Shown here in pieces: positions 1 through 64,000 of a stretch of DNA of 64,000 nucleotides. How positions within the stretch are numbered: position 1 is the first letter of the stretch; the number at the start of each line of letters is the position of its first letter. The notes beneath the pieces were generated by a model, which searched no databases, was not told the DNA's origin, and worked only from the letters and a program-made list of their open reading frames with translations. The translations under genes and the position numbers were made by a program. The DNA comes from Promethearchaeota archaeon (GTDB lineage Archaea > Asgardarchaeota > Lokiarchaeia > Sigyniarchaeales > SOKP01), in NCBI GenBank assembly GCA_048941265.1, contig JBHLNT010000001.1, positions 1-64,000 of the forward strand, in the 5' to 3' direction.

Positions 1-821
1 TAACTTTTTCATATAGAAAAAATATATATAAATCAACCACATTATCATGGTCTAAAGAAGGAAATATGATTAATTATACAAGTGTGCAAGTCATTGATGC
101 CAAATTAAATTTTGAACACAAGATTGATAAGAACTGGACAGAAACGACATCATACTTAGCGGAAAATTCAGAACTTAGGTTTCTTATTAATGGATATTCA
201 TCAAATGATTATCCAACAATAAAATTAAGTTCAATTGGAGATACATTTCAAGAGGCTATCTCTGGTGGCTATGATGTCACGAATTTAATCCCTTTAAAGG
301 AAAATATTACTCTTACTATTCAACTTAATCTGGCAGACGATTTTATATTAGATCAACCAATTAAAATTTCAATTGATAACGTATTCTTTGTAATCTCATA
401 TGTAGTTTTTAATGAAACTGTTGGTGTAACTATTCTGAGTAGTGGCGGTGGAGGTAAAGGGAAAACAAAAGTTATAGAGGAACCTTGGATAAACATATTA
501 TTGGCAATAGCTGCTATTGGGGGAGGTATTTGTTTAGGAGGCTATTTAACTGCTTATCAATTATATTTAAAATATCCCAAACCCATAAGAAAAGTCCGTA
601 AATATCGAAAAACTCTAAACAAAAAAAAGACACCAAGTATCGATATTCTTTCACGTGAAGGCGCGTTTAAAGCGAAATATTCGGAACATACATCATTGAT
701 CACTGGCTTACCAATTGGTAAAAAAATAAAGTATAAGGCTGGCTCCAATAAATTTAGTGAGAAATCACAGATAACATCAATTAATAAAAAAGCAATTAAA
801 TCCGAAGTTAAACCAAAATAG
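1..821 (+). CDS. C-terminal part of a large type I membrane surface protein (5' end outside the window); paralog of the next two genes
   Basis: The frame is open from position 3 (TFSYRKNIYK...) into the listed ORF. A hydrophobic helix (WINILLAIAAIGGGICLGGYLTAY) is followed by the YLKYPKPIRKVRKYRKTL tail shared with 1033 and 4886. Confidence 0.8.
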   Translation, partial: TFSYRKNIYKSTTLSWSKEGNMINYTSVQVIDAKLNFEHKIDKNWTETTSYLAENSELRFLINGYSSNDYPTIKLSSIGDTFQEAISGGYDVTNLIPLKENITLTIQLNLADDFILDQPIKISIDNVFFVISYVVFNETVGVTILSSGGGGKGKTKVIEEPWINILLAIAAIGGGICLGGYLTAYQLYLKYPKPIRKVRKYRKTLNKKKTPSIDILSREGAFKAKYSEHTSLITGLPIGKKIKYKAGSNKFSEKSQITSINKKAIKSEVKPK

Positions 822-1032
822 AGAGAATCAGAGAAATCGAAAAAATCTATTTAAATTATCAGATTAAATTTATATAATTCCGTATAGTTCCAGAAATCTT
901 GAATAAATAACTTTTTAATCAAAAACAATTTAATATAGAATAATCTATTATTTTATAACATTCAATAAATTTAAAAATCATTTTCTTTAAAAAGAATTTG
1001 ATATCCTAGCTCTTTAGGTTGCGAGGTCTTCT

Positions 1033-4000
1033 ATGGTTTCAAGAATTACCAAAAAAAAATGGTTGATCGTTTTATTTTCAATTCTATTTGTTTTTATGTT
1101 AAATTCATTATTATTGAATAAATATTTTAGTCAAAATTATATAATTAAAGATAATTCTAATAATTCAAATGATATTTTTGAAGAAAATAATTTAGACATC
1201 CAAAAGTTATCCTCTGATAATGTCTTTTCTGATTATGGTGCCCCATGGAATCTGACTCATTATGCTAATAAAACCTCTTATAATTTACCAGTCGAATTTA
1301 CTAATAACTCATATGATACTTCCCAAGGTGTGGAAATGCCAGAAAATTGGCAAGATTGGGAAGCATATAAAATGAGCGCCAATATAAGTAACCTCTATGA
1401 CACAAGAAATTGGTGTAATGGAACATTTAATTTTGGTAATGATAATGATTATCAAACTCCTCAAGCAAATGATAGCGCCACTATCCCGAGAATAAGCAAT
1501 AATCAATTTCAAAATTGGGCATTTAGTGAATCTGATCAAGGATCAAACAATAACCCGACCTCAGGAAATTATATTGATAGCAGTAGTATTTCACCAGTAA
1601 ATAGTTTGGGTCATGATTGTGTTGAATTGAGGATAAATGGAAGAGGAGATTCTGAACCAAGATACTGGTATGATGCTCAAGATCGTTGTTGGTGGGAAAG
1701 TGAATTTCACATACAAAGAGGCAGATTGATTGATTGTACATTCTTTTTTGAAGTAAACCCCTATCACCTGGTTGATTCTAACACATTTGAGATTGTAATT
1801 TATTTAAATAATGTGTATATCTATAGTTATGGCGTTTTTGAATTAGAACAGGAGAAGGGAGAAGGAGTCTGGATAAATCGATCTATACCAATTAGCACGT
1901 GGTTAAATACTTCCAATGTATTTCCTGATGATATCTTAGATAATTCAGATATTGATGTTCGTGTGACCTTAAGACATAACATGGATGAAACTGTAGGCTA
2001 TGGTCCTGAAGATGGATCTCATACAAATTATCAACAAGTTCTTATTGATAATGTACAATTAATTACAAAAGCCGAAGCTTATCCTACTGATTTAGGGCTA
2101 CAGATGAATAATTCCCTTATTGATAATGTATTTGGTCAATGGGGTAAAGGATACAAAACTGTAAAAAATTTTAAACTTCAAAACAACAAAATTTTCGCTA
2201 ATTTTAGCAGTAATCAAATAGAAAATTTAAGTCTTTTTGAAGAAAATGGTGAACTGATTAGATATAAAATAGAATTTAAAGCGGATGTAAATCTTTTCGC
2301 TTTACAAAATACCCCAGAAACCCTTTATGATACTATTCCTAATGCCGAAGGTACAAATTTTGTAGCTACTAATAATAGTAATACAATAGATTGGAATTGT
2401 TATGGTTATGTTAATGTTAGTTCTGGGTATGCTGAAACAGAACTGACTTTAGAATTTCCAACAGATTTATTTATTAATACTGTATATGATGCAGCAGATC
2501 CATTAATTAATATATCTGGAGAAAGTTATGTTGACCACTCTGTTGATGGTAGATTAATAATAGATTCGGTCACTCCTGCTGGATTATCAAATGGATACTG
2601 GGCTTTTGAAGGAAAATCTCCAAACTATTGTACTCAATTATCTTTATATAATAATTATTCAGGTTCTTGGATTTATAATACCACATTTATGAGTGGTGAT
2701 TATATTAATATAACTGCTAAAATAAATGATTCTTCGCTAGTTAAAGATTATATTGAAGATACTTCTGCAATCTTGAGAATCAGATTTCCAGATGGTAATC
2801 TTTGGACTGCTGAGGAACAAATTAAATCCCCGAATATCAATGGAATTGTATCTTTTGATCCTATAAGAATACCTGACATATCAGGTCCGACTTATCAGGC
2901 TGGAAATTATGAAGCAATAGTAATTTGGAATAATTCTCACTCTATTTTTCGATTTAATGAAACTGGAATTATTTTTATGAATTTTTCAGTAATTCATGAA
3001 TCAATTTTTAAAACGAGAGATGATATTTATTATTTTGATGAAATTTTAGAAGATGAGACTTTAATTGTTAAATTTTCATTTAAAGATTTAATTGATAACT
3101 CGTTTATTACTGATGCTTATGTATATGCTAAAAATCAAACAGGTCAAACCCAGGTTTTAAGTGAACCAAGTGATGGAGCTTATTGGCTTATATATGACGC
3201 TTCTAAGGTATCTTTGGGAAATAATAGCCTAACGATTTTTGCATCTCATCCTTATTATTTAAATCAGGAAATAAATATAACAGTTTATGTGGTTCAGGAA
3301 ACTACATTTCATATAGAAGATGATTTTATAACAGATGTTTCTTATAATCTGAATTTTACAGTACAGTTTAATTATACTCTACTCTCATCAGGAAATGGAA
3401 TAACTACAAATCCAACAACAAATTGGCATCCGGGGGATTATTATTTTGATGAAATTACTCCTCAAGGTAATTATATTCTTGAATGCAATACGACCTCATA
3501 TATTGCTGGCGATGTAATTACTTTTCAAATATATTTAAATAAATATACTTATCAATCTCAAATAATCGAGGTTAGCGTACTTATAGATGAATTAGAATCA
3601 AATATAGAATATTTTGTTAATGGAATTTCCCCTCCAGCAGATAATAAATTTATTGTAGAAGTTGATGAATTTATTGATATAACAGTAAATTATACAAGTG
3701 TTTTAGGAGAATTTCTTAGTGGTGCAAATATTACTCTAGTTGGTTGGACTAATTTTGAGGAAAATTTAGGTTTGAATTTATATACTTTAACAATATTCTC
3801 TGGTGATTTGGATCAGGGAGTTACAATATTAGAAATAATAGCTAACAAAACTAATTATGTCAATCAAGAAGTTAAATTTTTCATTGAAGTAACTGAGCAA
3901 AAAACATTTTACGAAATATATCTTAATGGTAAAAATGAAACACTAAATCCATTTATTTCAGTTAAGATTGGAAACTATATTAATATTACAGTTAAATATT

Positions 4001-4896
4001 TTGATAATGAAACAAAATCTCATATCTCCAATGCCTCAATTTATTTTATGTTTAACTCCATTATATACAATTTAACAGAAAATCTTTCTTATAAACACTA
4101 TTTCATAATTTTAGATTCATATATTCTTAATGTGGGTATAAAAACATTCGAATTAAATATAAGAAAAAACAATTATCAATGGTTTAATCCAGATATCCTT
4201 ATTCAGGTGGAAAAACTTCAAACTGAGATTAGTACCGATGATGATGAAGATATTTATGAAATTAAAGCAGGTGAAGATTTTACAATTACTATAATTTTGA
4301 AAGATTTGGATAATAATTTGCGAATTTCTGGAGCTGTTGTTTCTTATGAATGGAAACATGGGGATGACGATTTTGATGAAAAAGGGAACGGGGAATATGA
4401 GGCTACATTGGAGGATGTTCCAAGGGGTACTTATACTATAACAATCACCGTCGTTGAATCGAGTAATATATATAATTTCGAGGAGTATGAAATAACATTA
4501 AAAGCACTCAGAACTGAAGAAGATACTCTTTTATGGCAGATATTGTTAGTAATTGCCATTATAACTGGTGCTGCTTTTGCGTCTTATATTGTATATTATC
4601 AAAAAGTGCTAAAATATCCAAGACCTGTAAGAAAGGTTAGAAAATATAGAAAAACTCTAAAAAAACGGAAACCACCATATAAAGGTAAAAATATTACGGA
4701 TCGTGAGAAGGGATTTAAAGACCTTTACAAGAATCAAATTGCAAAGATTTCAAGTTCATTAAAAGTGCAAAAAACTGTAGAACCCAAAAGTAGTGAAGAT
4801 AAAATATCCAAAAAAAAGTTAAAAAACACAACTGAAAAACAAATTACGGAGACCTCAATTGGTTCTCAAAAGAAAATAAAGGGAGGTGAAGAGTAA
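1033..4896 (+). CDS. Large secreted, membrane-anchored surface glycoprotein with repeated Ig-like beta-sandwich stalk
   Basis: 1287 aa. N-terminal basic + hydrophobic signal, very many N-x-S/T sequons, repeated beta-rich units (ITVxYxD...ISGAxV...YxLxI), C-terminal TM helix and KYPRPVRKVRKYRKTL tail. Confidence 0.85.
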   Translation: MVSRITKKKWLIVLFSILFVFMLNSLLLNKYFSQNYIIKDNSNNSNDIFEENNLDIQKLSSDNVFSDYGAPWNLTHYANKTSYNLPVEFTNNSYDTSQGVEMPENWQDWEAYKMSANISNLYDTRNWCNGTFNFGNDNDYQTPQANDSATIPRISNNQFQNWAFSESDQGSNNNPTSGNYIDSSSISPVNSLGHDCVELRINGRGDSEPRYWYDAQDRCWWESEFHIQRGRLIDCTFFFEVNPYHLVDSNTFEIVIYLNNVYIYSYGVFELEQEKGEGVWINRSIPISTWLNTSNVFPDDILDNSDIDVRVTLRHNMDETVGYGPEDGSHTNYQQVLIDNVQLITKAEAYPTDLGLQMNNSLIDNVFGQWGKGYKTVKNFKLQNNKIFANFSSNQIENLSLFEENGELIRYKIEFKADVNLFALQNTPETLYDTIPNAEGTNFVATNNSNTIDWNCYGYVNVSSGYAETELTLEFPTDLFINTVYDAADPLINISGESYVDHSVDGRLIIDSVTPAGLSNGYWAFEGKSPNYCTQLSLYNNYSGSWIYNTTFMSGDYINITAKINDSSLVKDYIEDTSAILRIRFPDGNLWTAEEQIKSPNINGIVSFDPIRIPDISGPTYQAGNYEAIVIWNNSHSIFRFNETGIIFMNFSVIHESIFKTRDDIYYFDEILEDETLIVKFSFKDLIDNSFITDAYVYAKNQTGQTQVLSEPSDGAYWLIYDASKVSLGNNSLTIFASHPYYLNQEINITVYVVQETTFHIEDDFITDVSYNLNFTVQFNYTLLSSGNGITTNPTTNWHPGDYYFDEITPQGNYILECNTTSYIAGDVITFQIYLNKYTYQSQIIEVSVLIDELESNIEYFVNGISPPADNKFIVEVDEFIDITVNYTSVLGEFLSGANITLVGWTNFEENLGLNLYTLTIFSGDLDQGVTILEIIANKTNYVNQEVKFFIEVTEQKTFYEIYLNGKNETLNPFISVKIGNYINITVKYFDNETKSHISNASIYFMFNSIIYNLTENLSYKHYFIILDSYILNVGIKTFELNIRKNNYQWFNPDILIQVEKLQTEISTDDDEDIYEIKAGEDFTITIILKDLDNNLRISGAVVSYEWKHGDDDFDEKGNGEYEATLEDVPRGTYTITITVVESSNIYNFEEYEITLKALRTEEDTLLWQILLVIAIITGAAFASYIVYYQKVLKYPRPVRKVRKYRKTLKKRKPPYKGKNITDREKGFKDLYKNQIAKISSSLKVQKTVEPKSSEDKISKKKLKNTTEKQITETSIGSQKKIKGGEE
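1404..1518 (+). repeat. Near-identical block shared with 5269..5383
   Basis: Manual alignment gives 12 mismatches in 115 bp between otherwise diverged paralogs. Confidence 0.8.
2782..2821 (+). repeat. 40-bp exact repeat, second copy at 6620..6659
   Basis: agatttccagatggtaatctttggactgctgaggaacaaa is present in both genes. Confidence 0.9.
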
Positions 4897-7800
4897 TCTG
4901 AAGAACTTTAAAAAAAAAGAAAAAGTTTGGATTCTAACAGGCATTTTTATTTTTTTAATTTTTAACATGCCTATTACTTCACCTACTAAAGATATATTTA
5001 GCTCAACAATAGGAAAAGATAACAATTCAAATGAAATATTTGAAGATCTAAAAAAAAATGAAATAGATGTCAATTTGAATGGATTTAATATTTCATCTAA
5101 TGGGATAGGAGCTCCATGGAATATAACTCATATAGCAAATAGAACAGATGTGGATCAAAAAATAATAGGTCTTCAAAATAATCAATATGATGATTCAAGC
5201 AAGGTTAGTTTATTCCCAAATTGGGTTGGCTATAAACTCGAAGCAGATGTAAAAGATTTTTATGATAAAAGAAATTGGTGTAATGGGACGTTTAATTTTG
5301 GTAATGATAATAATTATCAAAATCCTCAGGCGAATGACAGCTACACCATCTCGAGAATTAGCAATAATCAATTTCAAAATTGGACATTTCATAGTTATGA
5401 TAACACTTTTAATTTCACAAATCCGGTTAGCGGTAATTATCTCGACACAACTAGTACAACACCAGTTAATAGTGAGGGTCATGATTGTTTAGAACTTCGA
5501 TTGAATGGTCAAGCGGTTGGTGGAACCTATTGGTACGGGTATGATATTGGAGATAGAGCTTGGTGGTCAACTTATATGAATATTACGAGAGGTCAAATAA
5601 TCGACGCTGAATTGAAATTTGATTCCAGAGCCATAGCATTGATGAATAGTAACAACTGGGAGTTGGTTTTCTACATAAATAATAAGAAAATCTGGTCAAT
5701 AGGTACATATACCCATGAACAGTGGTTGCAGGGTGGTTGGAGGACGAAATCAGTCTTAATGAAAGATTGGGTTGATAAAACTGTTTTTACCGGTGATGCC
5801 GCAGATTCTTTGATAAAATTAGATGTAGCATTAGAATATACTTCTGGTACTACTCAATTTGGAGGATTTACTAATAGAGAATATCAACAAATTCTTATAG
5901 ATAACGTAGAATTGATAGTTAAAGCGGAAGCAAAACCAAGCCAAGTGAATTTAAGGGTTAATTCAACCAATGAAGTATATGATTTACCAAACCAATGGGG
6001 AAAAGGATATGCGACTATAGAGGATGGTAATTGGAATGGTAGTGAAAATAATTATGTAAGGGCAAATTTTAGTTCTATTGGTGTCGGAATCTTCGGAGAT
6101 TATGAATTAGATTTTACAACAGATTTGAATCTTTATGCTATAAAAAATAATCCAGAATCTAACTATGAATTAAATGTTGCCTCTATTGGCACAAGTTTTT
6201 CGGTTTGTAACAATAGTAATGTTAATTGGAGTACTTATGCTTTTGTCAATGTTCCTATAGGATATGAAGAAACGGCAATGATTTTTAATTTTCCCAAGGA
6301 TTACACAATATCCCATATAGGATTACCAACCCAGCGTAATATAGATATTAAAAATTCACCATATTGTGATTATTTATCTAACCCAGGTACTCTAAGCATA
6401 GAAGTAAGTAAATTAACAAGTAGCCCAAATGGTTTTTGGAAATTTATGGCAATTTCTCCAAATTATTGTGAAGATATAAATTTATTTAATAATGAATCAG
6501 GCAGTTGGGTGCTTAATTCAACTTTTATAAGTGGGCATAGTTTAAAAGTTGAGGCAAATATCTCTGATTCTCCAATTATTAAAGATTATATCCAAAATGT
6601 AAAAGTCTTTTTACAAATAAGATTTCCAGATGGTAATCTTTGGACTGCTGAGGAACAAAATAAATCGCCCGATTCAGTTGGGTTTGTATCTTTTAATCCA
6701 ATAAAAATACCAGATATAGCAGGTTCTGATTATCAAGCAGGCGTATATCAAGCGATAATTACATTGAATAATACAAATCACTTTCCAAATCTCAATGAAA
6801 CAGGATTAATATTCCGTAATTTCACAGTGATCCATAATTCAATCTTAAAACCTGATAATGACAAATATTTTATTGATGGAAAATATGATAATGAGAAAGT
6901 ATTATTAAGTTTTTCCTATTATGACAAAGAGGATAATACTGCTATTGGTAAGGCAATTGTTTATGCCAAAAATTATACGAATGGTATTCATTATTTTTAT
7001 GAGCCTGAAACTGGTTCATATCAACTTGATTATGATTTGAGAGATGCAAAGGCAGGAAACAACACACTTGCAATATATGCTTTCTCTAATTTATATCTGA
7101 ATCAATTAATAAATATAACAATTGAAGTTACTAAATTCACAAGTTATTCAACGGATTTATTACCTAATGAAATTCCAGAGATTTCTTTTGAACAAAATAT
7201 TACGATTTTTTTTAATTACACTGAAATAAATTCTGGAAAAGGAATCAGTACAATTCCCTCGACTGATTTCGCTGATATACAATCTAATCCAAAAGACTAC
7301 TATTATTTTGAAGAAATAGCATTAGGAATGTATAAATTTGTAGGAAATAGTTCTGCCTATAGTGCTGGAAAAAGAATTGAGTTTATAATTAATTTAGATG
7401 AGCCTTTTTACGAACAAAAAATTATACGCGTTGAATTCGACATTACTTTTCTTGGTACAGAAATTGAAGTAATAGTAAATAATAATCAAATAAAAGAAGA
7501 TGAAAAATTAAGTTATCAGATCTGGGATCCAATTAATATTACAGTAAAATTTTCAAGTCTTAGAGGTTATCATCTCAATGATGCAAATGTGACTCTTTCT
7601 GGGATTGGAAATCTTACATTACATCCTTTATTTAATCAATTTAATATTACATTAGATACAACAGACTTAGTAAAAAATAGCAATAATATAATGACCATTT
7701 TTGCAGAAAGGATTGATTATAATTCCCAACTTTTTGAATTTATTATTGAAATAACAGACAGAATGACGGATATAAATGTAATTTTTAATGTTGATGGTGT

Positions 7801-8749
7801 ATCGACAGATGTTACTGATATACCTTTATATGAAGTGGCAATTGGGAAACAAATTGGAGTCATTGTGAAATATTATGATTTGAATCTTAATTATATCAAT
7901 AATGCAAATGTATCACTGGGAATTGATTATGAGATTGATTTACAAAAATATCCAACCGAGGAACAATACCGAACTACAATTAATACTGAAATTTTAGGAC
8001 TTGGCCATAAAACTATAAGCCTTTCTGCTCTAAAAGAAAATTATGTCAGACAAGATATAAATCTTAATATTATAGTAAGAAAAATTTCCACAGAGATAAT
8101 CACTAAAGATAAGGAGAATAAATTTACTATTAGACCTGGTGAAAAATTTACATTAGTTATAGAAATAAAAGATCTAGATTTTGGCGGAAAAGTTAAAGGA
8201 TGTGATGTGACTTATGAGTGGGAATTTGGAGACGGGGAATTAGAAGAAATAGAAGATGGTGTGTATGAGGTAGAATTAGATACGGAATTTCGCCCCGAAG
8301 GAAGTTATACTATCAAAATTTCAGCATTTAAAGAAGGAGGTCGATATGATTTTGATGATTATGAAGTTACTCTCACAATTGCCAGACCTGAAGGCGAATC
8401 ATTGTTATTCTTGATACTATTCTTGGTTTCTATCTGTGGAATCACCGCATTAGCATCTTACTATGTGTATTATCGAAAAGTCTTGCGATTTCCCAAACCA
8501 GTGAGAAAAGTACGAAAATATCGAAGATCATTGAAAAAAAAATCAGCGCCAAGTGTGGACATTATTGACCGCGAAAATGGATTCAAAAAGGTATATTCAG
8601 AAGAATTAGGAAAAACATCAAAATCCTTAAAAAGCAAAATTGCAGAAGAACCATTAATCGTGGATAAAATTAAAAAAAAAACAACTACAACATCTACCAG
8701 CGAAGGCATTAAAAAAAAAACGATTACTACTTCTAATAATAAAGGTTAA
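4886..8749 (+). CDS. Large secreted, membrane-anchored surface glycoprotein, paralog of 1033..4896
   Basis: Same architecture. Shared motifs GAPWNxTHxAN, RNWCNGTFNFGNDN, SPNYC, IRFPDGNLWTAEEQ; TM helix then RFPKPVRKVRKYRRSL. The listed GTG lies inside a GGAGGTG SD motif, so the start may be slightly downstream. Confidence 0.85.
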   Translation: MKSNLKNFKKKEKVWILTGIFIFLIFNMPITSPTKDIFSSTIGKDNNSNEIFEDLKKNEIDVNLNGFNISSNGIGAPWNITHIANRTDVDQKIIGLQNNQYDDSSKVSLFPNWVGYKLEADVKDFYDKRNWCNGTFNFGNDNNYQNPQANDSYTISRISNNQFQNWTFHSYDNTFNFTNPVSGNYLDTTSTTPVNSEGHDCLELRLNGQAVGGTYWYGYDIGDRAWWSTYMNITRGQIIDAELKFDSRAIALMNSNNWELVFYINNKKIWSIGTYTHEQWLQGGWRTKSVLMKDWVDKTVFTGDAADSLIKLDVALEYTSGTTQFGGFTNREYQQILIDNVELIVKAEAKPSQVNLRVNSTNEVYDLPNQWGKGYATIEDGNWNGSENNYVRANFSSIGVGIFGDYELDFTTDLNLYAIKNNPESNYELNVASIGTSFSVCNNSNVNWSTYAFVNVPIGYEETAMIFNFPKDYTISHIGLPTQRNIDIKNSPYCDYLSNPGTLSIEVSKLTSSPNGFWKFMAISPNYCEDINLFNNESGSWVLNSTFISGHSLKVEANISDSPIIKDYIQNVKVFLQIRFPDGNLWTAEEQNKSPDSVGFVSFNPIKIPDIAGSDYQAGVYQAIITLNNTNHFPNLNETGLIFRNFTVIHNSILKPDNDKYFIDGKYDNEKVLLSFSYYDKEDNTAIGKAIVYAKNYTNGIHYFYEPETGSYQLDYDLRDAKAGNNTLAIYAFSNLYLNQLINITIEVTKFTSYSTDLLPNEIPEISFEQNITIFFNYTEINSGKGISTIPSTDFADIQSNPKDYYYFEEIALGMYKFVGNSSAYSAGKRIEFIINLDEPFYEQKIIRVEFDITFLGTEIEVIVNNNQIKEDEKLSYQIWDPINITVKFSSLRGYHLNDANVTLSGIGNLTLHPLFNQFNITLDTTDLVKNSNNIMTIFAERIDYNSQLFEFIIEITDRMTDINVIFNVDGVSTDVTDIPLYEVAIGKQIGVIVKYYDLNLNYINNANVSLGIDYEIDLQKYPTEEQYRTTINTEILGLGHKTISLSALKENYVRQDINLNIIVRKISTEIITKDKENKFTIRPGEKFTLVIEIKDLDFGGKVKGCDVTYEWEFGDGELEEIEDGVYEVELDTEFRPEGSYTIKISAFKEGGRYDFDDYEVTLTIARPEGESLLFLILFLVSICGITALASYYVYYRKVLRFPKPVRKVRKYRRSLKKKSAPSVDIIDRENGFKKVYSEELGKTSKSLKSKIAEEPLIVDKIKKKTTTTSTSEGIKKKTITTSNNKG

Positions 8750-8965
8750 AAATAGTCCTAATTTTTTCGAAGATTTAGATTTTAATTCATTTTTTGATTT
8801 TATGCTCTATAAGCAAGAAATATTTATATGAAACAATAGTCAATAGATTAAGCAATAAAATCTGATACAAAACAATTAAAAGATAAAATTGAATTTAAAT
8901 CTTTGAACTCTATTAAAAATTTTAATTAATTTTTTAAAAAGAAAGATATAAAACGGTATATAAAA

Positions 8966-11269
8966 ATGGCACGCAAAAAGGAGAAAAAAAAAAAAGAAGT
9001 ACAACCCCCTGAAAAAGAGAAGCCTACTGTTAAAATCGAAGCCTATGATGAAGAAAAAGGCGGTGTTATCTTAAAAGATAATAATAAAGAGGGAATGATA
9101 GCATTAATTAAACTTATCGAGGAAGTGCAGGTTGAACAAGATCATGATGCAAATGTAAAAGCAATAGGCTTTAACGGTAAATTAAATGTGGAAAATCCTA
9201 GTAGCGTTGACCGTCTATGGGATATAGATATTACTCTCTCAAATATTGAGGGCACGAATTTAGAATCAGAAGAAATCAAAATTAAAGAATTGGGCATTAC
9301 AGATCAAGACAACGTGGATTCTCGTGAGTTTCAAATCGCAGGAGAAGCTAAAAATTTGCTTTTGGTAAAAGAATATATAAGCACTTTGCCTAATGCTGAT
9401 GATATTCTAAATATTAATGATATTGAAGCTGATTTATTAAGAATAAAGGAGGAAGCGAAAGGAGCTGAAGCAGAGAAATTTGAAACTGAAATTGAAGAGG
9501 AGGAGGAAGAAGAGGAAATAGAAGGAGAAGAGGAGGAAGAAGAGGAAATAGAAGAAGAAGAGGAGGAAGAAGAGGAAATAGAAGAAGAAGAGAAGGAAGG
9601 GGAAGGGGGAGAAGAAGAAGAGGAAGATGAAGAAGAAGAGGAAGATGAAGGAGAAGAGGAAGATGAAGACGAGGAACCTGATGCTGGAGTAGAAGAATAC
9701 AGTTTAGAATCTTTTGGAATTTCTATTAATACTTTGAACACTGTAACTTTTGCAATTGGTATTCATAGTCTATTCCAAAAACCGATTATCGACTTAAAAG
9801 TTATAAAAAAAATAACATCTGAATTTCAAAATATAAAGATAATCGATTTTACACAAGGAGTAGCTGAAATTGAGGGAGATCAGGTTATTTGGACAATTGA
9901 ACAAATCGACCCCGAAACTACCATACTTTTAAAATTCTCAGCAGATATTCAGGTAGATACTAAAGAACCTGTAAAAACTGGCATAATTGAAGCGTCCTAT
10001 AAAGCAGAATCTTCATTTACTGGAGAATTAGCTGTTGAAAAATTCAACGCTTATACCAATAATAAGCATTATGTTGACATGATAGAAAAAGATGAGGCTC
10101 CTGGGATTTGGGAATGTAATTTAGTTTTTAAAAATCCCTCTGAATTTTTTATTAAATTATTCGAGATCGATGTCCATGCTCCCGAAGCTCCAGAGGTTAA
10201 TATCGTTCAAATAGATGAAGAAAGTGTCCCAACGCTACCTGCTGGAGCTGAATGGCATTCAGCTATGTGGGAATATGAAAATGAAGACTATCCGGCATTT
10301 AGAAAAGAAATCAATTTTACAGTATTATCTGAATTGCAAGCGCAAGTATCTGGAACTATTGCCATTGAAGATGTGGAATTAGGTTTAGCCAGTATAACTG
10401 GAATTGTTTCATATGAAGTTCCCGGAATTCCTGCCGTAAAAGTAGCAGAAAAAGCACCTGCTGAAGTGGAAACAGTGGCAGCAGAAGAGGTTGAAATAGA
10501 AGAGAAGGGTGAAATTTTAGAAATAAGACTTCCTTCTTATACAGAAACGGATATTGAAGCTACTCTTACGGTAACTAATGATGGTTCGATCCCATTAAAT
10601 GAGGTAAAAATTAATCAAAAAGCATTCAATGATTATTTCCGGCCTCCTAATCCGGATGATCCGGAAAAACCTGATGAGATTAAATTAATTTGGGATGGGA
10701 CTGAAGTAGAATTAGACCCAGATGCTGTCATCATTGACGAGGACTCAATACAAATAAAGTTACAAAATTTAAAAGACAAGCCAACAGGAATGTTTGAGCC
10801 AGATTCCACTATAGAAGTTAAATTTCCAATTCATGCAGTAAGTCCTCCTAAAGACACAGAGTTTGAGACTGATGTTGTATATAATGCGAATACATATCCG
10901 ATTGGACAGGAACTTGAATATTTACCGCTACCTGAAGAAATTCCGAGATTAGTGGTAGTTCACATAAGGCGTAAATATCGACTTGTTAAAGAAATTATCC
11001 CTATTGGAGAATTAGGAAATTATCAAATTGTATTAAGGTATGAAAATTTAGGAGATATGCCTCTAAGAGATTTTATTCTAATTGATAAAGTCCCGGATAA
11101 TTTTGAATATAGCGACTTTAATATTCAACCAGAAATAACTGATGAAGTTGGGACAGACACTTTAAAATGGAATATAGAACTATTAGAAGAATCTGAAAAA
11201 ATGGAGATATCTTATAAAATTAAAGGCAGTAAAGAATATCATCCAAGTGATGCGCAATTAGCATTTTAA
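8966..11269 (+). CDS. Acidic cytoplasmic multi-beta-sandwich protein; N-terminal half resembles a mu-homology domain (AP mu / delta-COP C-terminus) interrupted by a poly-Glu tract
   Basis: No signal peptide. LIKLIEEVQVEQDHDANVKAIGFNGKLNVEN, FAIGIHSLFQKPIIDLKV...QGVAEIEGDQVIWTIEQI and IEASYKAESSFTG parallel MHD strand patterns. C-terminal Ig-like units (LRYENLG..LIDKVPDNF..LKWNI). The CDS is secure; the MHD call is tentative. Confidence 0.6.
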   Translation: MARKKEKKKKEVQPPEKEKPTVKIEAYDEEKGGVILKDNNKEGMIALIKLIEEVQVEQDHDANVKAIGFNGKLNVENPSSVDRLWDIDITLSNIEGTNLESEEIKIKELGITDQDNVDSREFQIAGEAKNLLLVKEYISTLPNADDILNINDIEADLLRIKEEAKGAEAEKFETEIEEEEEEEEIEGEEEEEEEIEEEEEEEEEIEEEEKEGEGGEEEEEDEEEEEDEGEEEDEDEEPDAGVEEYSLESFGISINTLNTVTFAIGIHSLFQKPIIDLKVIKKITSEFQNIKIIDFTQGVAEIEGDQVIWTIEQIDPETTILLKFSADIQVDTKEPVKTGIIEASYKAESSFTGELAVEKFNAYTNNKHYVDMIEKDEAPGIWECNLVFKNPSEFFIKLFEIDVHAPEAPEVNIVQIDEESVPTLPAGAEWHSAMWEYENEDYPAFRKEINFTVLSELQAQVSGTIAIEDVELGLASITGIVSYEVPGIPAVKVAEKAPAEVETVAAEEVEIEEKGEILEIRLPSYTETDIEATLTVTNDGSIPLNEVKINQKAFNDYFRPPNPDDPEKPDEIKLIWDGTEVELDPDAVIIDEDSIQIKLQNLKDKPTGMFEPDSTIEVKFPIHAVSPPKDTEFETDVVYNANTYPIGQELEYLPLPEEIPRLVVVHIRRKYRLVKEIIPIGELGNYQIVLRYENLGDMPLRDFILIDKVPDNFEYSDFNIQPEITDEVGTDTLKWNIELLEESEKMEISYKIKGSKEYHPSDAQLAF
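9501..9667 (+). repeat. Intragenic tandem repeats (3 x 30 bp, then 3 x 18 bp) encoding the poly-Glu/Asp tract
   Basis: aggaggaagaagaggaaatagaag(g/a)agaag x3 at 9501-9590; g(a/g)agaagaggaagatgaa x3 at 9614-9667. Confidence 0.85.
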
Positions 11270-11292
11270 ATTTTTAAATTTTTTTTTTTATT
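11270..11292 (+). terminator. Probable archaeal T-tract terminator
   Basis: A run of about 11 T shortly after the stop codon of 8966..11269. Confidence 0.4.
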
Positions 11293-11474
11293 GTAAGATT
11301 TATAAATAAAATCCCTTAATTTTAAGAAATGGATATTCTTTTTATATAATATATTTAAATATTAATGAATATTTATCAAAAAATCAGCTATATATCTAAA
11401 AACAAGTTCTTAATTCTATTTGTGAATTACACAGAAATAAATAAAAGTATATTAAACCTCTAGGAAAATATTAG

Positions 11475-13787
11475 GTGATCACAATCAATCAAACAGTAAA
11501 TTTAAAAGTATTTAAACTAAATTATTCTGGCAATTTTGACGAGGTTAAATCAGAAAATCTTTTAGATTTATTCTCAATAGTTAATGTTTTGTCAATTTAT
11601 GTACCAATGCAAAAACGTATGTATATATGGATCGGGAAAACCGCTACTCAAGGTCTTAAAAAACATATAGCTCAAACAAGAGCACTTTTCTCGACCCAGT
11701 TTCCTGAATTGAAGATATTACGTAATATTACAATTGAATCAGGTTCAGAACCTTCGGATTTTTTTCAATTTATTGGCTTCAGTTATGAAGACCTTGAAGA
11801 ACATTTAAAAAAACAAGAAGAAGCTTTAGCTCCAGTTATTAAAAAAATTAATACATTAATATCTAAGCAAAATAAGCTAATTGAATCAGAGAAGTATGCC
11901 GATGCAATTAAAATTTCGGAACAAATTATAGAATTATCGCATGAAATTAATGATACCGCACTTGAAAGTGAACATAAAGATATTATTAGTGAATTAAAAG
12001 AAAAAGCAGATTTAAAGACGGATATTGATAAAATTAAGGATGAGACCTTAGATATAAAAAATAAATTTGAAAATTTAATTGAAACAAAAATTTCTACCAA
12101 TATTATTGAAGCACATAAAATAGTAGAAAAATTTAAGCAAAAATACAAGCAAAGTTTTGATTTAAGTACAATTCCTAAGTCAAGTGAATTGATTAAAAAG
12201 GATGAAACTATATGGAGCAATTTTATCAAAGACCAACAATTTTCTACCAAAACCCTCGAAAAATTGGAAAAACAAATTAGAAAAGCGTTAAAAGAGCATA
12301 AGATATTAGAAGCAGAAGAGAGCTTAAAAAGGGCAAAGGAGCATCTATTACATATCATTGATGTTGGTATAAAAGATGAATGGAATAAAATCGAAACAGA
12401 GTTATTAGAAAAAAAAATTAAATCTGAAACTCTAGAGAAAATCGAAGAATCCATTGCAGAAAGTACTAAATTAAAAAAAAAATATGAATTTGAAGAAGCA
12501 ATAAGAAGATTAAATTCAACTATAGAACTAATACAAGATAAAGACATTTTGGAATATAGTAAAAGGTTACAAGAACTCAAAGAAGATCTTCTTGAAGCTG
12601 AAAAGAATTTTAAAAAAATTAATGAAGAAATATTAGCATTAGAAGAAAAAGTTAAGGAAAACAGAAAAAATAAACAATTTTATGCCGCTTTACTGAATAG
12701 TGAAAAAATCATAGAAAAATCTGAATCCATTAAAAAACATGATACAGTTCTAAAGTATACTTCAATTATAGAGGAATTAAAAGAACAAATCAATAAAATT
12801 GAAACAGAACAAAAACTTGAAAAGGAAAAATTATTAAAAAAAGCTAAAGAAATTGAGAAGGCAATAAAATTTGACCAAAATGTTTTACCTATAGTTGAAG
12901 AATTTTCTGTTGATGAAATTATAGGTGATCTTTCTGATGATATTGATCAAATGATGGACGAAATAGGAAAATTACTAGATGAACACCGAGTTGAAGTGAA
13001 AGAAGAAATTTCAACTAAAACCTTGATTAAAACTGCTTCAGGCGAAGCAGTTGAACTAACACAAAATACTGAAGTTCAAAAAACTCAGGAAGATGATCAA
13101 AAAGTAAAATTTAGAGTGAAATCTGGGCTGGTTAATCCTTTTGATGATGTAATTGAAGAGGCAATTATTACTGATTTAATTCCATATAACTATGAAATTA
13201 CAGAAGTGCACTTAAATGGAGAACCAGTAAAAGAATTGCCCGATAAAACTTTGACCAAACAAGGAATAGAGCTCGAGTGGAAAATCCAAAATATCCCCCC
13301 AAAGGAAGAAGTGGATATTAACTATGATTTACGTCGCAGAGTTTCTCGAACAATTATTTTTATCTTAAAAGGGCGGTTAAGTATAATTAAAACGCATGCT
13401 AGCTTAAAAATTCTTAAATTGGAAGGGTTATATGAGGCCAGCCTTCCATTTACTAATTCATTTGGTGAAATAATAAATGGAGTAATTGTTGAGGATATAA
13501 TCCCATTATATTACCTTCATTTTATCAAAGAACCTTTAAAACTATTACCCGCTGAAACATCCAGTTCAAAACTAGGGGATTTGATAAAATGGAATATAGG
13601 GACAATGGAACCTAAAACTATAAATTATCAATATCGTTTATTAGAACTTTATCGGTTGGAAGAAATTAAAATAAACATCGATATTTTAAGTAAAAGTGGA
13701 ATAGAATCATTAAATAAGGGCGATTTAACAGAAGCCTTGGAAGTATATGAGAAAATTATAAATCAATTAGAGGAATATAATAAATAA
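11475..13787 (+). CDS. Gelsolin-repeat + helical solenoid/coiled-coil + two beta-sandwich domain protein
   Basis: The N-terminal MYIWIGK...ITIESGSEPSDFFQF matches the gelsolin repeat signature. A long charged helical middle is followed by NPFDDVIEEAIITDLIPYNY..LEWKI and FTNSF..VIVEDIIP..IKWNI sandwiches similar to the end of 8966. Confidence 0.7.
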   Translation: MITINQTVNLKVFKLNYSGNFDEVKSENLLDLFSIVNVLSIYVPMQKRMYIWIGKTATQGLKKHIAQTRALFSTQFPELKILRNITIESGSEPSDFFQFIGFSYEDLEEHLKKQEEALAPVIKKINTLISKQNKLIESEKYADAIKISEQIIELSHEINDTALESEHKDIISELKEKADLKTDIDKIKDETLDIKNKFENLIETKISTNIIEAHKIVEKFKQKYKQSFDLSTIPKSSELIKKDETIWSNFIKDQQFSTKTLEKLEKQIRKALKEHKILEAEESLKRAKEHLLHIIDVGIKDEWNKIETELLEKKIKSETLEKIEESIAESTKLKKKYEFEEAIRRLNSTIELIQDKDILEYSKRLQELKEDLLEAEKNFKKINEEILALEEKVKENRKNKQFYAALLNSEKIIEKSESIKKHDTVLKYTSIIEELKEQINKIETEQKLEKEKLLKKAKEIEKAIKFDQNVLPIVEEFSVDEIIGDLSDDIDQMMDEIGKLLDEHRVEVKEEISTKTLIKTASGEAVELTQNTEVQKTQEDDQKVKFRVKSGLVNPFDDVIEEAIITDLIPYNYEITEVHLNGEPVKELPDKTLTKQGIELEWKIQNIPPKEEVDINYDLRRRVSRTIIFILKGRLSIIKTHASLKILKLEGLYEASLPFTNSFGEIINGVIVEDIIPLYYLHFIKEPLKLLPAETSSSKLGDLIKWNIGTMEPKTINYQYRLLELYRLEEIKINIDILSKSGIESLNKGDLTEALEVYEKIINQLEEYNK

Positions 13788-15758
13788 ATGAGTGAAAGAG
13801 ACAAAAAGATCAAGATTCTTGATGAAATTGATTCGATGAGAGTAGTTCAAAACAATCATTTCATGATCGGAGAATTCAAAGATGCAATAAAAGTTGCTGA
13901 AAATATAATCGACTTAGCTAAAGAGGCTAAGCTAGATTTTATTATCAAAGAACAAGAAGATTTCATTAATCAAATGAAAAAGGAAAAAGCAAAAAAGGAT
14001 AAAATTTCTCTTACGATGGAAGCGTTTGAAAAAACAAGAAAAAAGATTGAAAATTTATTAAAAAATAATGATATCGTTACAGCACATAAAGAGGTTAATA
14101 ATTTCAAGCAAAAGTATTCTAAAATTACTAATCTTTCATCCATTCCTTCGGTTCAAGAATTATTTTTAAAAGATAGAGAATTATGGATTAATTTTATGGA
14201 GGAACAAGAGAATATTAAACAGGAACTTAGTAATTTCAGTAATAAATTCCTGAAAACCTTAAAAGAGAAAGATTTCATAGGTGCTAATAAAATTTTAGAA
14301 GAAGTAACACCTTATACTAGCCGCCTTTTAGATGAAGAGATAAAAAAGAGTTGGGAATCCCATAGACAAGAATATGTGAAACAAAAAGAAAATTATGAAT
14401 TATGTGAAAAAGTTGAGAAAGCGATTAATGAAAGTTTATCCCTTAAAGAAAGTTTCATATTTGAAGAGGCTCTCTTAAAAATAGATTCCATGGGAGAATT
14501 TATTAAAGACAAGCAACTTATTCAATGTAAAAATAGATTAATGGAAACAAGACAAGAAATAGTCGCTGCGGAAATAAAGTATAATAAATTTTATCTGGAA
14601 TTAGCTAAATTTAAAGATGAATTTAGATATAATCGAGAGCACAACTTTTTATTTGCCTTATCTAGAGTTTGTGAAAAGATCATTCACATATCACAGCTTA
14701 TTGGAATGGATGAGGTGGAACAAGAGTATAAAAGTTCATTACAAAAAATTAAAAATGAAATTGAGGAACAAGAATCTAAATCTCGTTTAGAACAAGAAGA
14801 ATTAATGGAAAGATTAAAGGAAATTCAAAATTTAATAGAAATTGATGAATATGTATTACCTTTAGTAGAAAATTTTTCTATAAAAGATTTATTAGGAGAT
14901 TTATCTGAAAATATAAAAGAAAAATTGGAACAGATAAGCACATTACTTATAGAAAATCGAGTAGATATAAAAAAAGAGATAATAAATAAAGTAATATTAA
15001 AAACAAGTTCTGAAGAGATTGTTGAGAGTGTAATACCCAGAGAAATATTAATAACAGATGAAGCTGATAAAACTCTTACTTATAATGTAAGATCAGGATT
15101 AACAAATCGCTTCGAAGATATTATAGATGAAGCCATAATTACCGATATTGTTCCTTATAACTATGAAATTACTAATTTAGAATTAAATGGAGAGATTTTA
15201 GAGGAGTTTCCCAATAATATACTTAGAAAAGATGGGATTGAACTTAAATGGGAAATAAAGAATCTTAAGCCTAAAGAAAGAATTGAAATTAAATATGATT
15301 TGCATCCAAGAATTTCTCGAACGATTATCTTTTTATTAGAAAGTCAGTTAAAAATTATAAAATACCACTCTAATTTGAAAAAGCTTCGACTAGAAGGATT
15401 TTATGAAGCTAAACTTCCTTTTACAAATGGTTTTGATGTTAAATTAGATGGTGTAATCATCGAAGATGTCATACCAAATTCTTATTTGCATTTTATTCAA
15501 GAACCTAAAAAACTTTTGCCTGTTAAAATCATGGGTTTTGAATTTGGTGAATTATTCAGATGGGATATTGGAATTATGAGTGATGAGACACTAAAATTTA
15601 CTTATAAACTAATTGATAAACATCATTTTGATGATTCTAAATCTGAAATTGATAAATTAAACAATGATGGATTAGAATCATTACATAAAGGTAATATTAT
15701 AGACGCATTAGATAAGTACAAGCAGATTCGAGATGAGATTCTAAATAAAATTAAATAA
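13788..15758 (+). CDS. Helical solenoid + two beta-sandwich protein, paralog of 11475 lacking the gelsolin domain
   Basis: Abuts the previous gene (TAAATG). Shared motifs VLPxVExFS, SGLxNxFxDxIxEAIITDxxPYNYEI, RxSRTIIF and LEGxYEAxLPFTN. Confidence 0.75.
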   Translation: MSERDKKIKILDEIDSMRVVQNNHFMIGEFKDAIKVAENIIDLAKEAKLDFIIKEQEDFINQMKKEKAKKDKISLTMEAFEKTRKKIENLLKNNDIVTAHKEVNNFKQKYSKITNLSSIPSVQELFLKDRELWINFMEEQENIKQELSNFSNKFLKTLKEKDFIGANKILEEVTPYTSRLLDEEIKKSWESHRQEYVKQKENYELCEKVEKAINESLSLKESFIFEEALLKIDSMGEFIKDKQLIQCKNRLMETRQEIVAAEIKYNKFYLELAKFKDEFRYNREHNFLFALSRVCEKIIHISQLIGMDEVEQEYKSSLQKIKNEIEEQESKSRLEQEELMERLKEIQNLIEIDEYVLPLVENFSIKDLLGDLSENIKEKLEQISTLLIENRVDIKKEIINKVILKTSSEEIVESVIPREILITDEADKTLTYNVRSGLTNRFEDIIDEAIITDIVPYNYEITNLELNGEILEEFPNNILRKDGIELKWEIKNLKPKERIEIKYDLHPRISRTIIFLLESQLKIIKYHSNLKKLRLEGFYEAKLPFTNGFDVKLDGVIIEDVIPNSYLHFIQEPKKLLPVKIMGFEFGELFRWDIGIMSDETLKFTYKLIDKHHFDDSKSEIDKLNNDGLESLHKGNIIDALDKYKQIRDEILNKIK

Positions 15759-15784
15759 TTTTTAATAAAATAAATTACATTTCA

Positions 15785-17833
15785 ATGAATAACTTAATTG
15801 CCTATTTGGCATTATGGGATAAAAATTTTGGCTCAAAAATATTGGATTTTTATCCTAAAACAACTCAACCTAAATTTGACTTAGAATTTATCACGTCGAA
15901 GATTTTTTTCGCATTTCAGAATCTTAATGAGGATGAAACTACGAGCATTAAAAAGAGTTTTTTTAAGCTACCCTTCAAAGAAATTAATAAGAAAGCACTT
16001 ATATTATTAGATGTTTTGGAAAGCGAGGATAATAATGAAAATAATAAACCTTTATACATAGTAGTTTTACTTTTTCCAGATTTTATATCTAATGAAGACC
16101 TTGAAGGATTTAAGAATATTATCTCTGAGATTGCTAATGAATATCTTACAACTGAAAACATACTTTTTGATAAACATCTAAAAAAAATTGAAGAGAAATT
16201 TTTGTTAGAAGAACAAGTAAGAGATTCCGAAGTTTCATTAGAAGAAAATTATTCATTAAATAAAGCTCTTTTAGATTTTAAAAATGGAATTGAACTCTTT
16301 TCAAAAAAAAAATATGATCAAGCCTATTTTTTAATAAAAAAGGCCTATTTAAAATTTTACGATGAAAATCAAACAAAACTAATTCTAGAAACTACATTCT
16401 ACATTTCTTCACTTTTGTCTCAATTGAATAAATTCGACGTAGCACTTATTTATATTGAAAATTTAGAAAATTTAGCCTACCAATTAAAACATGAGAAATA
16501 TTATGAAACAGCGCTGTTTCTAGGCGGATTTGTTTATTATAAAAAGGAAGATTATGAGAATGCGCTAAAAAAATTTAAGAAATTGGAATCAATTAACCCT
16601 CAGAGTATTAATAAATTTAATTTTTTCTTTTTTTACGGTAGAATTTTAAGAATATTAAAAATAAACTCTGATGCGGTCACATATTTACAAAGAGCCCTAG
16701 AAGAAAGTAAATATCTAAAAGTCTCAAATGAATTAAAAAATAAGATGGCGCAAGTTTTAGTTGAATTAGGTCATCTTAATTACACTAATGCATTAAATAT
16801 CTTAATATCCGGTAAATCAAACCATTCATTATATAAATCAACTTTACTTAAATCTATTGAATATTATGAAGATACAATTAGTATTTTGCATGAAATCGAA
16901 AATTACTCTGGTCTTATCTCAGTTTATAGATTAATTGGAAACATTTATGAATTAATTGAAGAGAATTCGCTTTCAATTAAAAATTACCGAAAAGCATTAA
17001 ATTTTGCTGAACAAATTAATGATATTGCTAATAGGTTACAAATATTTAACCTTATTATTCAAAAATTATCAATTTTAGGAAAGTATGACTTAATCATAAA
17101 AGAAACTGATCAAATGTTATCCAAAATTGTTACATATGCATATTTAGATCTTTTTACTATAAGTAATTTCCATCGATATCTTGGAGAAGCCTTGTTTAAA
17201 TTAGGGAAAAACAAATCTGATGCATTGTCAGAACTTCTAATATCATTGAATATTTACAATACTTTTGATAAACCCGTGAGTGAAAGTTTAGATATCCTAC
17301 AAATGATAATAAAGATCTATGAAGACTCCAATAATAAGGAAAAGAAAAAATATATTCAATATTATTCGGACCAATATAATCAAATAAAGACAAAAATTCA
17401 CCAATTGAAAGCAGAAGAGGAAAAGGGTGTTTTCATTTTATTAAAAGAAGTTAAAGAATTTTGGATTTTTACTAGTGATGGGAAACAGCTTTATTCCTAT
17501 GCTCCAGAAACTAATTACAATCCAGAATTATTTGGTGGCTTCTTATCCGCACTACAAAATTTCAGTCTTGAATTGGCGTCAAAAAATTTAAAATCTATAA
17601 CGATTGGGTTAGATCAATATGTAATATACAGGCAAAAACATCCTTTTTATGTATTAGGTCGCTCAAGTCATAAAACATCACTATATAATATTGAAATGAT
17701 TCTTAAAATTATTTATGAGGAATTTTGGAAAAATTATCAGAAGGTTTTAGAAGATCATGACGTAAATATAAGTTATTTTTCTCAATTCATTGAAATTTTT
17801 AAGGAATTGAATTATAAAGATGAATTTTCTTGA
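15785..17833 (+). CDS. uDENN-type longin + TPR + longin domain protein
   Basis: N-terminal YLALWDKNFGSKILDFYP (uDENN/NPR2-like start), central TPR-like helices, C-terminal EFWIFTSDGKQLYSY...LFGGFLSALQNFSLEL longin signature. Confidence 0.7.
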   Translation: MNNLIAYLALWDKNFGSKILDFYPKTTQPKFDLEFITSKIFFAFQNLNEDETTSIKKSFFKLPFKEINKKALILLDVLESEDNNENNKPLYIVVLLFPDFISNEDLEGFKNIISEIANEYLTTENILFDKHLKKIEEKFLLEEQVRDSEVSLEENYSLNKALLDFKNGIELFSKKKYDQAYFLIKKAYLKFYDENQTKLILETTFYISSLLSQLNKFDVALIYIENLENLAYQLKHEKYYETALFLGGFVYYKKEDYENALKKFKKLESINPQSINKFNFFFFYGRILRILKINSDAVTYLQRALEESKYLKVSNELKNKMAQVLVELGHLNYTNALNILISGKSNHSLYKSTLLKSIEYYEDTISILHEIENYSGLISVYRLIGNIYELIEENSLSIKNYRKALNFAEQINDIANRLQIFNLIIQKLSILGKYDLIIKETDQMLSKIVTYAYLDLFTISNFHRYLGEALFKLGKNKSDALSELLISLNIYNTFDKPVSESLDILQMIIKIYEDSNNKEKKKYIQYYSDQYNQIKTKIHQLKAEEEKGVFILLKEVKEFWIFTSDGKQLYSYAPETNYNPELFGGFLSALQNFSLELASKNLKSITIGLDQYVIYRQKHPFYVLGRSSHKTSLYNIEMILKIIYEEFWKNYQKVLEDHDVNISYFSQFIEIFKELNYKDEFS

Positions 17834-17844
17834 GATTTTGAGAA

Positions 17845-19917
17845 ATGGAAAATAAAAGCTATGAAAATGTTGAAGAAAAGCGAGATTATCCTCTAATAAT
17901 TTCATTTATCGCTCTATGGGATGATGAACTTGGTCCAAAAATTATTGACATTTATCCTAAATCAAATATAGGAGACCCTGAAAAATTAGCAATCCAGATT
18001 TTTACACTATATCAACTCTTTTGGGAATCACCTGATTCTATATATCAGAGAACTGATTTTATTGTTCCGATTTTAAATTTAAATAAACTTGCTAAAGTGT
18101 TTCTTGATGTTATCCCTAATGTTGAGATACGGGGAGGTTTTCAACCATTTATAATCGTGATTCTTGTTCCCGATTATTTTACTGAAGAAATATTGAATAC
18201 CAGTAATGAAATATTAACAAAAATTTCCCTTGAATTTTCAAAAAATCGAGTTATAACCCTTAAGAATTATTATAATGAAATAATTCAAATTTTAACCTTT
18301 AAATTAATGATAAAAGAGCCTTCTTTTGAGATTGATATAAACTATTCATATACAGCGGCTATGGAAGATTTTCAAGCAGGTGTTAAATTGTTTCAATCAC
18401 AGAATTATGATCAAGCATATTCGATTCTGAGGAAAGTTCTTTTAAAATTTGAGCAGGAGCAACATAAACATTTAATTATGGAGGCTCTGTACATTATTGC
18501 ATCAATATTAACTCAACAAAAAAAGTTCAATAAAGCAAATAAATATTTTAGACAGTTAGAGACTCAAGCTATCGAATTAAATCATGAAAGATATATTGAA
18601 CTAGCTAATTTTATGATAGGATTTAATGCTTATAAAGGTGAAGATTTTGCAACTGCAAGGAAAAGACTCGAAAATATAAATATCTCAAAATCAGCATTCA
18701 TCAATAAGTTACAATATTACACAATTTACTCAAGGATTTTACAATATTATGAAAATTATGATGATGCTTTACAAAATTTATTAAAAGCTCTAAAATCAAC
18801 AATCGATATGAAGAAATCTGACAAAAAAATGAATCTTCAATTTCAAATCCTATATGAAATTGGTAGTATTTATTACAAAATTGCTGTTGAAAATTTTAAA
18901 AATTCAGGGATTTATAAAAAGGAAGATTATTACACATTTTTAAATGAAGCTTTAAATTATTTAAAAAGAAGTTCTCAAATTTTAGTTGAATTAAATGACG
19001 TTAATAAAGTAATTTATGTTTTCCAGCTAATTGGTGATCTATATGAATCAATGGGTGAAAAAAATAAATCTCTTGAGTTCTATAATAAAGCATTGGATTA
19101 TTCTATTAGAAATCGTTTTTTTCAGAAAGAAGTTAAAATTCTAAAAAGAATAATTCAAAAACAAAATGAGCTGGAAATGCATGAAAAGAATATTGATTTG
19201 CTCAAAAATTTCTTTTCGAACGAAATTGAATATAAATTCATTGATCTATATACAATCGCAATTTTTCATAATTACTTAGGTAGTTCTTTTTTAGCTCTTA
19301 GTGAAAAAAATAAGGGATTATTAGAATTAATAAGAACACATGAAATTTTAAAAAGTTTTAAAATTCCAGTTCAAGAAGATTTAGAAGTTTTACAACAAAT
19401 AATCGAATTATATGAGGAACGTAATGAAAATGATAAGATTTCTTATTATATGAACGAGTTCGATGTGCTATCCAGTAAAATTGAGGATTTTTCGCTTATA
19501 AGCTCTAAAACCTATAGTCCTTTAGGACCAGTCAAGGAGATTTGGATTTATTCAACAACGACTGGTGTAGGATTATTTAGTTATGTCCCCGAATCTACTG
19601 TTGATATAGACCTATTAGGAGGACTTTTAACGGCTATGCAACAATTTAGTTTGCAATTAAGTCAAAAGGAACTTCAAAATATGGTCATTGGAGAAGATCG
19701 TTATATGATTTATAAGGAAAGCAGCTATGATTTCTTTATTCTAGGTCGTACTAATGCAAACGTTCCAATTGAAATGGCAATAAAGATATTATCAATAATT
19801 TATAGAAGGTTCTGGAAGGAATATACTCAAGAAGTTAAAGAATTTACCGGAAATGTCAGCCACTTTAGAGGTTTTATTAAAATCATTGAAGCTTTTGATT
19901 TCACTTTAGAAATATAG
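17845..19917 (+). CDS. uDENN-type longin + TPR + longin domain protein, paralog of 15785
   Basis: FIALWDDELGPKIIDIYP; TPR helices; KEIWIYSTTTGVGLFSY...LLGGLLTAMQQFS. Confidence 0.72.
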   Translation: MENKSYENVEEKRDYPLIISFIALWDDELGPKIIDIYPKSNIGDPEKLAIQIFTLYQLFWESPDSIYQRTDFIVPILNLNKLAKVFLDVIPNVEIRGGFQPFIIVILVPDYFTEEILNTSNEILTKISLEFSKNRVITLKNYYNEIIQILTFKLMIKEPSFEIDINYSYTAAMEDFQAGVKLFQSQNYDQAYSILRKVLLKFEQEQHKHLIMEALYIIASILTQQKKFNKANKYFRQLETQAIELNHERYIELANFMIGFNAYKGEDFATARKRLENINISKSAFINKLQYYTIYSRILQYYENYDDALQNLLKALKSTIDMKKSDKKMNLQFQILYEIGSIYYKIAVENFKNSGIYKKEDYYTFLNEALNYLKRSSQILVELNDVNKVIYVFQLIGDLYESMGEKNKSLEFYNKALDYSIRNRFFQKEVKILKRIIQKQNELEMHEKNIDLLKNFFSNEIEYKFIDLYTIAIFHNYLGSSFLALSEKNKGLLELIRTHEILKSFKIPVQEDLEVLQQIIELYEERNENDKISYYMNEFDVLSSKIEDFSLISSKTYSPLGPVKEIWIYSTTTGVGLFSYVPESTVDIDLLGGLLTAMQQFSLQLSQKELQNMVIGEDRYMIYKESSYDFFILGRTNANVPIEMAIKILSIIYRRFWKEYTQEVKEFTGNVSHFRGFIKIIEAFDFTLEI

Positions 19918-20022
19918 AATATTAAAAATTAAAACTCGGTGACATAATTGTTGCATTATAAGTTAAAATTAAAAATAAAGGAAAAAAAATTAAATTAAAT
20001 TTTGAGTTCGCTTTCAAATGAA

Positions 20023-20352
20023 TTATAATAATCCAACAATTCCCGCAACAAAAATTAAAATACCTGCAATTAGTCCAATCCAGCCAAAAGTCAAATAACC
20101 TATTATGCAACCGACTATGCCCATTACCAATATAAATAAAGCGGTAAAAGGTATTCCCCGCTTCCGTGATCCAAATAAACTTATCAATACAATTATTCCA
20201 ACAAGTAAATCTAGAAGACCATATACTATACCAATGAGACTAGGTGTGATAAAATGTATAAGTGCTAGAATGATAAAAATAACTGCACCGACTCCAGCTA
20301 ATAACTTGACTAAAGCAACATTTGATACATCTCCACTTCCCATATATATCAA
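20023..20352 (-). CDS. Small Gly-rich membrane protein (about 4 TM)
   Basis: Almost entirely hydrophobic. The likely start is the ATG at 20343, downstream of an AGGT motif. Confidence 0.7.
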   Translation of the reverse strand: MIYMGSGDVSNVALVKLLAGVGAVIFIILALIHFITPSLIGIVYGLLDLLVGIIVLISLFGSRKRGIPFTALFILVMGIVGCIIGYLTFGWIGLIAGILIFVAGIVGLL

Positions 20353-20463
20353 CCTGATTAATTTATTTTAAATGTTTTTTAATATATGAATTGTAATTAT
20401 CAATATTACTCAATAATTTAAAAATATATTATTTTAACTTTTTTACTCATTTGTGAATTATTT

Positions 20464-21036
20464 TTATTGTTTCCAGTCTTTTTTTAAAAAACATAAGGTT
20501 AAGGCGTCAAGAAATTTCCCATTCAAATTCAAGTATTGGCTCAATGTACCCTCTTGTAAAAATCCACATTTTTTAAAAAGGTTTATCGATTTGTTATTGT
20601 TAATAGCTATATGTGCTTCAAGTCTGTTTAATTTCAAATGAGTAAAACAGATTGTTTTAATTAAGTTTAAAGCTTTGTTCGCAAATCCTTGATTCCAATA
20701 TTTTGAGTTGATCCAAATCCCTATTTCTGCCCTCTTATGAAGCCAACTAATCCCCCATATACTTATAGAACCAACTTTTTTAATATGTTTACCTTTTTGA
20801 TTATGTTCTCTTATTTCAATTATATAATTAAATTGAAAATTTTTATTCCAGTAATCTATATAATTCTTAGTTAACTTTTTAGCATGATCTCGGGAGATAA
20901 GAGGACCCAGTGATAAATATTTAGTTAAAGTCTTTGCTTTTAGACTTTCATAAATGAAATCTGTATCCTTAATAGAAATTTTTCTGAGATAAAAATTTTT
21001 ATCGTTAATTTCTTCGACTATATCAACATTCTGCAT
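20464..21036 (-). CDS. RimJ/RimL-type GNAT acetyltransferase
   Basis: RAEIGIWINSKYWNQGFA, LKLNRLEA, NNKSINLFKKCGFLQEG. Confidence 0.88.
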   Translation of the reverse strand: MQNVDIVEEINDKNFYLRKISIKDTDFIYESLKAKTLTKYLSLGPLISRDHAKKLTKNYIDYWNKNFQFNYIIEIREHNQKGKHIKKVGSISIWGISWLHKRAEIGIWINSKYWNQGFANKALNLIKTICFTHLKLNRLEAHIAINNNKSINLFKKCGFLQEGTLSQYLNLNGKFLDALTLCFLKKDWKQ

Positions 21037-21161
21037 CTGATAATTCTATAAAAATAGTTGTATATATTCCTTTTTATAACGATATATCCAAAAAAATACA
21101 ATGACTATAAATTAAAAAATATAAAAAAATTTAAATGAAATTACAATTGGATTTATAAAAA

Positions 21162-22115
21162 TTAAAGTCCTTTAAAGTGAGGCGTGTCTTTTACTCTTTT
21201 ACTTCCCCCACAATTTTTACATACGCTTCCATCTTCCATTTTTCCTTTGCCACCACAAACAGGACATCTTACTCTCCTATTGAATGCAGAAACACCCTCT
21301 TTTGAATCAAAGCTTGCACTATTAATTCCAAAACCCATTTGTTCCATCATGAGTCCCAATTGAATATATCTAGTTCCGAACTTAACACATTTCTTTATAA
21401 TAAATAATGCGGTTGTTGGGTTATCACCAAGCCATTTTGCTTTCTCATGGATCAGTTTTTCAAATTCATCGCCAGCAGGTGCCATCCAATTTACTAAGCC
21501 CCATTCAAGCATTGTTTTCGCATCAAATTGTTCTCCAAAATAAGCAACTTGCATGGCTCTATTGACTCCTATCCTCTCTGCAAGTCTGGTAATACCTCCA
21601 TTTGCAGGGAAAATGCCACGATGGATCTCTGGTGTTCCAAAAATAGCCCTATCACTGGCGAGTACAATATCACATGTTAAAACTAATTCAAGTCCACCCC
21701 CTAAAGCAAATCCATCAACAGCAGCAATTAAAGGCTTAGAAAATTGTTCAAGCTCATCATAATCCCGATGTCTTATTCTCATTGCGATACTCATATGCAT
21801 TGGAACATTCATTCTTAGTCTTCTATCCACCATTGCACTAAGGTCAGCTCCGGCGGAAAAAGCGGGTTTTTTCGTAATTTCTTTAGTACCTCGTAAAACT
21901 ACTGCTCTGATGGATTCATCAAGTTCCATAATTCTAAGAGCTCGAGAAATTTCATTGACAGTTTGTTCAGTTAAGGCATTCAATCTATCTGGTCTATTAA
22001 TAGAAATAACAGCATAATTTCCATCAATAGTCCCTTCTCTTATTACATTACCTTTCTCATCAACTGCAGTAGGCAATTCTATTTTAAGATGTTCAAATCC
22101 TTCATATTCAGACAT
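21162..22115 (-). CDS. Enoyl-CoA hydratase/isomerase (crotonase) family protein with a C-terminal CxxCxGxG zinc-finger insert
   Basis: INRPDRLNAL, AFSAGADL, KPLIAAVDGFALGGGLELVLTCD, FGTPEIHRGIFP; CPVCGGKG...CKNCGGS near the end. Confidence 0.9.
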   Translation of the reverse strand: MSEYEGFEHLKIELPTAVDEKGNVIREGTIDGNYAVISINRPDRLNALTEQTVNEISRALRIMELDESIRAVVLRGTKEITKKPAFSAGADLSAMVDRRLRMNVPMHMSIAMRIRHRDYDELEQFSKPLIAAVDGFALGGGLELVLTCDIVLASDRAIFGTPEIHRGIFPANGGITRLAERIGVNRAMQVAYFGEQFDAKTMLEWGLVNWMAPAGDEFEKLIHEKAKWLGDNPTTALFIIKKCVKFGTRYIQLGLMMEQMGFGINSASFDSKEGVSAFNRRVRCPVCGGKGKMEDGSVCKNCGGSKRVKDTPHFKGL

Positions 22116-22749
22116 ATTTAAGTAACCTTTCTCAAATTTTATTTGGTTTTTAATTTTTTAATTATACAACATCAAATTTTGAATAATTAGTAATATTTTT
22201 GGTATAATTAAAAATTTTCAAATTTTTAATGACTTGTTTGACCCCAATACTTTTTTTTATTGTAATTTACGCAGAGATGCACATTTTCTAATATTTTAAA
22301 TTTAAGTAGAAAACTTAATCCATGAATTTCAATCCAGTTAACACTTAATTTTTCTAATAAATAAGCTTTTGAAATGAGAAAATGTGAGTTTTCAGCTACT
22401 TTTAAATAAAAAGAAAAATCAAAATGAAATATAATTTAATTTTTTTTATCTACACTTTAAAATTAGCCTATCTATAGATTATAGCACTAATTTAATTAAT
22501 AGATAAATAAATATGGGAATAAATCTATACAGATTTATAATAGAACTTTAATTCTTCAATGCACACATCCTTTATCGGATCATTTCCCTAAACATTTATC
22601 TCAATTGAGAATATCTTTTTTTTATTAAATTCTTATTTTATTTTTAGTTAAATTATTTAATCATAGAGCAATAATTAATTAATATTCATTTTACGACCTT
22701 TAAAGTAAAAAAATTTCAAAAATTTAAAAAAGAGAGATGGCATTGATAT

Positions 22750-25161
22750 ATGAATGATATCCAATTATTTGAGACATTTCATGGTAAAATAGCAGATCTT
22801 TTTCGTCCTGAGAACTATTTCACTTTTTTAGCTGGAGCTGGAATTTCCATGGATGCTCCAACAAATATGCCCTCTGCAAGAGAAATTGTGAAATCGTTAT
22901 TGGGATTTTGTGGTCCTCCTGATGAACTAGAAAATATATTATCTCTTGATTTGTTGAGATATGAGCTTGTTGTTGAAAAAATACAGAGTATTTTCGATGA
23001 AGAGTTAAAATTCATGGACTATTTAGAACTTATTACCTCTCCAAATATCATCCATTTGTTCTTAGCCCATCTTATTAAAAAAGGACATTATGTTATCACG
23101 ACGAATTTTGATTACTTAATTGAACATGCGTTAATTAATGTCCTTCCAAAAAATCAACATTTTAGCATTTATCCTATTATTACAAAAGAAGATTTTCTTT
23201 CATTTCGGGAACCGAGAAGGTTAATAGAAACAGAAAAATATCCCATATTCAAAATTCATGGTTCAAAACGTAATATAATCACTGGAGAGTCGACTCATGA
23301 ATCGTTAATAACAACCATTAGCGCATTAGGACGAGAGCGGGAAGAAGGAGAGACGTTTGCCATAGAACCCTATAAAAAACCAGCAATTTATAATCTAATG
23401 AAAGATCGTACGCTAGTGATAATGGGGTATTCTGGGAGTGATGATTTTGATATTGGTCCTATGTTAAAAGAATTACCGTTTCTTTCAAGATTAATTTGGA
23501 TTGAACATTCGTTTGATGATCAGATAAAAATAATGAAAGTTAATAAGACAAATAATTTAACTTCGAAAGCGCATCTTTCTCACTCTGAGCGTCTTTTAGC
23601 TGAAATTAGCGTAAGTGGAGATTTTGACGTCTTTTTAATAAAAAGTAATACTGCAAATATTATTAAAAACGAATTATGGAAGATTCTATTATCTAATATT
23701 TCTATAAATCATTTAAAATTAACAGAATCAGTAAAAAAGATCCCCGTTTTCCATGAATGGGTCAAAATACTATATCAAGACTTACCTTTAGCTGAAAAAT
23801 ATAACCTTGCATGCCAAATATTTTACTTTTTAAAACAAATTGATGCAACAGTTAGGTGTTCAGAAAAAGGTAAAAGTTTGGCTGAATCTGTCAATGATAT
23901 AGCAAGTAAATCTATTTTTCTCAATTTTTTAGGAATGGTTAATCTTATAAGAGGAGATTATAACAAAGCTTTAGAAAATTACAATGAATCACTTCTGATT
24001 GATGAAAAGCTAGAAAATTTATCTGGAAAAACGACAGATTTAAACAATATAGGATCAGTATATCTAACGTTAGGTAAATATGATGAGGCTCTTGAAAAAT
24101 ATGAAAATGCCTTAAAGATAAGTAATCAAATTGGTGATCTTTCAGGAATGACAGCAGATTTGAACAACATTGGCAGGATTTATGAAATACGAGGGGAATA
24201 TGATTTAGCACTTAAGCGATATGAGGAAGCTTTACGTAATTCTGAACAGTTAGGAGATCTTGGCTTAAAATCAACACTTCTTAATAATATAGGAATGATA
24301 CATGGAGCACGTGCAAATTTTGATAAAGCACTTAAGAATTATGAGGAAGCTCTCCATATTGTAGATCAATTAGGGGATCTTTATGGAAAAATTATTTTAC
24401 TCAATAATATTGGCAGGATTTATGATGAACATCAAAATTATGATGCTGCTATGGAAAAATATGAGGAAACTATTTTAATCGCAGAGCAACTGGGCGACCT
24501 CGCAAAGAAAGCAGGATGTCTCAATAATGTTGGTTCAGTCTATCGTGCTAAAGGTAATCTTGAGGAAGCAATCAAGAAATATGAAGAAGCATTACAAATT
24601 GAAGAAAGATTAGGAGATCCCTTAATGAAGATCATCTATCTTAATAATATCGGAATGATTTATGCTTCACGTGGTGAATTTAATAATGCTTTAGAGAAAT
24701 ATAAAATCGGATTGACCATAGCAGAAGAAATTGGTGATTTCTCGAAAGTTGCTTTACTTTCAACTAAAATTGGTTCAATATATTTACAAATGGAAGATAT
24801 TACAGTTGCGCTTGAAAATTATGAAAATGCCGTTAAACTTTACGAGCAAGCGGGAGATTTAGCTAATAAGGCAGCAAGTCTCAGTAATTTAGGAAAAATA
24901 TTTGAAATACAAAATAACTATGAGAAGGCTCTCGATATATATAAAGAAACTCTCCAAATTGATGATCAAATTGGAGATTCAATGAGTAAAGCGAGTGATC
25001 TTAATAATATTGGCAAAATTTATGAGTTCCAAGGCAGATTTAATGAAGCTGTAAAAATTTATGAAGAAATTTTAGAAATTCTCCAGCAAAAAGGACAAGA
25101 AGACTATATAGAAATGTTTAAGGAGAAAATAGAACAATTGAAAGAAAAACTAAAAGAATAG
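22750..25161 (+). CDS. SIR2-like domain + TPR-repeat protein
   Basis: FLAGAGIS, ITTNFD, KIHGS, VIMGYSGSDDFDI, then about ten 40-aa repeats of the form GDxxxKxxxLNNIGxIY...A..YEEAL. Confidence 0.9.
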   Translation: MNDIQLFETFHGKIADLFRPENYFTFLAGAGISMDAPTNMPSAREIVKSLLGFCGPPDELENILSLDLLRYELVVEKIQSIFDEELKFMDYLELITSPNIIHLFLAHLIKKGHYVITTNFDYLIEHALINVLPKNQHFSIYPIITKEDFLSFREPRRLIETEKYPIFKIHGSKRNIITGESTHESLITTISALGREREEGETFAIEPYKKPAIYNLMKDRTLVIMGYSGSDDFDIGPMLKELPFLSRLIWIEHSFDDQIKIMKVNKTNNLTSKAHLSHSERLLAEISVSGDFDVFLIKSNTANIIKNELWKILLSNISINHLKLTESVKKIPVFHEWVKILYQDLPLAEKYNLACQIFYFLKQIDATVRCSEKGKSLAESVNDIASKSIFLNFLGMVNLIRGDYNKALENYNESLLIDEKLENLSGKTTDLNNIGSVYLTLGKYDEALEKYENALKISNQIGDLSGMTADLNNIGRIYEIRGEYDLALKRYEEALRNSEQLGDLGLKSTLLNNIGMIHGARANFDKALKNYEEALHIVDQLGDLYGKIILLNNIGRIYDEHQNYDAAMEKYEETILIAEQLGDLAKKAGCLNNVGSVYRAKGNLEEAIKKYEEALQIEERLGDPLMKIIYLNNIGMIYASRGEFNNALEKYKIGLTIAEEIGDFSKVALLSTKIGSIYLQMEDITVALENYENAVKLYEQAGDLANKAASLSNLGKIFEIQNNYEKALDIYKETLQIDDQIGDSMSKASDLNNIGKIYEFQGRFNEAVKIYEEILEILQQKGQEDYIEMFKEKIEQLKEKLKE

Positions 25162-25195
25162 AGTAAATTTAAATTAATCATAGACAAAAGTATAG

Positions 25196-25741
25196 CTAAT
25201 TTGAATAACTCTCAATTACATTTTCAAAATCTTTATATTCTGGTAACTCGGTCAAAACGATTCCAATATGTTTTAAATTCTTGTTTTTTTGTAATAAGTA
25301 TTTTTTTATCGTAGGAATCATAACATTGGCACAAATTTTTGCATTAAAACCCAAATTCTCTAGAGAAACTGGACTAAACGCAATAGATTTTAACCCAGCC
25401 TCATCTGCTAAAGTTAATGAATTCCAAGTACACAACATAATTTTCTTTCCTTCTTTTCCTTGGCCTAATTGCGGACCAACTGTATGAATAATGTGCTTTG
25501 ATTTCAGGTTTCCTGCTGAAGTTATTACTGCTGCACCCACTCCAATAATACCAACTTTATTAATTATTTTATTACATTCCATCTGTACATTAGCTCCGGC
25601 CTCTCGCAATACTTCACATCTTAATTTACCACTTGGGAGGAGTCTGGTATTTGAAGGGATTACAATTGCATCAAAATCAACATTTCTAATATCTTTAACT
25701 AAGATTTCCACGATAGTATTATTCACTGTAATTTTATTCAT
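25196..25741 (-). CDS. Macro domain protein with degenerate ADP-ribose-binding loops
   Basis: DI...DAIV, GAAVITSAGNLKSKHIIHTVGP, LKSIAF. The canonical NAAN..GGGV is replaced by IPSN..PSGKL. Confidence 0.85.
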   Translation of the reverse strand: MNKITVNNTIVEILVKDIRNVDFDAIVIPSNTRLLPSGKLRCEVLREAGANVQMECNKIINKVGIIGVGAAVITSAGNLKSKHIIHTVGPQLGQGKEGKKIMLCTWNSLTLADEAGLKSIAFSPVSLENLGFNAKICANVMIPTIKKYLLQKNKNLKHIGIVLTELPEYKDFENVIESYSN

Positions 25742-25887
25742 GAATTATCCCTATAAAAAAAGTAAAAAATTTAAATCAATAATAAAAAATTTTCTTTAAA
25801 AATTTATCTTGAAGGAAAAAATTGATTATAAACTGAAATTTTAAAGGATCATTATAGAGAGAAAATGCTAGTTTTAATTATTAATCC

Positions 25888-26805
25888 TTAAGGTAAGTAT
25901 TCATCAATATTATCTGGAGAAATTAATATTTCAGATATTGCTTGAGAAAGCTCAATTTTAGGAATTTCTTTTTTATGCGCCAATTTATGAGCGAGAATTT
26001 GATATTTCTTCTGGATTTGTGATTTTGCCATATTTTTAAGTTTTGCACTAAAGGAATATAAATTTGAGTATGCGCTATTATAATCTTTATATTTTAAAGC
26101 TTCTTTTGTTAATTTTAAATAATATGATAACTTAATCTTTCTATTTTTTATTTCATTGCTTAATCTTTCTGTCTCTTTTTGGAATTTAATAAATTCATCT
26201 TTCTCATTAAGTTTTTCTAAAATCTTCATTAGACTTTCTAGAAGAATAAGTTTATTTATGTAATTATCCTCATTTTGCATCTTTATAATGATTTTTTCCT
26301 TTTGTTTCACCAGATTATCACGCAATTTTGTTGAGATTGCTCCCTTTTGAGTCCATATAGATTTAAAGACATCATCTTTATTCTCTAATATTTTAGCATC
26401 AACTGTTTTTTTACTTGTGAGGATTAGATTATTTATTTGTTCATCAAACTTTTTGAATAAATCTAAATTATTATCCGTTTTAAGAAATATTTCTTTATTT
26501 TCCCTAATAATTTCTATTATAGGAGGGAAAATTTTATTAGATATTTTATGATCTTCTTTATCGATAACCAGAATAACATCCAAATTAAGATCTGGGATAT
26601 TTTTTGCTTTAACATTGTAATCTCCTAAATTCACTGATTTTAATTCTTTAGAACCATCGACTAAAATTTCAGAAGTAAAACTCTTTAAGGCTCTTAAAAA
26701 GCTATAAAATATTTCCAAATTATTATCATTTAATTCTAGAAAGAAAACCTTCTCATATAAGAGAGTACCATTTTCACCATGAGTAATAAAGAATGCCTTT
26801 AACAT
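25888..26805 (-). CDS. Longin-like domain + helical C-terminal protein
   Basis: AFFITHGENGTLLYEKVF...IFYSFLRALKSFTSEI...LKSVNLGDY is the Asgard longin pattern. Confidence 0.65.
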   Translation of the reverse strand: MLKAFFITHGENGTLLYEKVFFLELNDNNLEIFYSFLRALKSFTSEILVDGSKELKSVNLGDYNVKAKNIPDLNLDVILVIDKEDHKISNKIFPPIIEIIRENKEIFLKTDNNLDLFKKFDEQINNLILTSKKTVDAKILENKDDVFKSIWTQKGAISTKLRDNLVKQKEKIIIKMQNEDNYINKLILLESLMKILEKLNEKDEFIKFQKETERLSNEIKNRKIKLSYYLKLTKEALKYKDYNSAYSNLYSFSAKLKNMAKSQIQKKYQILAHKLAHKKEIPKIELSQAISEILISPDNIDEYLP

Positions 26806-26976
26806 TCTCAGATAGCCAAAACCATTTAGATTTTTGTTAAATTATATTAACAATGTAAATTTTTAACGAGAATTATCCTATATAAATAAATCTAAAAAGT
26901 ACTATTTATTTTTACCTAAAATGATAGTAACAAGATTAATCAAAATAATATACTTGAAATGAGAAAAAAATGAGTT

Positions 26977-27489
26977 CTATTTGAATCTATTTATTTCAAT
27001 AATTTTTCTTACTAATTTTTCTACATTCTCTTCAACAATCTTTAATATTCTATTATAGTTTTCTACTCCCGTCCTATACGGATCAGGAATATTTAAGGAT
27101 TCCTCTTTTGATGCTCCATTAAATTGTTTAAGAGTAAATAATTTTCCGTCTAAAAATTTTTTCAAATCTCTAAATTTGTTTGTTATTTTTACGAGATGGT
27201 ATTTTTCCATTCCAATTATAAGATCTTGCTTTTTTAACAATTCACGTGTAATGACTTTTGGTCGAAAATTAGAGATATCAAGCCCTTTAGATTGGACATA
27301 ATTTATAGTTTCAGGTTGAGCATAATCAAACGCAATATGCCAGCCTGCTGAATCGAAATTTACATCATTTAACTCCTTTTTATATTTAGTTTGTTTTAAA
27401 CCTTTAGCAAAATACTCAGCAGCAGGAGATCTGCAAGTATTAGCATAGCAGATAAAAAGCACATTTGAAATTTTATTAGATTCACTCAT
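26977..27489 (-). CDS. Low-molecular-weight protein phosphatase (LMW-PTP family)
   Basis: VLFICYANTCRSPAAE, DSAG, NIPDPY. Confidence 0.9.
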   Translation of the reverse strand: MSESNKISNVLFICYANTCRSPAAEYFAKGLKQTKYKKELNDVNFDSAGWHIAFDYAQPETINYVQSKGLDISNFRPKVITRELLKKQDLIIGMEKYHLVKITNKFRDLKKFLDGKLFTLKQFNGASKEESLNIPDPYRTGVENYNRILKIVEENVEKLVRKIIEINRFK

Positions 27490-27514
27490 TTTTCTAACAA
27501 TTTACTTTTTAAAA

Positions 27515-28042
27515 TTAACTTACTCGATTATTAATTTGGATTATTTTTTTTACTGCCAATTCAACATACTTATTAATAATTTCGAGTATTTTTGCGTAAA
27601 AATTTGAACTTGTATAGTAGGGATCAATTATATCCAAATTTTTAACTTCTCCGCTAAATTCCTTTAATGTATATGTTTTTTTATCGATATCCTTTACATT
27701 ACCATAAGTTCTTTTAATATCTAATGAATGAGAATCTTCCATCGTTAGAATGAGATCTGCCTTTTCTAATAAAGTTCTATCTATAACCTTAGGTCTAAAG
27801 TCTGAATCGTCTATCTTCTTTGAATGAAGGTAACTCCGAGATTCAGGTTGCATATAAGAGAACGCATTAAAAAATCCAGCACTATCAAAAGTTACATCTT
27901 TAAGGTCTTCCTTAAATTGTTCTTTTAAACCTTTAGCTAAATATTCAGCGACGGGACTTCTTGCGGTATTACCCATACAAATAAAGAGTACTTTCAAAAT
28001 CTTTTTTTTAATTATTTTCCTCAACTTTTTTATTAATTTCAA
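27515..28042 (-). CDS. Low-molecular-weight protein phosphatase (LMW-PTP family)
   Basis: VLFICMGNTARSPVAE, DSAG, DIIDPY. The true start is probably the TTG at 27997, which avoids overlap with the upstream paralog. Confidence 0.88.
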   Translation of the reverse strand: MKLIKKLRKIIKKKILKVLFICMGNTARSPVAEYLAKGLKEQFKEDLKDVTFDSAGFFNAFSYMQPESRSYLHSKKIDDSDFRPKVIDRTLLEKADLILTMEDSHSLDIKRTYGNVKDIDKKTYTLKEFSGEVKNLDIIDPYYTSSNFYAKILEIINKYVELAVKKIIQINNRVS

Positions 28043-28517
28043 TGATTTTTTTTAATGCTTTTTCGACTCCAAACTCAACTTTTTCCATAACTTTTTGATA
28101 TTCATCTGATTCAAAATCAATTGGGTCTGGAATTTCAATATTATCTTTTTCTCCAATAAAATCAAATAATAAGTAGACTTTCTCATTAAGATTCTTAATA
28201 TTTTTAAATTTTCTTTTAAATTTCTTTATGTGCCACTGCTCTTCGAAACCAAGAATTAAATCCTGTTTAAATATTAAGTCTTCATCAATTTGTTTACCCT
28301 CAAAATCACTGAAATCAATACCTTTATCGTTAAGATACTTAGCCGTTCCCTCTCGGGGTGTTTTAAAATAATTATAAAGTCCAGCAGAATCAAAATTTAC
28401 GTCTTTTAAATTCTCTTTAAATTTTGTTTCTTTTAACCATTTTGCAATATATTCTGCTCCAGGACTTCTTGATGTGTTCCCGCTACATAAAAATAAGACA
28501 TTTCTAATCCTTCCCAT
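28008..28517 (-). CDS. Low-molecular-weight protein phosphatase (LMW-PTP family)
   Basis: VLFLCSGNTSRSPGAE, DSAG, EIPDP. Confidence 0.88.
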   Translation of the reverse strand: MGRIRNVLFLCSGNTSRSPGAEYIAKWLKETKFKENLKDVNFDSAGLYNYFKTPREGTAKYLNDKGIDFSDFEGKQIDEDLIFKQDLILGFEEQWHIKKFKRKFKNIKNLNEKVYLLFDFIGEKDNIEIPDPIDFESDEYQKVMEKVEFGVEKALKKIIEINKKVEENN

Positions 28518-28665
28518 ACATATCTATTAGGAAAATACATTAATTAAAAAAAAAATTTTGTTAAAAATAAAAAAGAAAAAAGAATTATACAATTTTAATT
28601 AAAAAAAGAAAGCAAACTTTCATAATTTCTTATTATCTCAATAAATAAAAAAGAAAGTATTCTCT

Positions 28666-30237
28666 TTGAATCATAAAACTGATGTATTAATCATAGGAGG
28701 AGGGATCTCCGGATTAATCTTAGCGATTAAATTAAACGATTTATCTGAAGATATCAATATTTTAATTATTACTAAAGAAAAATTGGAAGATTGTAATACT
28801 TATCATGCCCAAGGAGGCATAGCCTGTGTTTGGGAAGAACAGGACAGTTTTGAAAAACATATCCAAGATACTTTGGTTGCTGGAGACGATCTATGCAAAG
28901 AGGACGTTGTTAGAAAAATTATTTCCCAAGCTCCATTAAGAATTCAAGATTTAATCGATTTAGGGATAAAATTTAATAAAGATAATAAGGGAAAGTATCA
29001 ACTTGGTCAGGAGGGAGGACATTCAGAGCGTAGGATCTTTCATGTAGATGATCTTACTGGAAAAAGCGTTGAGGAAGAATTAATCAAAAAAGTTAAAAAT
29101 TTAAATAACGTAGATATCTGGGAAAAACAATGTGCTATAAATTTATACGCGAAAAATTTAAAATGTTATGGTGCTTATGTTTTAGATCAAGAAACCCAAG
29201 TAATAAACAATATAAGCGCTAAGGCTACTATTTTGGCAACTGGAGGTGCCGGAAAAATTTATTTTTACACAACTAATCCCGATGTTGCCTCTGGAGATGG
29301 AATTGCTATGGCTTACCGAGCAGGTGCTATGATCTCAAATATGGAATTTTTTCAATTTCATCCTACTTGTCTATATCATCCTTTTGCGAAAAATTTCCTA
29401 ATTACTGAAGCAATGCGAGGTGAAGGTGCTATTTTAAAAGATTTAAAAGGAAGAGAATTCATGGCAAAATATCATCCTCTCAGAGATTTGGCGCCAAGAG
29501 ATACAGTATCCCGAGCTATTGATGCAGAATTAAAAAAAACCGGCGATGATCATGTATTGTTAGATATCGCTTCATATAGAGATTCTGATTTTATAAAAAA
29601 ACATTTTCCGGGGATTTATGAAAACTGTTTGAACTTTAATATTGATATCACAAAACAACCTATTCCAGTTGTTCCAGCAGCTCATTATTGTTGTGGAGGG
29701 GTGGTTGCAGAAATTAATGGAAAAACGGATGTTAAGAATTTATATGTTATTGGAGAGTCCGCATGTACAGGGCTTCATGGAGCAAATCGTTTAGCAAGTA
29801 ATTCATTATTAGAGGGTCTCGTTTGTGCAAATGAATGTGCTTCTACGATTTTTAACGAAATTAAAGAACTTAAACTAAGAAAATTTGAAGAATGGGAAAT
29901 TGGAGATGCTGTACCCTCATCAGAAGGAGTTATTGTTACTCAAAATTGGGATGAAATTAGATACACTATGCAGAATTTAGTAGGAGTTGTAAGATCCGAT
30001 ATGAGGTTAAAACGCGCGCTTAAGAGAATGAATCTTTTTTATGAAGAAATAGATCAATATTATTGGAATTATCAAATTGATAAAAATCTAGTTGAATTAA
30101 GGAATTTATCGATGGTTGCTGAAATTATAATAAGATGTGCGATGTCTCGTAAAGAGAGTAGAGGAACTCATTTTAATGAAGACCATCCTGAAAAGCAAGA
30201 AATTGCGAGGAATTCTTTCATTAAGAGACCATGGTAA
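28666..30237 (+). CDS. nadB: L-aspartate oxidase
   Basis: GGGISG FAD motif, AQGGIA, EGGHSERRIFH, QFHPT, LITEAMRGEG, LAPRD, PAAHY, GLHGANRLASNSLLEG, RKESRGTH. Confidence 0.95.
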   Translation: MNHKTDVLIIGGGISGLILAIKLNDLSEDINILIITKEKLEDCNTYHAQGGIACVWEEQDSFEKHIQDTLVAGDDLCKEDVVRKIISQAPLRIQDLIDLGIKFNKDNKGKYQLGQEGGHSERRIFHVDDLTGKSVEEELIKKVKNLNNVDIWEKQCAINLYAKNLKCYGAYVLDQETQVINNISAKATILATGGAGKIYFYTTNPDVASGDGIAMAYRAGAMISNMEFFQFHPTCLYHPFAKNFLITEAMRGEGAILKDLKGREFMAKYHPLRDLAPRDTVSRAIDAELKKTGDDHVLLDIASYRDSDFIKKHFPGIYENCLNFNIDITKQPIPVVPAAHYCCGGVVAEINGKTDVKNLYVIGESACTGLHGANRLASNSLLEGLVCANECASTIFNEIKELKLRKFEEWEIGDAVPSSEGVIVTQNWDEIRYTMQNLVGVVRSDMRLKRALKRMNLFYEEIDQYYWNYQIDKNLVELRNLSMVAEIIIRCAMSRKESRGTHFNEDHPEKQEIARNSFIKRPW

Positions 30238-30467
30238 GTTTTTTAAATTAATAAGATATCTTTCTCTTTTAATATTAAAATTGTCTAAACCAATCATTAT
30301 TAGACATTTCTTATTTTATTCTAAAATATGTCAGAATGATGATTTAGTTTATTTCTAAAGATATTATAATTTTTAAATAAATTCAAATTATAATTATCAT
30401 TATTAATGGTTAAATTAGTGAATTAAAACAATAAAGAAACTAGAAATTAATAATATCAAGTGGTTTT

Positions 30468-31280
30468 ATGGTTAAAACAGGCAATTTGGGCAAAAGGATT
30501 AGAATAGAAAGAATTATGAATAGAGATACGGGAAGAACTATTATTATACCTTTGGATCATGGAATGAGCATCGGTACTATTAAGGGTTTAGAAAATATTG
30601 CTCAAATGGTGGATAAAGTTGCGAGAGGTGGTGCTAATGCAGTTTTAGAGCATTCTGGGATGGTTGGAGCTGGTCATAGAGAGTATGGGAAAGATATTGG
30701 TCTGATTATTCATTTATCGGGTGCCACGAGTTTAGCTCCCGATCCCAATTGTAAAGTATTAGTGTGTACTGTCGAAAGGGCCCTAAAGATGGGGGCAGAT
30801 GCATGTTCCATACATGTTAATATAGGCGCAGATGATGAACCGCAGATGCTTATTGATGCCCATAAAGTTTCTGAATCATGTCGAGAATGGGGTCTGCCTT
30901 TATTAGCAATGATGTACCCAAGAGGTAAAAAAATTAAAAATGAAAACGATCCCGAGGTTGTAAATATTGCAGTGAGAGTCGGAGCAGAGCTCGGAGCAGA
31001 TATCGTAAAAACTAATTATACAGGAGATATAGACAGCTTTAAATACATTATAAGTAGTGTCCCAGTTCCCGTAATTATAGCGGGAGGTCCTAAAATGGAC
31101 ACTATTCCTGAATTATTACAATTAGCTCATGATTCCATCCAAGCAGGTGGAGCAGGAGTCGCTTTTGGGAGAAACGTTTTTCAAGCAGAGGATCCGACTA
31201 AACTGGTATCCGCTATCTCAAAAATTGTTCATGAGAATTATGAAGTTGATGAAGTGCTGAAAGAATATAAATTTGATTAA
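30468..31280 (+). CDS. aroA': 2-amino-3,7-dideoxy-D-threo-hept-6-ulosonate synthase / DhnA-type class I aldolase
   Basis: [77 protein letters not shown]. Confidence 0.8.
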
Positions 31281-31295
31281 TTTTTATTAAATGCT

Positions 31296-32633
31296 ATGAT
31301 AACTAATCCAAAGCTTTATCCACTTTTCGCTCAGAAGATTAACAATAAGTTAAAATCCCAATTTTTAGAAGTATTTGATATTAAAACTGAAAAGGACCAA
31401 AAATACAAGACGATCATTTCGTTTCAAAATACAAAACAAAGAGAACTTTTCATTAGCAAGCACAAAAATTTAAAGATTATTAAAAGCATTGATATTATTC
31501 CCTCGATTGCTGTATCATTAAATGAAATTCAAATTCAAGAGATAAAAAGCGATGATTTAGTGATTAAAATTGAGGAAGACCAAAAACTTTATCTCTCAAT
31601 GCTAGACGTAATTGAAATTATTGGATTAAGTAGTTATAGGAAAGCAAAAATTCCGTATACAGGAAACAATGTAGTAATTGGAGTTATTGATGATGGAATA
31701 AATCCCGAATTTGATCCACTCGCTAATATAATCATGAATAAATATCAGCAATCCAATGGAGAGGCGAAAATTAACAATAAAAATACTAACGATAAAGTTA
31801 GCCATGGCACGCTAATGGCTAATTTAATAGGAAATCAATTTTTAGATGATAACGAAATAGTAATTGGAATTGCTCCAAATGCTAAAATATATGATTTTGA
31901 TATCTCCAATATAAAAGAAGAATACTATTTTTCAAATATCTTGGAAGTATTTGATTTTATTCTTAAAAATGGCATTAAATTAGATATTATTTTAATACCA
32001 TTAACTACATTAGAATCCTCTGATGGGAATGATATTTTGTCAATAGCATGTAATCTCCTTGTTGATAAGGACTTTATAATTCTATGTCCCGCTGGAAATT
32101 TTGGTCCTGAATCATATACAATTGGAAGTCCTGCAGCTGCTCAAAAAGTTTTAACAATAGGATCACTTACAAAGGAAATGACAATTGCGTATTATAGTGG
32201 AAGAGGTCCAACTTTAGATAATAGACTAAAGCCTAATATATGCTTACCAGGTTCAAAAATAGAAATTCCTATATCAAATAAGCGTCGCATTAGATTTTCA
32301 GGAACTAGTGTTTCTGCTGCTTTGGCATCAGGTTTAGTTGCTTTACTAAAAGAATATACTCCAAATATATCATATAAAGAATTAATGAATTTATTCCATA
32401 ATGTTAGCATTGATCTAAATTACGAAAATATCTCTCAAGGATATGGAACTGTAAATATAATGGAAATTTTCAGAAGATTAGGATATTACCAACAAGCAAT
32501 AAGGATCATACCTTATAAAGATTTAATTAAAAAGTCTTTAAAAGCATCTATTGAAATTATAACCTTTTTGATAATTATATATTTGATAGTTTATTTTTTT
32601 AATTTAATTTACTTGATTTATAATATATTTTAG
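31296..32633 (+). CDS. S8 (subtilisin-like) serine peptidase with propeptide and C-terminal TM helix
   Basis: VIGVIDDG, HGT, AGNFGP, SGRGPT.DNRLKP, SGTSVSA; hydrophobic C-terminus. Confidence 0.88.
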   Translation: MITNPKLYPLFAQKINNKLKSQFLEVFDIKTEKDQKYKTIISFQNTKQRELFISKHKNLKIIKSIDIIPSIAVSLNEIQIQEIKSDDLVIKIEEDQKLYLSMLDVIEIIGLSSYRKAKIPYTGNNVVIGVIDDGINPEFDPLANIIMNKYQQSNGEAKINNKNTNDKVSHGTLMANLIGNQFLDDNEIVIGIAPNAKIYDFDISNIKEEYYFSNILEVFDFILKNGIKLDIILIPLTTLESSDGNDILSIACNLLVDKDFIILCPAGNFGPESYTIGSPAAAQKVLTIGSLTKEMTIAYYSGRGPTLDNRLKPNICLPGSKIEIPISNKRRIRFSGTSVSAALASGLVALLKEYTPNISYKELMNLFHNVSIDLNYENISQGYGTVNIMEIFRRLGYYQQAIRIIPYKDLIKKSLKASIEIITFLIIIYLIVYFFNLIYLIYNIF

Positions 32634-32656
32634 AAAGCTTTAGAGAGAGGATATAA

Positions 32657-33205
32657 ATTTTTCCACTATTTCACGTAGCAGTTCCGTTGCTTTTATTTGA
32701 GATTCCTAGATTAAAGAAAAAGTATCGTATAAATAGACTTTCTTTAATTATTGGTTCGATGTTTCCAGACATCATTGATAAAACCATTCTTTTTTCAGGT
32801 TTAGGAAGTGGTCGCTTTTATTTCCATACATTATTGTTTGCTTTTTTAAGTTTTAGTATTCTTTTCTTAATAACTAAAGGGAATAAAGAAGTAGCTTATC
32901 CATTTTTAATTGGTATTATAATTCATTTATTATTAGATTTGCCTGGTATTCCAATATTTTATCCATTTATAGAATATGAGATTATAATTGTTCACGATCC
33001 AATTTCTCATTGGTTTCATACACTTTTAACTAACCCCATTATACAAATTACAGAAATCATTGGCGCAACTTCCTTGATGTTCATTATTTTGCATAATAAA
33101 TTATATAAATTTGAAAATTTTATCAATTATTTGAAAACCAGCCCTCGTTTACCGCCTATATTTGCATCTGAAACAAAACAAGAAATTCAAATCGTAGAAG
33201 ATTAA
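32657..33205 (+). CDS. Membrane-bound metal-dependent hydrolase (YdjM-like)
   Basis: GSMFPDIIDK, RFYFHTL, IIHLLLD. The family's N-terminal His (FPLFH) lies upstream of the listed TTG at 32687, implying an ATT start at 32657. Confidence 0.75.
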   Translation: MFPLFHVAVPLLLFEIPRLKKKYRINRLSLIIGSMFPDIIDKTILFSGLGSGRFYFHTLLFAFLSFSILFLITKGNKEVAYPFLIGIIIHLLLDLPGIPIFYPFIEYEIIIVHDPISHWFHTLLTNPIIQITEIIGATSLMFIILHNKLYKFENFINYLKTSPRLPPIFASETKQEIQIVED

Positions 33206-33318
33206 ATTATATTAATTTTATGAGATGATAAACCTCAAATAAGGAATTTTTTTATTTTTAAAGATTGCGGAGAAAATACTAGTTAAATGTATTGAAATAA
33301 TTTTTATTCTGAAGTATT

Positions 33319-34059
33319 ATGTCAAACCAAACTAAAATTCTTCAAATTATTGTGGATCATAGAGAAGGAAAATTAAAAGAGTTGTTAGACAAGAAGAAAG
33401 ATATAATAAATTATGAATCAAAACAATTAGATATCGCAGATATAATTATATCTAAAGATGTAGCAATAGAAAGGAAAGAAGGCTTTGATTTCGTGACCTC
33501 TATCATGGATAATCGCTTATTTGAACAACTTTTAAGGTTAAAAGAAACCTATCCTTGCCCCATTCTTATCCTAGAAGGCTTGAACGATGAAGTATTTGAA
33601 AATACTGGGATGAGAATCTCTTCCATTTATGGAGCGCTTTCATTTATATCTTATAAATTAGGCATCGCTGTAATTCCAACGAGGAATATAGAAGATACTG
33701 TTATAGTGATCGAAAGAATTGCTTATCGGGAACAAATAAAAGATGATATGCCTTTATTATCAAGAAAAGCACCGAAAGAAATGTCTGTTGAGCATAGAAG
33801 GACTTTTATCGTGGAAGGTTTTATAGATATTGGCCCTAAAAAAGCTAAAGCACTAATCGAAAAATTTAAAACTCCATATAGAGTTATAAAAGCTATAAGT
33901 AAAACAGAAGTTTTATATACAAGAACAGGAAATCCTAAAGATATAGAAGGTCCTCTTAAAGAAATTCCCGGGATTGGATGGAAATTTGTACACAAAAACA
34001 AAGAAATCCTATTCGGCAAAATTTCTAAGAATCCTCAGAAAAAACTGGATGAGATATGA
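33319..34059 (+). CDS. ERCC4/XPF-family nuclease (short form with HhH tail)
   Basis: IIVDHRE, ADIII...VAIERK..DF..SI.D.RLFEQ, LILEG, IGPKKAKAL. Confidence 0.9.
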   Translation: MSNQTKILQIIVDHREGKLKELLDKKKDIINYESKQLDIADIIISKDVAIERKEGFDFVTSIMDNRLFEQLLRLKETYPCPILILEGLNDEVFENTGMRISSIYGALSFISYKLGIAVIPTRNIEDTVIVIERIAYREQIKDDMPLLSRKAPKEMSVEHRRTFIVEGFIDIGPKKAKALIEKFKTPYRVIKAISKTEVLYTRTGNPKDIEGPLKEIPGIGWKFVHKNKEILFGKISKNPQKKLDEI

Positions 34060-34271
34060 GATTGTATATGATGTGTAAAAAAAATTACTTTAAAAATACA
34101 ATCAAATTTGGTTTAGGCCAGTTTTAATTTGTGTAGTAATTTCTAAGGAATACAATGATGAAAAATTAGGAATATTTTAATTGTTTAAATCCTCGTGTAT
34201 ATGAATAAAAATTTCTCTTCTTATATATTTCGGAAAATGGGTTTTACCTATACCTTTTTTAAAAGTTGTCT

Positions 34272-34712
34272 TTAGTTTATTGTACGTCGAGATAATTTAT
34301 TAGCTTTTTTTTTATACAAGTAAGTAAAATAATAATTTGAGCCAAAATAGAAGCCTGCCCAAGAAGGCATAAAGATTAGTGTAATCAGTAGATCCATCCA
34401 TACTATAACAATTATAACACCTAAAAATACAAATATTGGAATTGATACATAAAATGCTATTTTATTCATCAATAACGTACGCTCATAATAAGAAATGAGA
34501 TTTCTTTGCTGCTTTGGACTAAGAACTGAAAAATGAGTGGGACATAATTTGTAATTCGCACATTTAAGACAATAAAGCTCATTACATACCACACAAGTTG
34601 TGTAATTTAGAATCTTTCTGCCTTTATATCCATATTCTTTTGTTAAATATCTTCCACATACCGGACATTTTCCAATTATTACATCATTATATTCGTTTTC
34701 AGATATTACCAT
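34272..34712 (-). CDS. Cys-rich zinc-finger membrane protein
   Basis: CPVC, CVVC, CLKC, CPTH followed by two hydrophobic helices. Confidence 0.7.
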   Translation of the reverse strand: MVISENEYNDVIIGKCPVCGRYLTKEYGYKGRKILNYTTCVVCNELYCLKCANYKLCPTHFSVLSPKQQRNLISYYERTLLMNKIAFYVSIPIFVFLGVIIVIVWMDLLITLIFMPSWAGFYFGSNYYFTYLYKKKANKLSRRTIN

Positions 34713-34939
34713 ATTATTTTCGTAAATATATTTCTGAAATTAAAAAGATATAGTATTCTAAAATATATAAATACTAGAAGTTCAGTAAAATTAGTCTATT
34801 TTGCTCATTACCTCTTATTAACCAATATGAGAAGTGAGGTTGTTCAAAAAAAAAGGAGGAAATCTTATTTAGACAGATCAAGTGATTTTTTCAGTAAAAA
34901 ATTGATGAAATTTGAATATTTAAAAAAGGAAAAAAAATT

Positions 34940-36202
34940 TTAGAGGATATTTCTATATCTTCTTAATAAATTTTGGATAATAAATAGTTGAATGTTGCGG
35001 GCTCCTCCGATAACTTCTTCTATTTTACTCGTGTCCATATACTCATCTATAGGAGTATTGTCAGTTACACTTATTCCTCCCATTTGTTGTTGCACTTCAT
35101 AACAAATCTCGTGAGTAAGTTTAGATACAGAATACTTTCCCTGTGAAGATACGCCTGCTACCCATTTTTCTGCAACCTTACTAGGTTTTTCTGCAAATAA
35201 AATTTTTTCATCATATATAGTGGCAGCTTGAAGGGCTAATGATGTAGCAGCCGTAGTCTTTGATAATAGATCAGCTAATCCAAAGCCAACACCCTCGAAC
35301 TTTATCACTTCTTGCCCAAATTGTTTACGTAAATTCGTATAAATTATACCGTAAATAAGCCCTCCCCAACAGATCCCAATTCCACTCCCCATGATACCAA
35401 GGCGTTCGGGGACTAATCCTTCGAATAATCTAATATAACCGTCTCCATCATCCGCTAAAATATATTCTTTAGGGACTTTCACATTGTTCATAATGGTATG
35501 CGCAATATGAACTCGAGGTACTGATGAAATGTTTAGTCTTCTCGTTTCAAATCCAAATTCCCGCTTTATCATAGACTGTACCATTGTTTGTCTTGGATGT
35601 TCTTTATCATATACTCCGTAGCAGCAAATATAATCTGCTTTAGGTCCATTGGTAGTATAGACTTTTTCTCCATTATATATAACACCATCATCAACTTTTT
35701 TACATGTCATAGTCATATTTACTGCATCAGAACCCCGTTTTGGTTCAGTAATACCAATGCATCCAATTTTTTGGCCAGACATCAATTCATCTTGAACTTT
35801 CGATATGGCATCATTTTGACCCCCGTGGTGGAAATAATGAAATGTAGGATTACCACATAAAATTCCACTAGCTAAACGAGCGAGTTCAAGTTGGGGATCT
35901 AAGAGGGATAAATGTGTTGCCATTAGTATCTCCTTCTTCATACCATAAGGGGTGAAATCTTTCCATTTATTAATTCTTTGCATATATCCACTTTTCCCTA
36001 ATTCAGGAAAGAGTACGTAAACATCTTGAGATTTGTCTATTTTTGATTCTAACTCTAAGCAAAATGTTTGGAGTTCTTGACAAAATTCGATTTCTTCTTG
36101 GTTCAACATAGCAAATACATTATCATTAAAAATTTTGAAGACATTCTCTAAATTCATTTTTTCGAGAATGCTATCATTTATTATCTTCTCTTGAAACTTC
36201 AT
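34940..36202 (-). CDS. Acyl-CoA dehydrogenase family protein
   Basis: GCIGITEPKRGSD, NGEKVYTTNG, RKQFG, QQMGG, EVIGGARNIQ. Confidence 0.92.
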   Translation of the reverse strand: MKFQEKIINDSILEKMNLENVFKIFNDNVFAMLNQEEIEFCQELQTFCLELESKIDKSQDVYVLFPELGKSGYMQRINKWKDFTPYGMKKEILMATHLSLLDPQLELARLASGILCGNPTFHYFHHGGQNDAISKVQDELMSGQKIGCIGITEPKRGSDAVNMTMTCKKVDDGVIYNGEKVYTTNGPKADYICCYGVYDKEHPRQTMVQSMIKREFGFETRRLNISSVPRVHIAHTIMNNVKVPKEYILADDGDGYIRLFEGLVPERLGIMGSGIGICWGGLIYGIIYTNLRKQFGQEVIKFEGVGFGLADLLSKTTAATSLALQAATIYDEKILFAEKPSKVAEKWVAGVSSQGKYSVSKLTHEICYEVQQQMGGISVTDNTPIDEYMDTSKIEEVIGGARNIQLFIIQNLLRRYRNIL

Positions 36203-36379
36203 ATTTTCTCAATAAGGAGTTAATTTATGATTTTTATAATAATTTAATAAGTATTTACTTACAATTAAAATTTAATTTTAGATTCCCAATATGAAATTAT
36301 TAAATAATGATAAAATTATTATAATTTTAATTTAATTATTAAAATAAGAAAGAATGAATTAACTCGAAGTTAGATAAAG

Positions 36380-38128
36380 ATGGCAATCCTCCTTATTATG
36401 CTGATTATTCTTGCATCCATTATAATTCTCATTCTTTTACTAGTGTTTCGTTATCGTAGTTTTTTCGGCAAGATAAAAGTAATAAAAAGAAAAAAAGAAA
36501 AAGAAAAGTCATTAGACGTGGCATTAGAAAAATATGTAAGAGAAGAAAGTAAAGAGCCCATGAAACAAAAATTAGAAAAAATAACTGAAATGATTGCTCA
36601 AACTGAAGCATATATCGAGGATACAGTAAAGAAAAAGGTCAGGGTTGCTAAAAGTCAACTCAAAGTTAAAGAAAGTGAAGAAGCATTAATTAGTAAAGCT
36701 AAGATGGAATATAATACTTTTATTTCAGACTTTAAATCAGCAATGCCTAAAACAGAGAAAGAACGAGTTCAGGATATGAAAGAGCTTAAAAGTGCGATAT
36801 TAATGCTCGAAACTTTTGATGAAGAATCTTATGAGGCAAAACCTAAGGAATATGATGCGGGATTAGGTATGTTTTATGATAAGATGTCGCGCCGGTTCCT
36901 TTCTATCATAAATGAAAATAATCTGAACAAATATGATTTTATACCTATCCACGAGATAAAATATTATGCTTTTTCAAATATCAAGAATATAAAAAACGAT
37001 GACATTTTACCTATTTTAAACGTAATGAAAGATACAGAACTTTTGCGTAATTTAATCGAAATAAATCCTACGTTTCAAATCATTGTATTTAATAATGGGG
37101 AGAAATTAGATTTAACTTTCCCTGAAAAAGTTCTTTTAACATTTGCTTATGAAGAAGATATACTTACTAATCAAAAATTAATAGAGTTAACTGATTGGAA
37201 AGAGGATTATGCCAATAAAATTATTGAAGGTTTAAAGGATAAAGGTCTCATTAAGTTTGAAAATGAAAAAATTACAGTTGAGAATTTTGGAAGTGTGGAG
37301 GAACGGAGAAATTGGAACAAAATAATTCAAAATAAAATAGAAGAAGAGAAGAAAAAAGAAGAGGAAAAACGTAAACAACAGTTAGAAAGAGCCGCAAAGC
37401 TGAAAGAACGCTTAGGAGAGGTTGAAGAAGCAGTTATCTCAAAAGAGTCTGACTCTGAAAAAGTATTAAAACAAGAGCCAAGTAAAATTAAATTCAAGCA
37501 AAAACCTGCAATAAAAAAATTACCAAAACTTGAAGGAGAAATTAAACCAGAAGAGGTCACTAGTAAAGATAAACTTAAGGAAGAACAAGATATTAAGGAC
37601 AAGGATGATTTAATCGGAGCCATGGAGGCCCTTGACATAATAGCGCCCGCGAAATCGGTAGAAAAATTAGAATTAAAAGGAGATCTACTAGAAGAAGAAA
37701 TTTCCAATCTTGAAGAATTAATCCCTGAAAAAATATTAAGTTATCATGAAAAATTCACGTTGATTAATGGAGGTTTGTCTCAATATGAAAAAATAAAGCG
37801 ATTTATTGAGCGGGAGTTAGGAAAAATATCCGATGATTTGATAAAATCTGTACTTGAACAGCTAATAGAATTGCAGATGATACATGGCATATATAAAATT
37901 GGAGATTATGATTTTTACCTTTTTAATGAATTGTCACTAACAGAGGATGAAAAAACATTCATTCAATTTGCTATTAACAAGAAACCTATGTTTAAGGAAG
38001 ATTTTATACAAGGATTAAATTGGGATGAGGAAAAAATTTTAAAAACTATGAAAACTCTTCAAGAAAAAAGTATTTTAAGAATTGAAAACAACGAAATTAT
38101 TATCCCTGGGATAATTCAAAATAGATAA
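36380..38128 (+). CDS. Membrane-anchored protein with two Vps22/Vps36 (EAP30, ESCRT-II)-like tandem winged-helix units
   Basis: N-terminal TM helix. Unit 1 runs GLGMFYDKMS...DDIL...LTDWKEDYANKIIEGLKDKGLI; unit 2 runs NGGLSQYE...ISDDLIKSVLEQL...LNWDEEKILKTMKTLQEKSIL. Confidence 0.65.
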   Translation: MAILLIMLIILASIIILILLLVFRYRSFFGKIKVIKRKKEKEKSLDVALEKYVREESKEPMKQKLEKITEMIAQTEAYIEDTVKKKVRVAKSQLKVKESEEALISKAKMEYNTFISDFKSAMPKTEKERVQDMKELKSAILMLETFDEESYEAKPKEYDAGLGMFYDKMSRRFLSIINENNLNKYDFIPIHEIKYYAFSNIKNIKNDDILPILNVMKDTELLRNLIEINPTFQIIVFNNGEKLDLTFPEKVLLTFAYEEDILTNQKLIELTDWKEDYANKIIEGLKDKGLIKFENEKITVENFGSVEERRNWNKIIQNKIEEEKKKEEEKRKQQLERAAKLKERLGEVEEAVISKESDSEKVLKQEPSKIKFKQKPAIKKLPKLEGEIKPEEVTSKDKLKEEQDIKDKDDLIGAMEALDIIAPAKSVEKLELKGDLLEEEISNLEELIPEKILSYHEKFTLINGGLSQYEKIKRFIERELGKISDDLIKSVLEQLIELQMIHGIYKIGDYDFYLFNELSLTEDEKTFIQFAINKKPMFKEDFIQGLNWDEEKILKTMKTLQEKSILRIENNEIIIPGIIQNR

Positions 38129-38182
38129 TTAAATTTTAAATAAATATTAAAAGCAAACAAATAAATAATTGAGCAGAAAATT

Positions 38183-39856
38183 ATGGTTATGATAATTATT
38201 ATTCAAATTTGTTTTATTGGATTAATAGGTATTTTTTCTCTAAGAGAAAAATTGAGAAAAAGAAGAATAAAAAAAAAGGAAGAAATTGAAGAATTAATTG
38301 ATAAATATGTAGTCGAAGAGAAAAAAAGCATATTAAGACAGAAGTTAACAAAGGTTTTTGAATTAATCACTAAAACTGAAGATTATCTCGAAAGAATTGT
38401 TAAAAGAAAAGTAAAATTCTATGAAGATGATTATACATTTTCTGAAGCTGAGAAGGATCTAATTAAAAAAGCTAAATCTGAATACGATTCATTTTTCTCA
38501 GAATTTAAATCGGCATTACCCAAAACTGAAAAACAACGAATATTAGATATAAAAGAGCTTAAGAATGCAATTTCAATACTGGAATCATTTGATGCAGAAA
38601 CTTATGAAGATAAGGAAAAAGTCTATGATGCGGGAACAGGTATGTTCTATGATAAAATGTCTCGTAAATTTATGTATCTCATGGATGAACACAACTTGAG
38701 TGAATTTACTTTTGTACCTATCCAAAGAATAAAATATTATGCATTTTCAACTATAAAAAATATAAAAGATGAGGATTTCATCCCCGTCTTAAGTGTAATG
38801 AAAGAAACTAATCTTATAAGTGATATTATAGAAATAAACCCTCAGTTTCAAATTATAGTGTTTGATGAGGAAAAAAAAATAGTGTTATCCACCCCCGAAA
38901 AAGTAGTATTAAGTTTTGCCTATGATGAAGATCCCTTGACTCTTCATAAACTAATGGAATTAACCCAATGGAAACAAGATTATGCTAAAAAAATACTAAC
39001 TGAATTAATTAACAGAGAAATTATCTCTATGGAAGATGAGGTTATAAAAGTTAAGAATTTTGGTGAGAGTAATGAAAGGATCAAATGGAATACTTTAATT
39101 GAAAATAAAATTCAGCAAGAGAGAATAAAAGAAGAGAGAAAATACGAAAAAAAGAAAGAAAGAGAGCTTCAATTTAAAACAAAAATAGTAAAAGAGAAAC
39201 AAATTTTTGATGAGAAAATCTCTGAGCCAGATAAGGAGGAAGTCCTTGAAGAAATCAAGTTTAAAGAAATACCATCCGTAAAAGTGCTTCCTTCCCCACA
39301 GAAAGCATTAGAAATAGAAAAAAAGAAGGGAACTGAAGAAATGACCGATGTTATAGACGCTTTAGATAATATTATGCCAACAGAATCAACAATTAATAAA
39401 GAAGTTGAAGAATTGCTAGAAACTGAAAGTCCGGATTTGCAAGATTTAGTTTCTCAAGAAATATTAAACTATCATGAAAATTTTTCTTTAATTAATGGAG
39501 GAATTTCTCAATATGAAAAAATTAAAAAATATATTGAGCAAGAATTAGAAAATGTACCAGAAGAAATGTTAAAAAAGACGTTGGAACAATTATGGGAATT
39601 ACGACTTATTTATGAAATAATTAAAATAGGGGATTATGATTTTTTCTTGTTTAACGATGTTTCTCTTAAAGATGACGATAAGGAATTTTTAAAATTTGCT
39701 ATTAACAAAAAACCTATGAAAAACGAAGATTTTATTCAAGGTCTTAATTGGGAAGAGTATAAAATAACATGGACTATAGAGAGACTACAAGAAAAAGGGT
39801 TGTTAAGAAAAGAAAATGATTATATTATTATTCCAGGGATCGTTCAATTAGAATAA
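38183..39856 (+). CDS. Paralog of 36380: membrane-anchored double EAP30-like protein
   Basis: Colinear similarity: KSA.PKTEK, YDAG.GMFYDKMSR, INGG.SQYEKIK, FIQGLNW, IIIPGI.Q. Confidence 0.65.
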   Translation: MVMIIIIQICFIGLIGIFSLREKLRKRRIKKKEEIEELIDKYVVEEKKSILRQKLTKVFELITKTEDYLERIVKRKVKFYEDDYTFSEAEKDLIKKAKSEYDSFFSEFKSALPKTEKQRILDIKELKNAISILESFDAETYEDKEKVYDAGTGMFYDKMSRKFMYLMDEHNLSEFTFVPIQRIKYYAFSTIKNIKDEDFIPVLSVMKETNLISDIIEINPQFQIIVFDEEKKIVLSTPEKVVLSFAYDEDPLTLHKLMELTQWKQDYAKKILTELINREIISMEDEVIKVKNFGESNERIKWNTLIENKIQQERIKEERKYEKKKERELQFKTKIVKEKQIFDEKISEPDKEEVLEEIKFKEIPSVKVLPSPQKALEIEKKKGTEEMTDVIDALDNIMPTESTINKEVEELLETESPDLQDLVSQEILNYHENFSLINGGISQYEKIKKYIEQELENVPEEMLKKTLEQLWELRLIYEIIKIGDYDFFLFNDVSLKDDDKEFLKFAINKKPMKNEDFIQGLNWEEYKITWTIERLQEKGLLRKENDYIIIPGIVQLE

Positions 39857-39917
39857 TTTAACCAAACATTGATCTGTATATAAGTTTAAAGAAAATCTTT
39901 AAAAATTGAAACTATGA

Positions 39918-41669
39918 TTAATAATTATTTTTTACATTATCCATAACAGTTTCAATTTCATTTAAATAGGTATCTCGTTTTCCAAAAATATAAAATCTAA
40001 CTTCAGGTCCTGTACCCGAGGGGCGAAAGTATAGCGTGGAATCTTTACTTTTTAATTGGTAGATATCTATCATATTATTATTATCAGATAAAGCTTGTAC
40101 ACTATAGTGTTTATCTTTTATTTCTATAGTTTTATTATGATTTCTTTCAAAATTTTTCATAATCTTTACTTTCTCCTCATCAGTTGCCGGTATTGTTTGA
40201 TTTATTCCCATTATTGACCAATCGATTGATTGAGATATAATATATCCTCTGCAAATAAGTTCAGTAATTAGTACTAAAGCAGGAACCGGATATTTATCAG
40301 CTATTAAAGGTAAAGGGGAAGAAAAAGAAAATTCTCTTGTATCTGAATTTCTTGATACATTTAAAATGTTAATCGTATGCCCTCCCGATTCTTCCCACAT
40401 CACTGTGACAAATTGACTTTCCTCTAAATGTTGTTTTTCCATTAAATCAATAATCTTTTGGTTCAATGGGATAGGATTGTCTATTTTTATCAATTCTTTA
40501 TTATCTCCTTGCATATAAAGGATGGCAGTATCAATCTTAGACTTTTCAACTTCTATTCCCATTAGAAAATATAATATCACTCCTAAATGTTTATAGCCCA
40601 CGCCAGTCAAAATATTCATAAAGCTAGTATCATCACTTCTTAAGTCAGTTGGAATCGTCCGGATATTGATAATTTTTTTATTGAAATCTTTAGCTAAAAT
40701 GTTATGCATGGCAGAATAAATTTCATTTGGGATATATATGAAATACTGATCATCTCGCTTCACATAAAGAGCAATTCTGTCGCGATCAGCATCAAGCAAT
40801 AGCGCTAAATTTGAGTTGGATTCAGTCATTACTTTCTGCAACTTTTCCTCCTTAATCACTTTGATGGGATTAGGGGGATTTATTTCTTCATTTATTAAAA
40901 TTACATTTGCTCCATAATCTTTAAATAAATTTACGATGCCACGTGCTTCACCTAAATATGGCCAGATTATTATATTTCTATTCTTCAAACTTTTTATTTC
41001 CAATACATCAGCCAAAATCCCTTTCACATATTCATTATTTCTTTGAATGGCATCCGTGAGTATTGGCTTAAAATCAGTTTTAAAATAAATTTCTTTATAG
41101 TTTTTTGCTAGTTCAGAAATTTGCTTAAATAAATCCCCTGACATCGGAATAGGGTACTCAATATAAAATTTTATACCATTCCAAGATAAATCATTATGAC
41201 TTGCCGTAAGTACAATCACAAGATCAATGTCATCATATAATGCTACTGATGCTGCACCATAAGGGGATGAAACTTTAGACTCCCCTGGAAAATCGTCTTG
41301 GTAATAAATTTCATATCCATCATATGCAAAAATTTGTGAAATATAATTTAGGAGGATATCTTTGCTTGGTCTATCATCAGTAACAATTAGAACCTTTAAA
41401 TTCTGGCCATTTTTAATCTCTTTGAATTTGTCACTAATTGCTTTTGCAACTCGTAGGAATAAGAAGAGCTTTCGATTAGTTAAGAAGTATTGATCGTCGG
41501 CAAGGATATCATATATTTGAATTCTCAAACCAGATGTAGGTGCGACTATTGGATCAATTATGTTTATTTCTTCTTCAATTAACTCTGGTAATATCAATTT
41601 TTTAATTCCATTTTTACCATCAGTCATTTGGAGATCTTCAATTTTATATTTGAACAATTTATCCACCAT
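39918..41669 (-). CDS. Alpha-D-phosphohexomutase family protein (PGM/PMM-like, divergent)
   Basis: LTASHN phosphoserine loop, DADRDR metal loop, WEESGG, FRPSGTGPEVRFY. Confidence 0.88.
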   Translation of the reverse strand: MVDKLFKYKIEDLQMTDGKNGIKKLILPELIEEEINIIDPIVAPTSGLRIQIYDILADDQYFLTNRKLFLFLRVAKAISDKFKEIKNGQNLKVLIVTDDRPSKDILLNYISQIFAYDGYEIYYQDDFPGESKVSSPYGAASVALYDDIDLVIVLTASHNDLSWNGIKFYIEYPIPMSGDLFKQISELAKNYKEIYFKTDFKPILTDAIQRNNEYVKGILADVLEIKSLKNRNIIIWPYLGEARGIVNLFKDYGANVILINEEINPPNPIKVIKEEKLQKVMTESNSNLALLLDADRDRIALYVKRDDQYFIYIPNEIYSAMHNILAKDFNKKIINIRTIPTDLRSDDTSFMNILTGVGYKHLGVILYFLMGIEVEKSKIDTAILYMQGDNKELIKIDNPIPLNQKIIDLMEKQHLEESQFVTVMWEESGGHTINILNVSRNSDTREFSFSSPLPLIADKYPVPALVLITELICRGYIISQSIDWSIMGINQTIPATDEEKVKIMKNFERNHNKTIEIKDKHYSVQALSDNNNMIDIYQLKSKDSTLYFRPSGTGPEVRFYIFGKRDTYLNEIETVMDNVKNNY

Positions 41670-41840
41670 GTAATGATAACTAAAAATTTTAAATTATTAG
41701 ATTTAAGTAATTGAAAAGTTAAAATTTTTATTAAATTATTTTAATCCTCAAATTAGAGATTTTCTCGAATTTTTTGCTGCTTACTTACATACAAAATTTT
41801 TGATACACATTTTAGATTTAAAAAATTAATCTTTAAAAGT

Positions 41841-42731
41841 CTATTTTTGAGAATAGATCTGATTGATTGCTTCTTTTAATATGGCAAAAATTTTTTCTCT
41901 ATAATTTGGATTAATTGCAATCATGCCATGAACTTTAATCGGTGAAGGAAGATTCTCAGGTTGGAAGAGAATTTTCTCACAAAATTCGGGAGTGAGCCGA
42001 TTAGGAAGGTCTTGTTTATTAGCAATTCCAATTATCAATGTATCCTTATGATATTTTCCTAAGATATCACTTATGATTTCCTTTGATGCATTTAAATTCT
42101 CAAATGTAGAATCTAATACTAAAAGTGCAATGTGAGTCCCTTCTAATAGACTTCTCCATAATGAGTGAAACTGACGCTGACCAGCAAAGTCCCAGAAAAT
42201 AACTGGTAGATTTCCAAGTTCAGGACTCTCATAATTGGCTATATCAGCAGTTATGGTAGGAACGTATTCTAAGTCAATATCTTTACCGCATATTAAATGT
42301 AGTAGCGTTGTCTTCCCAACCCCTCCATAACCTATAATAGATACCTTAACTGCACCTAATATCACATTATCAATAGCTTTTTCAAATCTGTCAAAAACCG
42401 AACGATCTCCATCCCAAGCCCCACCTTCAAAAACCATCCCATATTCATCAATGAATTTAGCCCTAATGCTATTAATTTTTGAATTTATATGTGCATCATC
42501 ATCTTCCAAATCAGCACATACTACAATAATTAAAGATCCTACAATTGTATAGAAATATTTAAAATCTTCAGTGGCAGTGGATTTTATATCGGATTGGCTA
42601 ATCTCTTTTATAAATCCCGAAAAAGCAGAAAGAAAACCAGATAAAAGATCACGATCTATTTCAGTATCACCATAATTTCTGAAGAATAACGATTTTCCGT
42701 CTTTGAGCATTATGTTGACGTATTGTATTAT
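41841..42731 (-). CDS. Longin domain - small GTPase (Arf-like) fusion
   Basis: Longin (GKSLFFRNY...LLSGFLSAFSGFIKEI) followed by GYGGVGKTT, YVPTI, WDFAGQ, NKQD. The first longin strand (IQYVNI) lies upstream of the listed ATG at 42710. Confidence 0.88.
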   Translation of the reverse strand: MIQYVNIMLKDGKSLFFRNYGDTEIDRDLLSGFLSAFSGFIKEISQSDIKSTATEDFKYFYTIVGSLIIVVCADLEDDDAHINSKINSIRAKFIDEYGMVFEGGAWDGDRSVFDRFEKAIDNVILGAVKVSIIGYGGVGKTTLLHLICGKDIDLEYVPTITADIANYESPELGNLPVIFWDFAGQRQFHSLWRSLLEGTHIALLVLDSTFENLNASKEIISDILGKYHKDTLIIGIANKQDLPNRLTPEFCEKILFQPENLPSPIKVHGMIAINPNYREKIFAILKEAINQIYSQK

Positions 42732-42860
42732 ATTTTACCACTTCAGAAGTTTTTTATTTATGTACTATATTATTAAAATATATTTATTAAATAAACTTGA
42801 TAAATTAAAAATTATTTTTTTCCAAAATTTAGATCTTTATTTGAAACAGAGGAATGTTTA

Positions 42861-43487
42861 ATGCCAAAATCGGATGATTTGAATCAGGGAGATATTGCTA
42901 AGTTGATTGAAAATTTAAATGAAAAAATGAACGGATTTTCTTCAATCATTCAAAAGTTCGGATTAGATATTATTACAAAAATGGGGCAAACTAATTCTAA
43001 AATAAAAGTACTTTCTGATAAAGTAGATAAACTTGATAAGACTACTTTAGATTTAAAGGCATTACTTCCAAAATTAACCAATATTATAGATAATCAAAAT
43101 ATTTTGGAATCAGAAATCGATCTTATAAAATCCTTAATTCAAAGAACGAGTACTTCAATGCCACAGAATGAGCTTGAAAGAGAGATTGAAAGAGACGAAT
43201 CTATTACAATGAATAAACAAGAAGTCACTGACCAATTTAAAGAATTACTGAAAATTTTAAATGATACAGAAGAGAACCAAAAGATTAAAAAAGAATTACA
43301 GAAAATAAAGGAAAATATCTTTGAATTTACTGGAGGTCATAAAATTCTTTATGAAATTTCGCAAGTTTTGAACAAAATGAATAATGATCAATCCATTTCC
43401 GAAAGTTTGAGAAAGGAACTTAAGGAAAAAATCGAATTTTGGATTGTTAAGTTGCAAAGCACACCATTTAAAAAAGCAATAAAGTAG
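42861..43487 (+). CDS. Hypothetical coiled-coil protein
   Basis: 208-aa ORF with heptad-like pattern and an upstream GAGG. Confidence 0.7.
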   Translation: MPKSDDLNQGDIAKLIENLNEKMNGFSSIIQKFGLDIITKMGQTNSKIKVLSDKVDKLDKTTLDLKALLPKLTNIIDNQNILESEIDLIKSLIQRTSTSMPQNELEREIERDESITMNKQEVTDQFKELLKILNDTEENQKIKKELQKIKENIFEFTGGHKILYEISQVLNKMNNDQSISESLRKELKEKIEFWIVKLQSTPFKKAIK

Positions 43488-43538
43488 AAATACTATAATT
43501 CAAAAAGTGGTAAAATATTTAAAATAAAAATTGATTAA

Positions 43539-44108
43539 TTATCCCTTAGTTCTATATGTAAATACTAAGTTAGCAATCTTTTCAAAGATTTCATTAACGC
43601 CATTTCCCGTTAACGCAGAAGTTTCGAAATAAGGTGCATTTAATTCCTCGCTAAGGTGATTTGCCATGGGGAGGATAATCTTTCTTTCATCCTTTAAATC
43701 GATTTTATTTCCGACTAAAATTCGGGGTATCGCGCTAAGTCCATATTTTACTGTGGTATTGTACCAATTCTTAACATTTGAGAATGTGGAACTTCTCGTA
43801 ACATCGAATACAAGCATCATACCATCAGCTCCATTAAAATACGGTTTATGCAGCATGTAGAATTGGGGCTGTCCTGCAACGTCCCAGAGCATTAGATTTA
43901 CTAAAGCCTCTGCACCTTTATCTTTAACTATGACTTGCTCCTTGACAATATTAACACCTACAGTCGGAATATATTGCGTCTTAAATTTTTTTGTAGCAAA
44001 TTTTGTTAGGAGGCTTGTTTTTCCAACCGCCGGATCACCAACCACGATTACCTTAAAGATAGATTCAGTCTTTCCTTGAAATACTATATCTTCATCTTTT
44101 TTCGACAT
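43539..44108 (-). CDS. Rab-like small GTPase
   Basis: FKVIVVGDPAVGKTSLL, YIPTVG, WDVAGQ, YFNGADG.MLVFDVT, GNKIDL, FETSA; no C-terminal Cys motif. Confidence 0.93.
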   Translation of the reverse strand: MSKKDEDIVFQGKTESIFKVIVVGDPAVGKTSLLTKFATKKFKTQYIPTVGVNIVKEQVIVKDKGAEALVNLMLWDVAGQPQFYMLHKPYFNGADGMMLVFDVTRSSTFSNVKNWYNTTVKYGLSAIPRILVGNKIDLKDERKIILPMANHLSEELNAPYFETSALTGNGVNEIFEKIANLVFTYRTKG

Positions 44109-44270
44109 AAAGATTACACAATTATTTTTGTATTTTTTTCTGAATTTATTATGAATTAATTATTTAAAATATTTTACATAACTTTAGTTTTTTCATTTTG
44201 ACAGCTAGTTCTTTTAATACTTTAAAAAAGTTACAAAAATATATGGTTAAATTAGATTGCTGAAATAAGA

Positions 44271-44819
44271 TTAGACTTTTAATAAGACTTCTTTAATTAT
44301 TTCAAATCTTGAAAATTTATTATTCTCTCTGGAAATAAAATATACAGAATTTAAAAGAAATCGTAAATCTTTCCAAGAATTTTGTAGTGTTTCTATAATG
44401 TGATCAAGTTTTTCTTTTCCTTTAACCTGACCCACACTTAAATGAGGTGTAAACCCATTTTTGTACTTATTTACATCATCACAATCAGGTACAATTTTAA
44501 GTAATTCCGCTTGAAGTTGAGTAATGGAATTAGTTGGCTCAGGATCTAACCAGATAGTATAATTTTGATGTCGATGACGAAAATACCTTAATTTTCTTAA
44601 AATTATTTCGAAAGAGTGAATTTCTGAACATTTTTTAATAAAACTTTTTTCTAAATCGTCAAATTCAGCTTTAGAGCGAAATGGATATAGTAAAGTGATA
44701 TGGGGCATCCATCTATGAATATGACGATCATAAATTTGCCGTATAGTTTGAATTGGGTCCCATAATTCCTTCGGTGGGATGATTACACACGCAGATGTAT
44801 GCACTTTATTCATAATCAA
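44271..44819 (-). CDS. 2H phosphoesterase (2'-5' RNA ligase-like)
   Basis: Two HxT/S motifs: PHITLLYPF and FTPHLSVGQ. Confidence 0.88.
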   Translation of the reverse strand: MIMNKVHTSACVIIPPKELWDPIQTIRQIYDRHIHRWMPHITLLYPFRSKAEFDDLEKSFIKKCSEIHSFEIILRKLRYFRHRHQNYTIWLDPEPTNSITQLQAELLKIVPDCDDVNKYKNGFTPHLSVGQVKGKEKLDHIIETLQNSWKDLRFLLNSVYFISRENNKFSRFEIIKEVLLKV

Positions 44820-44914
44820 ATTCTCAATTATTCTTTAAGCAAGGGAAATATTAAAATTATAAGGGTAGCTATTATTTAATTCATATAAGAAATAAAAAAA
44901 AAAGAAAATCTTAT

Positions 44915-45421
44915 ATGAAAATTAGACAAAGGCATTTCATAAAATCCTCTGAAATTAAAGTTCTTCAAGAGGAAATACTTAAAGAACATAGTAACGATTT
45001 TGTGAATCAAATATTTCCCAAAAAATGTAGAGTTGAACTTATTCTTACTGAAAAGGGGGATACCCTATATGCTATCAACAATGTATTGAAATTATGGAAA
45101 TCAAATGAAGGTTATATTCCAGTCCTAACCCTTTTATTAGAGAATAAGGTTAATTTAAAAACAATAGTTGTCGACATGGGCGCTGTGAGATTTGTTACCA
45201 ATGGAGCCGATATCATGCGTCCTGGTATTACAAAAATCGATCCTCAAATCAAGAAAGGCGATCTAGTAAAAATTGTTGATGAGAAGAATAATCGCGCGTT
45301 AGCTGTAGGTAAAGCTATGTTTAATTCCGCAGAAATGGAGAAAATAACCTCGGGAAAAGTGATAAAAAACCTGCATACGATAAATGATGATATATGGCGG
45401 TTTGAAAAACAATTTGGGTGA
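44915..45421 (+). CDS. PUA-domain RNA-binding protein (DUF1947, Tma20/MCT-1-like)
   Basis: IVVDMGAVRFVTNGADIMRPGI...GKVIKNLHTINDDIW. Confidence 0.9.
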   Translation: MKIRQRHFIKSSEIKVLQEEILKEHSNDFVNQIFPKKCRVELILTEKGDTLYAINNVLKLWKSNEGYIPVLTLLLENKVNLKTIVVDMGAVRFVTNGADIMRPGITKIDPQIKKGDLVKIVDEKNNRALAVGKAMFNSAEMEKITSGKVIKNLHTINDDIWRFEKQFG

Positions 45422-45452
45422 AACTGTTAAGTTCAAAAGAAAATTATCAAAT

Positions 45453-45743
45453 TTAAGAAAAAATCTCCTCTCTTAAAATTGAAATAGCAACCTCTTTTTT
45501 TCCATCATTTAATTCATTTATATTTTTACTCTTATGATGATAAGAATCTTTTAGATATTCATCAAATAGAGCCATAATTACAATTAACGCATTTTGAACG
45601 AATAATTTATTATCTTTATCATTAATCTTATACATTAATTCCGTTATTTGGTGGCTTTTCCATAATTCTAATTTAATTGGCTCATTACGAAGGGAATTAA
45701 AATTTTGAAATAAATGATCATAAAATTCCCCTTCGTTAGACAT
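45453..45743 (-). CDS. Small helical hypothetical protein, paralog of 46702..46998
   Basis: Shared NKxFVQNALIVIxALxxxY and SILxxEI. Confidence 0.7.
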   Translation of the reverse strand: MSNEGEFYDHLFQNFNSLRNEPIKLELWKSHQITELMYKINDKDNKLFVQNALIVIMALFDEYLKDSYHHKSKNINELNDGKKEVAISILREEIFS

Positions 45744-45912
45744 AACATGCTTATTAATTTAAAATTATAATATAAGCTAGACTTTTTAAACGAATTATGT
45801 CCTACTATAACGTAAAATAGAATAACATACTAGATTTCTGATAAGGGTCTTAAAAAGAAAAATTAATTTTATTTCTCATAATAGAATGAATTAATAAAAC
45901 ATTTTTTAAAGT

Positions 45913-46395
45913 GTGATTAAAATGGAAGAGAATTATAACTTTAATTTAGGTAAATTAAAGATAAATCAATTGGGATATCTATATAAAAATATAGAAAAGC
46001 AAATAAAAATCATGGAATCTTTATATGGATGTCCTAAATTTGCAATCTTTGAGAATAAAGATAATATTTTTAAATATCGTGGAAATGATTCGAAAATTAC
46101 TACGCGGATCGCTATAAGTCGTTTATTCAATACACAAATCGAATTAATTCAACTAATTGAGGGGGAATGTATTTTTAAAGAATTTATGGATAGTGGAAGG
46201 GAAGGACTTCATCATTTTGGTATTTTTGTTGAAGATCTAGAACCCTATATTAAGGAATTTAAAAAAAAAGGGATTGATGTGGTACATGCGGGTCAGACTG
46301 GAAAACAGAAGGTAGCTTATTTGGATACTGAAAAAACATTTGGCGTGTATCTTGAATTTCAGCAGACTATAAAAAGGAAAAAGAAAAAATCCTAA
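45913..46395 (+). CDS. VOC family protein (methylmalonyl-CoA epimerase-like)
   Basis: QIELIQ...EGLHHFGIFVED...AYLDT...GVYLEF. The likely start is the ATG at 45922. Confidence 0.85.
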   Translation: MIKMEENYNFNLGKLKINQLGYLYKNIEKQIKIMESLYGCPKFAIFENKDNIFKYRGNDSKITTRIAISRLFNTQIELIQLIEGECIFKEFMDSGREGLHHFGIFVEDLEPYIKEFKKKGIDVVHAGQTGKQKVAYLDTEKTFGVYLEFQQTIKRKKKKS

Positions 46396-46463
46396 GGGAT
46401 TTTTTAAAAATTTAAAAAGATTGAAAAAAATAAGAAATTCAAAAAAAAATAATTCCCTTCACT

Positions 46464-46676
46464 TTATTTTTCATGTAATAATTTGTTTCTCTTCGCCTTG
46501 TAGTCCGGACAAATCATAAAACTAGGGAAGGTATTACACAATGAATCGTTTTTAGGTAATGTGCATTTGTCATAAAATGCACAAATAAATTCAATCTCTA
46601 AATTAGACTCATTTTTATCCATTGTATTTATTTTTGGTGTTTTTTCTGGTAAATCTTCCATAATATTCGCATCCAA
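46464..46676 (-). CDS. Small Cys4 hypothetical protein
   Basis: CAFYDKC...LC...ICPDY; co-oriented immediately downstream of 46702. Confidence 0.6.
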   Translation of the reverse strand: MDANIMEDLPEKTPKINTMDKNESNLEIEFICAFYDKCTLPKNDSLCNTFPSFMICPDYKAKRNKLLHEK

Positions 46677-46701
46677 TATATAAAGACACCTTTAAAATTA
46701 C

Positions 46702-46998
46702 TTAAATTGAAATTTCTTGCTTTAAAATACTATTTAGGGTTTCTTGCTCTTGTTTGGAAATTTCTTTCAAATCTCTTCCTTTTCTCATTGGAAAATCTGG
46801 TATATAATCCTCCAAGAGGGCAATTATAACAATTAACGCGTTTTGTACAAAGTCCTTATTTTTATTCTCATCTAAGAGAATCATTAATTCGATTATTTTT
46901 TTACATATCAATAGCAATATTTTCTCACTATTTTCATTAATTTGTGAAAATTTTTCCAATACATCAATAAAAAATTGAGTCTCATATTCCTTTTCCAA
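46702..46998 (-). CDS. Small helical hypothetical protein, paralog of 45453..45743
   Basis: NKDFVQNALIVIIALLEDY. Confidence 0.7.
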   Translation of the reverse strand: MEKEYETQFFIDVLEKFSQINENSEKILLLICKKIIELMILLDENKNKDFVQNALIVIIALLEDYIPDFPMRKGRDLKEISKQEQETLNSILKQEISI

Positions 46999-47408
46999 TC
47001 TAATTTAACAACCCTTACCCTAATGACTTTTAACTTTTAAAAAGAAGAAAAAAATTTAAAATAAAAAAGTGCTGTATTTTTCTAATTTTTCGAGATAGAA
47101 GTACAACAAATTCCAATAGAAAGTGACCTTAAGAAAATAGTCTGTAGTATTCTCTACATTAGTTTTTACTGGTTTATTTATAAATAAAAACAGTTCTATT
47201 TAAAATATGATAAGGTGTGGTAATATGAATAATTTGAAACGTTCAATTAAATATTCATATTATCTATATACCATTTAAAATATGATCTGTGTAATATATG
47301 GTTCTATAATTGAAATATCATTATATTATTTGGATCTTATTCTAAGGATTGCTATTTGATATATGAAGATGATTCTTAGAAAATATAATAAAATAACAAA
47401 AAGGTCGT

Positions 47409-47729
47409 GTGTATAACAGAATGAGTATGTATCGATCCTATCTTTTAAAGAATAATTTTTGGGCAAAAAAAGGAAATGAAAAGGAAGACTTTCAAAATAA
47501 AGAAAAAGTCTTCATCAAACATAATGAAAATATTGGAGGAATCTATGCAATAATTCAAGAGGGAGATAATAGAGGTGTTAAAATTATAGCTAGTGGTGAA
47601 GAACATTTCTTCAATAACTTTGACAGTCTGGATACGTTTTTAAACAGCTTGACACAAAGACAAGATGATTTCATCAAGATTTTGAAAAGAAAGAATATTT
47701 CTAAGCGTTTGAGAAAGTTGGATATATAA
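47409..47729 (+). CDS. Hypothetical protein
   Basis: The only sizeable ORF in this gap; composition is plausible; start uncertain. Confidence 0.5.
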   Translation: MYNRMSMYRSYLLKNNFWAKKGNEKEDFQNKEKVFIKHNENIGGIYAIIQEGDNRGVKIIASGEEHFFNNFDSLDTFLNSLTQRQDDFIKILKRKNISKRLRKLDI

Positions 47730-47850
47730 ATAAATTAGCTTTTTTGATTTTTTCATATTCTTTTATTGTCAAAATTTTTACTAAATTAAATAATGTTAAG
47801 ATCATTAATACTTTCAATAGTCAAATCGGTTTTTAAGGGATAAATTTAGA

Positions 47851-49071
47851 ATGGAAAAAAATTTCCAAAAAAGATATTATTTAATATTTTTCTCTACAAT
47901 TCTTGGACCACTTACAACAAATTCATTAGTTCCAATCTTTGAGGATTTAAGACTTAATTTTGGTTTAAATTCAATTGCTTTAGTTTCGCTAGCAATTTCA
48001 TTTTATATTCTTCCCTTCGCTGTTTTCCAATTATTTGCGGGAACTTTTTCTGATATTGTTGATAAAAAAATTGTTTTAATAATAGGATTTATTATTTTTA
48101 TATTAGGTTTGCTATTAAGTTTAATAGCCGTTTTAATTAAAGTGTTCTATTTATTTCTCTTTGGGTTTTTAATCCAAGGAATTGGTTTTTCTTTTATCAA
48201 TCCTACAATTTTGGCAATATTGAGTATAATTTCTCCTGAAGATAAAAAGGGGATAAATATGGGAATTTATAACTCTTCATCAGGATTAGGTGTAAGTCTA
48301 GGAGCTCTTTTATCTGGATTTCTTGCTAATAATTTTAAGAGCGGTTGGGTTCTATTATTTATAATTAATCCCATCATAGCTTTCTTAGCGTTAATATTAT
48401 TATTAATAGCATTAAAAAAATGCGAACCTCTAATTTGTAGAACTTTTGAGACAACAATAAAACATTCTGCAAATGATAAACCTTCTAAACTCTTTGCTAC
48501 TTTTCAACAATTAAAAGATAATTTAAAGCTACCCATCCTTTTATTAGGTACTGCGGGATTCATCTGCTTTTTTATAGTTATAACATTGACGAATACTTTA
48601 AATGAACAATTACGGATTTCATTATCTGGTTTAAGTGAACAAGAAGTCATTTTTTATGTGAGTTTGATTTTAACAATAAACGGATTGATATCTGTGCTCT
48701 TATCTCCTATAACTGGTTTAATGTTAAAAAAAATTAATCCAAATATAATGCTAGGTATAGGTTTTTTACTTATGTTTACAATGATTTTTATGCCTTATGG
48801 TACTTCCATAACTGATTTTATGGTTATTAGTTTCATAACGTACATTGGTTCAGCATTTGTTTGGCCTGCGTTATTTAAAATTTCGATGAATATAAATCCT
48901 GAGGCAGAGGGTACAAATTCTGCCATAATAAATAGCTTAAGATTCATAGGTTATTCTTTAGTAGGCCCATTTTACTTATTCTTTGGAATTCCTATTATCT
49001 ATTTTTGGGTGATTAGTCTTAATTTTGTAGCAATTATCGTAGTTATCATGTTAAGCAAATTGAAAGTTTAG
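47851..49071 (+). CDS. MFS transporter
   Basis: About 12 hydrophobic segments; motif A-like AGTFSDIVDKK. Confidence 0.9.
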   Translation: MEKNFQKRYYLIFFSTILGPLTTNSLVPIFEDLRLNFGLNSIALVSLAISFYILPFAVFQLFAGTFSDIVDKKIVLIIGFIIFILGLLLSLIAVLIKVFYLFLFGFLIQGIGFSFINPTILAILSIISPEDKKGINMGIYNSSSGLGVSLGALLSGFLANNFKSGWVLLFIINPIIAFLALILLLIALKKCEPLICRTFETTIKHSANDKPSKLFATFQQLKDNLKLPILLLGTAGFICFFIVITLTNTLNEQLRISLSGLSEQEVIFYVSLILTINGLISVLLSPITGLMLKKINPNIMLGIGFLLMFTMIFMPYGTSITDFMVISFITYIGSAFVWPALFKISMNINPEAEGTNSAIINSLRFIGYSLVGPFYLFFGIPIIYFWVISLNFVAIIVVIMLSKLKV

Positions 49072-49078
49072 AAAAAGA

Positions 49079-50506
49079 TTATTTAATTTGGTTTTTACGT
49101 GCTTCTAAAATTTTAGCTCTTTCATTTAGGATATTTCTTACTGTTTTTGAATCCTCTGGATACCATTTCAACGTAAAGAGCCATACCATAATGCCCGGGA
49201 TTATAAATACCAATAACATTAAAATCGTTAATTGGTAATTAGTTCCAGTCATAACTAATAATATTCCTACTATAATTGCTCCCAAGCCCCACCCTATACT
49301 CTCAACCAGTTGATTCCAAGACACTATCTTGCCCTGGGCTTCAGGTAAATTTATTTCTTGTATAAGGGGAGCTTGATTTACCATGAATAAGCTCCCAATC
49401 ACGTTTGATGTAAAAAACAGCATACCCATTACCCAAATTATTGGTAGAGAAAATAAATATGGAATGTCTTGTCCTTCAGATACAGAAAAATGAGGCAACG
49501 GAATAAAAAAGATAGCCACAAAACTTACCATTCCAAAACTTAGCGAGAAGATTATAAAATAAATTCTCCTAATTGGATGTTCTTTGCAAACTTTATCAGA
49601 GAGCCAACCAAAAGCTAATTGCCCGATTAATCCTGCGGTTAATCCAAACACAATCATAAAGACCGCAGTAAATATAGGGGAAAGATTATGAGGAGGAGTT
49701 TGAATATAAGGCAAAATTAACAGAATGGCACTTCCCATTAGAATATTCGAAGAAATACCCTCTACTAGGGCAACTATATTAGTTTTGCTGAACATGGTTT
49801 TTTTCATCATTTCACGATCAATTTGAAAATCATACTTAATATCATCATGTTTAAGAATCTGCATTAATTCTATTTGTTGAGCACCTCTCTTTGGCTCATC
49901 CATATGTATGAAAAAGATGAATCCAGCAAGTACTATTAATACGCCTAAACCCCAAAAATATTCCCTCCAAAAACCATATTGGACAAAAAAGGAAGCTACT
50001 AAAAATCCAAATGTCATAAATAATCCCATCATGAGCCCCATGACGCCAAAAAAACGTGATCTATGGGATTTTGGAACCAGATCATTTGAGAGAGAAGCAA
50101 TTGAGGGCCACGATCCCCCTGCGAATAAAGCAAAAATGAATATAAAAAATAAGAAATAAAGCCATGTCTCAAAACCTTTTCCCTCTTCCGCAAAACCCAA
50201 CATAGCAATGCTAAAACCTCTAAAAATGGAAATCATAAAGAGGATTTTCGTACGACTAAATTTATCGATTAACATTCCAAAAAAAAGACCGCATAAAGAG
50301 GAAACCCAAAATAATACAGTTAACAATATCCCAATTTCTAAGGCATGATAGGGCTCATCTGGCCACATTATAAGAGATAATTGAACAATTAAGATGGTGA
50401 AACCAGCATAGGCCAAAGTTTGAAGACCTCCCAGGAGATAGAGAGACCAAAAAGTTCCATGTATTGAGAATTCTGAATTTGATGTATCAGCAGGTTCCTC
50501 TGGCAT
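49079..50506 (-). CDS. MFS transporter
   Basis: FGMLIDKFSRTK, RSRFFG, GFWREYF, EPKRG; about 12 TM. Confidence 0.9.
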   Translation of the reverse strand: MPEEPADTSNSEFSIHGTFWSLYLLGGLQTLAYAGFTILIVQLSLIMWPDEPYHALEIGILLTVLFWVSSLCGLFFGMLIDKFSRTKILFMISIFRGFSIAMLGFAEEGKGFETWLYFLFFIFIFALFAGGSWPSIASLSNDLVPKSHRSRFFGVMGLMMGLFMTFGFLVASFFVQYGFWREYFWGLGVLIVLAGFIFFIHMDEPKRGAQQIELMQILKHDDIKYDFQIDREMMKKTMFSKTNIVALVEGISSNILMGSAILLILPYIQTPPHNLSPIFTAVFMIVFGLTAGLIGQLAFGWLSDKVCKEHPIRRIYFIIFSLSFGMVSFVAIFFIPLPHFSVSEGQDIPYLFSLPIIWVMGMLFFTSNVIGSLFMVNQAPLIQEINLPEAQGKIVSWNQLVESIGWGLGAIIVGILLVMTGTNYQLTILMLLVFIIPGIMVWLFTLKWYPEDSKTVRNILNERAKILEARKNQIK

Positions 50507-50729
50507 AATTTTTTTATACCATATTATCTTTTTAGTTTTAAACTGTAGAATGAGATTTCAAATTTTAAGATATTGAAAAGTAAATATGAGAATTAACCAT
50601 TATTATAAGATAAGACTTAAGAAAAAAATTTGAGATTTAAAATACGATGTAATTTTTTGATACTTATTTTTATAAACCTTGATCTCGTTTATATTTACAA
50701 TGTCTTATAAATAAATTAAATTTAATAAA

Positions 50730-52133
50730 ATGAGCGTATCTCAAAAACAAAATGTAGGTTCTGATGAATCTAGATATTCTTCTAAAATTCATTTATCATA
50801 TAGCCTTGGGAGCTTTTTCGACACTTTTTACGTGGCAAGTTTTACTGTCCGCGTTATATATTTTTACGAGAATGAACTCTTCTTATCCATTGTATTGATA
50901 GGTACTGCTTTTATTATATATGGTTTTTGGAATATGATCAACGATCCTTTGATTGGGTGGTTTGCAGATAAAGAAACGCGATTTACTAAGCGATGGGGTC
51001 GGAGATTTCCATGGTTTTTTATAGGCGCTATAAGTATAAATTTTGTTTATATTTTTATATATACAGTTCCTGTTAACGATCAATTAGGAATGTTTATATG
51101 GCTGCTGGTAATTATTTGTTTATTTGAATTATGTTATTCTCTTTGGCAAGTTAGTTGGCTTTCTCTCTATCCCGATAAGTTTCGCTCCCAGAAGGAACGA
51201 ACGAAATTAGGAGCATTAACTACCATATTTGGTCAATTAGGGACAGTTATGGGAATTGTGATTCCTCCTTTATTTATCATATATGGAAATGTCGAATCTT
51301 ATATTTTTGCCGCGATAGCAGTAGCTATTATTTCGCTTATAATCGCCTTGCTCATTATTCCAGGTATGCACGAGGATGAAGATATAATCGCACGCGAACT
51401 TAAAAACATCCAAGAACAAAAGAAAGAAGAGGAATCGTACTTACAAATAGTAAAATTCTCTATGAAGGAAAAAAATTTTGTCGCTTATGTTCTATGGTAT
51501 CTTTGCTATTATATGCTTCCCTTATTGATGCTCTCATCACTTTCTTATTGGGTCATTTATATTGTAAAATATAGAAATCCAATGATAGAAACATTATTAG
51601 CGGGGATTTTTATGATAGGTGCCTTAGTATCAGTTCCGTTATGGTTAAAAATGGGGAGAAAGTTTGGTATACGAAAGATTTACATTTATGGGAGTTTGAT
51701 GGCTTCAATTTGCTTTATTCCGCTGATATTCGTTTCTGATCTAACTCTCACTCTTACATTTCTTTTTCTAATTGGATTTTTCTATGGATCTTGTTGGACA
51801 TTATTATATCCCGGATTCTCTGAGGTAATGGATGAGCTTGTGGTCAAAAGTGGAGAACGTAGAGAAGGTGCTTACACAGGAATTAGAACCTTTATTGGAC
51901 GGTTGTCCTTTGTGCTACAAGCGGTCATTTTCTCAATAGTTCATACCACCACAAAATTCGAAGCTGGAGCAGAAACCCAAAAACCATTAGCATTATGGGG
52001 AATACGAATTATCATGGTAATAGCTCCAATGGTATTTCTTTTCATTGGTTTCCTTCTTATGGCAATCTTCTATGATCTTACCCCCGAAAAAGTGAACGCT
52101 AATAAAGCTCTATTGAAAGAAAAGAATTTTTAA
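50730..52133 (+). CDS. MFS transporter, GPH (glycoside-pentoside-hexuronide) family
   Basis: WNMINDPLIGWFADK.TRFTKRWGRRFPW, ERTKL, GERREGAYTG. Confidence 0.9.
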   Translation: MSVSQKQNVGSDESRYSSKIHLSYSLGSFFDTFYVASFTVRVIYFYENELFLSIVLIGTAFIIYGFWNMINDPLIGWFADKETRFTKRWGRRFPWFFIGAISINFVYIFIYTVPVNDQLGMFIWLLVIICLFELCYSLWQVSWLSLYPDKFRSQKERTKLGALTTIFGQLGTVMGIVIPPLFIIYGNVESYIFAAIAVAIISLIIALLIIPGMHEDEDIIARELKNIQEQKKEEESYLQIVKFSMKEKNFVAYVLWYLCYYMLPLLMLSSLSYWVIYIVKYRNPMIETLLAGIFMIGALVSVPLWLKMGRKFGIRKIYIYGSLMASICFIPLIFVSDLTLTLTFLFLIGFFYGSCWTLLYPGFSEVMDELVVKSGERREGAYTGIRTFIGRLSFVLQAVIFSIVHTTTKFEAGAETQKPLALWGIRIIMVIAPMVFLFIGFLLMAIFYDLTPEKVNANKALLKEKNF

Positions 52134-52354
52134 ACCTTTTTTTTATTTTTTTTAAGAATCTTATTTTAACCAGGTAGAGTTATTGAATTATGTTTATTCG
52201 CTTTTAATTAATATCTCCTATGGTTTGGTAAATATACTTTTGAATTTGAATATAAATAAACTATTGCACGCTTTTTTAGAACAAAAATATAAAATTTAAT
52301 ATCATAAATGCCTTAATAAATCAAATATAATAGTGAAGTTAAGGTTTAAAAATC

Positions 52355-53371
52355 CTGAAAAGAGCGCTAATTAGAGCAGATGGAAGTAATAAAATCGGAA
52401 TGGGCCATTTAACAAGGCAAATAGATATTGCAAATGAGTTAAAGAAGCTCAATTATAACATAATATTTCTCTCAAAAAACTATCCAGAAGGAATATTATT
52501 ACTTGAAGAAAGTCAGTTTGAAATTATAAAATTATCAACAGAATACCAAACGATAAATGATTCAATTCAAGAAATAAACGAGGTATTAAATTCCTATAAT
52601 AAAATCTTTGATTTTATCATATTAGATCTTTTTGAAGATTTTGATAATCAAGAATATTTAAACAATTTAAAGCTCTTTTGTAGCAAATTGTTTGTTTTAA
52701 GCGATGAGCCAAAACAGTTCTATATTCAAGTGAATGCTGTTTTCGCTTTTAGCGAAAATCAAGAGTCATTTAACTATAATAATTTGAGAACTAAATACTA
52801 TACTGGTCTAAAATACTTTCCTTTACACTCTAAATTCCAGGAAGTACCAAAGAAAAAAGTCAATAAAAAAGTTAGTAAAGTTCTTATTACTTTTGGTGGA
52901 AGTGATCCTAATAATTTTTCAGGCAAATTGGTAAGTTCCTTAAAGCAACTTGATCTAAATGTAATATATACGCTAATCCTAGGTGCTGGATATTCGAAAG
53001 AGAATTATCATGATATTATGAGGGAAAAATTTGATAATCTCATAATTAAAACGAATATAAAAAATATGAACGAGTATTTAATAGAAACGGATATTTGTAT
53101 TTGCTCAGCAGGAAATACAGTAATAGAAGCATTGGTATGCGGAGTCCCTTGTATTGTCCTTCCTCAAACTAAATTAGAAAGTGAACGCGCTAAAGCTTTA
53201 GAAAAAAAACAATTGATTATTAATAAGGGATTGGAATTTACTACTAAGAGATTAATTACTGTAATTAATAACCTACTTTCTGATTATTCACTAAGGAAAA
53301 AATTGAGCAAAAATGCTCAAAATTATTTAGATGGAAAGGGCATTAAAAGGATTGTAAATATAATTTCTTAA
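52355..53371 (+). CDS. PseG/SpsG-family GT-B protein (nucleotide-sugar hydrolase/glycosyltransferase)
   Basis: ALIRADGSNKIGMGHL (extends upstream of the listed ATG at 52400 to a CTG), LITFGGSDP, ICSAGNT..EAL..GVP, DGKG..RI. Confidence 0.82.
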   Translation: MKRALIRADGSNKIGMGHLTRQIDIANELKKLNYNIIFLSKNYPEGILLLEESQFEIIKLSTEYQTINDSIQEINEVLNSYNKIFDFIILDLFEDFDNQEYLNNLKLFCSKLFVLSDEPKQFYIQVNAVFAFSENQESFNYNNLRTKYYTGLKYFPLHSKFQEVPKKKVNKKVSKVLITFGGSDPNNFSGKLVSSLKQLDLNVIYTLILGAGYSKENYHDIMREKFDNLIIKTNIKNMNEYLIETDICICSAGNTVIEALVCGVPCIVLPQTKLESERAKALEKKQLIINKGLEFTTKRLITVINNLLSDYSLRKKLSKNAQNYLDGKGIKRIVNIIS

Positions 53372-53553
53372 GAGGAAAAAAAGTTTTAAAAGAATGAAGC
53401 TTAAAGTCCAAAATCCTAATGTATTTTATTAAAAATTTTTACATCTTAAGGAGATAATATCTTTAAAATTATTAGACTTCTTGTAATGTTTAAATGTTTA
53501 TTTAATTTAATTAATCAAATATTTGTTTATATAAAACTTAAGATACTAGAATT

Positions 53554-54315
53554 ATGAAAAACGACCAGTTAATAGAAAAACTCCGAAAACGGGAACTTAA
53601 AGCAGTAGTATTTGATTTCGATGGTACAATCTTAGATATTAAGAAACCTCTTGAAAAATCTATTGAAGAAGTCTTTACTGAGAAAGGTATTGCTTCTGAC
53701 TTAGAATCATCTGTACTTGAAATTGGTGCTGTGCTCGAATCTATACAAGGATACCCTATTCCTAAAATTTTACTGCAATCATATGACATTTTCCAACAGA
53801 TAACAACGCTAGAAAAATTAACTTTCTTAAAAAAATTTAGAGTTGCCTTGAAAATTTTCGCTAAATATCAAACTTATTCTAAAGAGGCTGAATTATTCCC
53901 CGGTATAAAACCACTATTAGAATATCTAAATAAAGGTGCAGACCTTTATATTATCTCTCATAATCAAACAAATAGTGTTAGAGAACACCTTCAAAAAGAA
54001 GAAATTGAAAAGTATTTCAAAGGAGTATATGGAGCTGATGAATTGCCTGCATTAAAACCAAGTCCTGATGCCCTTTTACCTGTCATAGAGCAATACAAAA
54101 ATACCAGCAGTAAGAAATTTTTGATCTTAGGTGATATGCCATCTGATATTGAATCTGGTCAAGAAGCAGGAGTTCATACCATTGGAATCGCTAGTGGAAT
54201 CAGTAAGAAGGAGATACTGGAGAATTGTAATCCCGATTTATTATTCGATTCAATTATTGAATTGAATGAATTACTTGGTATAAATAATGGTCGTAGTTCG
54301 GATTCTAAAGTTTAA
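53554..54315 (+). CDS. HAD-superfamily phosphatase
   Basis: VVFDFDGTI, IISHN, KPSP, LGDMPSDIESG. Confidence 0.9.
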   Translation: MKNDQLIEKLRKRELKAVVFDFDGTILDIKKPLEKSIEEVFTEKGIASDLESSVLEIGAVLESIQGYPIPKILLQSYDIFQQITTLEKLTFLKKFRVALKIFAKYQTYSKEAELFPGIKPLLEYLNKGADLYIISHNQTNSVREHLQKEEIEKYFKGVYGADELPALKPSPDALLPVIEQYKNTSSKKFLILGDMPSDIESGQEAGVHTIGIASGISKKEILENCNPDLLFDSIIELNELLGINNGRSSDSKV

Positions 54316-54348
54316 AATTAAAAATTATAAAAAATAAAACATAAAAGG

Positions 54349-56043
54349 TTGATGAATATGGAACTTGAAAAATCAGATATAAAACCAACAAAGAAAGAAA
54401 AAATTGGTAAAGAACAAGTAGATTATGATGTAGTGGAACAAGAACTAGAGCTTAAGTATGAAAAAACGTCTCATGATGCGATGTATAAAGTTTTAAAATA
54501 TAATCCTATCGACTGGTTAAATGATAAGTACCGAAAATTTATTGATATGCATCAATTAACTGAGATTGAGGGTCAATTACAATGGTGGGCTGCATATATT
54601 TACGTTAAGGAAATCCTAAGGTTACTTTTCGATCATAAAGTAGAAAATCCCTATAAGACTTTATTTCCTGAATATGGCCCTGGAATCATCATCTCAAATC
54701 ATGAAAGCCATTTTGATCCATTTTTTATTGGAGCTACATGTCATAGACGTATTCGATGGATGAGTAAAATTGAAAACTTTAAGACACCAATTGTAAGAAC
54801 TTTGTTTACAAATTTAGGTGCTTTTAGACTTGATAGAGATAACCCTGAACCAGGTTGGGAGATGGCAAAAGAAGTGATTGATAATGGAGGATGGGTTGGA
54901 ATCTTTCCAGAAGGCACTCGCACAGAAGATGGGTCTCTTGGTGAATTTCATACTGGTGCGGTAAGGCTAGCAATAGAAAAGAAAGTACCTATTGTTCCGA
55001 CATGTGTAATCGGTTCAAGAGCAGCACTACCGAAAGGCAAATTGGTTTTAAAACCAGCTCGTGTAATTACTCGTGCAGGACTTCCGATTTCCTATGATCA
55101 ATATAACATTGATACTGTATCATATCAAGATATTAGAAGACTTTCAGATGAATTACGACAGGAAGTTATTGATTTAATGGAAGGTAATTACCACATTGAA
55201 GGTGAAGAAAAGGTTCAACAGCTTTCCATAGGGGAACCTAAGGATATGGCAGAAAAGCCAAAAGGTAATCCTGTTATGAAATTCTTTAAAAAACTCTCAG
55301 CACATTTCTTACAATTATGGGATGATTCTTGGTATGCCCTCTTAAAATCTTTAGAAGTCTATGGTTTAAAAGATTACTTTGGATCATTCATATATAATTT
55401 ATCGGGTAATATCGTTCATAGCCTCTGCAACCTTATGCTTCCATATAAAGTCATTGACTACGACAAATATATTCCCAAAAAAGCTGAAACTGGTGCCCTT
55501 ATATGCTCAAATCATAATTCAGAATGGGATGTAATAATACTAGCAACAAGTTTTCAGCAATGGGGTGGTCATTATATCTATCAACAATCAAAAGAATCAC
55601 TCTTTAGATATCCTGTTGTAAACGCTTGGGTAAGGTCTTGTAGAGCATTTCCACTTAAAAGAGGTGAGCACGATGTTGGTTCTTATAATTATGCTTTAGA
55701 ACGCTTAAAAGAGGGAAAATGGATAGTAATCTATCCAGAAGGCACAACTAATACGGGAGGCGGGAAATTATTAGAAGGACACACTGGTGCTATGCGTTTA
55801 GCTATAGAAGCAAAAGTTCCAATTTATTTAGTTGGAATCACTGGAACTGAAGATGTCTATCCAAAACGGGCCAAAATGCTTAATTTCAATAAAGGAGTTA
55901 TATTGAAAGCAGGAGAACCATTTATGGAGCATCAAAATTACTGGGACAAACCTATGCCTAGCTATAGTGAATTAAGGAATCTTACCACAAAAATGATGGC
56001 AAGAATAAAAGACTTGCTTATGTATGACGATAAACGAGCATAA
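54349..56043 (+). CDS. Tandem (two-domain) PlsC-like glycerolipid acyltransferase
   Basis: Domain 1: SNHESHFD, IFPEGTR, KVPIVP. Domain 2: SNHNSEWD, IYPEGT, KVPIYLV. Both retain HxxxxD. Confidence 0.9.
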   Translation: MMNMELEKSDIKPTKKEKIGKEQVDYDVVEQELELKYEKTSHDAMYKVLKYNPIDWLNDKYRKFIDMHQLTEIEGQLQWWAAYIYVKEILRLLFDHKVENPYKTLFPEYGPGIIISNHESHFDPFFIGATCHRRIRWMSKIENFKTPIVRTLFTNLGAFRLDRDNPEPGWEMAKEVIDNGGWVGIFPEGTRTEDGSLGEFHTGAVRLAIEKKVPIVPTCVIGSRAALPKGKLVLKPARVITRAGLPISYDQYNIDTVSYQDIRRLSDELRQEVIDLMEGNYHIEGEEKVQQLSIGEPKDMAEKPKGNPVMKFFKKLSAHFLQLWDDSWYALLKSLEVYGLKDYFGSFIYNLSGNIVHSLCNLMLPYKVIDYDKYIPKKAETGALICSNHNSEWDVIILATSFQQWGGHYIYQQSKESLFRYPVVNAWVRSCRAFPLKRGEHDVGSYNYALERLKEGKWIVIYPEGTTNTGGGKLLEGHTGAMRLAIEAKVPIYLVGITGTEDVYPKRAKMLNFNKGVILKAGEPFMEHQNYWDKPMPSYSELRNLTTKMMARIKDLLMYDDKRA

Positions 56044-56062
56044 GAAGCGAGAGGTTTAACTG

Positions 56063-57142
56063 GTGGAAGCGACGGAAAAATCGTCAGGTACAAAAATCAA
56101 GGTTGGTATACCTAGAGCACTTCATTTTTATAGGTACTTTCCTTTTTGGAAAAAACTTCTTGAAGAATTAGATGTGGAAATTATATTAACACCTAACACT
56201 AACAAGAAGATTGTAGAGGAAGGTGTAACTCATGGGTTTGGTGAGTTATGTATACCTGTAAAAATTTATTATGGACATGTAATGAAATTAATACGGGAAC
56301 ATCCCGATTTAGATTTCTTATTTGTACCTCGATATGTTTCAGAAGTAAAAGAAGCATACTTTTGTCCTAAATTTCTGTCGTTACCAGATGTCATAAAAAT
56401 TTTGCCGAACGCTCCAAAACTTTTGACTTTTGAAGTTAATATAAAAGAATTTCCAATTGCCACAGCAGCCGCTGAACTTGCTAAACAATTAGGAAAAAGC
56501 CAATCTAAAGGATTAGATGCATATAAGAAAGCGCAAGAATATTTTGATGAGTATCATAAATTTTTAAGGGAAGGTGCCCCTGTCAATCATGCACTACGAT
56601 TAGTAGAATATAACCGTCCTTTCACTTTGCCAAAAAAGAAACGTAAGGGCGATATTAAGTTCTTGTTATTAGGACATGCATATAATATTTTTGACACATT
56701 TATTAATCTAGATTTTCAAAAAAAATTACAAGATCAAAATGTTGAGGTTTTAACTATTGAAAATCTGCCAGAATCAATATTCAAGGTACCAGTTATCGTG
56801 AATAGGCGTTTGAGAAACTATTGGAGACATGAGGAGGAAATCATGCAATCAATTAGGTACTTTATGACGAAAGGACGAAAAGAAATCGATGGAGTGGTTT
56901 TTCTTATTAGTTTTGCTTGTGGACCCGACAGTCTCATTTCCGAGTTAATAATGAGAGATATGAAAGTCGTAGGGCTTCCATTTTTAGAGATAATAATGGA
57001 TGAACATTCTGGTGAGGCGGGTTTGCTTACAAGAGTTGAAAGTTTCGTAGAGATGGTAAGAAGGAAGAAGCAAAAACTCTCAGAATTAGAAAACAAGCAA
57101 AAACTTGGAGTTTTAGAAGAGATTGATACTTCATTTGCCTAG
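56063..57142 (+). CDS. DUF2229 / acyl-CoA dehydratase activase-related protein (PlsA reductase-domain-like)
   Basis: KVGIPRAL, ELCIPVKIYYGH, YFCPK, LLGHAYN..D, SFACGPDS, DEHSGEAGLLTRVESF. Confidence 0.85.
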   Translation: MEATEKSSGTKIKVGIPRALHFYRYFPFWKKLLEELDVEIILTPNTNKKIVEEGVTHGFGELCIPVKIYYGHVMKLIREHPDLDFLFVPRYVSEVKEAYFCPKFLSLPDVIKILPNAPKLLTFEVNIKEFPIATAAAELAKQLGKSQSKGLDAYKKAQEYFDEYHKFLREGAPVNHALRLVEYNRPFTLPKKKRKGDIKFLLLGHAYNIFDTFINLDFQKKLQDQNVEVLTIENLPESIFKVPVIVNRRLRNYWRHEEEIMQSIRYFMTKGRKEIDGVVFLISFACGPDSLISELIMRDMKVVGLPFLEIIMDEHSGEAGLLTRVESFVEMVRRKKQKLSELENKQKLGVLEEIDTSFA

Positions 57143-57155
57143 GAGGTATTAAAAA

Positions 57156-58340
57156 ATGTTAATTTCCTTTCCAAATATGGGCCCAAACTGGGTAGCATTC
57201 AAATCTTTATTCGAGTCTTTGGATTTAGATGTCATCGTACCTGACCCCACAAACCGAGAAGCGATTAAAGTAGGTGTTAAATATAGCCCAGAATTCGTAT
57301 GTTTCCCATTTAAGGCCACCCTCGGAGATTTTAAAAATGCATTGGATAAAGGTGCTGATACTCTCGTGATGGCAATTGATTGCGGACCATGTCGCTTTGG
57401 CTTCTATGCTTCTGTTCAAGAGAGACTTTTGAGGGATATGGGTTATGATGATTTTACATTAATTCCCTTAGATCAAGCAGACTTACTCAATTTTAAATGG
57501 GTAAAAGCTCTTGAAGAAATTTCAGGAATGCAAGGTTTAGTTAAATATCCTAAATTTGTAAAGGCTGTCATCATATTTTTAAAAAAAGCTAAATTGTTAG
57601 ATGATATTCAGACTGCAGAAGGTCTTTTCAGGGCTTATGAACGGAATCAAGGAGATACTACTCGTACTGTAAAAAATTTATTAAATTATCTTGATCAAAC
57701 CAATTCCATTTCTGAATTACGTAAATTTCGAAAGGTAATTTTAGATTTATTTAGTCGGATTGATATTGATAAAAATATTAGTCCTTTGAGAGTAGGGCTT
57801 TCAGGTGAGATTCATATAAGTTTAGAACCATATGTTAATCTAGATATTCGGAGAAAATTGGGTGAAATGGCGGTTGAGATCCATCAATCTCTAAGTCTAT
57901 ATGATTGGGTAGTCCATAAATTTCACTTAAATTATCACAGAAAATGGCTTGAACATCTTGCCCGACCGCATGTACCGATGGATATAGGCGGAGAATGTGT
58001 CTGGGTATTAGGAGAATATATAGATAAAGGCAAGGCATCCTTCGATGGCTTCGTTCATGAATATCCGTTTACGTGCATGCCGGAAGTTGTAGCCCGGACG
58101 ATTATTACTAATAAGCTTAAGAAAATATATGATTTACCGGTATTATTTTTCTCCTTCGATGAACAGAGTGGTCTTGAGGGATTTCGTACCCGTCTTGAAG
58201 CGTTTTGCGACCTCATGCATTCCCGACGTGATCAAGAAATAAAAAATAATCCCGAATTTTCGGCAATAGGAAAGAAGATTTATCCACATTTTGGAAATCA
58301 TTTTTATGATGAATGTTATCAAATAATTAAAGCTTCATAG
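57156..58340 (+). CDS. 2-hydroxyacyl-CoA dehydratase-related Fe-S subunit (PlsR-like)
   Basis: SPEFVCFPFK, GPCRFGFY, VGLSGEI, PFTCMPE, DEQSG..GFRTRLEAF; GGAGGT SD upstream. Confidence 0.8.
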   Translation: MLISFPNMGPNWVAFKSLFESLDLDVIVPDPTNREAIKVGVKYSPEFVCFPFKATLGDFKNALDKGADTLVMAIDCGPCRFGFYASVQERLLRDMGYDDFTLIPLDQADLLNFKWVKALEEISGMQGLVKYPKFVKAVIIFLKKAKLLDDIQTAEGLFRAYERNQGDTTRTVKNLLNYLDQTNSISELRKFRKVILDLFSRIDIDKNISPLRVGLSGEIHISLEPYVNLDIRRKLGEMAVEIHQSLSLYDWVVHKFHLNYHRKWLEHLARPHVPMDIGGECVWVLGEYIDKGKASFDGFVHEYPFTCMPEVVARTIITNKLKKIYDLPVLFFSFDEQSGLEGFRTRLEAFCDLMHSRRDQEIKNNPEFSAIGKKIYPHFGNHFYDECYQIIKAS

Positions 58341-58354
58341 AGGATATATGGAAG

Positions 58355-59377
58355 ATGGTACAAGTTTCAGATAAAATTATTAAAGACGATGGTAAAAAAG
58401 ACGCATTTTTAGGTATAGATGTAGGGTCAGTATCCCTTAAATTCGTGTTAATGGATAGAGATGGTAATGTGCTTACTTCAGTTTTTCTCAGAAATCGTGG
58501 TTCTCCTATTGATTCCGTTAAAGATGGAATGTCAAAATTGAGGGAGCAAATAGAAGCAGATGATAATTTACAAGGATATGCAATTCGTGCATGTGGAACT
58601 ACTGGATCTGCGAGATATTTAACTAAAGCGGTTGTAGGAGGCGACATTGCAAAAACAGAGATCATTGCCCACGCAGTAGGGGCTCAATCAGAATATCCGG
58701 ATGTACGCACAATTTTAGAGATTGGAGGGCAAGATTCTAAAATAATTATTCTTCGTGATGGAATCATAGTGGATTTTGCTATGAATTCTGTTTGTGCCGC
58801 AGGTACCGGCTCATTCCTTGACCACCAAGCGTCGAGATTAGATCTACCCATCGAAGAATTTGGTGATTGGGCGGTAAAATCGAAAAATCCTTTATCAATC
58901 GCGGGCAGGTGTACTGTTTTTGCCGAATCAGATATGATTCATAAGCAAAACGCAGGGTATTCTCGAGAAGATATTATTGCGGGATTATGTGATTCATTAG
59001 TACGAAATTATCTAAATAATTTAGCTAAAGGAAAAGAATTAGAAGAACCCGTTGTCTTTCAAGGGGGAGTATCCTTTAATAAGGGTATTGTTCAAGCCTT
59101 TGAAAGACATTTAAACTGCAAAGTTGTAGTCCCAAAATATAATGTACTGATGGGAGCTCTTGGAATGGCAATTCTTGTTAGAGACCATTTCTTGCGTAAT
59201 GAGACTGAAACTGCTTTTAGAGGGCTTGAAGTAGCAGAAATTAAATTTGTAACCTCTGCTTTTAATTGTGGGGATTGTCCCAATAATTGTGAAATTATCC
59301 AGGTAAAAATGCCCGAATTGGGCAATGAAGTAATAGCCCGCTGGGGCAGCAGATGTGGAAAATGGGAGGTGTTTTAA
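58355..59377 (+). CDS. Acyl-CoA dehydratase activase (BadF/BadG/BcrA/BcrD ASKHA ATPase, 4Fe-4S)
   Basis: LGIDVGSVS, TTGSAR, EIIAH, EIGGQDSK, MNSVCAAGTGSFL, RCTVFAESD, FQGGV, and C-terminal FNCGDCPNNC...SRC. Confidence 0.92.
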   Translation: MVQVSDKIIKDDGKKDAFLGIDVGSVSLKFVLMDRDGNVLTSVFLRNRGSPIDSVKDGMSKLREQIEADDNLQGYAIRACGTTGSARYLTKAVVGGDIAKTEIIAHAVGAQSEYPDVRTILEIGGQDSKIIILRDGIIVDFAMNSVCAAGTGSFLDHQASRLDLPIEEFGDWAVKSKNPLSIAGRCTVFAESDMIHKQNAGYSREDIIAGLCDSLVRNYLNNLAKGKELEEPVVFQGGVSFNKGIVQAFERHLNCKVVVPKYNVLMGALGMAILVRDHFLRNETETAFRGLEVAEIKFVTSAFNCGDCPNNCEIIQVKMPELGNEVIARWGSRCGKWEVF

Positions 59378-59586
59378 AAACGTCCAAACTTTTAAAAGAT
59401 TTTTTAGAATTAGGAAAAGAGTTAGGAAAGGAAATTTTTGAGACGGCTAGCCATAGGGCTAAGCTTTCAACAATTTTTGATTTATTTACAGAAAAAGTTA
59501 TACCCTCTTTCGTTTCCGAAAAGGAACTGAAAGAATATTATGAAAAAAGAATGGAAGAAGTAAATGATTTTATTATTAAATTATAA
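59353..59586 (+). CDS. Small amphipathic hypothetical protein
   Basis: Fills the gap within the operon; start uncertain (ATG 59362, or ACG 59380 behind GGAGGTG). Confidence 0.6.
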   Translation: MWKMGGVLKTSKLLKDFLELGKELGKEIFETASHRAKLSTIFDLFTEKVIPSFVSEKELKEYYEKRMEEVNDFIIKL

Positions 59587-59601
59587 GAGGAGGAAAAAAA
59601 T

Positions 59602-60291
59602 ATGGCTCAAAATGTAGCAATATCGGAAGAAGAAAAACCAAAATTAAATAAAAAACAATTACAGGAGGATGCTTTATACGGTCTAGCTAAAGCAGTAGGA
59701 GGTGCCGTATTAAAGAATTTTGCGGGGTTAAAACTCGAAGGGGAAGAAAATATCCCTTATAGAGGAAGAGCAATCTTAACAACTATAAGTAAAAATGTAA
59801 TACGTGATATGCTAATTTTATCACAATTGACAGGCAGAAAAATCCATTTCATGCTACCAGCGAAATTGATGAAACATCAAGTTGCGGGTCCAATATTTAA
59901 ATCTCTTGGGATGATTCGAGGTACAGAGAGTAAAGATGATACTGAACCGATTGATAAAGTATTCGAAATCATAAATGAAAAAGGGGATTTAGTTGCTATG
60001 ACCCCGGAAGCAAAATATGATCGAGATATACAAGTCAAATCCGTGGCAGGTATAATTAAATTCGCTGTAGCTGCTAATGCTCCAATAATTCCAATCGCAG
60101 TGACTAAAGAAAAGGCAAAATTATTTAATTTGATAACTATCGATGGTATAAAGGTAAAGGTTGGTAAGCCTATTCCTGTTTCAAAGAATTTAAGTCGAGA
60201 AAAATACCGCGATCAGAGATATGAATTAGCTGAGGACATAGTGAACATTATCGATTCTCTAAAATATACGCCAGAACAAGATGAGGACTAA
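59602..60291 (+). CDS. Degenerate PlsC-like acyltransferase (lacks catalytic His)
   Basis: LEGEENIP..G, MTPEA and APIIPIAV, KVGKPI match the LPLAT fold, but HxxxxD reads SKNVIRD. Confidence 0.78.
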   Translation: MAQNVAISEEEKPKLNKKQLQEDALYGLAKAVGGAVLKNFAGLKLEGEENIPYRGRAILTTISKNVIRDMLILSQLTGRKIHFMLPAKLMKHQVAGPIFKSLGMIRGTESKDDTEPIDKVFEIINEKGDLVAMTPEAKYDRDIQVKSVAGIIKFAVAANAPIIPIAVTKEKAKLFNLITIDGIKVKVGKPIPVSKNLSREKYRDQRYELAEDIVNIIDSLKYTPEQDED

Positions 60292-60324
60292 TAATTAGAA
60301 AATTAGATAAAAAATAAAAAAGGA

Positions 60325-60600
60325 GTGAAAAAAGATATGGAAAATCAAGATAATCCAAATATAGAAAAAGCTAAAATTGATTTACCGGAATATACCAAAA
60401 AATTAGAAGAAAAGGCAAAAGAGGCTCTAAACCCGGATAAGATGAAAGAGATGATTTCAGATTTGAAAGTAGACAATGTTGTAGGGGACCTTTTCTATGA
60501 ATCTGTAAAGCTATTCTTTGATATTGGATTCGATCTTGCTGATAAGCTAAATCTTGATTTAATTCAAGATTTTATCAAAAAAGATAATGAGAAAAAATAA
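60325..60600 (+). CDS. Small acidic/amphipathic hypothetical protein
   Basis: Last co-oriented ORF of the operon, with an AGGAG SD and T-tracts downstream. Confidence 0.65.
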   Translation: MKKDMENQDNPNIEKAKIDLPEYTKKLEEKAKEALNPDKMKEMISDLKVDNVVGDLFYESVKLFFDIGFDLADKLNLDLIQDFIKKDNEKK

Positions 60601-60734
60601 ATAAAAAATTTTTTTGGTATTATTTTTTTATCTTAAACTGGACCTTTAGGTTTTTTTTTTGTTAGATTTTGGGATATTAACGAAAAAAGGAAACAAATGA
60701 GAATAATAAATTTATTAAATTTAAAAAAGAGGCT

Positions 60735-61223
60735 TTAATACCTTGTTCTTGTTGACTGAATTCGAAGTTTGGCTTTAGTTTTCTCATCCTTGTCCTGTAA
60801 AATAATGTAACTCGTTTTTTGGGGTAGTTTTATTTCAATTTTCTGTTCGGCGATTGTTTGGTCTTTCTTCAAATGGTCTTGTTCTCTTAAAATAAGATTT
60901 AAATTAACAACTAGCGGTTTTCCTTTTCTAACTGTTTTAAATTCACTCCAAATCGTCATGTCTGCTCGACTTGTGAATTCTTGATTTCTCTGTAATTTAA
61001 TTACCCCCTTATGAGGGAATCGAGATTTTAGCATTTTATCACCATCAATCCGTAGATAAAACTCTCCTACTCTGCCAAGAGAATCATAATCTTTAAGAGT
61101 TTTCAGAGACATAAGATCTACACTTATCTGGAATCTTTCTTTTTCTTTTCCGACATTATCTTGGGTAAATGTTTCTCCTTTTGCATGAGTTTTTTTCCCT
61201 TTCACATAAACTCTTCTTGCCAT
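60735..61223 (-). CDS. Hypothetical protein with a C2-domain-like beta-sandwich
   Basis: LKTLKDYDSLGRVGEFYLRI and LNLILREQDHLKKDQTIAEQKIEI echo C2 loop 1 and loop 3 patterns. Confidence 0.55.
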   Translation of the reverse strand: MARRVYVKGKKTHAKGETFTQDNVGKEKERFQISVDLMSLKTLKDYDSLGRVGEFYLRIDGDKMLKSRFPHKGVIKLQRNQEFTSRADMTIWSEFKTVRKGKPLVVNLNLILREQDHLKKDQTIAEQKIEIKLPQKTSYIILQDKDEKTKAKLRIQSTRTRY

Positions 61224-61367
61224 AAAATATCACTTTATATATTTAATTGTAAAATGACTGAAAGCAAAAATTTTTTTGATTTTGTAGACATAATCTAAAT
61301 TTTTCTATAAAAATCTTTCTCATACAAAATATTTAGCAATTTTGTTAAATAATGTTAATATGATGAA

Positions 61368-62135
61368 TTACCCAATATTTGATTTATCTTTAAAGTGGTA
61401 TAGTATTGCAAGGTTATTCCATGCGATTTCATATTTCGAATCAATTTTTAAGGCTTGTTTAAATGCAGATATTGCTTTTTCAGCTTCATCTATATTTTTA
61501 TATGCTATACCAAGTTTATTCCAAACAGTCTTATTGTTCGGATTAATATTTAACGAGCGTTTGAAGAATTTTATAGCATTTAGAAAGTCATTTTTATTGA
61601 AATAATAGATACCTATTTTCTTCCATATTTTTCCGTTAATAGTATTTATATTAAATTCCTGCTTTCCCGGATTTAATGCCTCATATAATTTGTTTATACG
61701 TTTAAGATCTAAGCCATAATAATTCCATTCATTAAATAATTCGGATTTAATTATCATAGCGTGTTCATGAGCCTTGCTTGCTTTATAAAAATCTCCTATT
61801 TTAGTATAAACCTCACTGAGATTTGCCCATCCACTCTTGTTATTGGGATCTATCTCAAATATCCTTTTAAAAACCTCAATCGCCTTATTGTAATCATGAT
61901 TATCAAGATAAACCTCCCCTAAAGCATTGAGAATTTTCATGTTTTTGGGATCAATTTGTAATAAATATTTGAAAATCTCAATGGATTTTTCAAACATTTT
62001 CGCGTATTTATACGCTAATCCAAGGTTAAACCAGATTGGCAAATTTTTTGTGCCCATTTTTAATGCATTACTAATAACACTAAGTTTAATTTCTGGGTTT
62101 TTCTTGTTTTTCTCAGATTTAATTTCAATGGACAT
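61368..62135 (-). CDS. TPR-repeat protein
   Basis: Repeats of W.NLG..Y......A...F...L.IDP.N. Confidence 0.88.
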   Translation of the reverse strand: MSIEIKSEKNKKNPEIKLSVISNALKMGTKNLPIWFNLGLAYKYAKMFEKSIEIFKYLLQIDPKNMKILNALGEVYLDNHDYNKAIEVFKRIFEIDPNNKSGWANLSEVYTKIGDFYKASKAHEHAMIIKSELFNEWNYYGLDLKRINKLYEALNPGKQEFNINTINGKIWKKIGIYYFNKNDFLNAIKFFKRSLNINPNNKTVWNKLGIAYKNIDEAEKAISAFKQALKIDSKYEIAWNNLAILYHFKDKSNIG

Positions 62136-62285
62136 CTCTTACCAATTTTAAAAGATTTTCGAGTTTTTGATATTTTTTTAGATTTAACTATTTAAAGACG
62201 CATTATTTTGATTAAAAATCAGAAAGATAAATAAGAACCATTCGCAGTTTGACTTTTATATGATAAAACAAAGAACCGTTAAATC

Positions 62286-63248
62286 TTATTTATAATTTAT
62301 GATAACTACACCTATTAGCACGATTATTGCCCCGATAATATTCAATAGGAGTATGGTCTCCGTTCTTTGAAATAGAAAGGAAAATATTAGTGTAATAAAT
62401 GGCTCTATATATAAAAATGATGCGACCTTTGATGATTGAAGCTTTTTTTGGGAGTAATTCCAGGTATAATATCCAAATACAAAGCAAATTAATCCTAAAT
62501 AAATTCCGCATAGTAAAAGTATAATATTTAGGAAATTAATAAGAAAAATATAAAGCTGATTGCTTATTACAACAAAAATGAACAGCTCTAAGCAACCCAA
62601 ATAGCAAATATATTTTAATATTTTAAAATCTGATTGAATATCATGAAATTTTTCTAAGTGCTTAATAATGGTTGAATAAGTTGCCCACAATATAGGTGTA
62701 AGTAAAATGAATACATATCCAATAAATGATGGTGATGCAGGGGTAAATTTTGATATATCACCTCCCGTAATTAAGAAATATGAGCCTACTGAGGCCAATA
62801 GAAAACCAACAATTTTTAATTTGTTTAATTTTTCTTGAAAAAAAATTAGTGAAAATACCGCAATTATTACTGGTGAAACAAGGCAATCATATAATGCGGG
62901 AATTGAAGGTCCGATTAACTCAACGGCAGAATATAAAAAAAAGAGATAAAGTGAGATTCCTGAAAAACTCGCTAATACAATTAAAATCCAAAAATTTAAC
63001 GATGGCATAGAGTCTATTTCCTGAACTTGAATTTGGGGTATCTTGCATTTTTTTCTCAATTTAAGATAGATATCTAAAATTAAGAATGATAACGAGGCTA
63101 CAAATAAACGATATAATGCTACTGATAATGGCGGGATGTATTCAACTGCTATATGAACTATTATAAATGAGATACCCCAAAAGGTAATCATAAGAATTAA
63201 TAAAACATAAACGAATATAACCTTAAAATTAAAAGAATTAGGATTCAT
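62286..63248 (-). CDS. EamA/DMT family transporter
   Basis: FWGISF, PPLSVALYR, FFQEKL, KVASFLYIEP; about 10 TM. Confidence 0.9.
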   Translation of the reverse strand: MNPNSFNFKVIFVYVLLILMITFWGISFIIVHIAVEYIPPLSVALYRLFVASLSFLILDIYLKLRKKCKIPQIQVQEIDSMPSLNFWILIVLASFSGISLYLFFLYSAVELIGPSIPALYDCLVSPVIIAVFSLIFFQEKLNKLKIVGFLLASVGSYFLITGGDISKFTPASPSFIGYVFILLTPILWATYSTIIKHLEKFHDIQSDFKILKYICYLGCLELFIFVVISNQLYIFLINFLNIILLLCGIYLGLICFVFGYYTWNYSQKKLQSSKVASFLYIEPFITLIFSFLFQRTETILLLNIIGAIIVLIGVVIINYK

Positions 63249-64000
63249 AATTAATAATTACTACCGCGATTAAAACGATTATACCTCCTATTATGTTCCA
63301 AACTACAATGACTTCACTTCTTTGAAGTATAAAGGAGAAGAATAGAGTTAAGAATGGTTCAACATAGAGAAATGAAGCTACCTTAGCGGATTTTAAGTTT
63401 TTTTGCGAATATTGCCAAATATAATAACCAATAACATAGCATCCTACACCTAAATAAAGTGCACATAACAAAATCAAAATATTAAAGAAATTTGAAATAA
63501 AAATGTATAATTCTCCATTAATTATGACTAATATAAATAACTCAATGGTGCCAAGATAAGCAGTATATTTTAATAATTTAATGTTAGATTTTTTTCTCGT
63601 AATTTTTTTTGTAACTGTGGCATATACAGCCCACAATAATGGAGTTGAAAGAGCCAAAATATAGCCTATGAAGTTAGGAGATTGCGGAGTGAGATTTTCA
63701 ATATTTCCCCCCGTAACCAAGAAAAAACCGCCAATTGAGGCAATAATAAAACCAGCTATTTTAAGACTAGTTAATTTTTCATTAAAAAAAATTAAAGCTA
63801 ATAAAGTAATAATAACCGGAGCTAACAAACACACAAATAAGGCTGGTAATGAGGGGCCAATCAAACTTATTGCAGTGTATTGAGCAAAAAAGAAGAGAGA
63901 AATACCAGCAAAGCTAGCTATTACAATTAAAGTCCAATCATTTTCATTGAATTTGACATTATCCTCTTTTTGTTGTTTATTATTTACTCCTTTTTTTTTA
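63238..64000 (-). CDS. EamA/DMT family transporter, tandem paralog (5' end outside the window)
   Basis: The frame stays open to the window end (…DWTLIVIASFAGISLFFFAQYTAISLIGPS); FFNEKL, KVASFLYVEP. Confidence 0.88.
   Translation of the reverse strand, partial: KKKGVNNKQQKEDNVKFNENDWTLIVIASFAGISLFFFAQYTAISLIGPSLPALFVCLLAPVIITLLALIFFNEKLTSLKIAGFIIASIGGFFLVTGGNIENLTPQSPNFIGYILALSTPLLWAVYATVTKKITRKKSNIKLLKYTAYLGTIELFILVIINGELYIFISNFFNILILLCALYLGVGCYVIGYYIWQYSQKNLKSAKVASFLYVEPFLTLFFSFILQRSEVIVVWNIIGGIIVLIAVVIINYES

Follow-up and report, generated by a model that had tools for sequence, protein, structure and literature searches.

The window, a stretch of 64,000 nucleotides from a Promethearchaeota genome, contains an operon in which acyltransferase genes of the bacterial PlsC type are combined with three genes that, by sequence comparison, encode a split, single-activase relative of PlsA and Ger; orthology to PlsA/Ger is not supported. 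We regard it as about an even call that the operon makes, and then reductively modifies, acyl esters of a glycerol-type backbone. Gene context is what supports the lipid reading, whose products would be ethers. The only bacterial-type lipid acyltransferase genes found in the source genome (G000) sit with this Fe-S trio related to ester-to-ether enzymes: all three PF01553 matches are inside the operon, and none was found elsewhere. For the archaea most closely related to eukaryotes, the operon offers a compact candidate source of lipids outside the canonical set. Its parts are not new, since PlsC (PMC6737245, PMC6431249) and Ger homologues (PMC13159169) of Lokiarchaeota are already reported in the cited passages. 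The coupling of PlsC and Ger-like genes in one operon we did not find in print.

The operon runs from 53554 to 60600 and consists of eight closely packed open reading frames, all in the same orientation, as the first-pass annotation had described. The features are the following.

53526..53533, + strand: candidate TATA-box-like element TTTATATA, 21-28 nt 5' of the first ATG, read by eye
53554..54315, + strand: HAD-IA phosphatase, COG0546/Gph-like, PF13419 (HAD_2) 97 bits, catalytic DFDGT
54349..56043, + strand: PlsC2, 564 aa, two fused LPLAT/AGPAT domains, PF01553 184 bits in 2 stretches
56063..57142, + strand: D1 (Red1-like), catalytic-type subunit, DUF2229 157 bits, PF06050 (HGD-D) C-terminus 26 bits, below the Pfam cut-off of 28.4
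57156..58340, + strand: D2 (Red2-like), a D1 paralogue, DUF2229 N-terminal part 37 bits, PF06050 C-terminus 18.7 bits, below the same cut-off
58355..59377, + strand: Act, single ASKHA activase of the Act2 type, PF01869 (BcrAD_BadFG) 161 bits, TIGR00241 194 bits
59353..59586, + strand: s77, small helical protein with no Cys and no Pfam/NCBIfam match
59602..60291, + strand: PlsCd, PlsC-like without the catalytic His, PF01553 39.7 bits
60325..60600, + strand: s91, small, weakly conserved frame of no family, motif G-D-L-F-Y-x-S-x-K-L-F-F
60601..60632, + strand: T-rich, terminator-like sequence following the final stop codon and containing two T7 runs, read by eye

The intergenic gaps, 5' to 3', are 33, 19, 13, 14, -25 (an overlap), 15 and 33 nt. 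SD motifs had been claimed for several of the genes, and we see GGAGG-type motifs 5' of D1, D2, Act and PlsCd and weaker AAGG motifs upstream of PlsC2 and s91. The upstream sequence of the HAD gene, the first of the operon, has no SD motif on inspection, and a leaderless-type start is suggested for this gene. No membrane-spanning or hydrophobic segment is present in any of the eight operon proteins, which counts against the lipid reading. Elsewhere, the window encodes Ras/Roc GTPases, and three MFS transporter genes lie upstream of the operon (47851-52133).

As first proposed, the acyltransferases belong to the bacterial PlsC/LPLAT type, PF01553 being matched in 10 bacterial controls and in 0 of 4 archaeal controls. 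PlsC2 has both the catalytic motifs and a score above the curated cut-off (157 bits against 103 for TIGR00530, the 1-acylglycerol-3-phosphate acyltransferase domain). It carries HX4D (H118, H389) and PEGT (187, 463) twice, so both domains have intact catalytic motifs. In the 13 sequences compared, from the window and 12 orthologues of the same family (f1), HX4D is kept in both domains throughout and PEGT in domain 2 throughout, while domain 1 keeps PEGT in 11 of 13 (AEATR in L035, PEATR in L038). The match to Thermotoga maritima PlsC (PDB 5kym) is at 3.2e-13, and that bacterial enzyme likewise scores above the PF01553/TIGR00530 cut-offs and shares HX4D and PEGT. Unlike it, PlsC2 has two catalytic domains in one chain, with a separate His-less copy besides; 5kym also has a membrane-associating N-terminal helix pair, whereas no hydrophobic N-terminal anchor was detected in PlsC2, whose maximum KD19 is 1.08, with no hydrophobic 19-residue window above 1.1 (hydropathy from sequence). 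The nearest named non-Asgard relatives of the operon PlsC are only about 29-31% identical. Two results here count against the lipid reading: tblastn with the window's PlsC proteins gave matches in 0 of 77 bacterial loci, and neither PlsY (PF02660) nor ACP (PF00550) was found in the source genome, which is 91% complete.

PlsCd had been called degenerate, and this holds in all five sequences available (the window and four orthologues), where ISKNVIRD replaces HX4D and TPEAK replaces PEGT. It falls outside the LPLAT definition that PlsC2 satisfies, having no His, no PEGT and a TIGR00530 score of 35 against 103. Its equivalent in two other families of the class (f3 and f4) is the third domain of a triple fusion of 872-876 aa. 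PlsCd is probably a non-catalytic subunit, judging from these replacements.

The Fe-S trio needs one correction to the first-pass annotation, which had distinguished one DUF2229 protein and one Fe-S subunit. D1 and D2 both are DUF2229 plus HGD-D-like proteins with three invariant cysteines each: C63, C101 and C286 in 142/142 aligned homologues of D1, and C49 and C79 in 112/112 and C307 in 110/112 of D2. PF09989 (DUF2229) is found in the source genome only in this operon. In Act, C147 and C186 are kept in 93/93 aligned activase domains, and we take them to be the ligands bridging the [4Fe-4S] cluster in the dimer, as in HgdC. The C-terminal CxxCxxxC...C noted earlier is confirmed as C305-x2-C308-x3-C312...C334. 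This Cys4 is present in 13/13 Asgard Act proteins, in 40/40 second and 0/40 first activase domains of fusions, and in 48/48 bacterial single activases adjoining split modules. The PDB matches of Act are HadI (5e-39), MbdQ (6e-36; MbdQ/P are among the matches), HgdC (9e-34) and DCCP-R (2e-23), none with the C-terminal extension.

With its two-Cys activase, a D1 of the HgdAB/HadBC fold and three Cys each in D1 and D2, the trio belongs to the BCR/HAD/DCCP group of enzymes. The fold is assigned by model for D1 (AF2, pLDDT 94.5) and by sequence for D2, as a D1 paralogue. The top Foldseek matches of the D1 model (3o3n, 7yyl, 6eno, 8s02 and 9g87) are to HadB/C (2.8e-10), DCCP, BzdNO and MbdON, with E values of 2.8e-10 to 1e-7 and TM of 0.47-0.55. 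HadBC/HadI, HgdAB/HgdC, BzdNOPQ, MbdONPQ and DCCP/DCCP-R have in common with the trio the D1 fold, the activase core and the logic of ATP-driven electron injection. They differ in that D1 is about 11-17% identical to the HadBC/BzdNO/DCCP group, matching by sequence only in the last 60 residues, their activases are without the C-terminal Cys4, and they act on CoA thioesters or small molecules. The trio does not group with the amino-acid-fermentation dehydratases, an outcome that would have spoken against the original proposal; HadBC, DCCP and BzdNO match at the fold level only, with ~14% identity.

The closest known systems are PlsA/PlsR of Clostridium perfringens (CPE1194/1195) and Ger of Thermotoga maritima (Tmari_0479) and Desulfatibacillum alkenivorans. 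As given in the cited passages, their architecture is Act1-Act2-Red1-Red2, and anaerobic expression of Ger or PlsA/PlsR in E. coli leads to alkyl or vinyl ethers (PMC13159169, PMC12838417). PlsA homologues without an activation domain have an unclear role, and Ger and PlsA are indistinguishable by sequence (PMC13274423). The trio has the same set of PF01869, PF09989 and PF06050-like domains (the last below cut-off; architecture as in the cited part of PMC13159169). Act, D1 and D2 align in order and over their full length with Act1/Act2, Red1 and Red2 of all eight activase-fused proteins examined (seven of 1375-1416 aa, and one of 1011 aa with a single activase match); two more proteins compared with the trio, of 708 and 764 aa, fuse D1 to D2 and have no activase. 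Within the 1400-aa fusions, D1 corresponds to residues ~660-980 and D2 to residues ~1000-1400, and D1 matches the activase-fused proteins at E values of 1e-29 to 1e-38 with 27-32% identity. Asgard, DH-DH and fused forms all share the invariant 3+3 Cys of D1 and D2, and the Cys4 of Act is that of the second activase. An anaerobe as host and a lipid-gene context are further likenesses. The differences are that here there are three genes in the order Red1-Red2-Act, that there is one activase rather than two, as a separate gene 3' of D1 and D2, that the host is an archaeon, and that PlsC-type acyltransferases are co-encoded, a coupling we did not find described for plsAR or ger. The source genome has no fused double-activase gene; PF01869 occurs at three places, two of them frames of 262 aa and 272 aa and the third the operon's 348-aa frame.

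Trees of D1 were made with FastTree (146 rows) and IQ-TREE quick (LG+C20, 68 rows), and they include fused proteins of PlsA/Ger architecture, the characterised PlsA and Ger sequences being left out. D1 and its Loki relatives form their own clade (99 SH-like / 99 SH-aLRT), and the activase-fused proteins form another (99/99). Their union is supported at only 89 and 82, drawn open in both cases. With separate clades, each at 99 in both trees, D1 is not placed inside the fused clade; this, the 27-32% identity to the fused proteins and the higher scores of uncharacterised split relatives count against the favored reading. Since neither tree puts D1 among the activase-fused proteins, the trio is to be called a split relative: it resembles PlsA/Ger in architecture and superfamily, and orthology is not supported. 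The earlier proposal of a split PlsA/Ger module stands as to full-length collinear homology, 3+3 Cys and Act2-type Cys4, but not as to descent of D1 within the fused clade.

The coupling to acyltransferases is maintained across the class. PlsC2 is directly 5' of D1 in 13/13 f1 loci. In the four loci from three further families of the same class (f2 2/2, f3 1/1, f4 1/1), PlsC genes are on the same strand and clustered with D1-D2-Act, in a varying state of fusion (a pair of single genes, a double gene or a triple gene). Among 301 genomes of the phylum, D1 and PF01553 are both held by these four families, D1 in 58/68 of f1, 7/7 of f2, 1/1 of f3 and 1/1 of f4, and PF01553 in 63/68, 7/7, 1/1 and 1/1. 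In two f1 genomes, a protein of 977-985 aa with the plsA-type arrangement Act-Act-DUF2229 is inserted in the same operon. The lipid reading is also favored by the acyltransferase genes that adjoin bacterial split D2-D1-Act modules in 7/13 loci examined. D2-Act is split from PlsC2-D1 by insertions in five f1 loci, which counts against the lipid reading, and it was not found near D1 in two others, L035 and L038. The GT28 and MFS neighbours are not conserved, with 0 matches in 17 same-class loci and one weak MFS match in an f7 locus. The best 120 of 1964 D1 homologues have 78-92% identity, and those with names come from Promethearchaeota, Loki-, Thor- or Hermodarchaeota MAGs; this and the Ras/Roc GTPases of the window speak for an archaeal origin. 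A bacterial chimera, a possibility raised at the outset, is unlikely because the same cluster occurs at 17 further loci in related genomes, including a single-contig genome of 4.36 Mb (G213).

The dephosphorylation step is the one that fared least well. The HAD protein has the DxDxT nucleophile motif (DFDGT, residues 21-25) and the HAD_2 fold. Its best NCBIfam matches are phosphoglycolate phosphatases, with every equivalog model below its own cut-off, and its PDB relatives are small-molecule phosphatases. DxDxT is present in 9/10 full-length f1 orthologues in addition to the window's own HAD; it was not found in one f1 frame cut at a contig end, and two long f3/f4 forms have DWNGT instead. The gene is immediately 5' of PlsC2 in 8/13 f1 loci, somewhere in the locus in 10/13, and missing from the f2 loci. 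Because it is of the Gph-like small-molecule type, missing in f2 and altered in f3/f4, dephosphorylation is the least secure step.

In the reading we favor, PlsC2 would use acyl-CoA to acylate glycerol phosphate or a lyso-lipid, with PlsCd as a possible lipid-binding or scaffold subunit. By sequence, Act is an activase of the Act2 type, which injects electrons at the expense of ATP, and its dimer with ATP would deliver a low-potential electron to the Fe-S clusters of a D1-D2 heterodimer. By analogy to PlsA/PlsR and Ger in anaerobic bacteria, D1-D2 may reduce the carbonyl group of the ester by way of a ketyl radical, leaving a vinyl or alkyl ether. The HAD phosphatase might remove phosphate from a precursor or the product. 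According to the relevant passage of PMC13400652, lipids of a cultured Lokiarchaeon have been analysed only once (Imachi 2020), and archaeal lipids alone were found, which goes against the lipid reading.

It is possible, if on the unlikely side, that D1-D2/Act does not turn the ester into an ether but, as a radical enzyme driven by ATP, changes the acyl chain, or else a different group, of the acylated molecule, for example by dehydration or by dearomatisation-type or other reduction, like other BCR/HAD/DCCP members, with the acyltransferases supplying or consuming its substrate. This would suit the position of D1 outside the activase-fused clade, a fold equally like HadBC, BzdNO and DCCP, and the company kept by the nearest relatives, which are uncharacterised split modules. 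Hundreds of split D1 relatives of ~330 aa outscore the fused forms at 170-225 bits; with the DH-DH fusions of Dehalococcoidia, likewise uncharacterised "acyl-CoA dehydratase activase-related proteins", the range is 170-257 bits at 28-42% identity, with no supported sister relation of either to the Loki D1 clade. The split modules of Syntrophia/Thermodesulfobacteriota MAGs are likewise divided into D1, D2 and one Act that carries Cys4, but the gene order is D2-D1-Act and the acyltransferase, adjoining in 7/13 loci examined, is of the PF03279 (LpxL) type, not PF01553. Their neighborhoods include FabD-like genes and the chain-modifying radical SAM and B12-radical SAM genes, and the module of Clostridium oceanicum (L089) is beside ETF and a sigma-54 activator with no acyltransferase. 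Against this, the sole tested DUF2229-bearing members reduce glycerol esters (cited passages of PMC13159169 and PMC12838417), the Act2-type Cys4 and 3+3 Cys are held in common with those ester reducers, and two relatives have the plsA-type fused gene in the same operon.

The substrate could also be archaeal. PlsC2 might acylate an isoprenoid lyso-lipid such as GGGP, an analogue of lyso-phosphatidate on glycerol-1-phosphate, and D1-D2/Act might reduce the ester to a mixed isoprenoid/n-alkyl diether. GGGP synthase is present in the genome, no PlsY was found for a first acylation, lyso-phosphatidate of either stereo-form is a substrate for bacterial PlsC (PMC13400652, passage cited), and chimeric lipids of Lokiarchaeota have been proposed (PMC6737245, likewise). 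We consider this improbable; the two intact PlsC2 domains fit two acylations, and none of the 17 related loci mapped has an isoprenoid-lipid gene in or adjoining the operon. About as improbable, in our estimate, is a soluble pathway, in which a small phosphorylated polyol or metabolite is acylated, dephosphorylated by the HAD and modified by the radical enzyme, or a salvage of lipids that are taken up from bacterial partners. The lack of hydrophobic spans (0/8) and the upstream MFS genes would agree with it, as would the small-molecule C1-cap type of the HAD, Gph-type dephosphorylation being found in compatible-solute pathways. However, PlsA/Ger and many LPLATs are likewise peripheral proteins, the MFS and GT28 genes are not conserved beside the operon, and TIGR00530 is passed above cut-off.

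The two small frames differ in conservation. s91 (91 aa) is recognisable in two of the four other loci holding the Act-PlsCd junction, at 38% identity in L043 and by its motif in an 87-aa frame of L037, and was not found in L044 or L045. s77 (77 aa) is 56-68% identical in all four (L037, L043, L044 and L045), and its orthologues always sit between Act and PlsCd.

The operon is real, conserved and archaeal. The first-pass annotation had described eight co-oriented, closely set genes, and these stand, with gaps of 33, 19, 13, 14, -25, 15 and 33 nt between consecutive frames. Family assignments are from Pfam and NCBIfam.

53554-60600, plus strand: the eight open reading frames of the operon, in the following order
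HAD: HAD_2 phosphatase
PlsC2: 564 aa, two PF01553 acyltransferase domains (TIGR00530, 157 bits against a cut-off of 103)
D1: 359 aa, DUF2229 and the C-terminal end of HGD-D
D2: 394 aa, DUF2229 and the C-terminal end of HGD-D
Act: 340 aa, BcrAD_BadFG activase
s77: small frame, no family
PlsCd: 229 aa, weak PF01553 match
s91: small frame, no family

The sequence TTTATATA lies 21-28 nt upstream of the first ATG, and the first gene lacks an SD motif. D1, D2, Act and PlsCd each have a GGAGG-like motif in front, and two T7 runs follow the final stop codon. Hydrophobic spans are missing from all the encoded proteins, whose highest Kyte-Doolittle 19-residue mean is 1.76. The s77 product gave no usable match in the Atlas, and its own model has a low pLDDT of 0.54. 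The GT28-like gene just upstream (52400-53371) and the MFS genes beyond were considered as members. They are placed outside the operon because, in the 20 related loci mapped, GT28 had no match and MFS a single weak one, in a locus of family f7.

The source genome is 5.0 Mb in 361 contigs and 91% complete. The window holds Ras/Roc GTPases and other usual Asgard genes, and GGGP synthase is encoded elsewhere in the genome. The best 120 of 1964 D1 homologues are 78-92% identical to D1, and the named ones are from Promethearchaeota, Loki-, Thor- or Hermodarchaeota MAGs. The G+C of 54-60 kb is 0.35-0.36, against 0.26-0.33 in the remaining window, which may be due to strong conservation of the proteins (D1 keeps ~80% identity across the family) or to a foreign origin. 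Logan contigs of independent runs are short, and no listed piece spans the operon borders. In run X3, flank and operon depths are alike (3.4-5.7), a weak hint of contiguity.

The coupling of acyltransferase to reductase-like genes is a property of the window's class. A sample of 301 genomes of the phylum was searched. At E <= 1e-10, D1-like genes were found in 58/68 of family f1, 7/7 of f2, the single genomes of f3 and f4 (1/1 each), 27/28 of f7 and 11/11 of f29, with few in other families. PF01553 was found in 63/68 of f1, 7/7 of f2, 1/1 each of f3 and f4, 11/11 of f16, 21/21 of f24, 3/3 of f27, 2/2 of f30 and 1/5 of f18; it was not found in the sampled genomes of f7 (0/28), f9 (0/76), f14 (0/19) and f29 (0/11). 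The two occur together regularly only in the window's class (f1-f4). Twenty loci were then mapped by tblastn and ORF-by-ORF BLAST, and D1 and PlsC proved to be coupled across all four families, in line with the conservation that the first-pass annotation had proposed checking for. In f1, PlsC2 is immediately 5' of D1 in 13/13 loci. HAD is immediately 5' of PlsC2 in eight of these and within 4 kb in two more; it was not found in L033 or L038, and the contig of L040 ends too soon to tell. Directly after D1, the order D2-Act-s77-PlsCd is the same as in the window in L043-L045. Insertions part D1 from D2 in five loci (L036, L037 and L039-L041), the contig ends past D1 in three f1 loci, and D2 was not found nearby in L035 or L038. 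Both f2 loci, one of them in a single-contig genome of 4.36 Mb, contain, in this sequence, a PlsC with HX4D intact, a His-less PlsC, D1, D2 and Act. A triple PF01553 fusion and a long HAD protein lie ahead of D1-D2-Act in f3 and f4. In three loci of f7 and f29, D1-D2(-Act) occurs at 31-37% identity, and PlsC is missing.

L048:9026-14564 (relative G240): triple PF01553 fusion, 872-876 aa in the two loci
L049:3825-7941 (relative G294): triple PF01553 fusion, as in L048

The first domain of these fusions has HX4E, the second HX4D without PEGT, and the third is His-less and PlsCd-like. The long HAD protein, of 490 aa, has a DWNGT motif and a C-terminal extension of ~250 aa without assigned family. 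A LarA-like gene lies between fusion and HAD in L048.

Both domains of PlsC2 have intact acyltransferase motifs. HX4D is at H118 and H389 and is intact in both domains of 13/13 sequences (the window's and 12 same-family orthologues). PEGT is at 187 and 463; it is kept in domain 2 of 13/13 and in domain 1 of 11/13, the variants being AEATR and PEATR. The match of the first domain to T. maritima PlsC (5kym) is at 3.2e-13, and the nearest named non-Asgard relatives of this domain are bacterial LPLATs of Tissierella, Planctomycetia and Desulfovibrio at ~29-31% identity. PlsCd has ISKNVIRD and TPEAK at the motif positions in 5/5 sequences and therefore lacks the usual His-Asp mechanism. The PF01553 matches in the genome are three domains, all within the operon. 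Among control genomes, the family was present in 10 bacterial ones and in 0/4 archaeal ones. Searches for PlsY (PF02660) and ACP (PF00550) gave no match in the genome, which at 91% completeness does not prove them absent. Genes for enoyl-CoA hydratase and acyl-CoA dehydrogenase occur in the window at 21162-22115 and 34940-36202, so acyl-CoA, which PlsC2 probably uses as its acyl donor, is handled by this organism.

Their sequences make D1, D2 and Act a split relative of the PlsA/Ger enzymes, with a single activase. The trio was aligned against ten longer homologues. In seven proteins of 1375-1416 aa, Act matches two activase regions, at ~3-270 and ~310-630, the second of them end to end; D1 maps to ~660-980 and D2 to ~1000-1400. 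A 1011-aa homologue keeps this order with a single activase region, and homologues of 708 and 764 aa consist of D1 and D2 fused and lack an activase. The trio thus matches the Act1-Act2-Red1-Red2 plan published for Ger and PlsA+PlsR (PMC13159169; PMC12838417), but in split genes and with one activase. The cysteines are strongly conserved. In D1, C63, C101 and C286 are invariant in 142/142 aligned sequences; for D2 the figures are 112/112 for C49 and C79 and 110/112 for C307. D1 and D2 are both of DUF2229/HGD-D type with three conserved cysteines each, where the first-pass annotation had seen DUF2229 in one and had set the other apart as an Fe-S subunit. Act has C147 and C186 in 93/93 aligned activase domains. 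Its C-terminal C-x2-C-x3-C...C, also noted in the first pass, is confirmed in 13/13 Asgard sequences; it occurs in 40/40 second activase domains and 0/40 first ones, and in 48/48 single activases beside bacterial split modules. The solved activases HadI, HgdC, MbdQ/P and DCCP-R match the Act core alone, to residue ~284. Elsewhere in the genome there are two other PF01869 genes, both short frames (262 and 272 aa), and PF09989 is confined to D1 and D2.

An AlphaFold model of D1 from a 78-sequence alignment (pLDDT 94.5) matched HadB/C, DCCP, BzdNO and MbdON in Foldseek at E 2.8e-10 to 4e-7, TM 0.47-0.55 and 11-17% identity, and a sequence search with D1 reached these families by its last 60 residues alone. 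These results place the trio in the BCR/HAD/DCCP superfamily and not among the amino-acid-fermentation dehydratases. Grouping with the latter, which the first pass had named as the outcome that would speak against it, was not seen at these identities. An exhaustive search with D1 returned 2726 cluster representatives at E <= 0.001 and 407 at <= 1e-30. Among the best 150, once the Asgard orthologues are passed, split proteins of ~330 aa (31-42% identity, 170-225 bits) are in the majority. DH-DH fusions of 685-780 aa score 186-257 bits, the named ones being from Dehalococcoidia or Chloroflexi, and activase-fused proteins score 119-151 bits.

Two trees were made. The first, by FastTree, has 146 rows and is rooted on 12 D2 sequences; it samples one in two of the split representatives of 290-400 aa, to which five chosen ones were added, one in two of the DH-DH fusions and one in four of the fusions of at least 1100 aa, and it includes all fusions of ~1000 aa. 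The second is a quick IQ-TREE run under LG+C20 on a 68-row subsample. In both, all PlsC-linked D1 proteins and the FAD-fused paralogue described below form a Loki clade (99, 99), and all activase-fused forms form a separate clade (99, 99). The two join, with a few split representatives, only at 89 and 82, in forks drawn open, and each run gives a warning of long branches that meet at the root. The trees were built without a characterised PlsA or Ger, whose place in the fused clade we infer from their published architecture. As to the phylogeny that the first pass had proposed, D1 resembles the fermentation dehydratases at the level of fold, and in both trees it lies outside the clade of PlsA/Ger architecture.

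Split modules are also found in bacteria. A species-genome scan with three split representatives gave 77 bacterial loci, mostly in MAGs named Syntrophaceae, Syntrophorhabdus, Syntrophobacterales, Thermodesulfobacteriota or Deltaproteobacteria. By tblastn with the window's proteins, D1 matched in 77 of them, D2 in 64, Act in 58, HAD in one, and PlsC2 or PlsCd in none (0/77). From 25 long-flank loci, 77 of 170 flanking ORFs, belonging to 13 loci, were run against Pfam. An acyltransferase of the lipid A type (PF03279) lies just 3' of the module in 7/13, which are not seven independent events because the genomes are related to each other, and PF01553 occurs in 0/13. The bacterial modules differ from the operon here, having PF03279 and the order D2-D1-Act in place of PF01553 and D1-D2-Act. 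Desulfatibacillum alkenivorans, of the same bacterial group, is a published producer of alkyl ether lipids (PMC13159169). A recurring cluster in Syntrophia/Thermodesulfobacteriota MAGs (L053-L129; e.g., L072:2252-12923, L081:1538-12699 and L099:1358-12594) runs ATP-grasp, polysaccharide deacetylase/DUF3473, GT2, radical SAM-SPASM, D2, D1, Act, B12-radical SAM, PF03279 and FabD-like, and looks like an undescribed lipid-modifying gene cluster.

The linkage to acyltransferases takes three forms: gene order over four families, fusion variants, and the confinement to the operon of all PlsC-type domains found in the genome. Because this linkage is firm and repeated, an acylated lipid is the likeliest substrate and ester-to-ether reduction the likeliest reaction, a view that we hold about as readily as we doubt it. 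The double PlsC would build fatty-acyl glycerol esters, and the split single-activase reductase would turn these into alk(en)yl ethers. The reaction is an inference, as are acyl-CoA as the acyl donor, G3P, G1P or an isoprenoid lyso-lipid as the backbone, and the part played by HAD. The main rival, which we think unlikely, has the same module carry out some other radical reaction on an acylated substrate. Both readings accommodate the acyltransferases; the likeness to the PlsA/Ger plan points to ester reduction. PMC13274423 calls the roles of PlsA homologues lacking the activation domain unclear and Ger and PlsA indistinguishable by sequence. Ester-to-ether reduction could extend, as a tentative proposal, to a dedicated class-wide pathway in Lokiarchaeia-type Asgards that makes non-isoprenoid ether or chimeric isoprenoid/n-alkyl lipids beside the archaeal ones. 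If so, there would be a living mixed membrane in the lineage nearest eukaryotes, and the same logic would make lipid ester reductases of the large split DUF2229 family in anaerobic bacteria too. A function is thereby pointed to for a very large uncharacterised set (2726 representatives), whose bacterial members also adjoin acyltransferases.

Some relatives have additional reductase modules in the operon, and the window's genome has none of the FAD-fused, second-set or plsA-type kinds.

L036:3781-13335 (relative G113): extra reductase modules in the operon
L037:4207-9001 (relative G162): extra reductase modules in the operon

In both loci the stretch between D1 and D2 contains a second set of genes, coding for a protein of 812-837 aa in which an FAD domain is fused to a D1 paralogue, for another Act and for another D2. 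The FAD domain is of VAO type and cytokinin-dehydrogenase-like. An AGPS-like reading was rejected for L036, with cytokinin dehydrogenases as the closest solved structures at 8e-20 versus AGPS at 4.7e-4, and going by such matches, this is a generic VAO-type flavin domain. Selenocysteine in the fused paralogue was likewise discarded, as ORF extraction showed the apparent internal TGA of many matches to be the terminal stop codon, which the match had taken in. L035 and L036 also encode a 977-985-aa protein with two PF01869 domains and PF09989, a plsA-type arrangement, followed by a gene of 466-469 aa without family. The latter was not accepted as a PlsR-like partner, the single comparison giving a local match round one Cys motif at E 0.034. 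The fused plsA-type genes may be what was reported as Lokiarchaeota "Ger homologues", for which the filter was at least 30% query coverage (PMC13159169).

Half of this story is already published. Lokiarchaeota PlsC and PlsY homologues are in print (PMC6737245, PMC6431249), and so are Ger homologues of Lokiarchaeota and Heimdallarchaeota, in a paper that suggests that Asgard archaea have bacterial-type ether lipids (PMC13159169). In the literature searched, with most subscription journals outside it, the Lokiarchaeota PlsC and "Ger homologues" appear as separate gene matches, and no description was found of a single PlsC/reductase operon, a split single-activase form or a His-less PlsC. Within that literature, these three are the new part. 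The first-pass reading is partly supported: it holds for a real, conserved, archaeal and acyltransferase-linked feature, and gives way on the placement of D1 outside the fused clade and on how much had been published. Since one conserved 7-kb operon has every PlsC-type domain found in the genome, the two functions are coupled, and a single cloning step would bring the whole candidate pathway under test. Bacterial- or eukaryote-like lipid making in Asgards is a question of eukaryogenesis, and a 2026 review treats Asgard lipids as still open and calls for lipid data (PMC12993045).

Several other features of the window were observed. Seven large co-oriented ORFs at 1033-19917 (1287, 1287, 767, 770, 656, 682 and 690 aa) have no Pfam family save TPR repeats in the final two, and their near-equal-length pairs suggest tandem paralogues. 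At 22750-25741, an 803-aa SIR2_2 protein with many TPRs adjoins an opposite-strand macro-domain protein, a pairing that recalls defence or signalling systems linked to NAD. The minus strand at 26977-28517 has three low-molecular-weight phosphotyrosine-phosphatase/ArsC-type (LMWPc) genes in tandem. Ras and Roc/Arf-like small GTPase genes are typical Asgard signature genes, and at 41841-44108, a Ras-family gene (160 bits) and a Roc/Arf-like gene stand on either side of a family-less 208-aa ORF.
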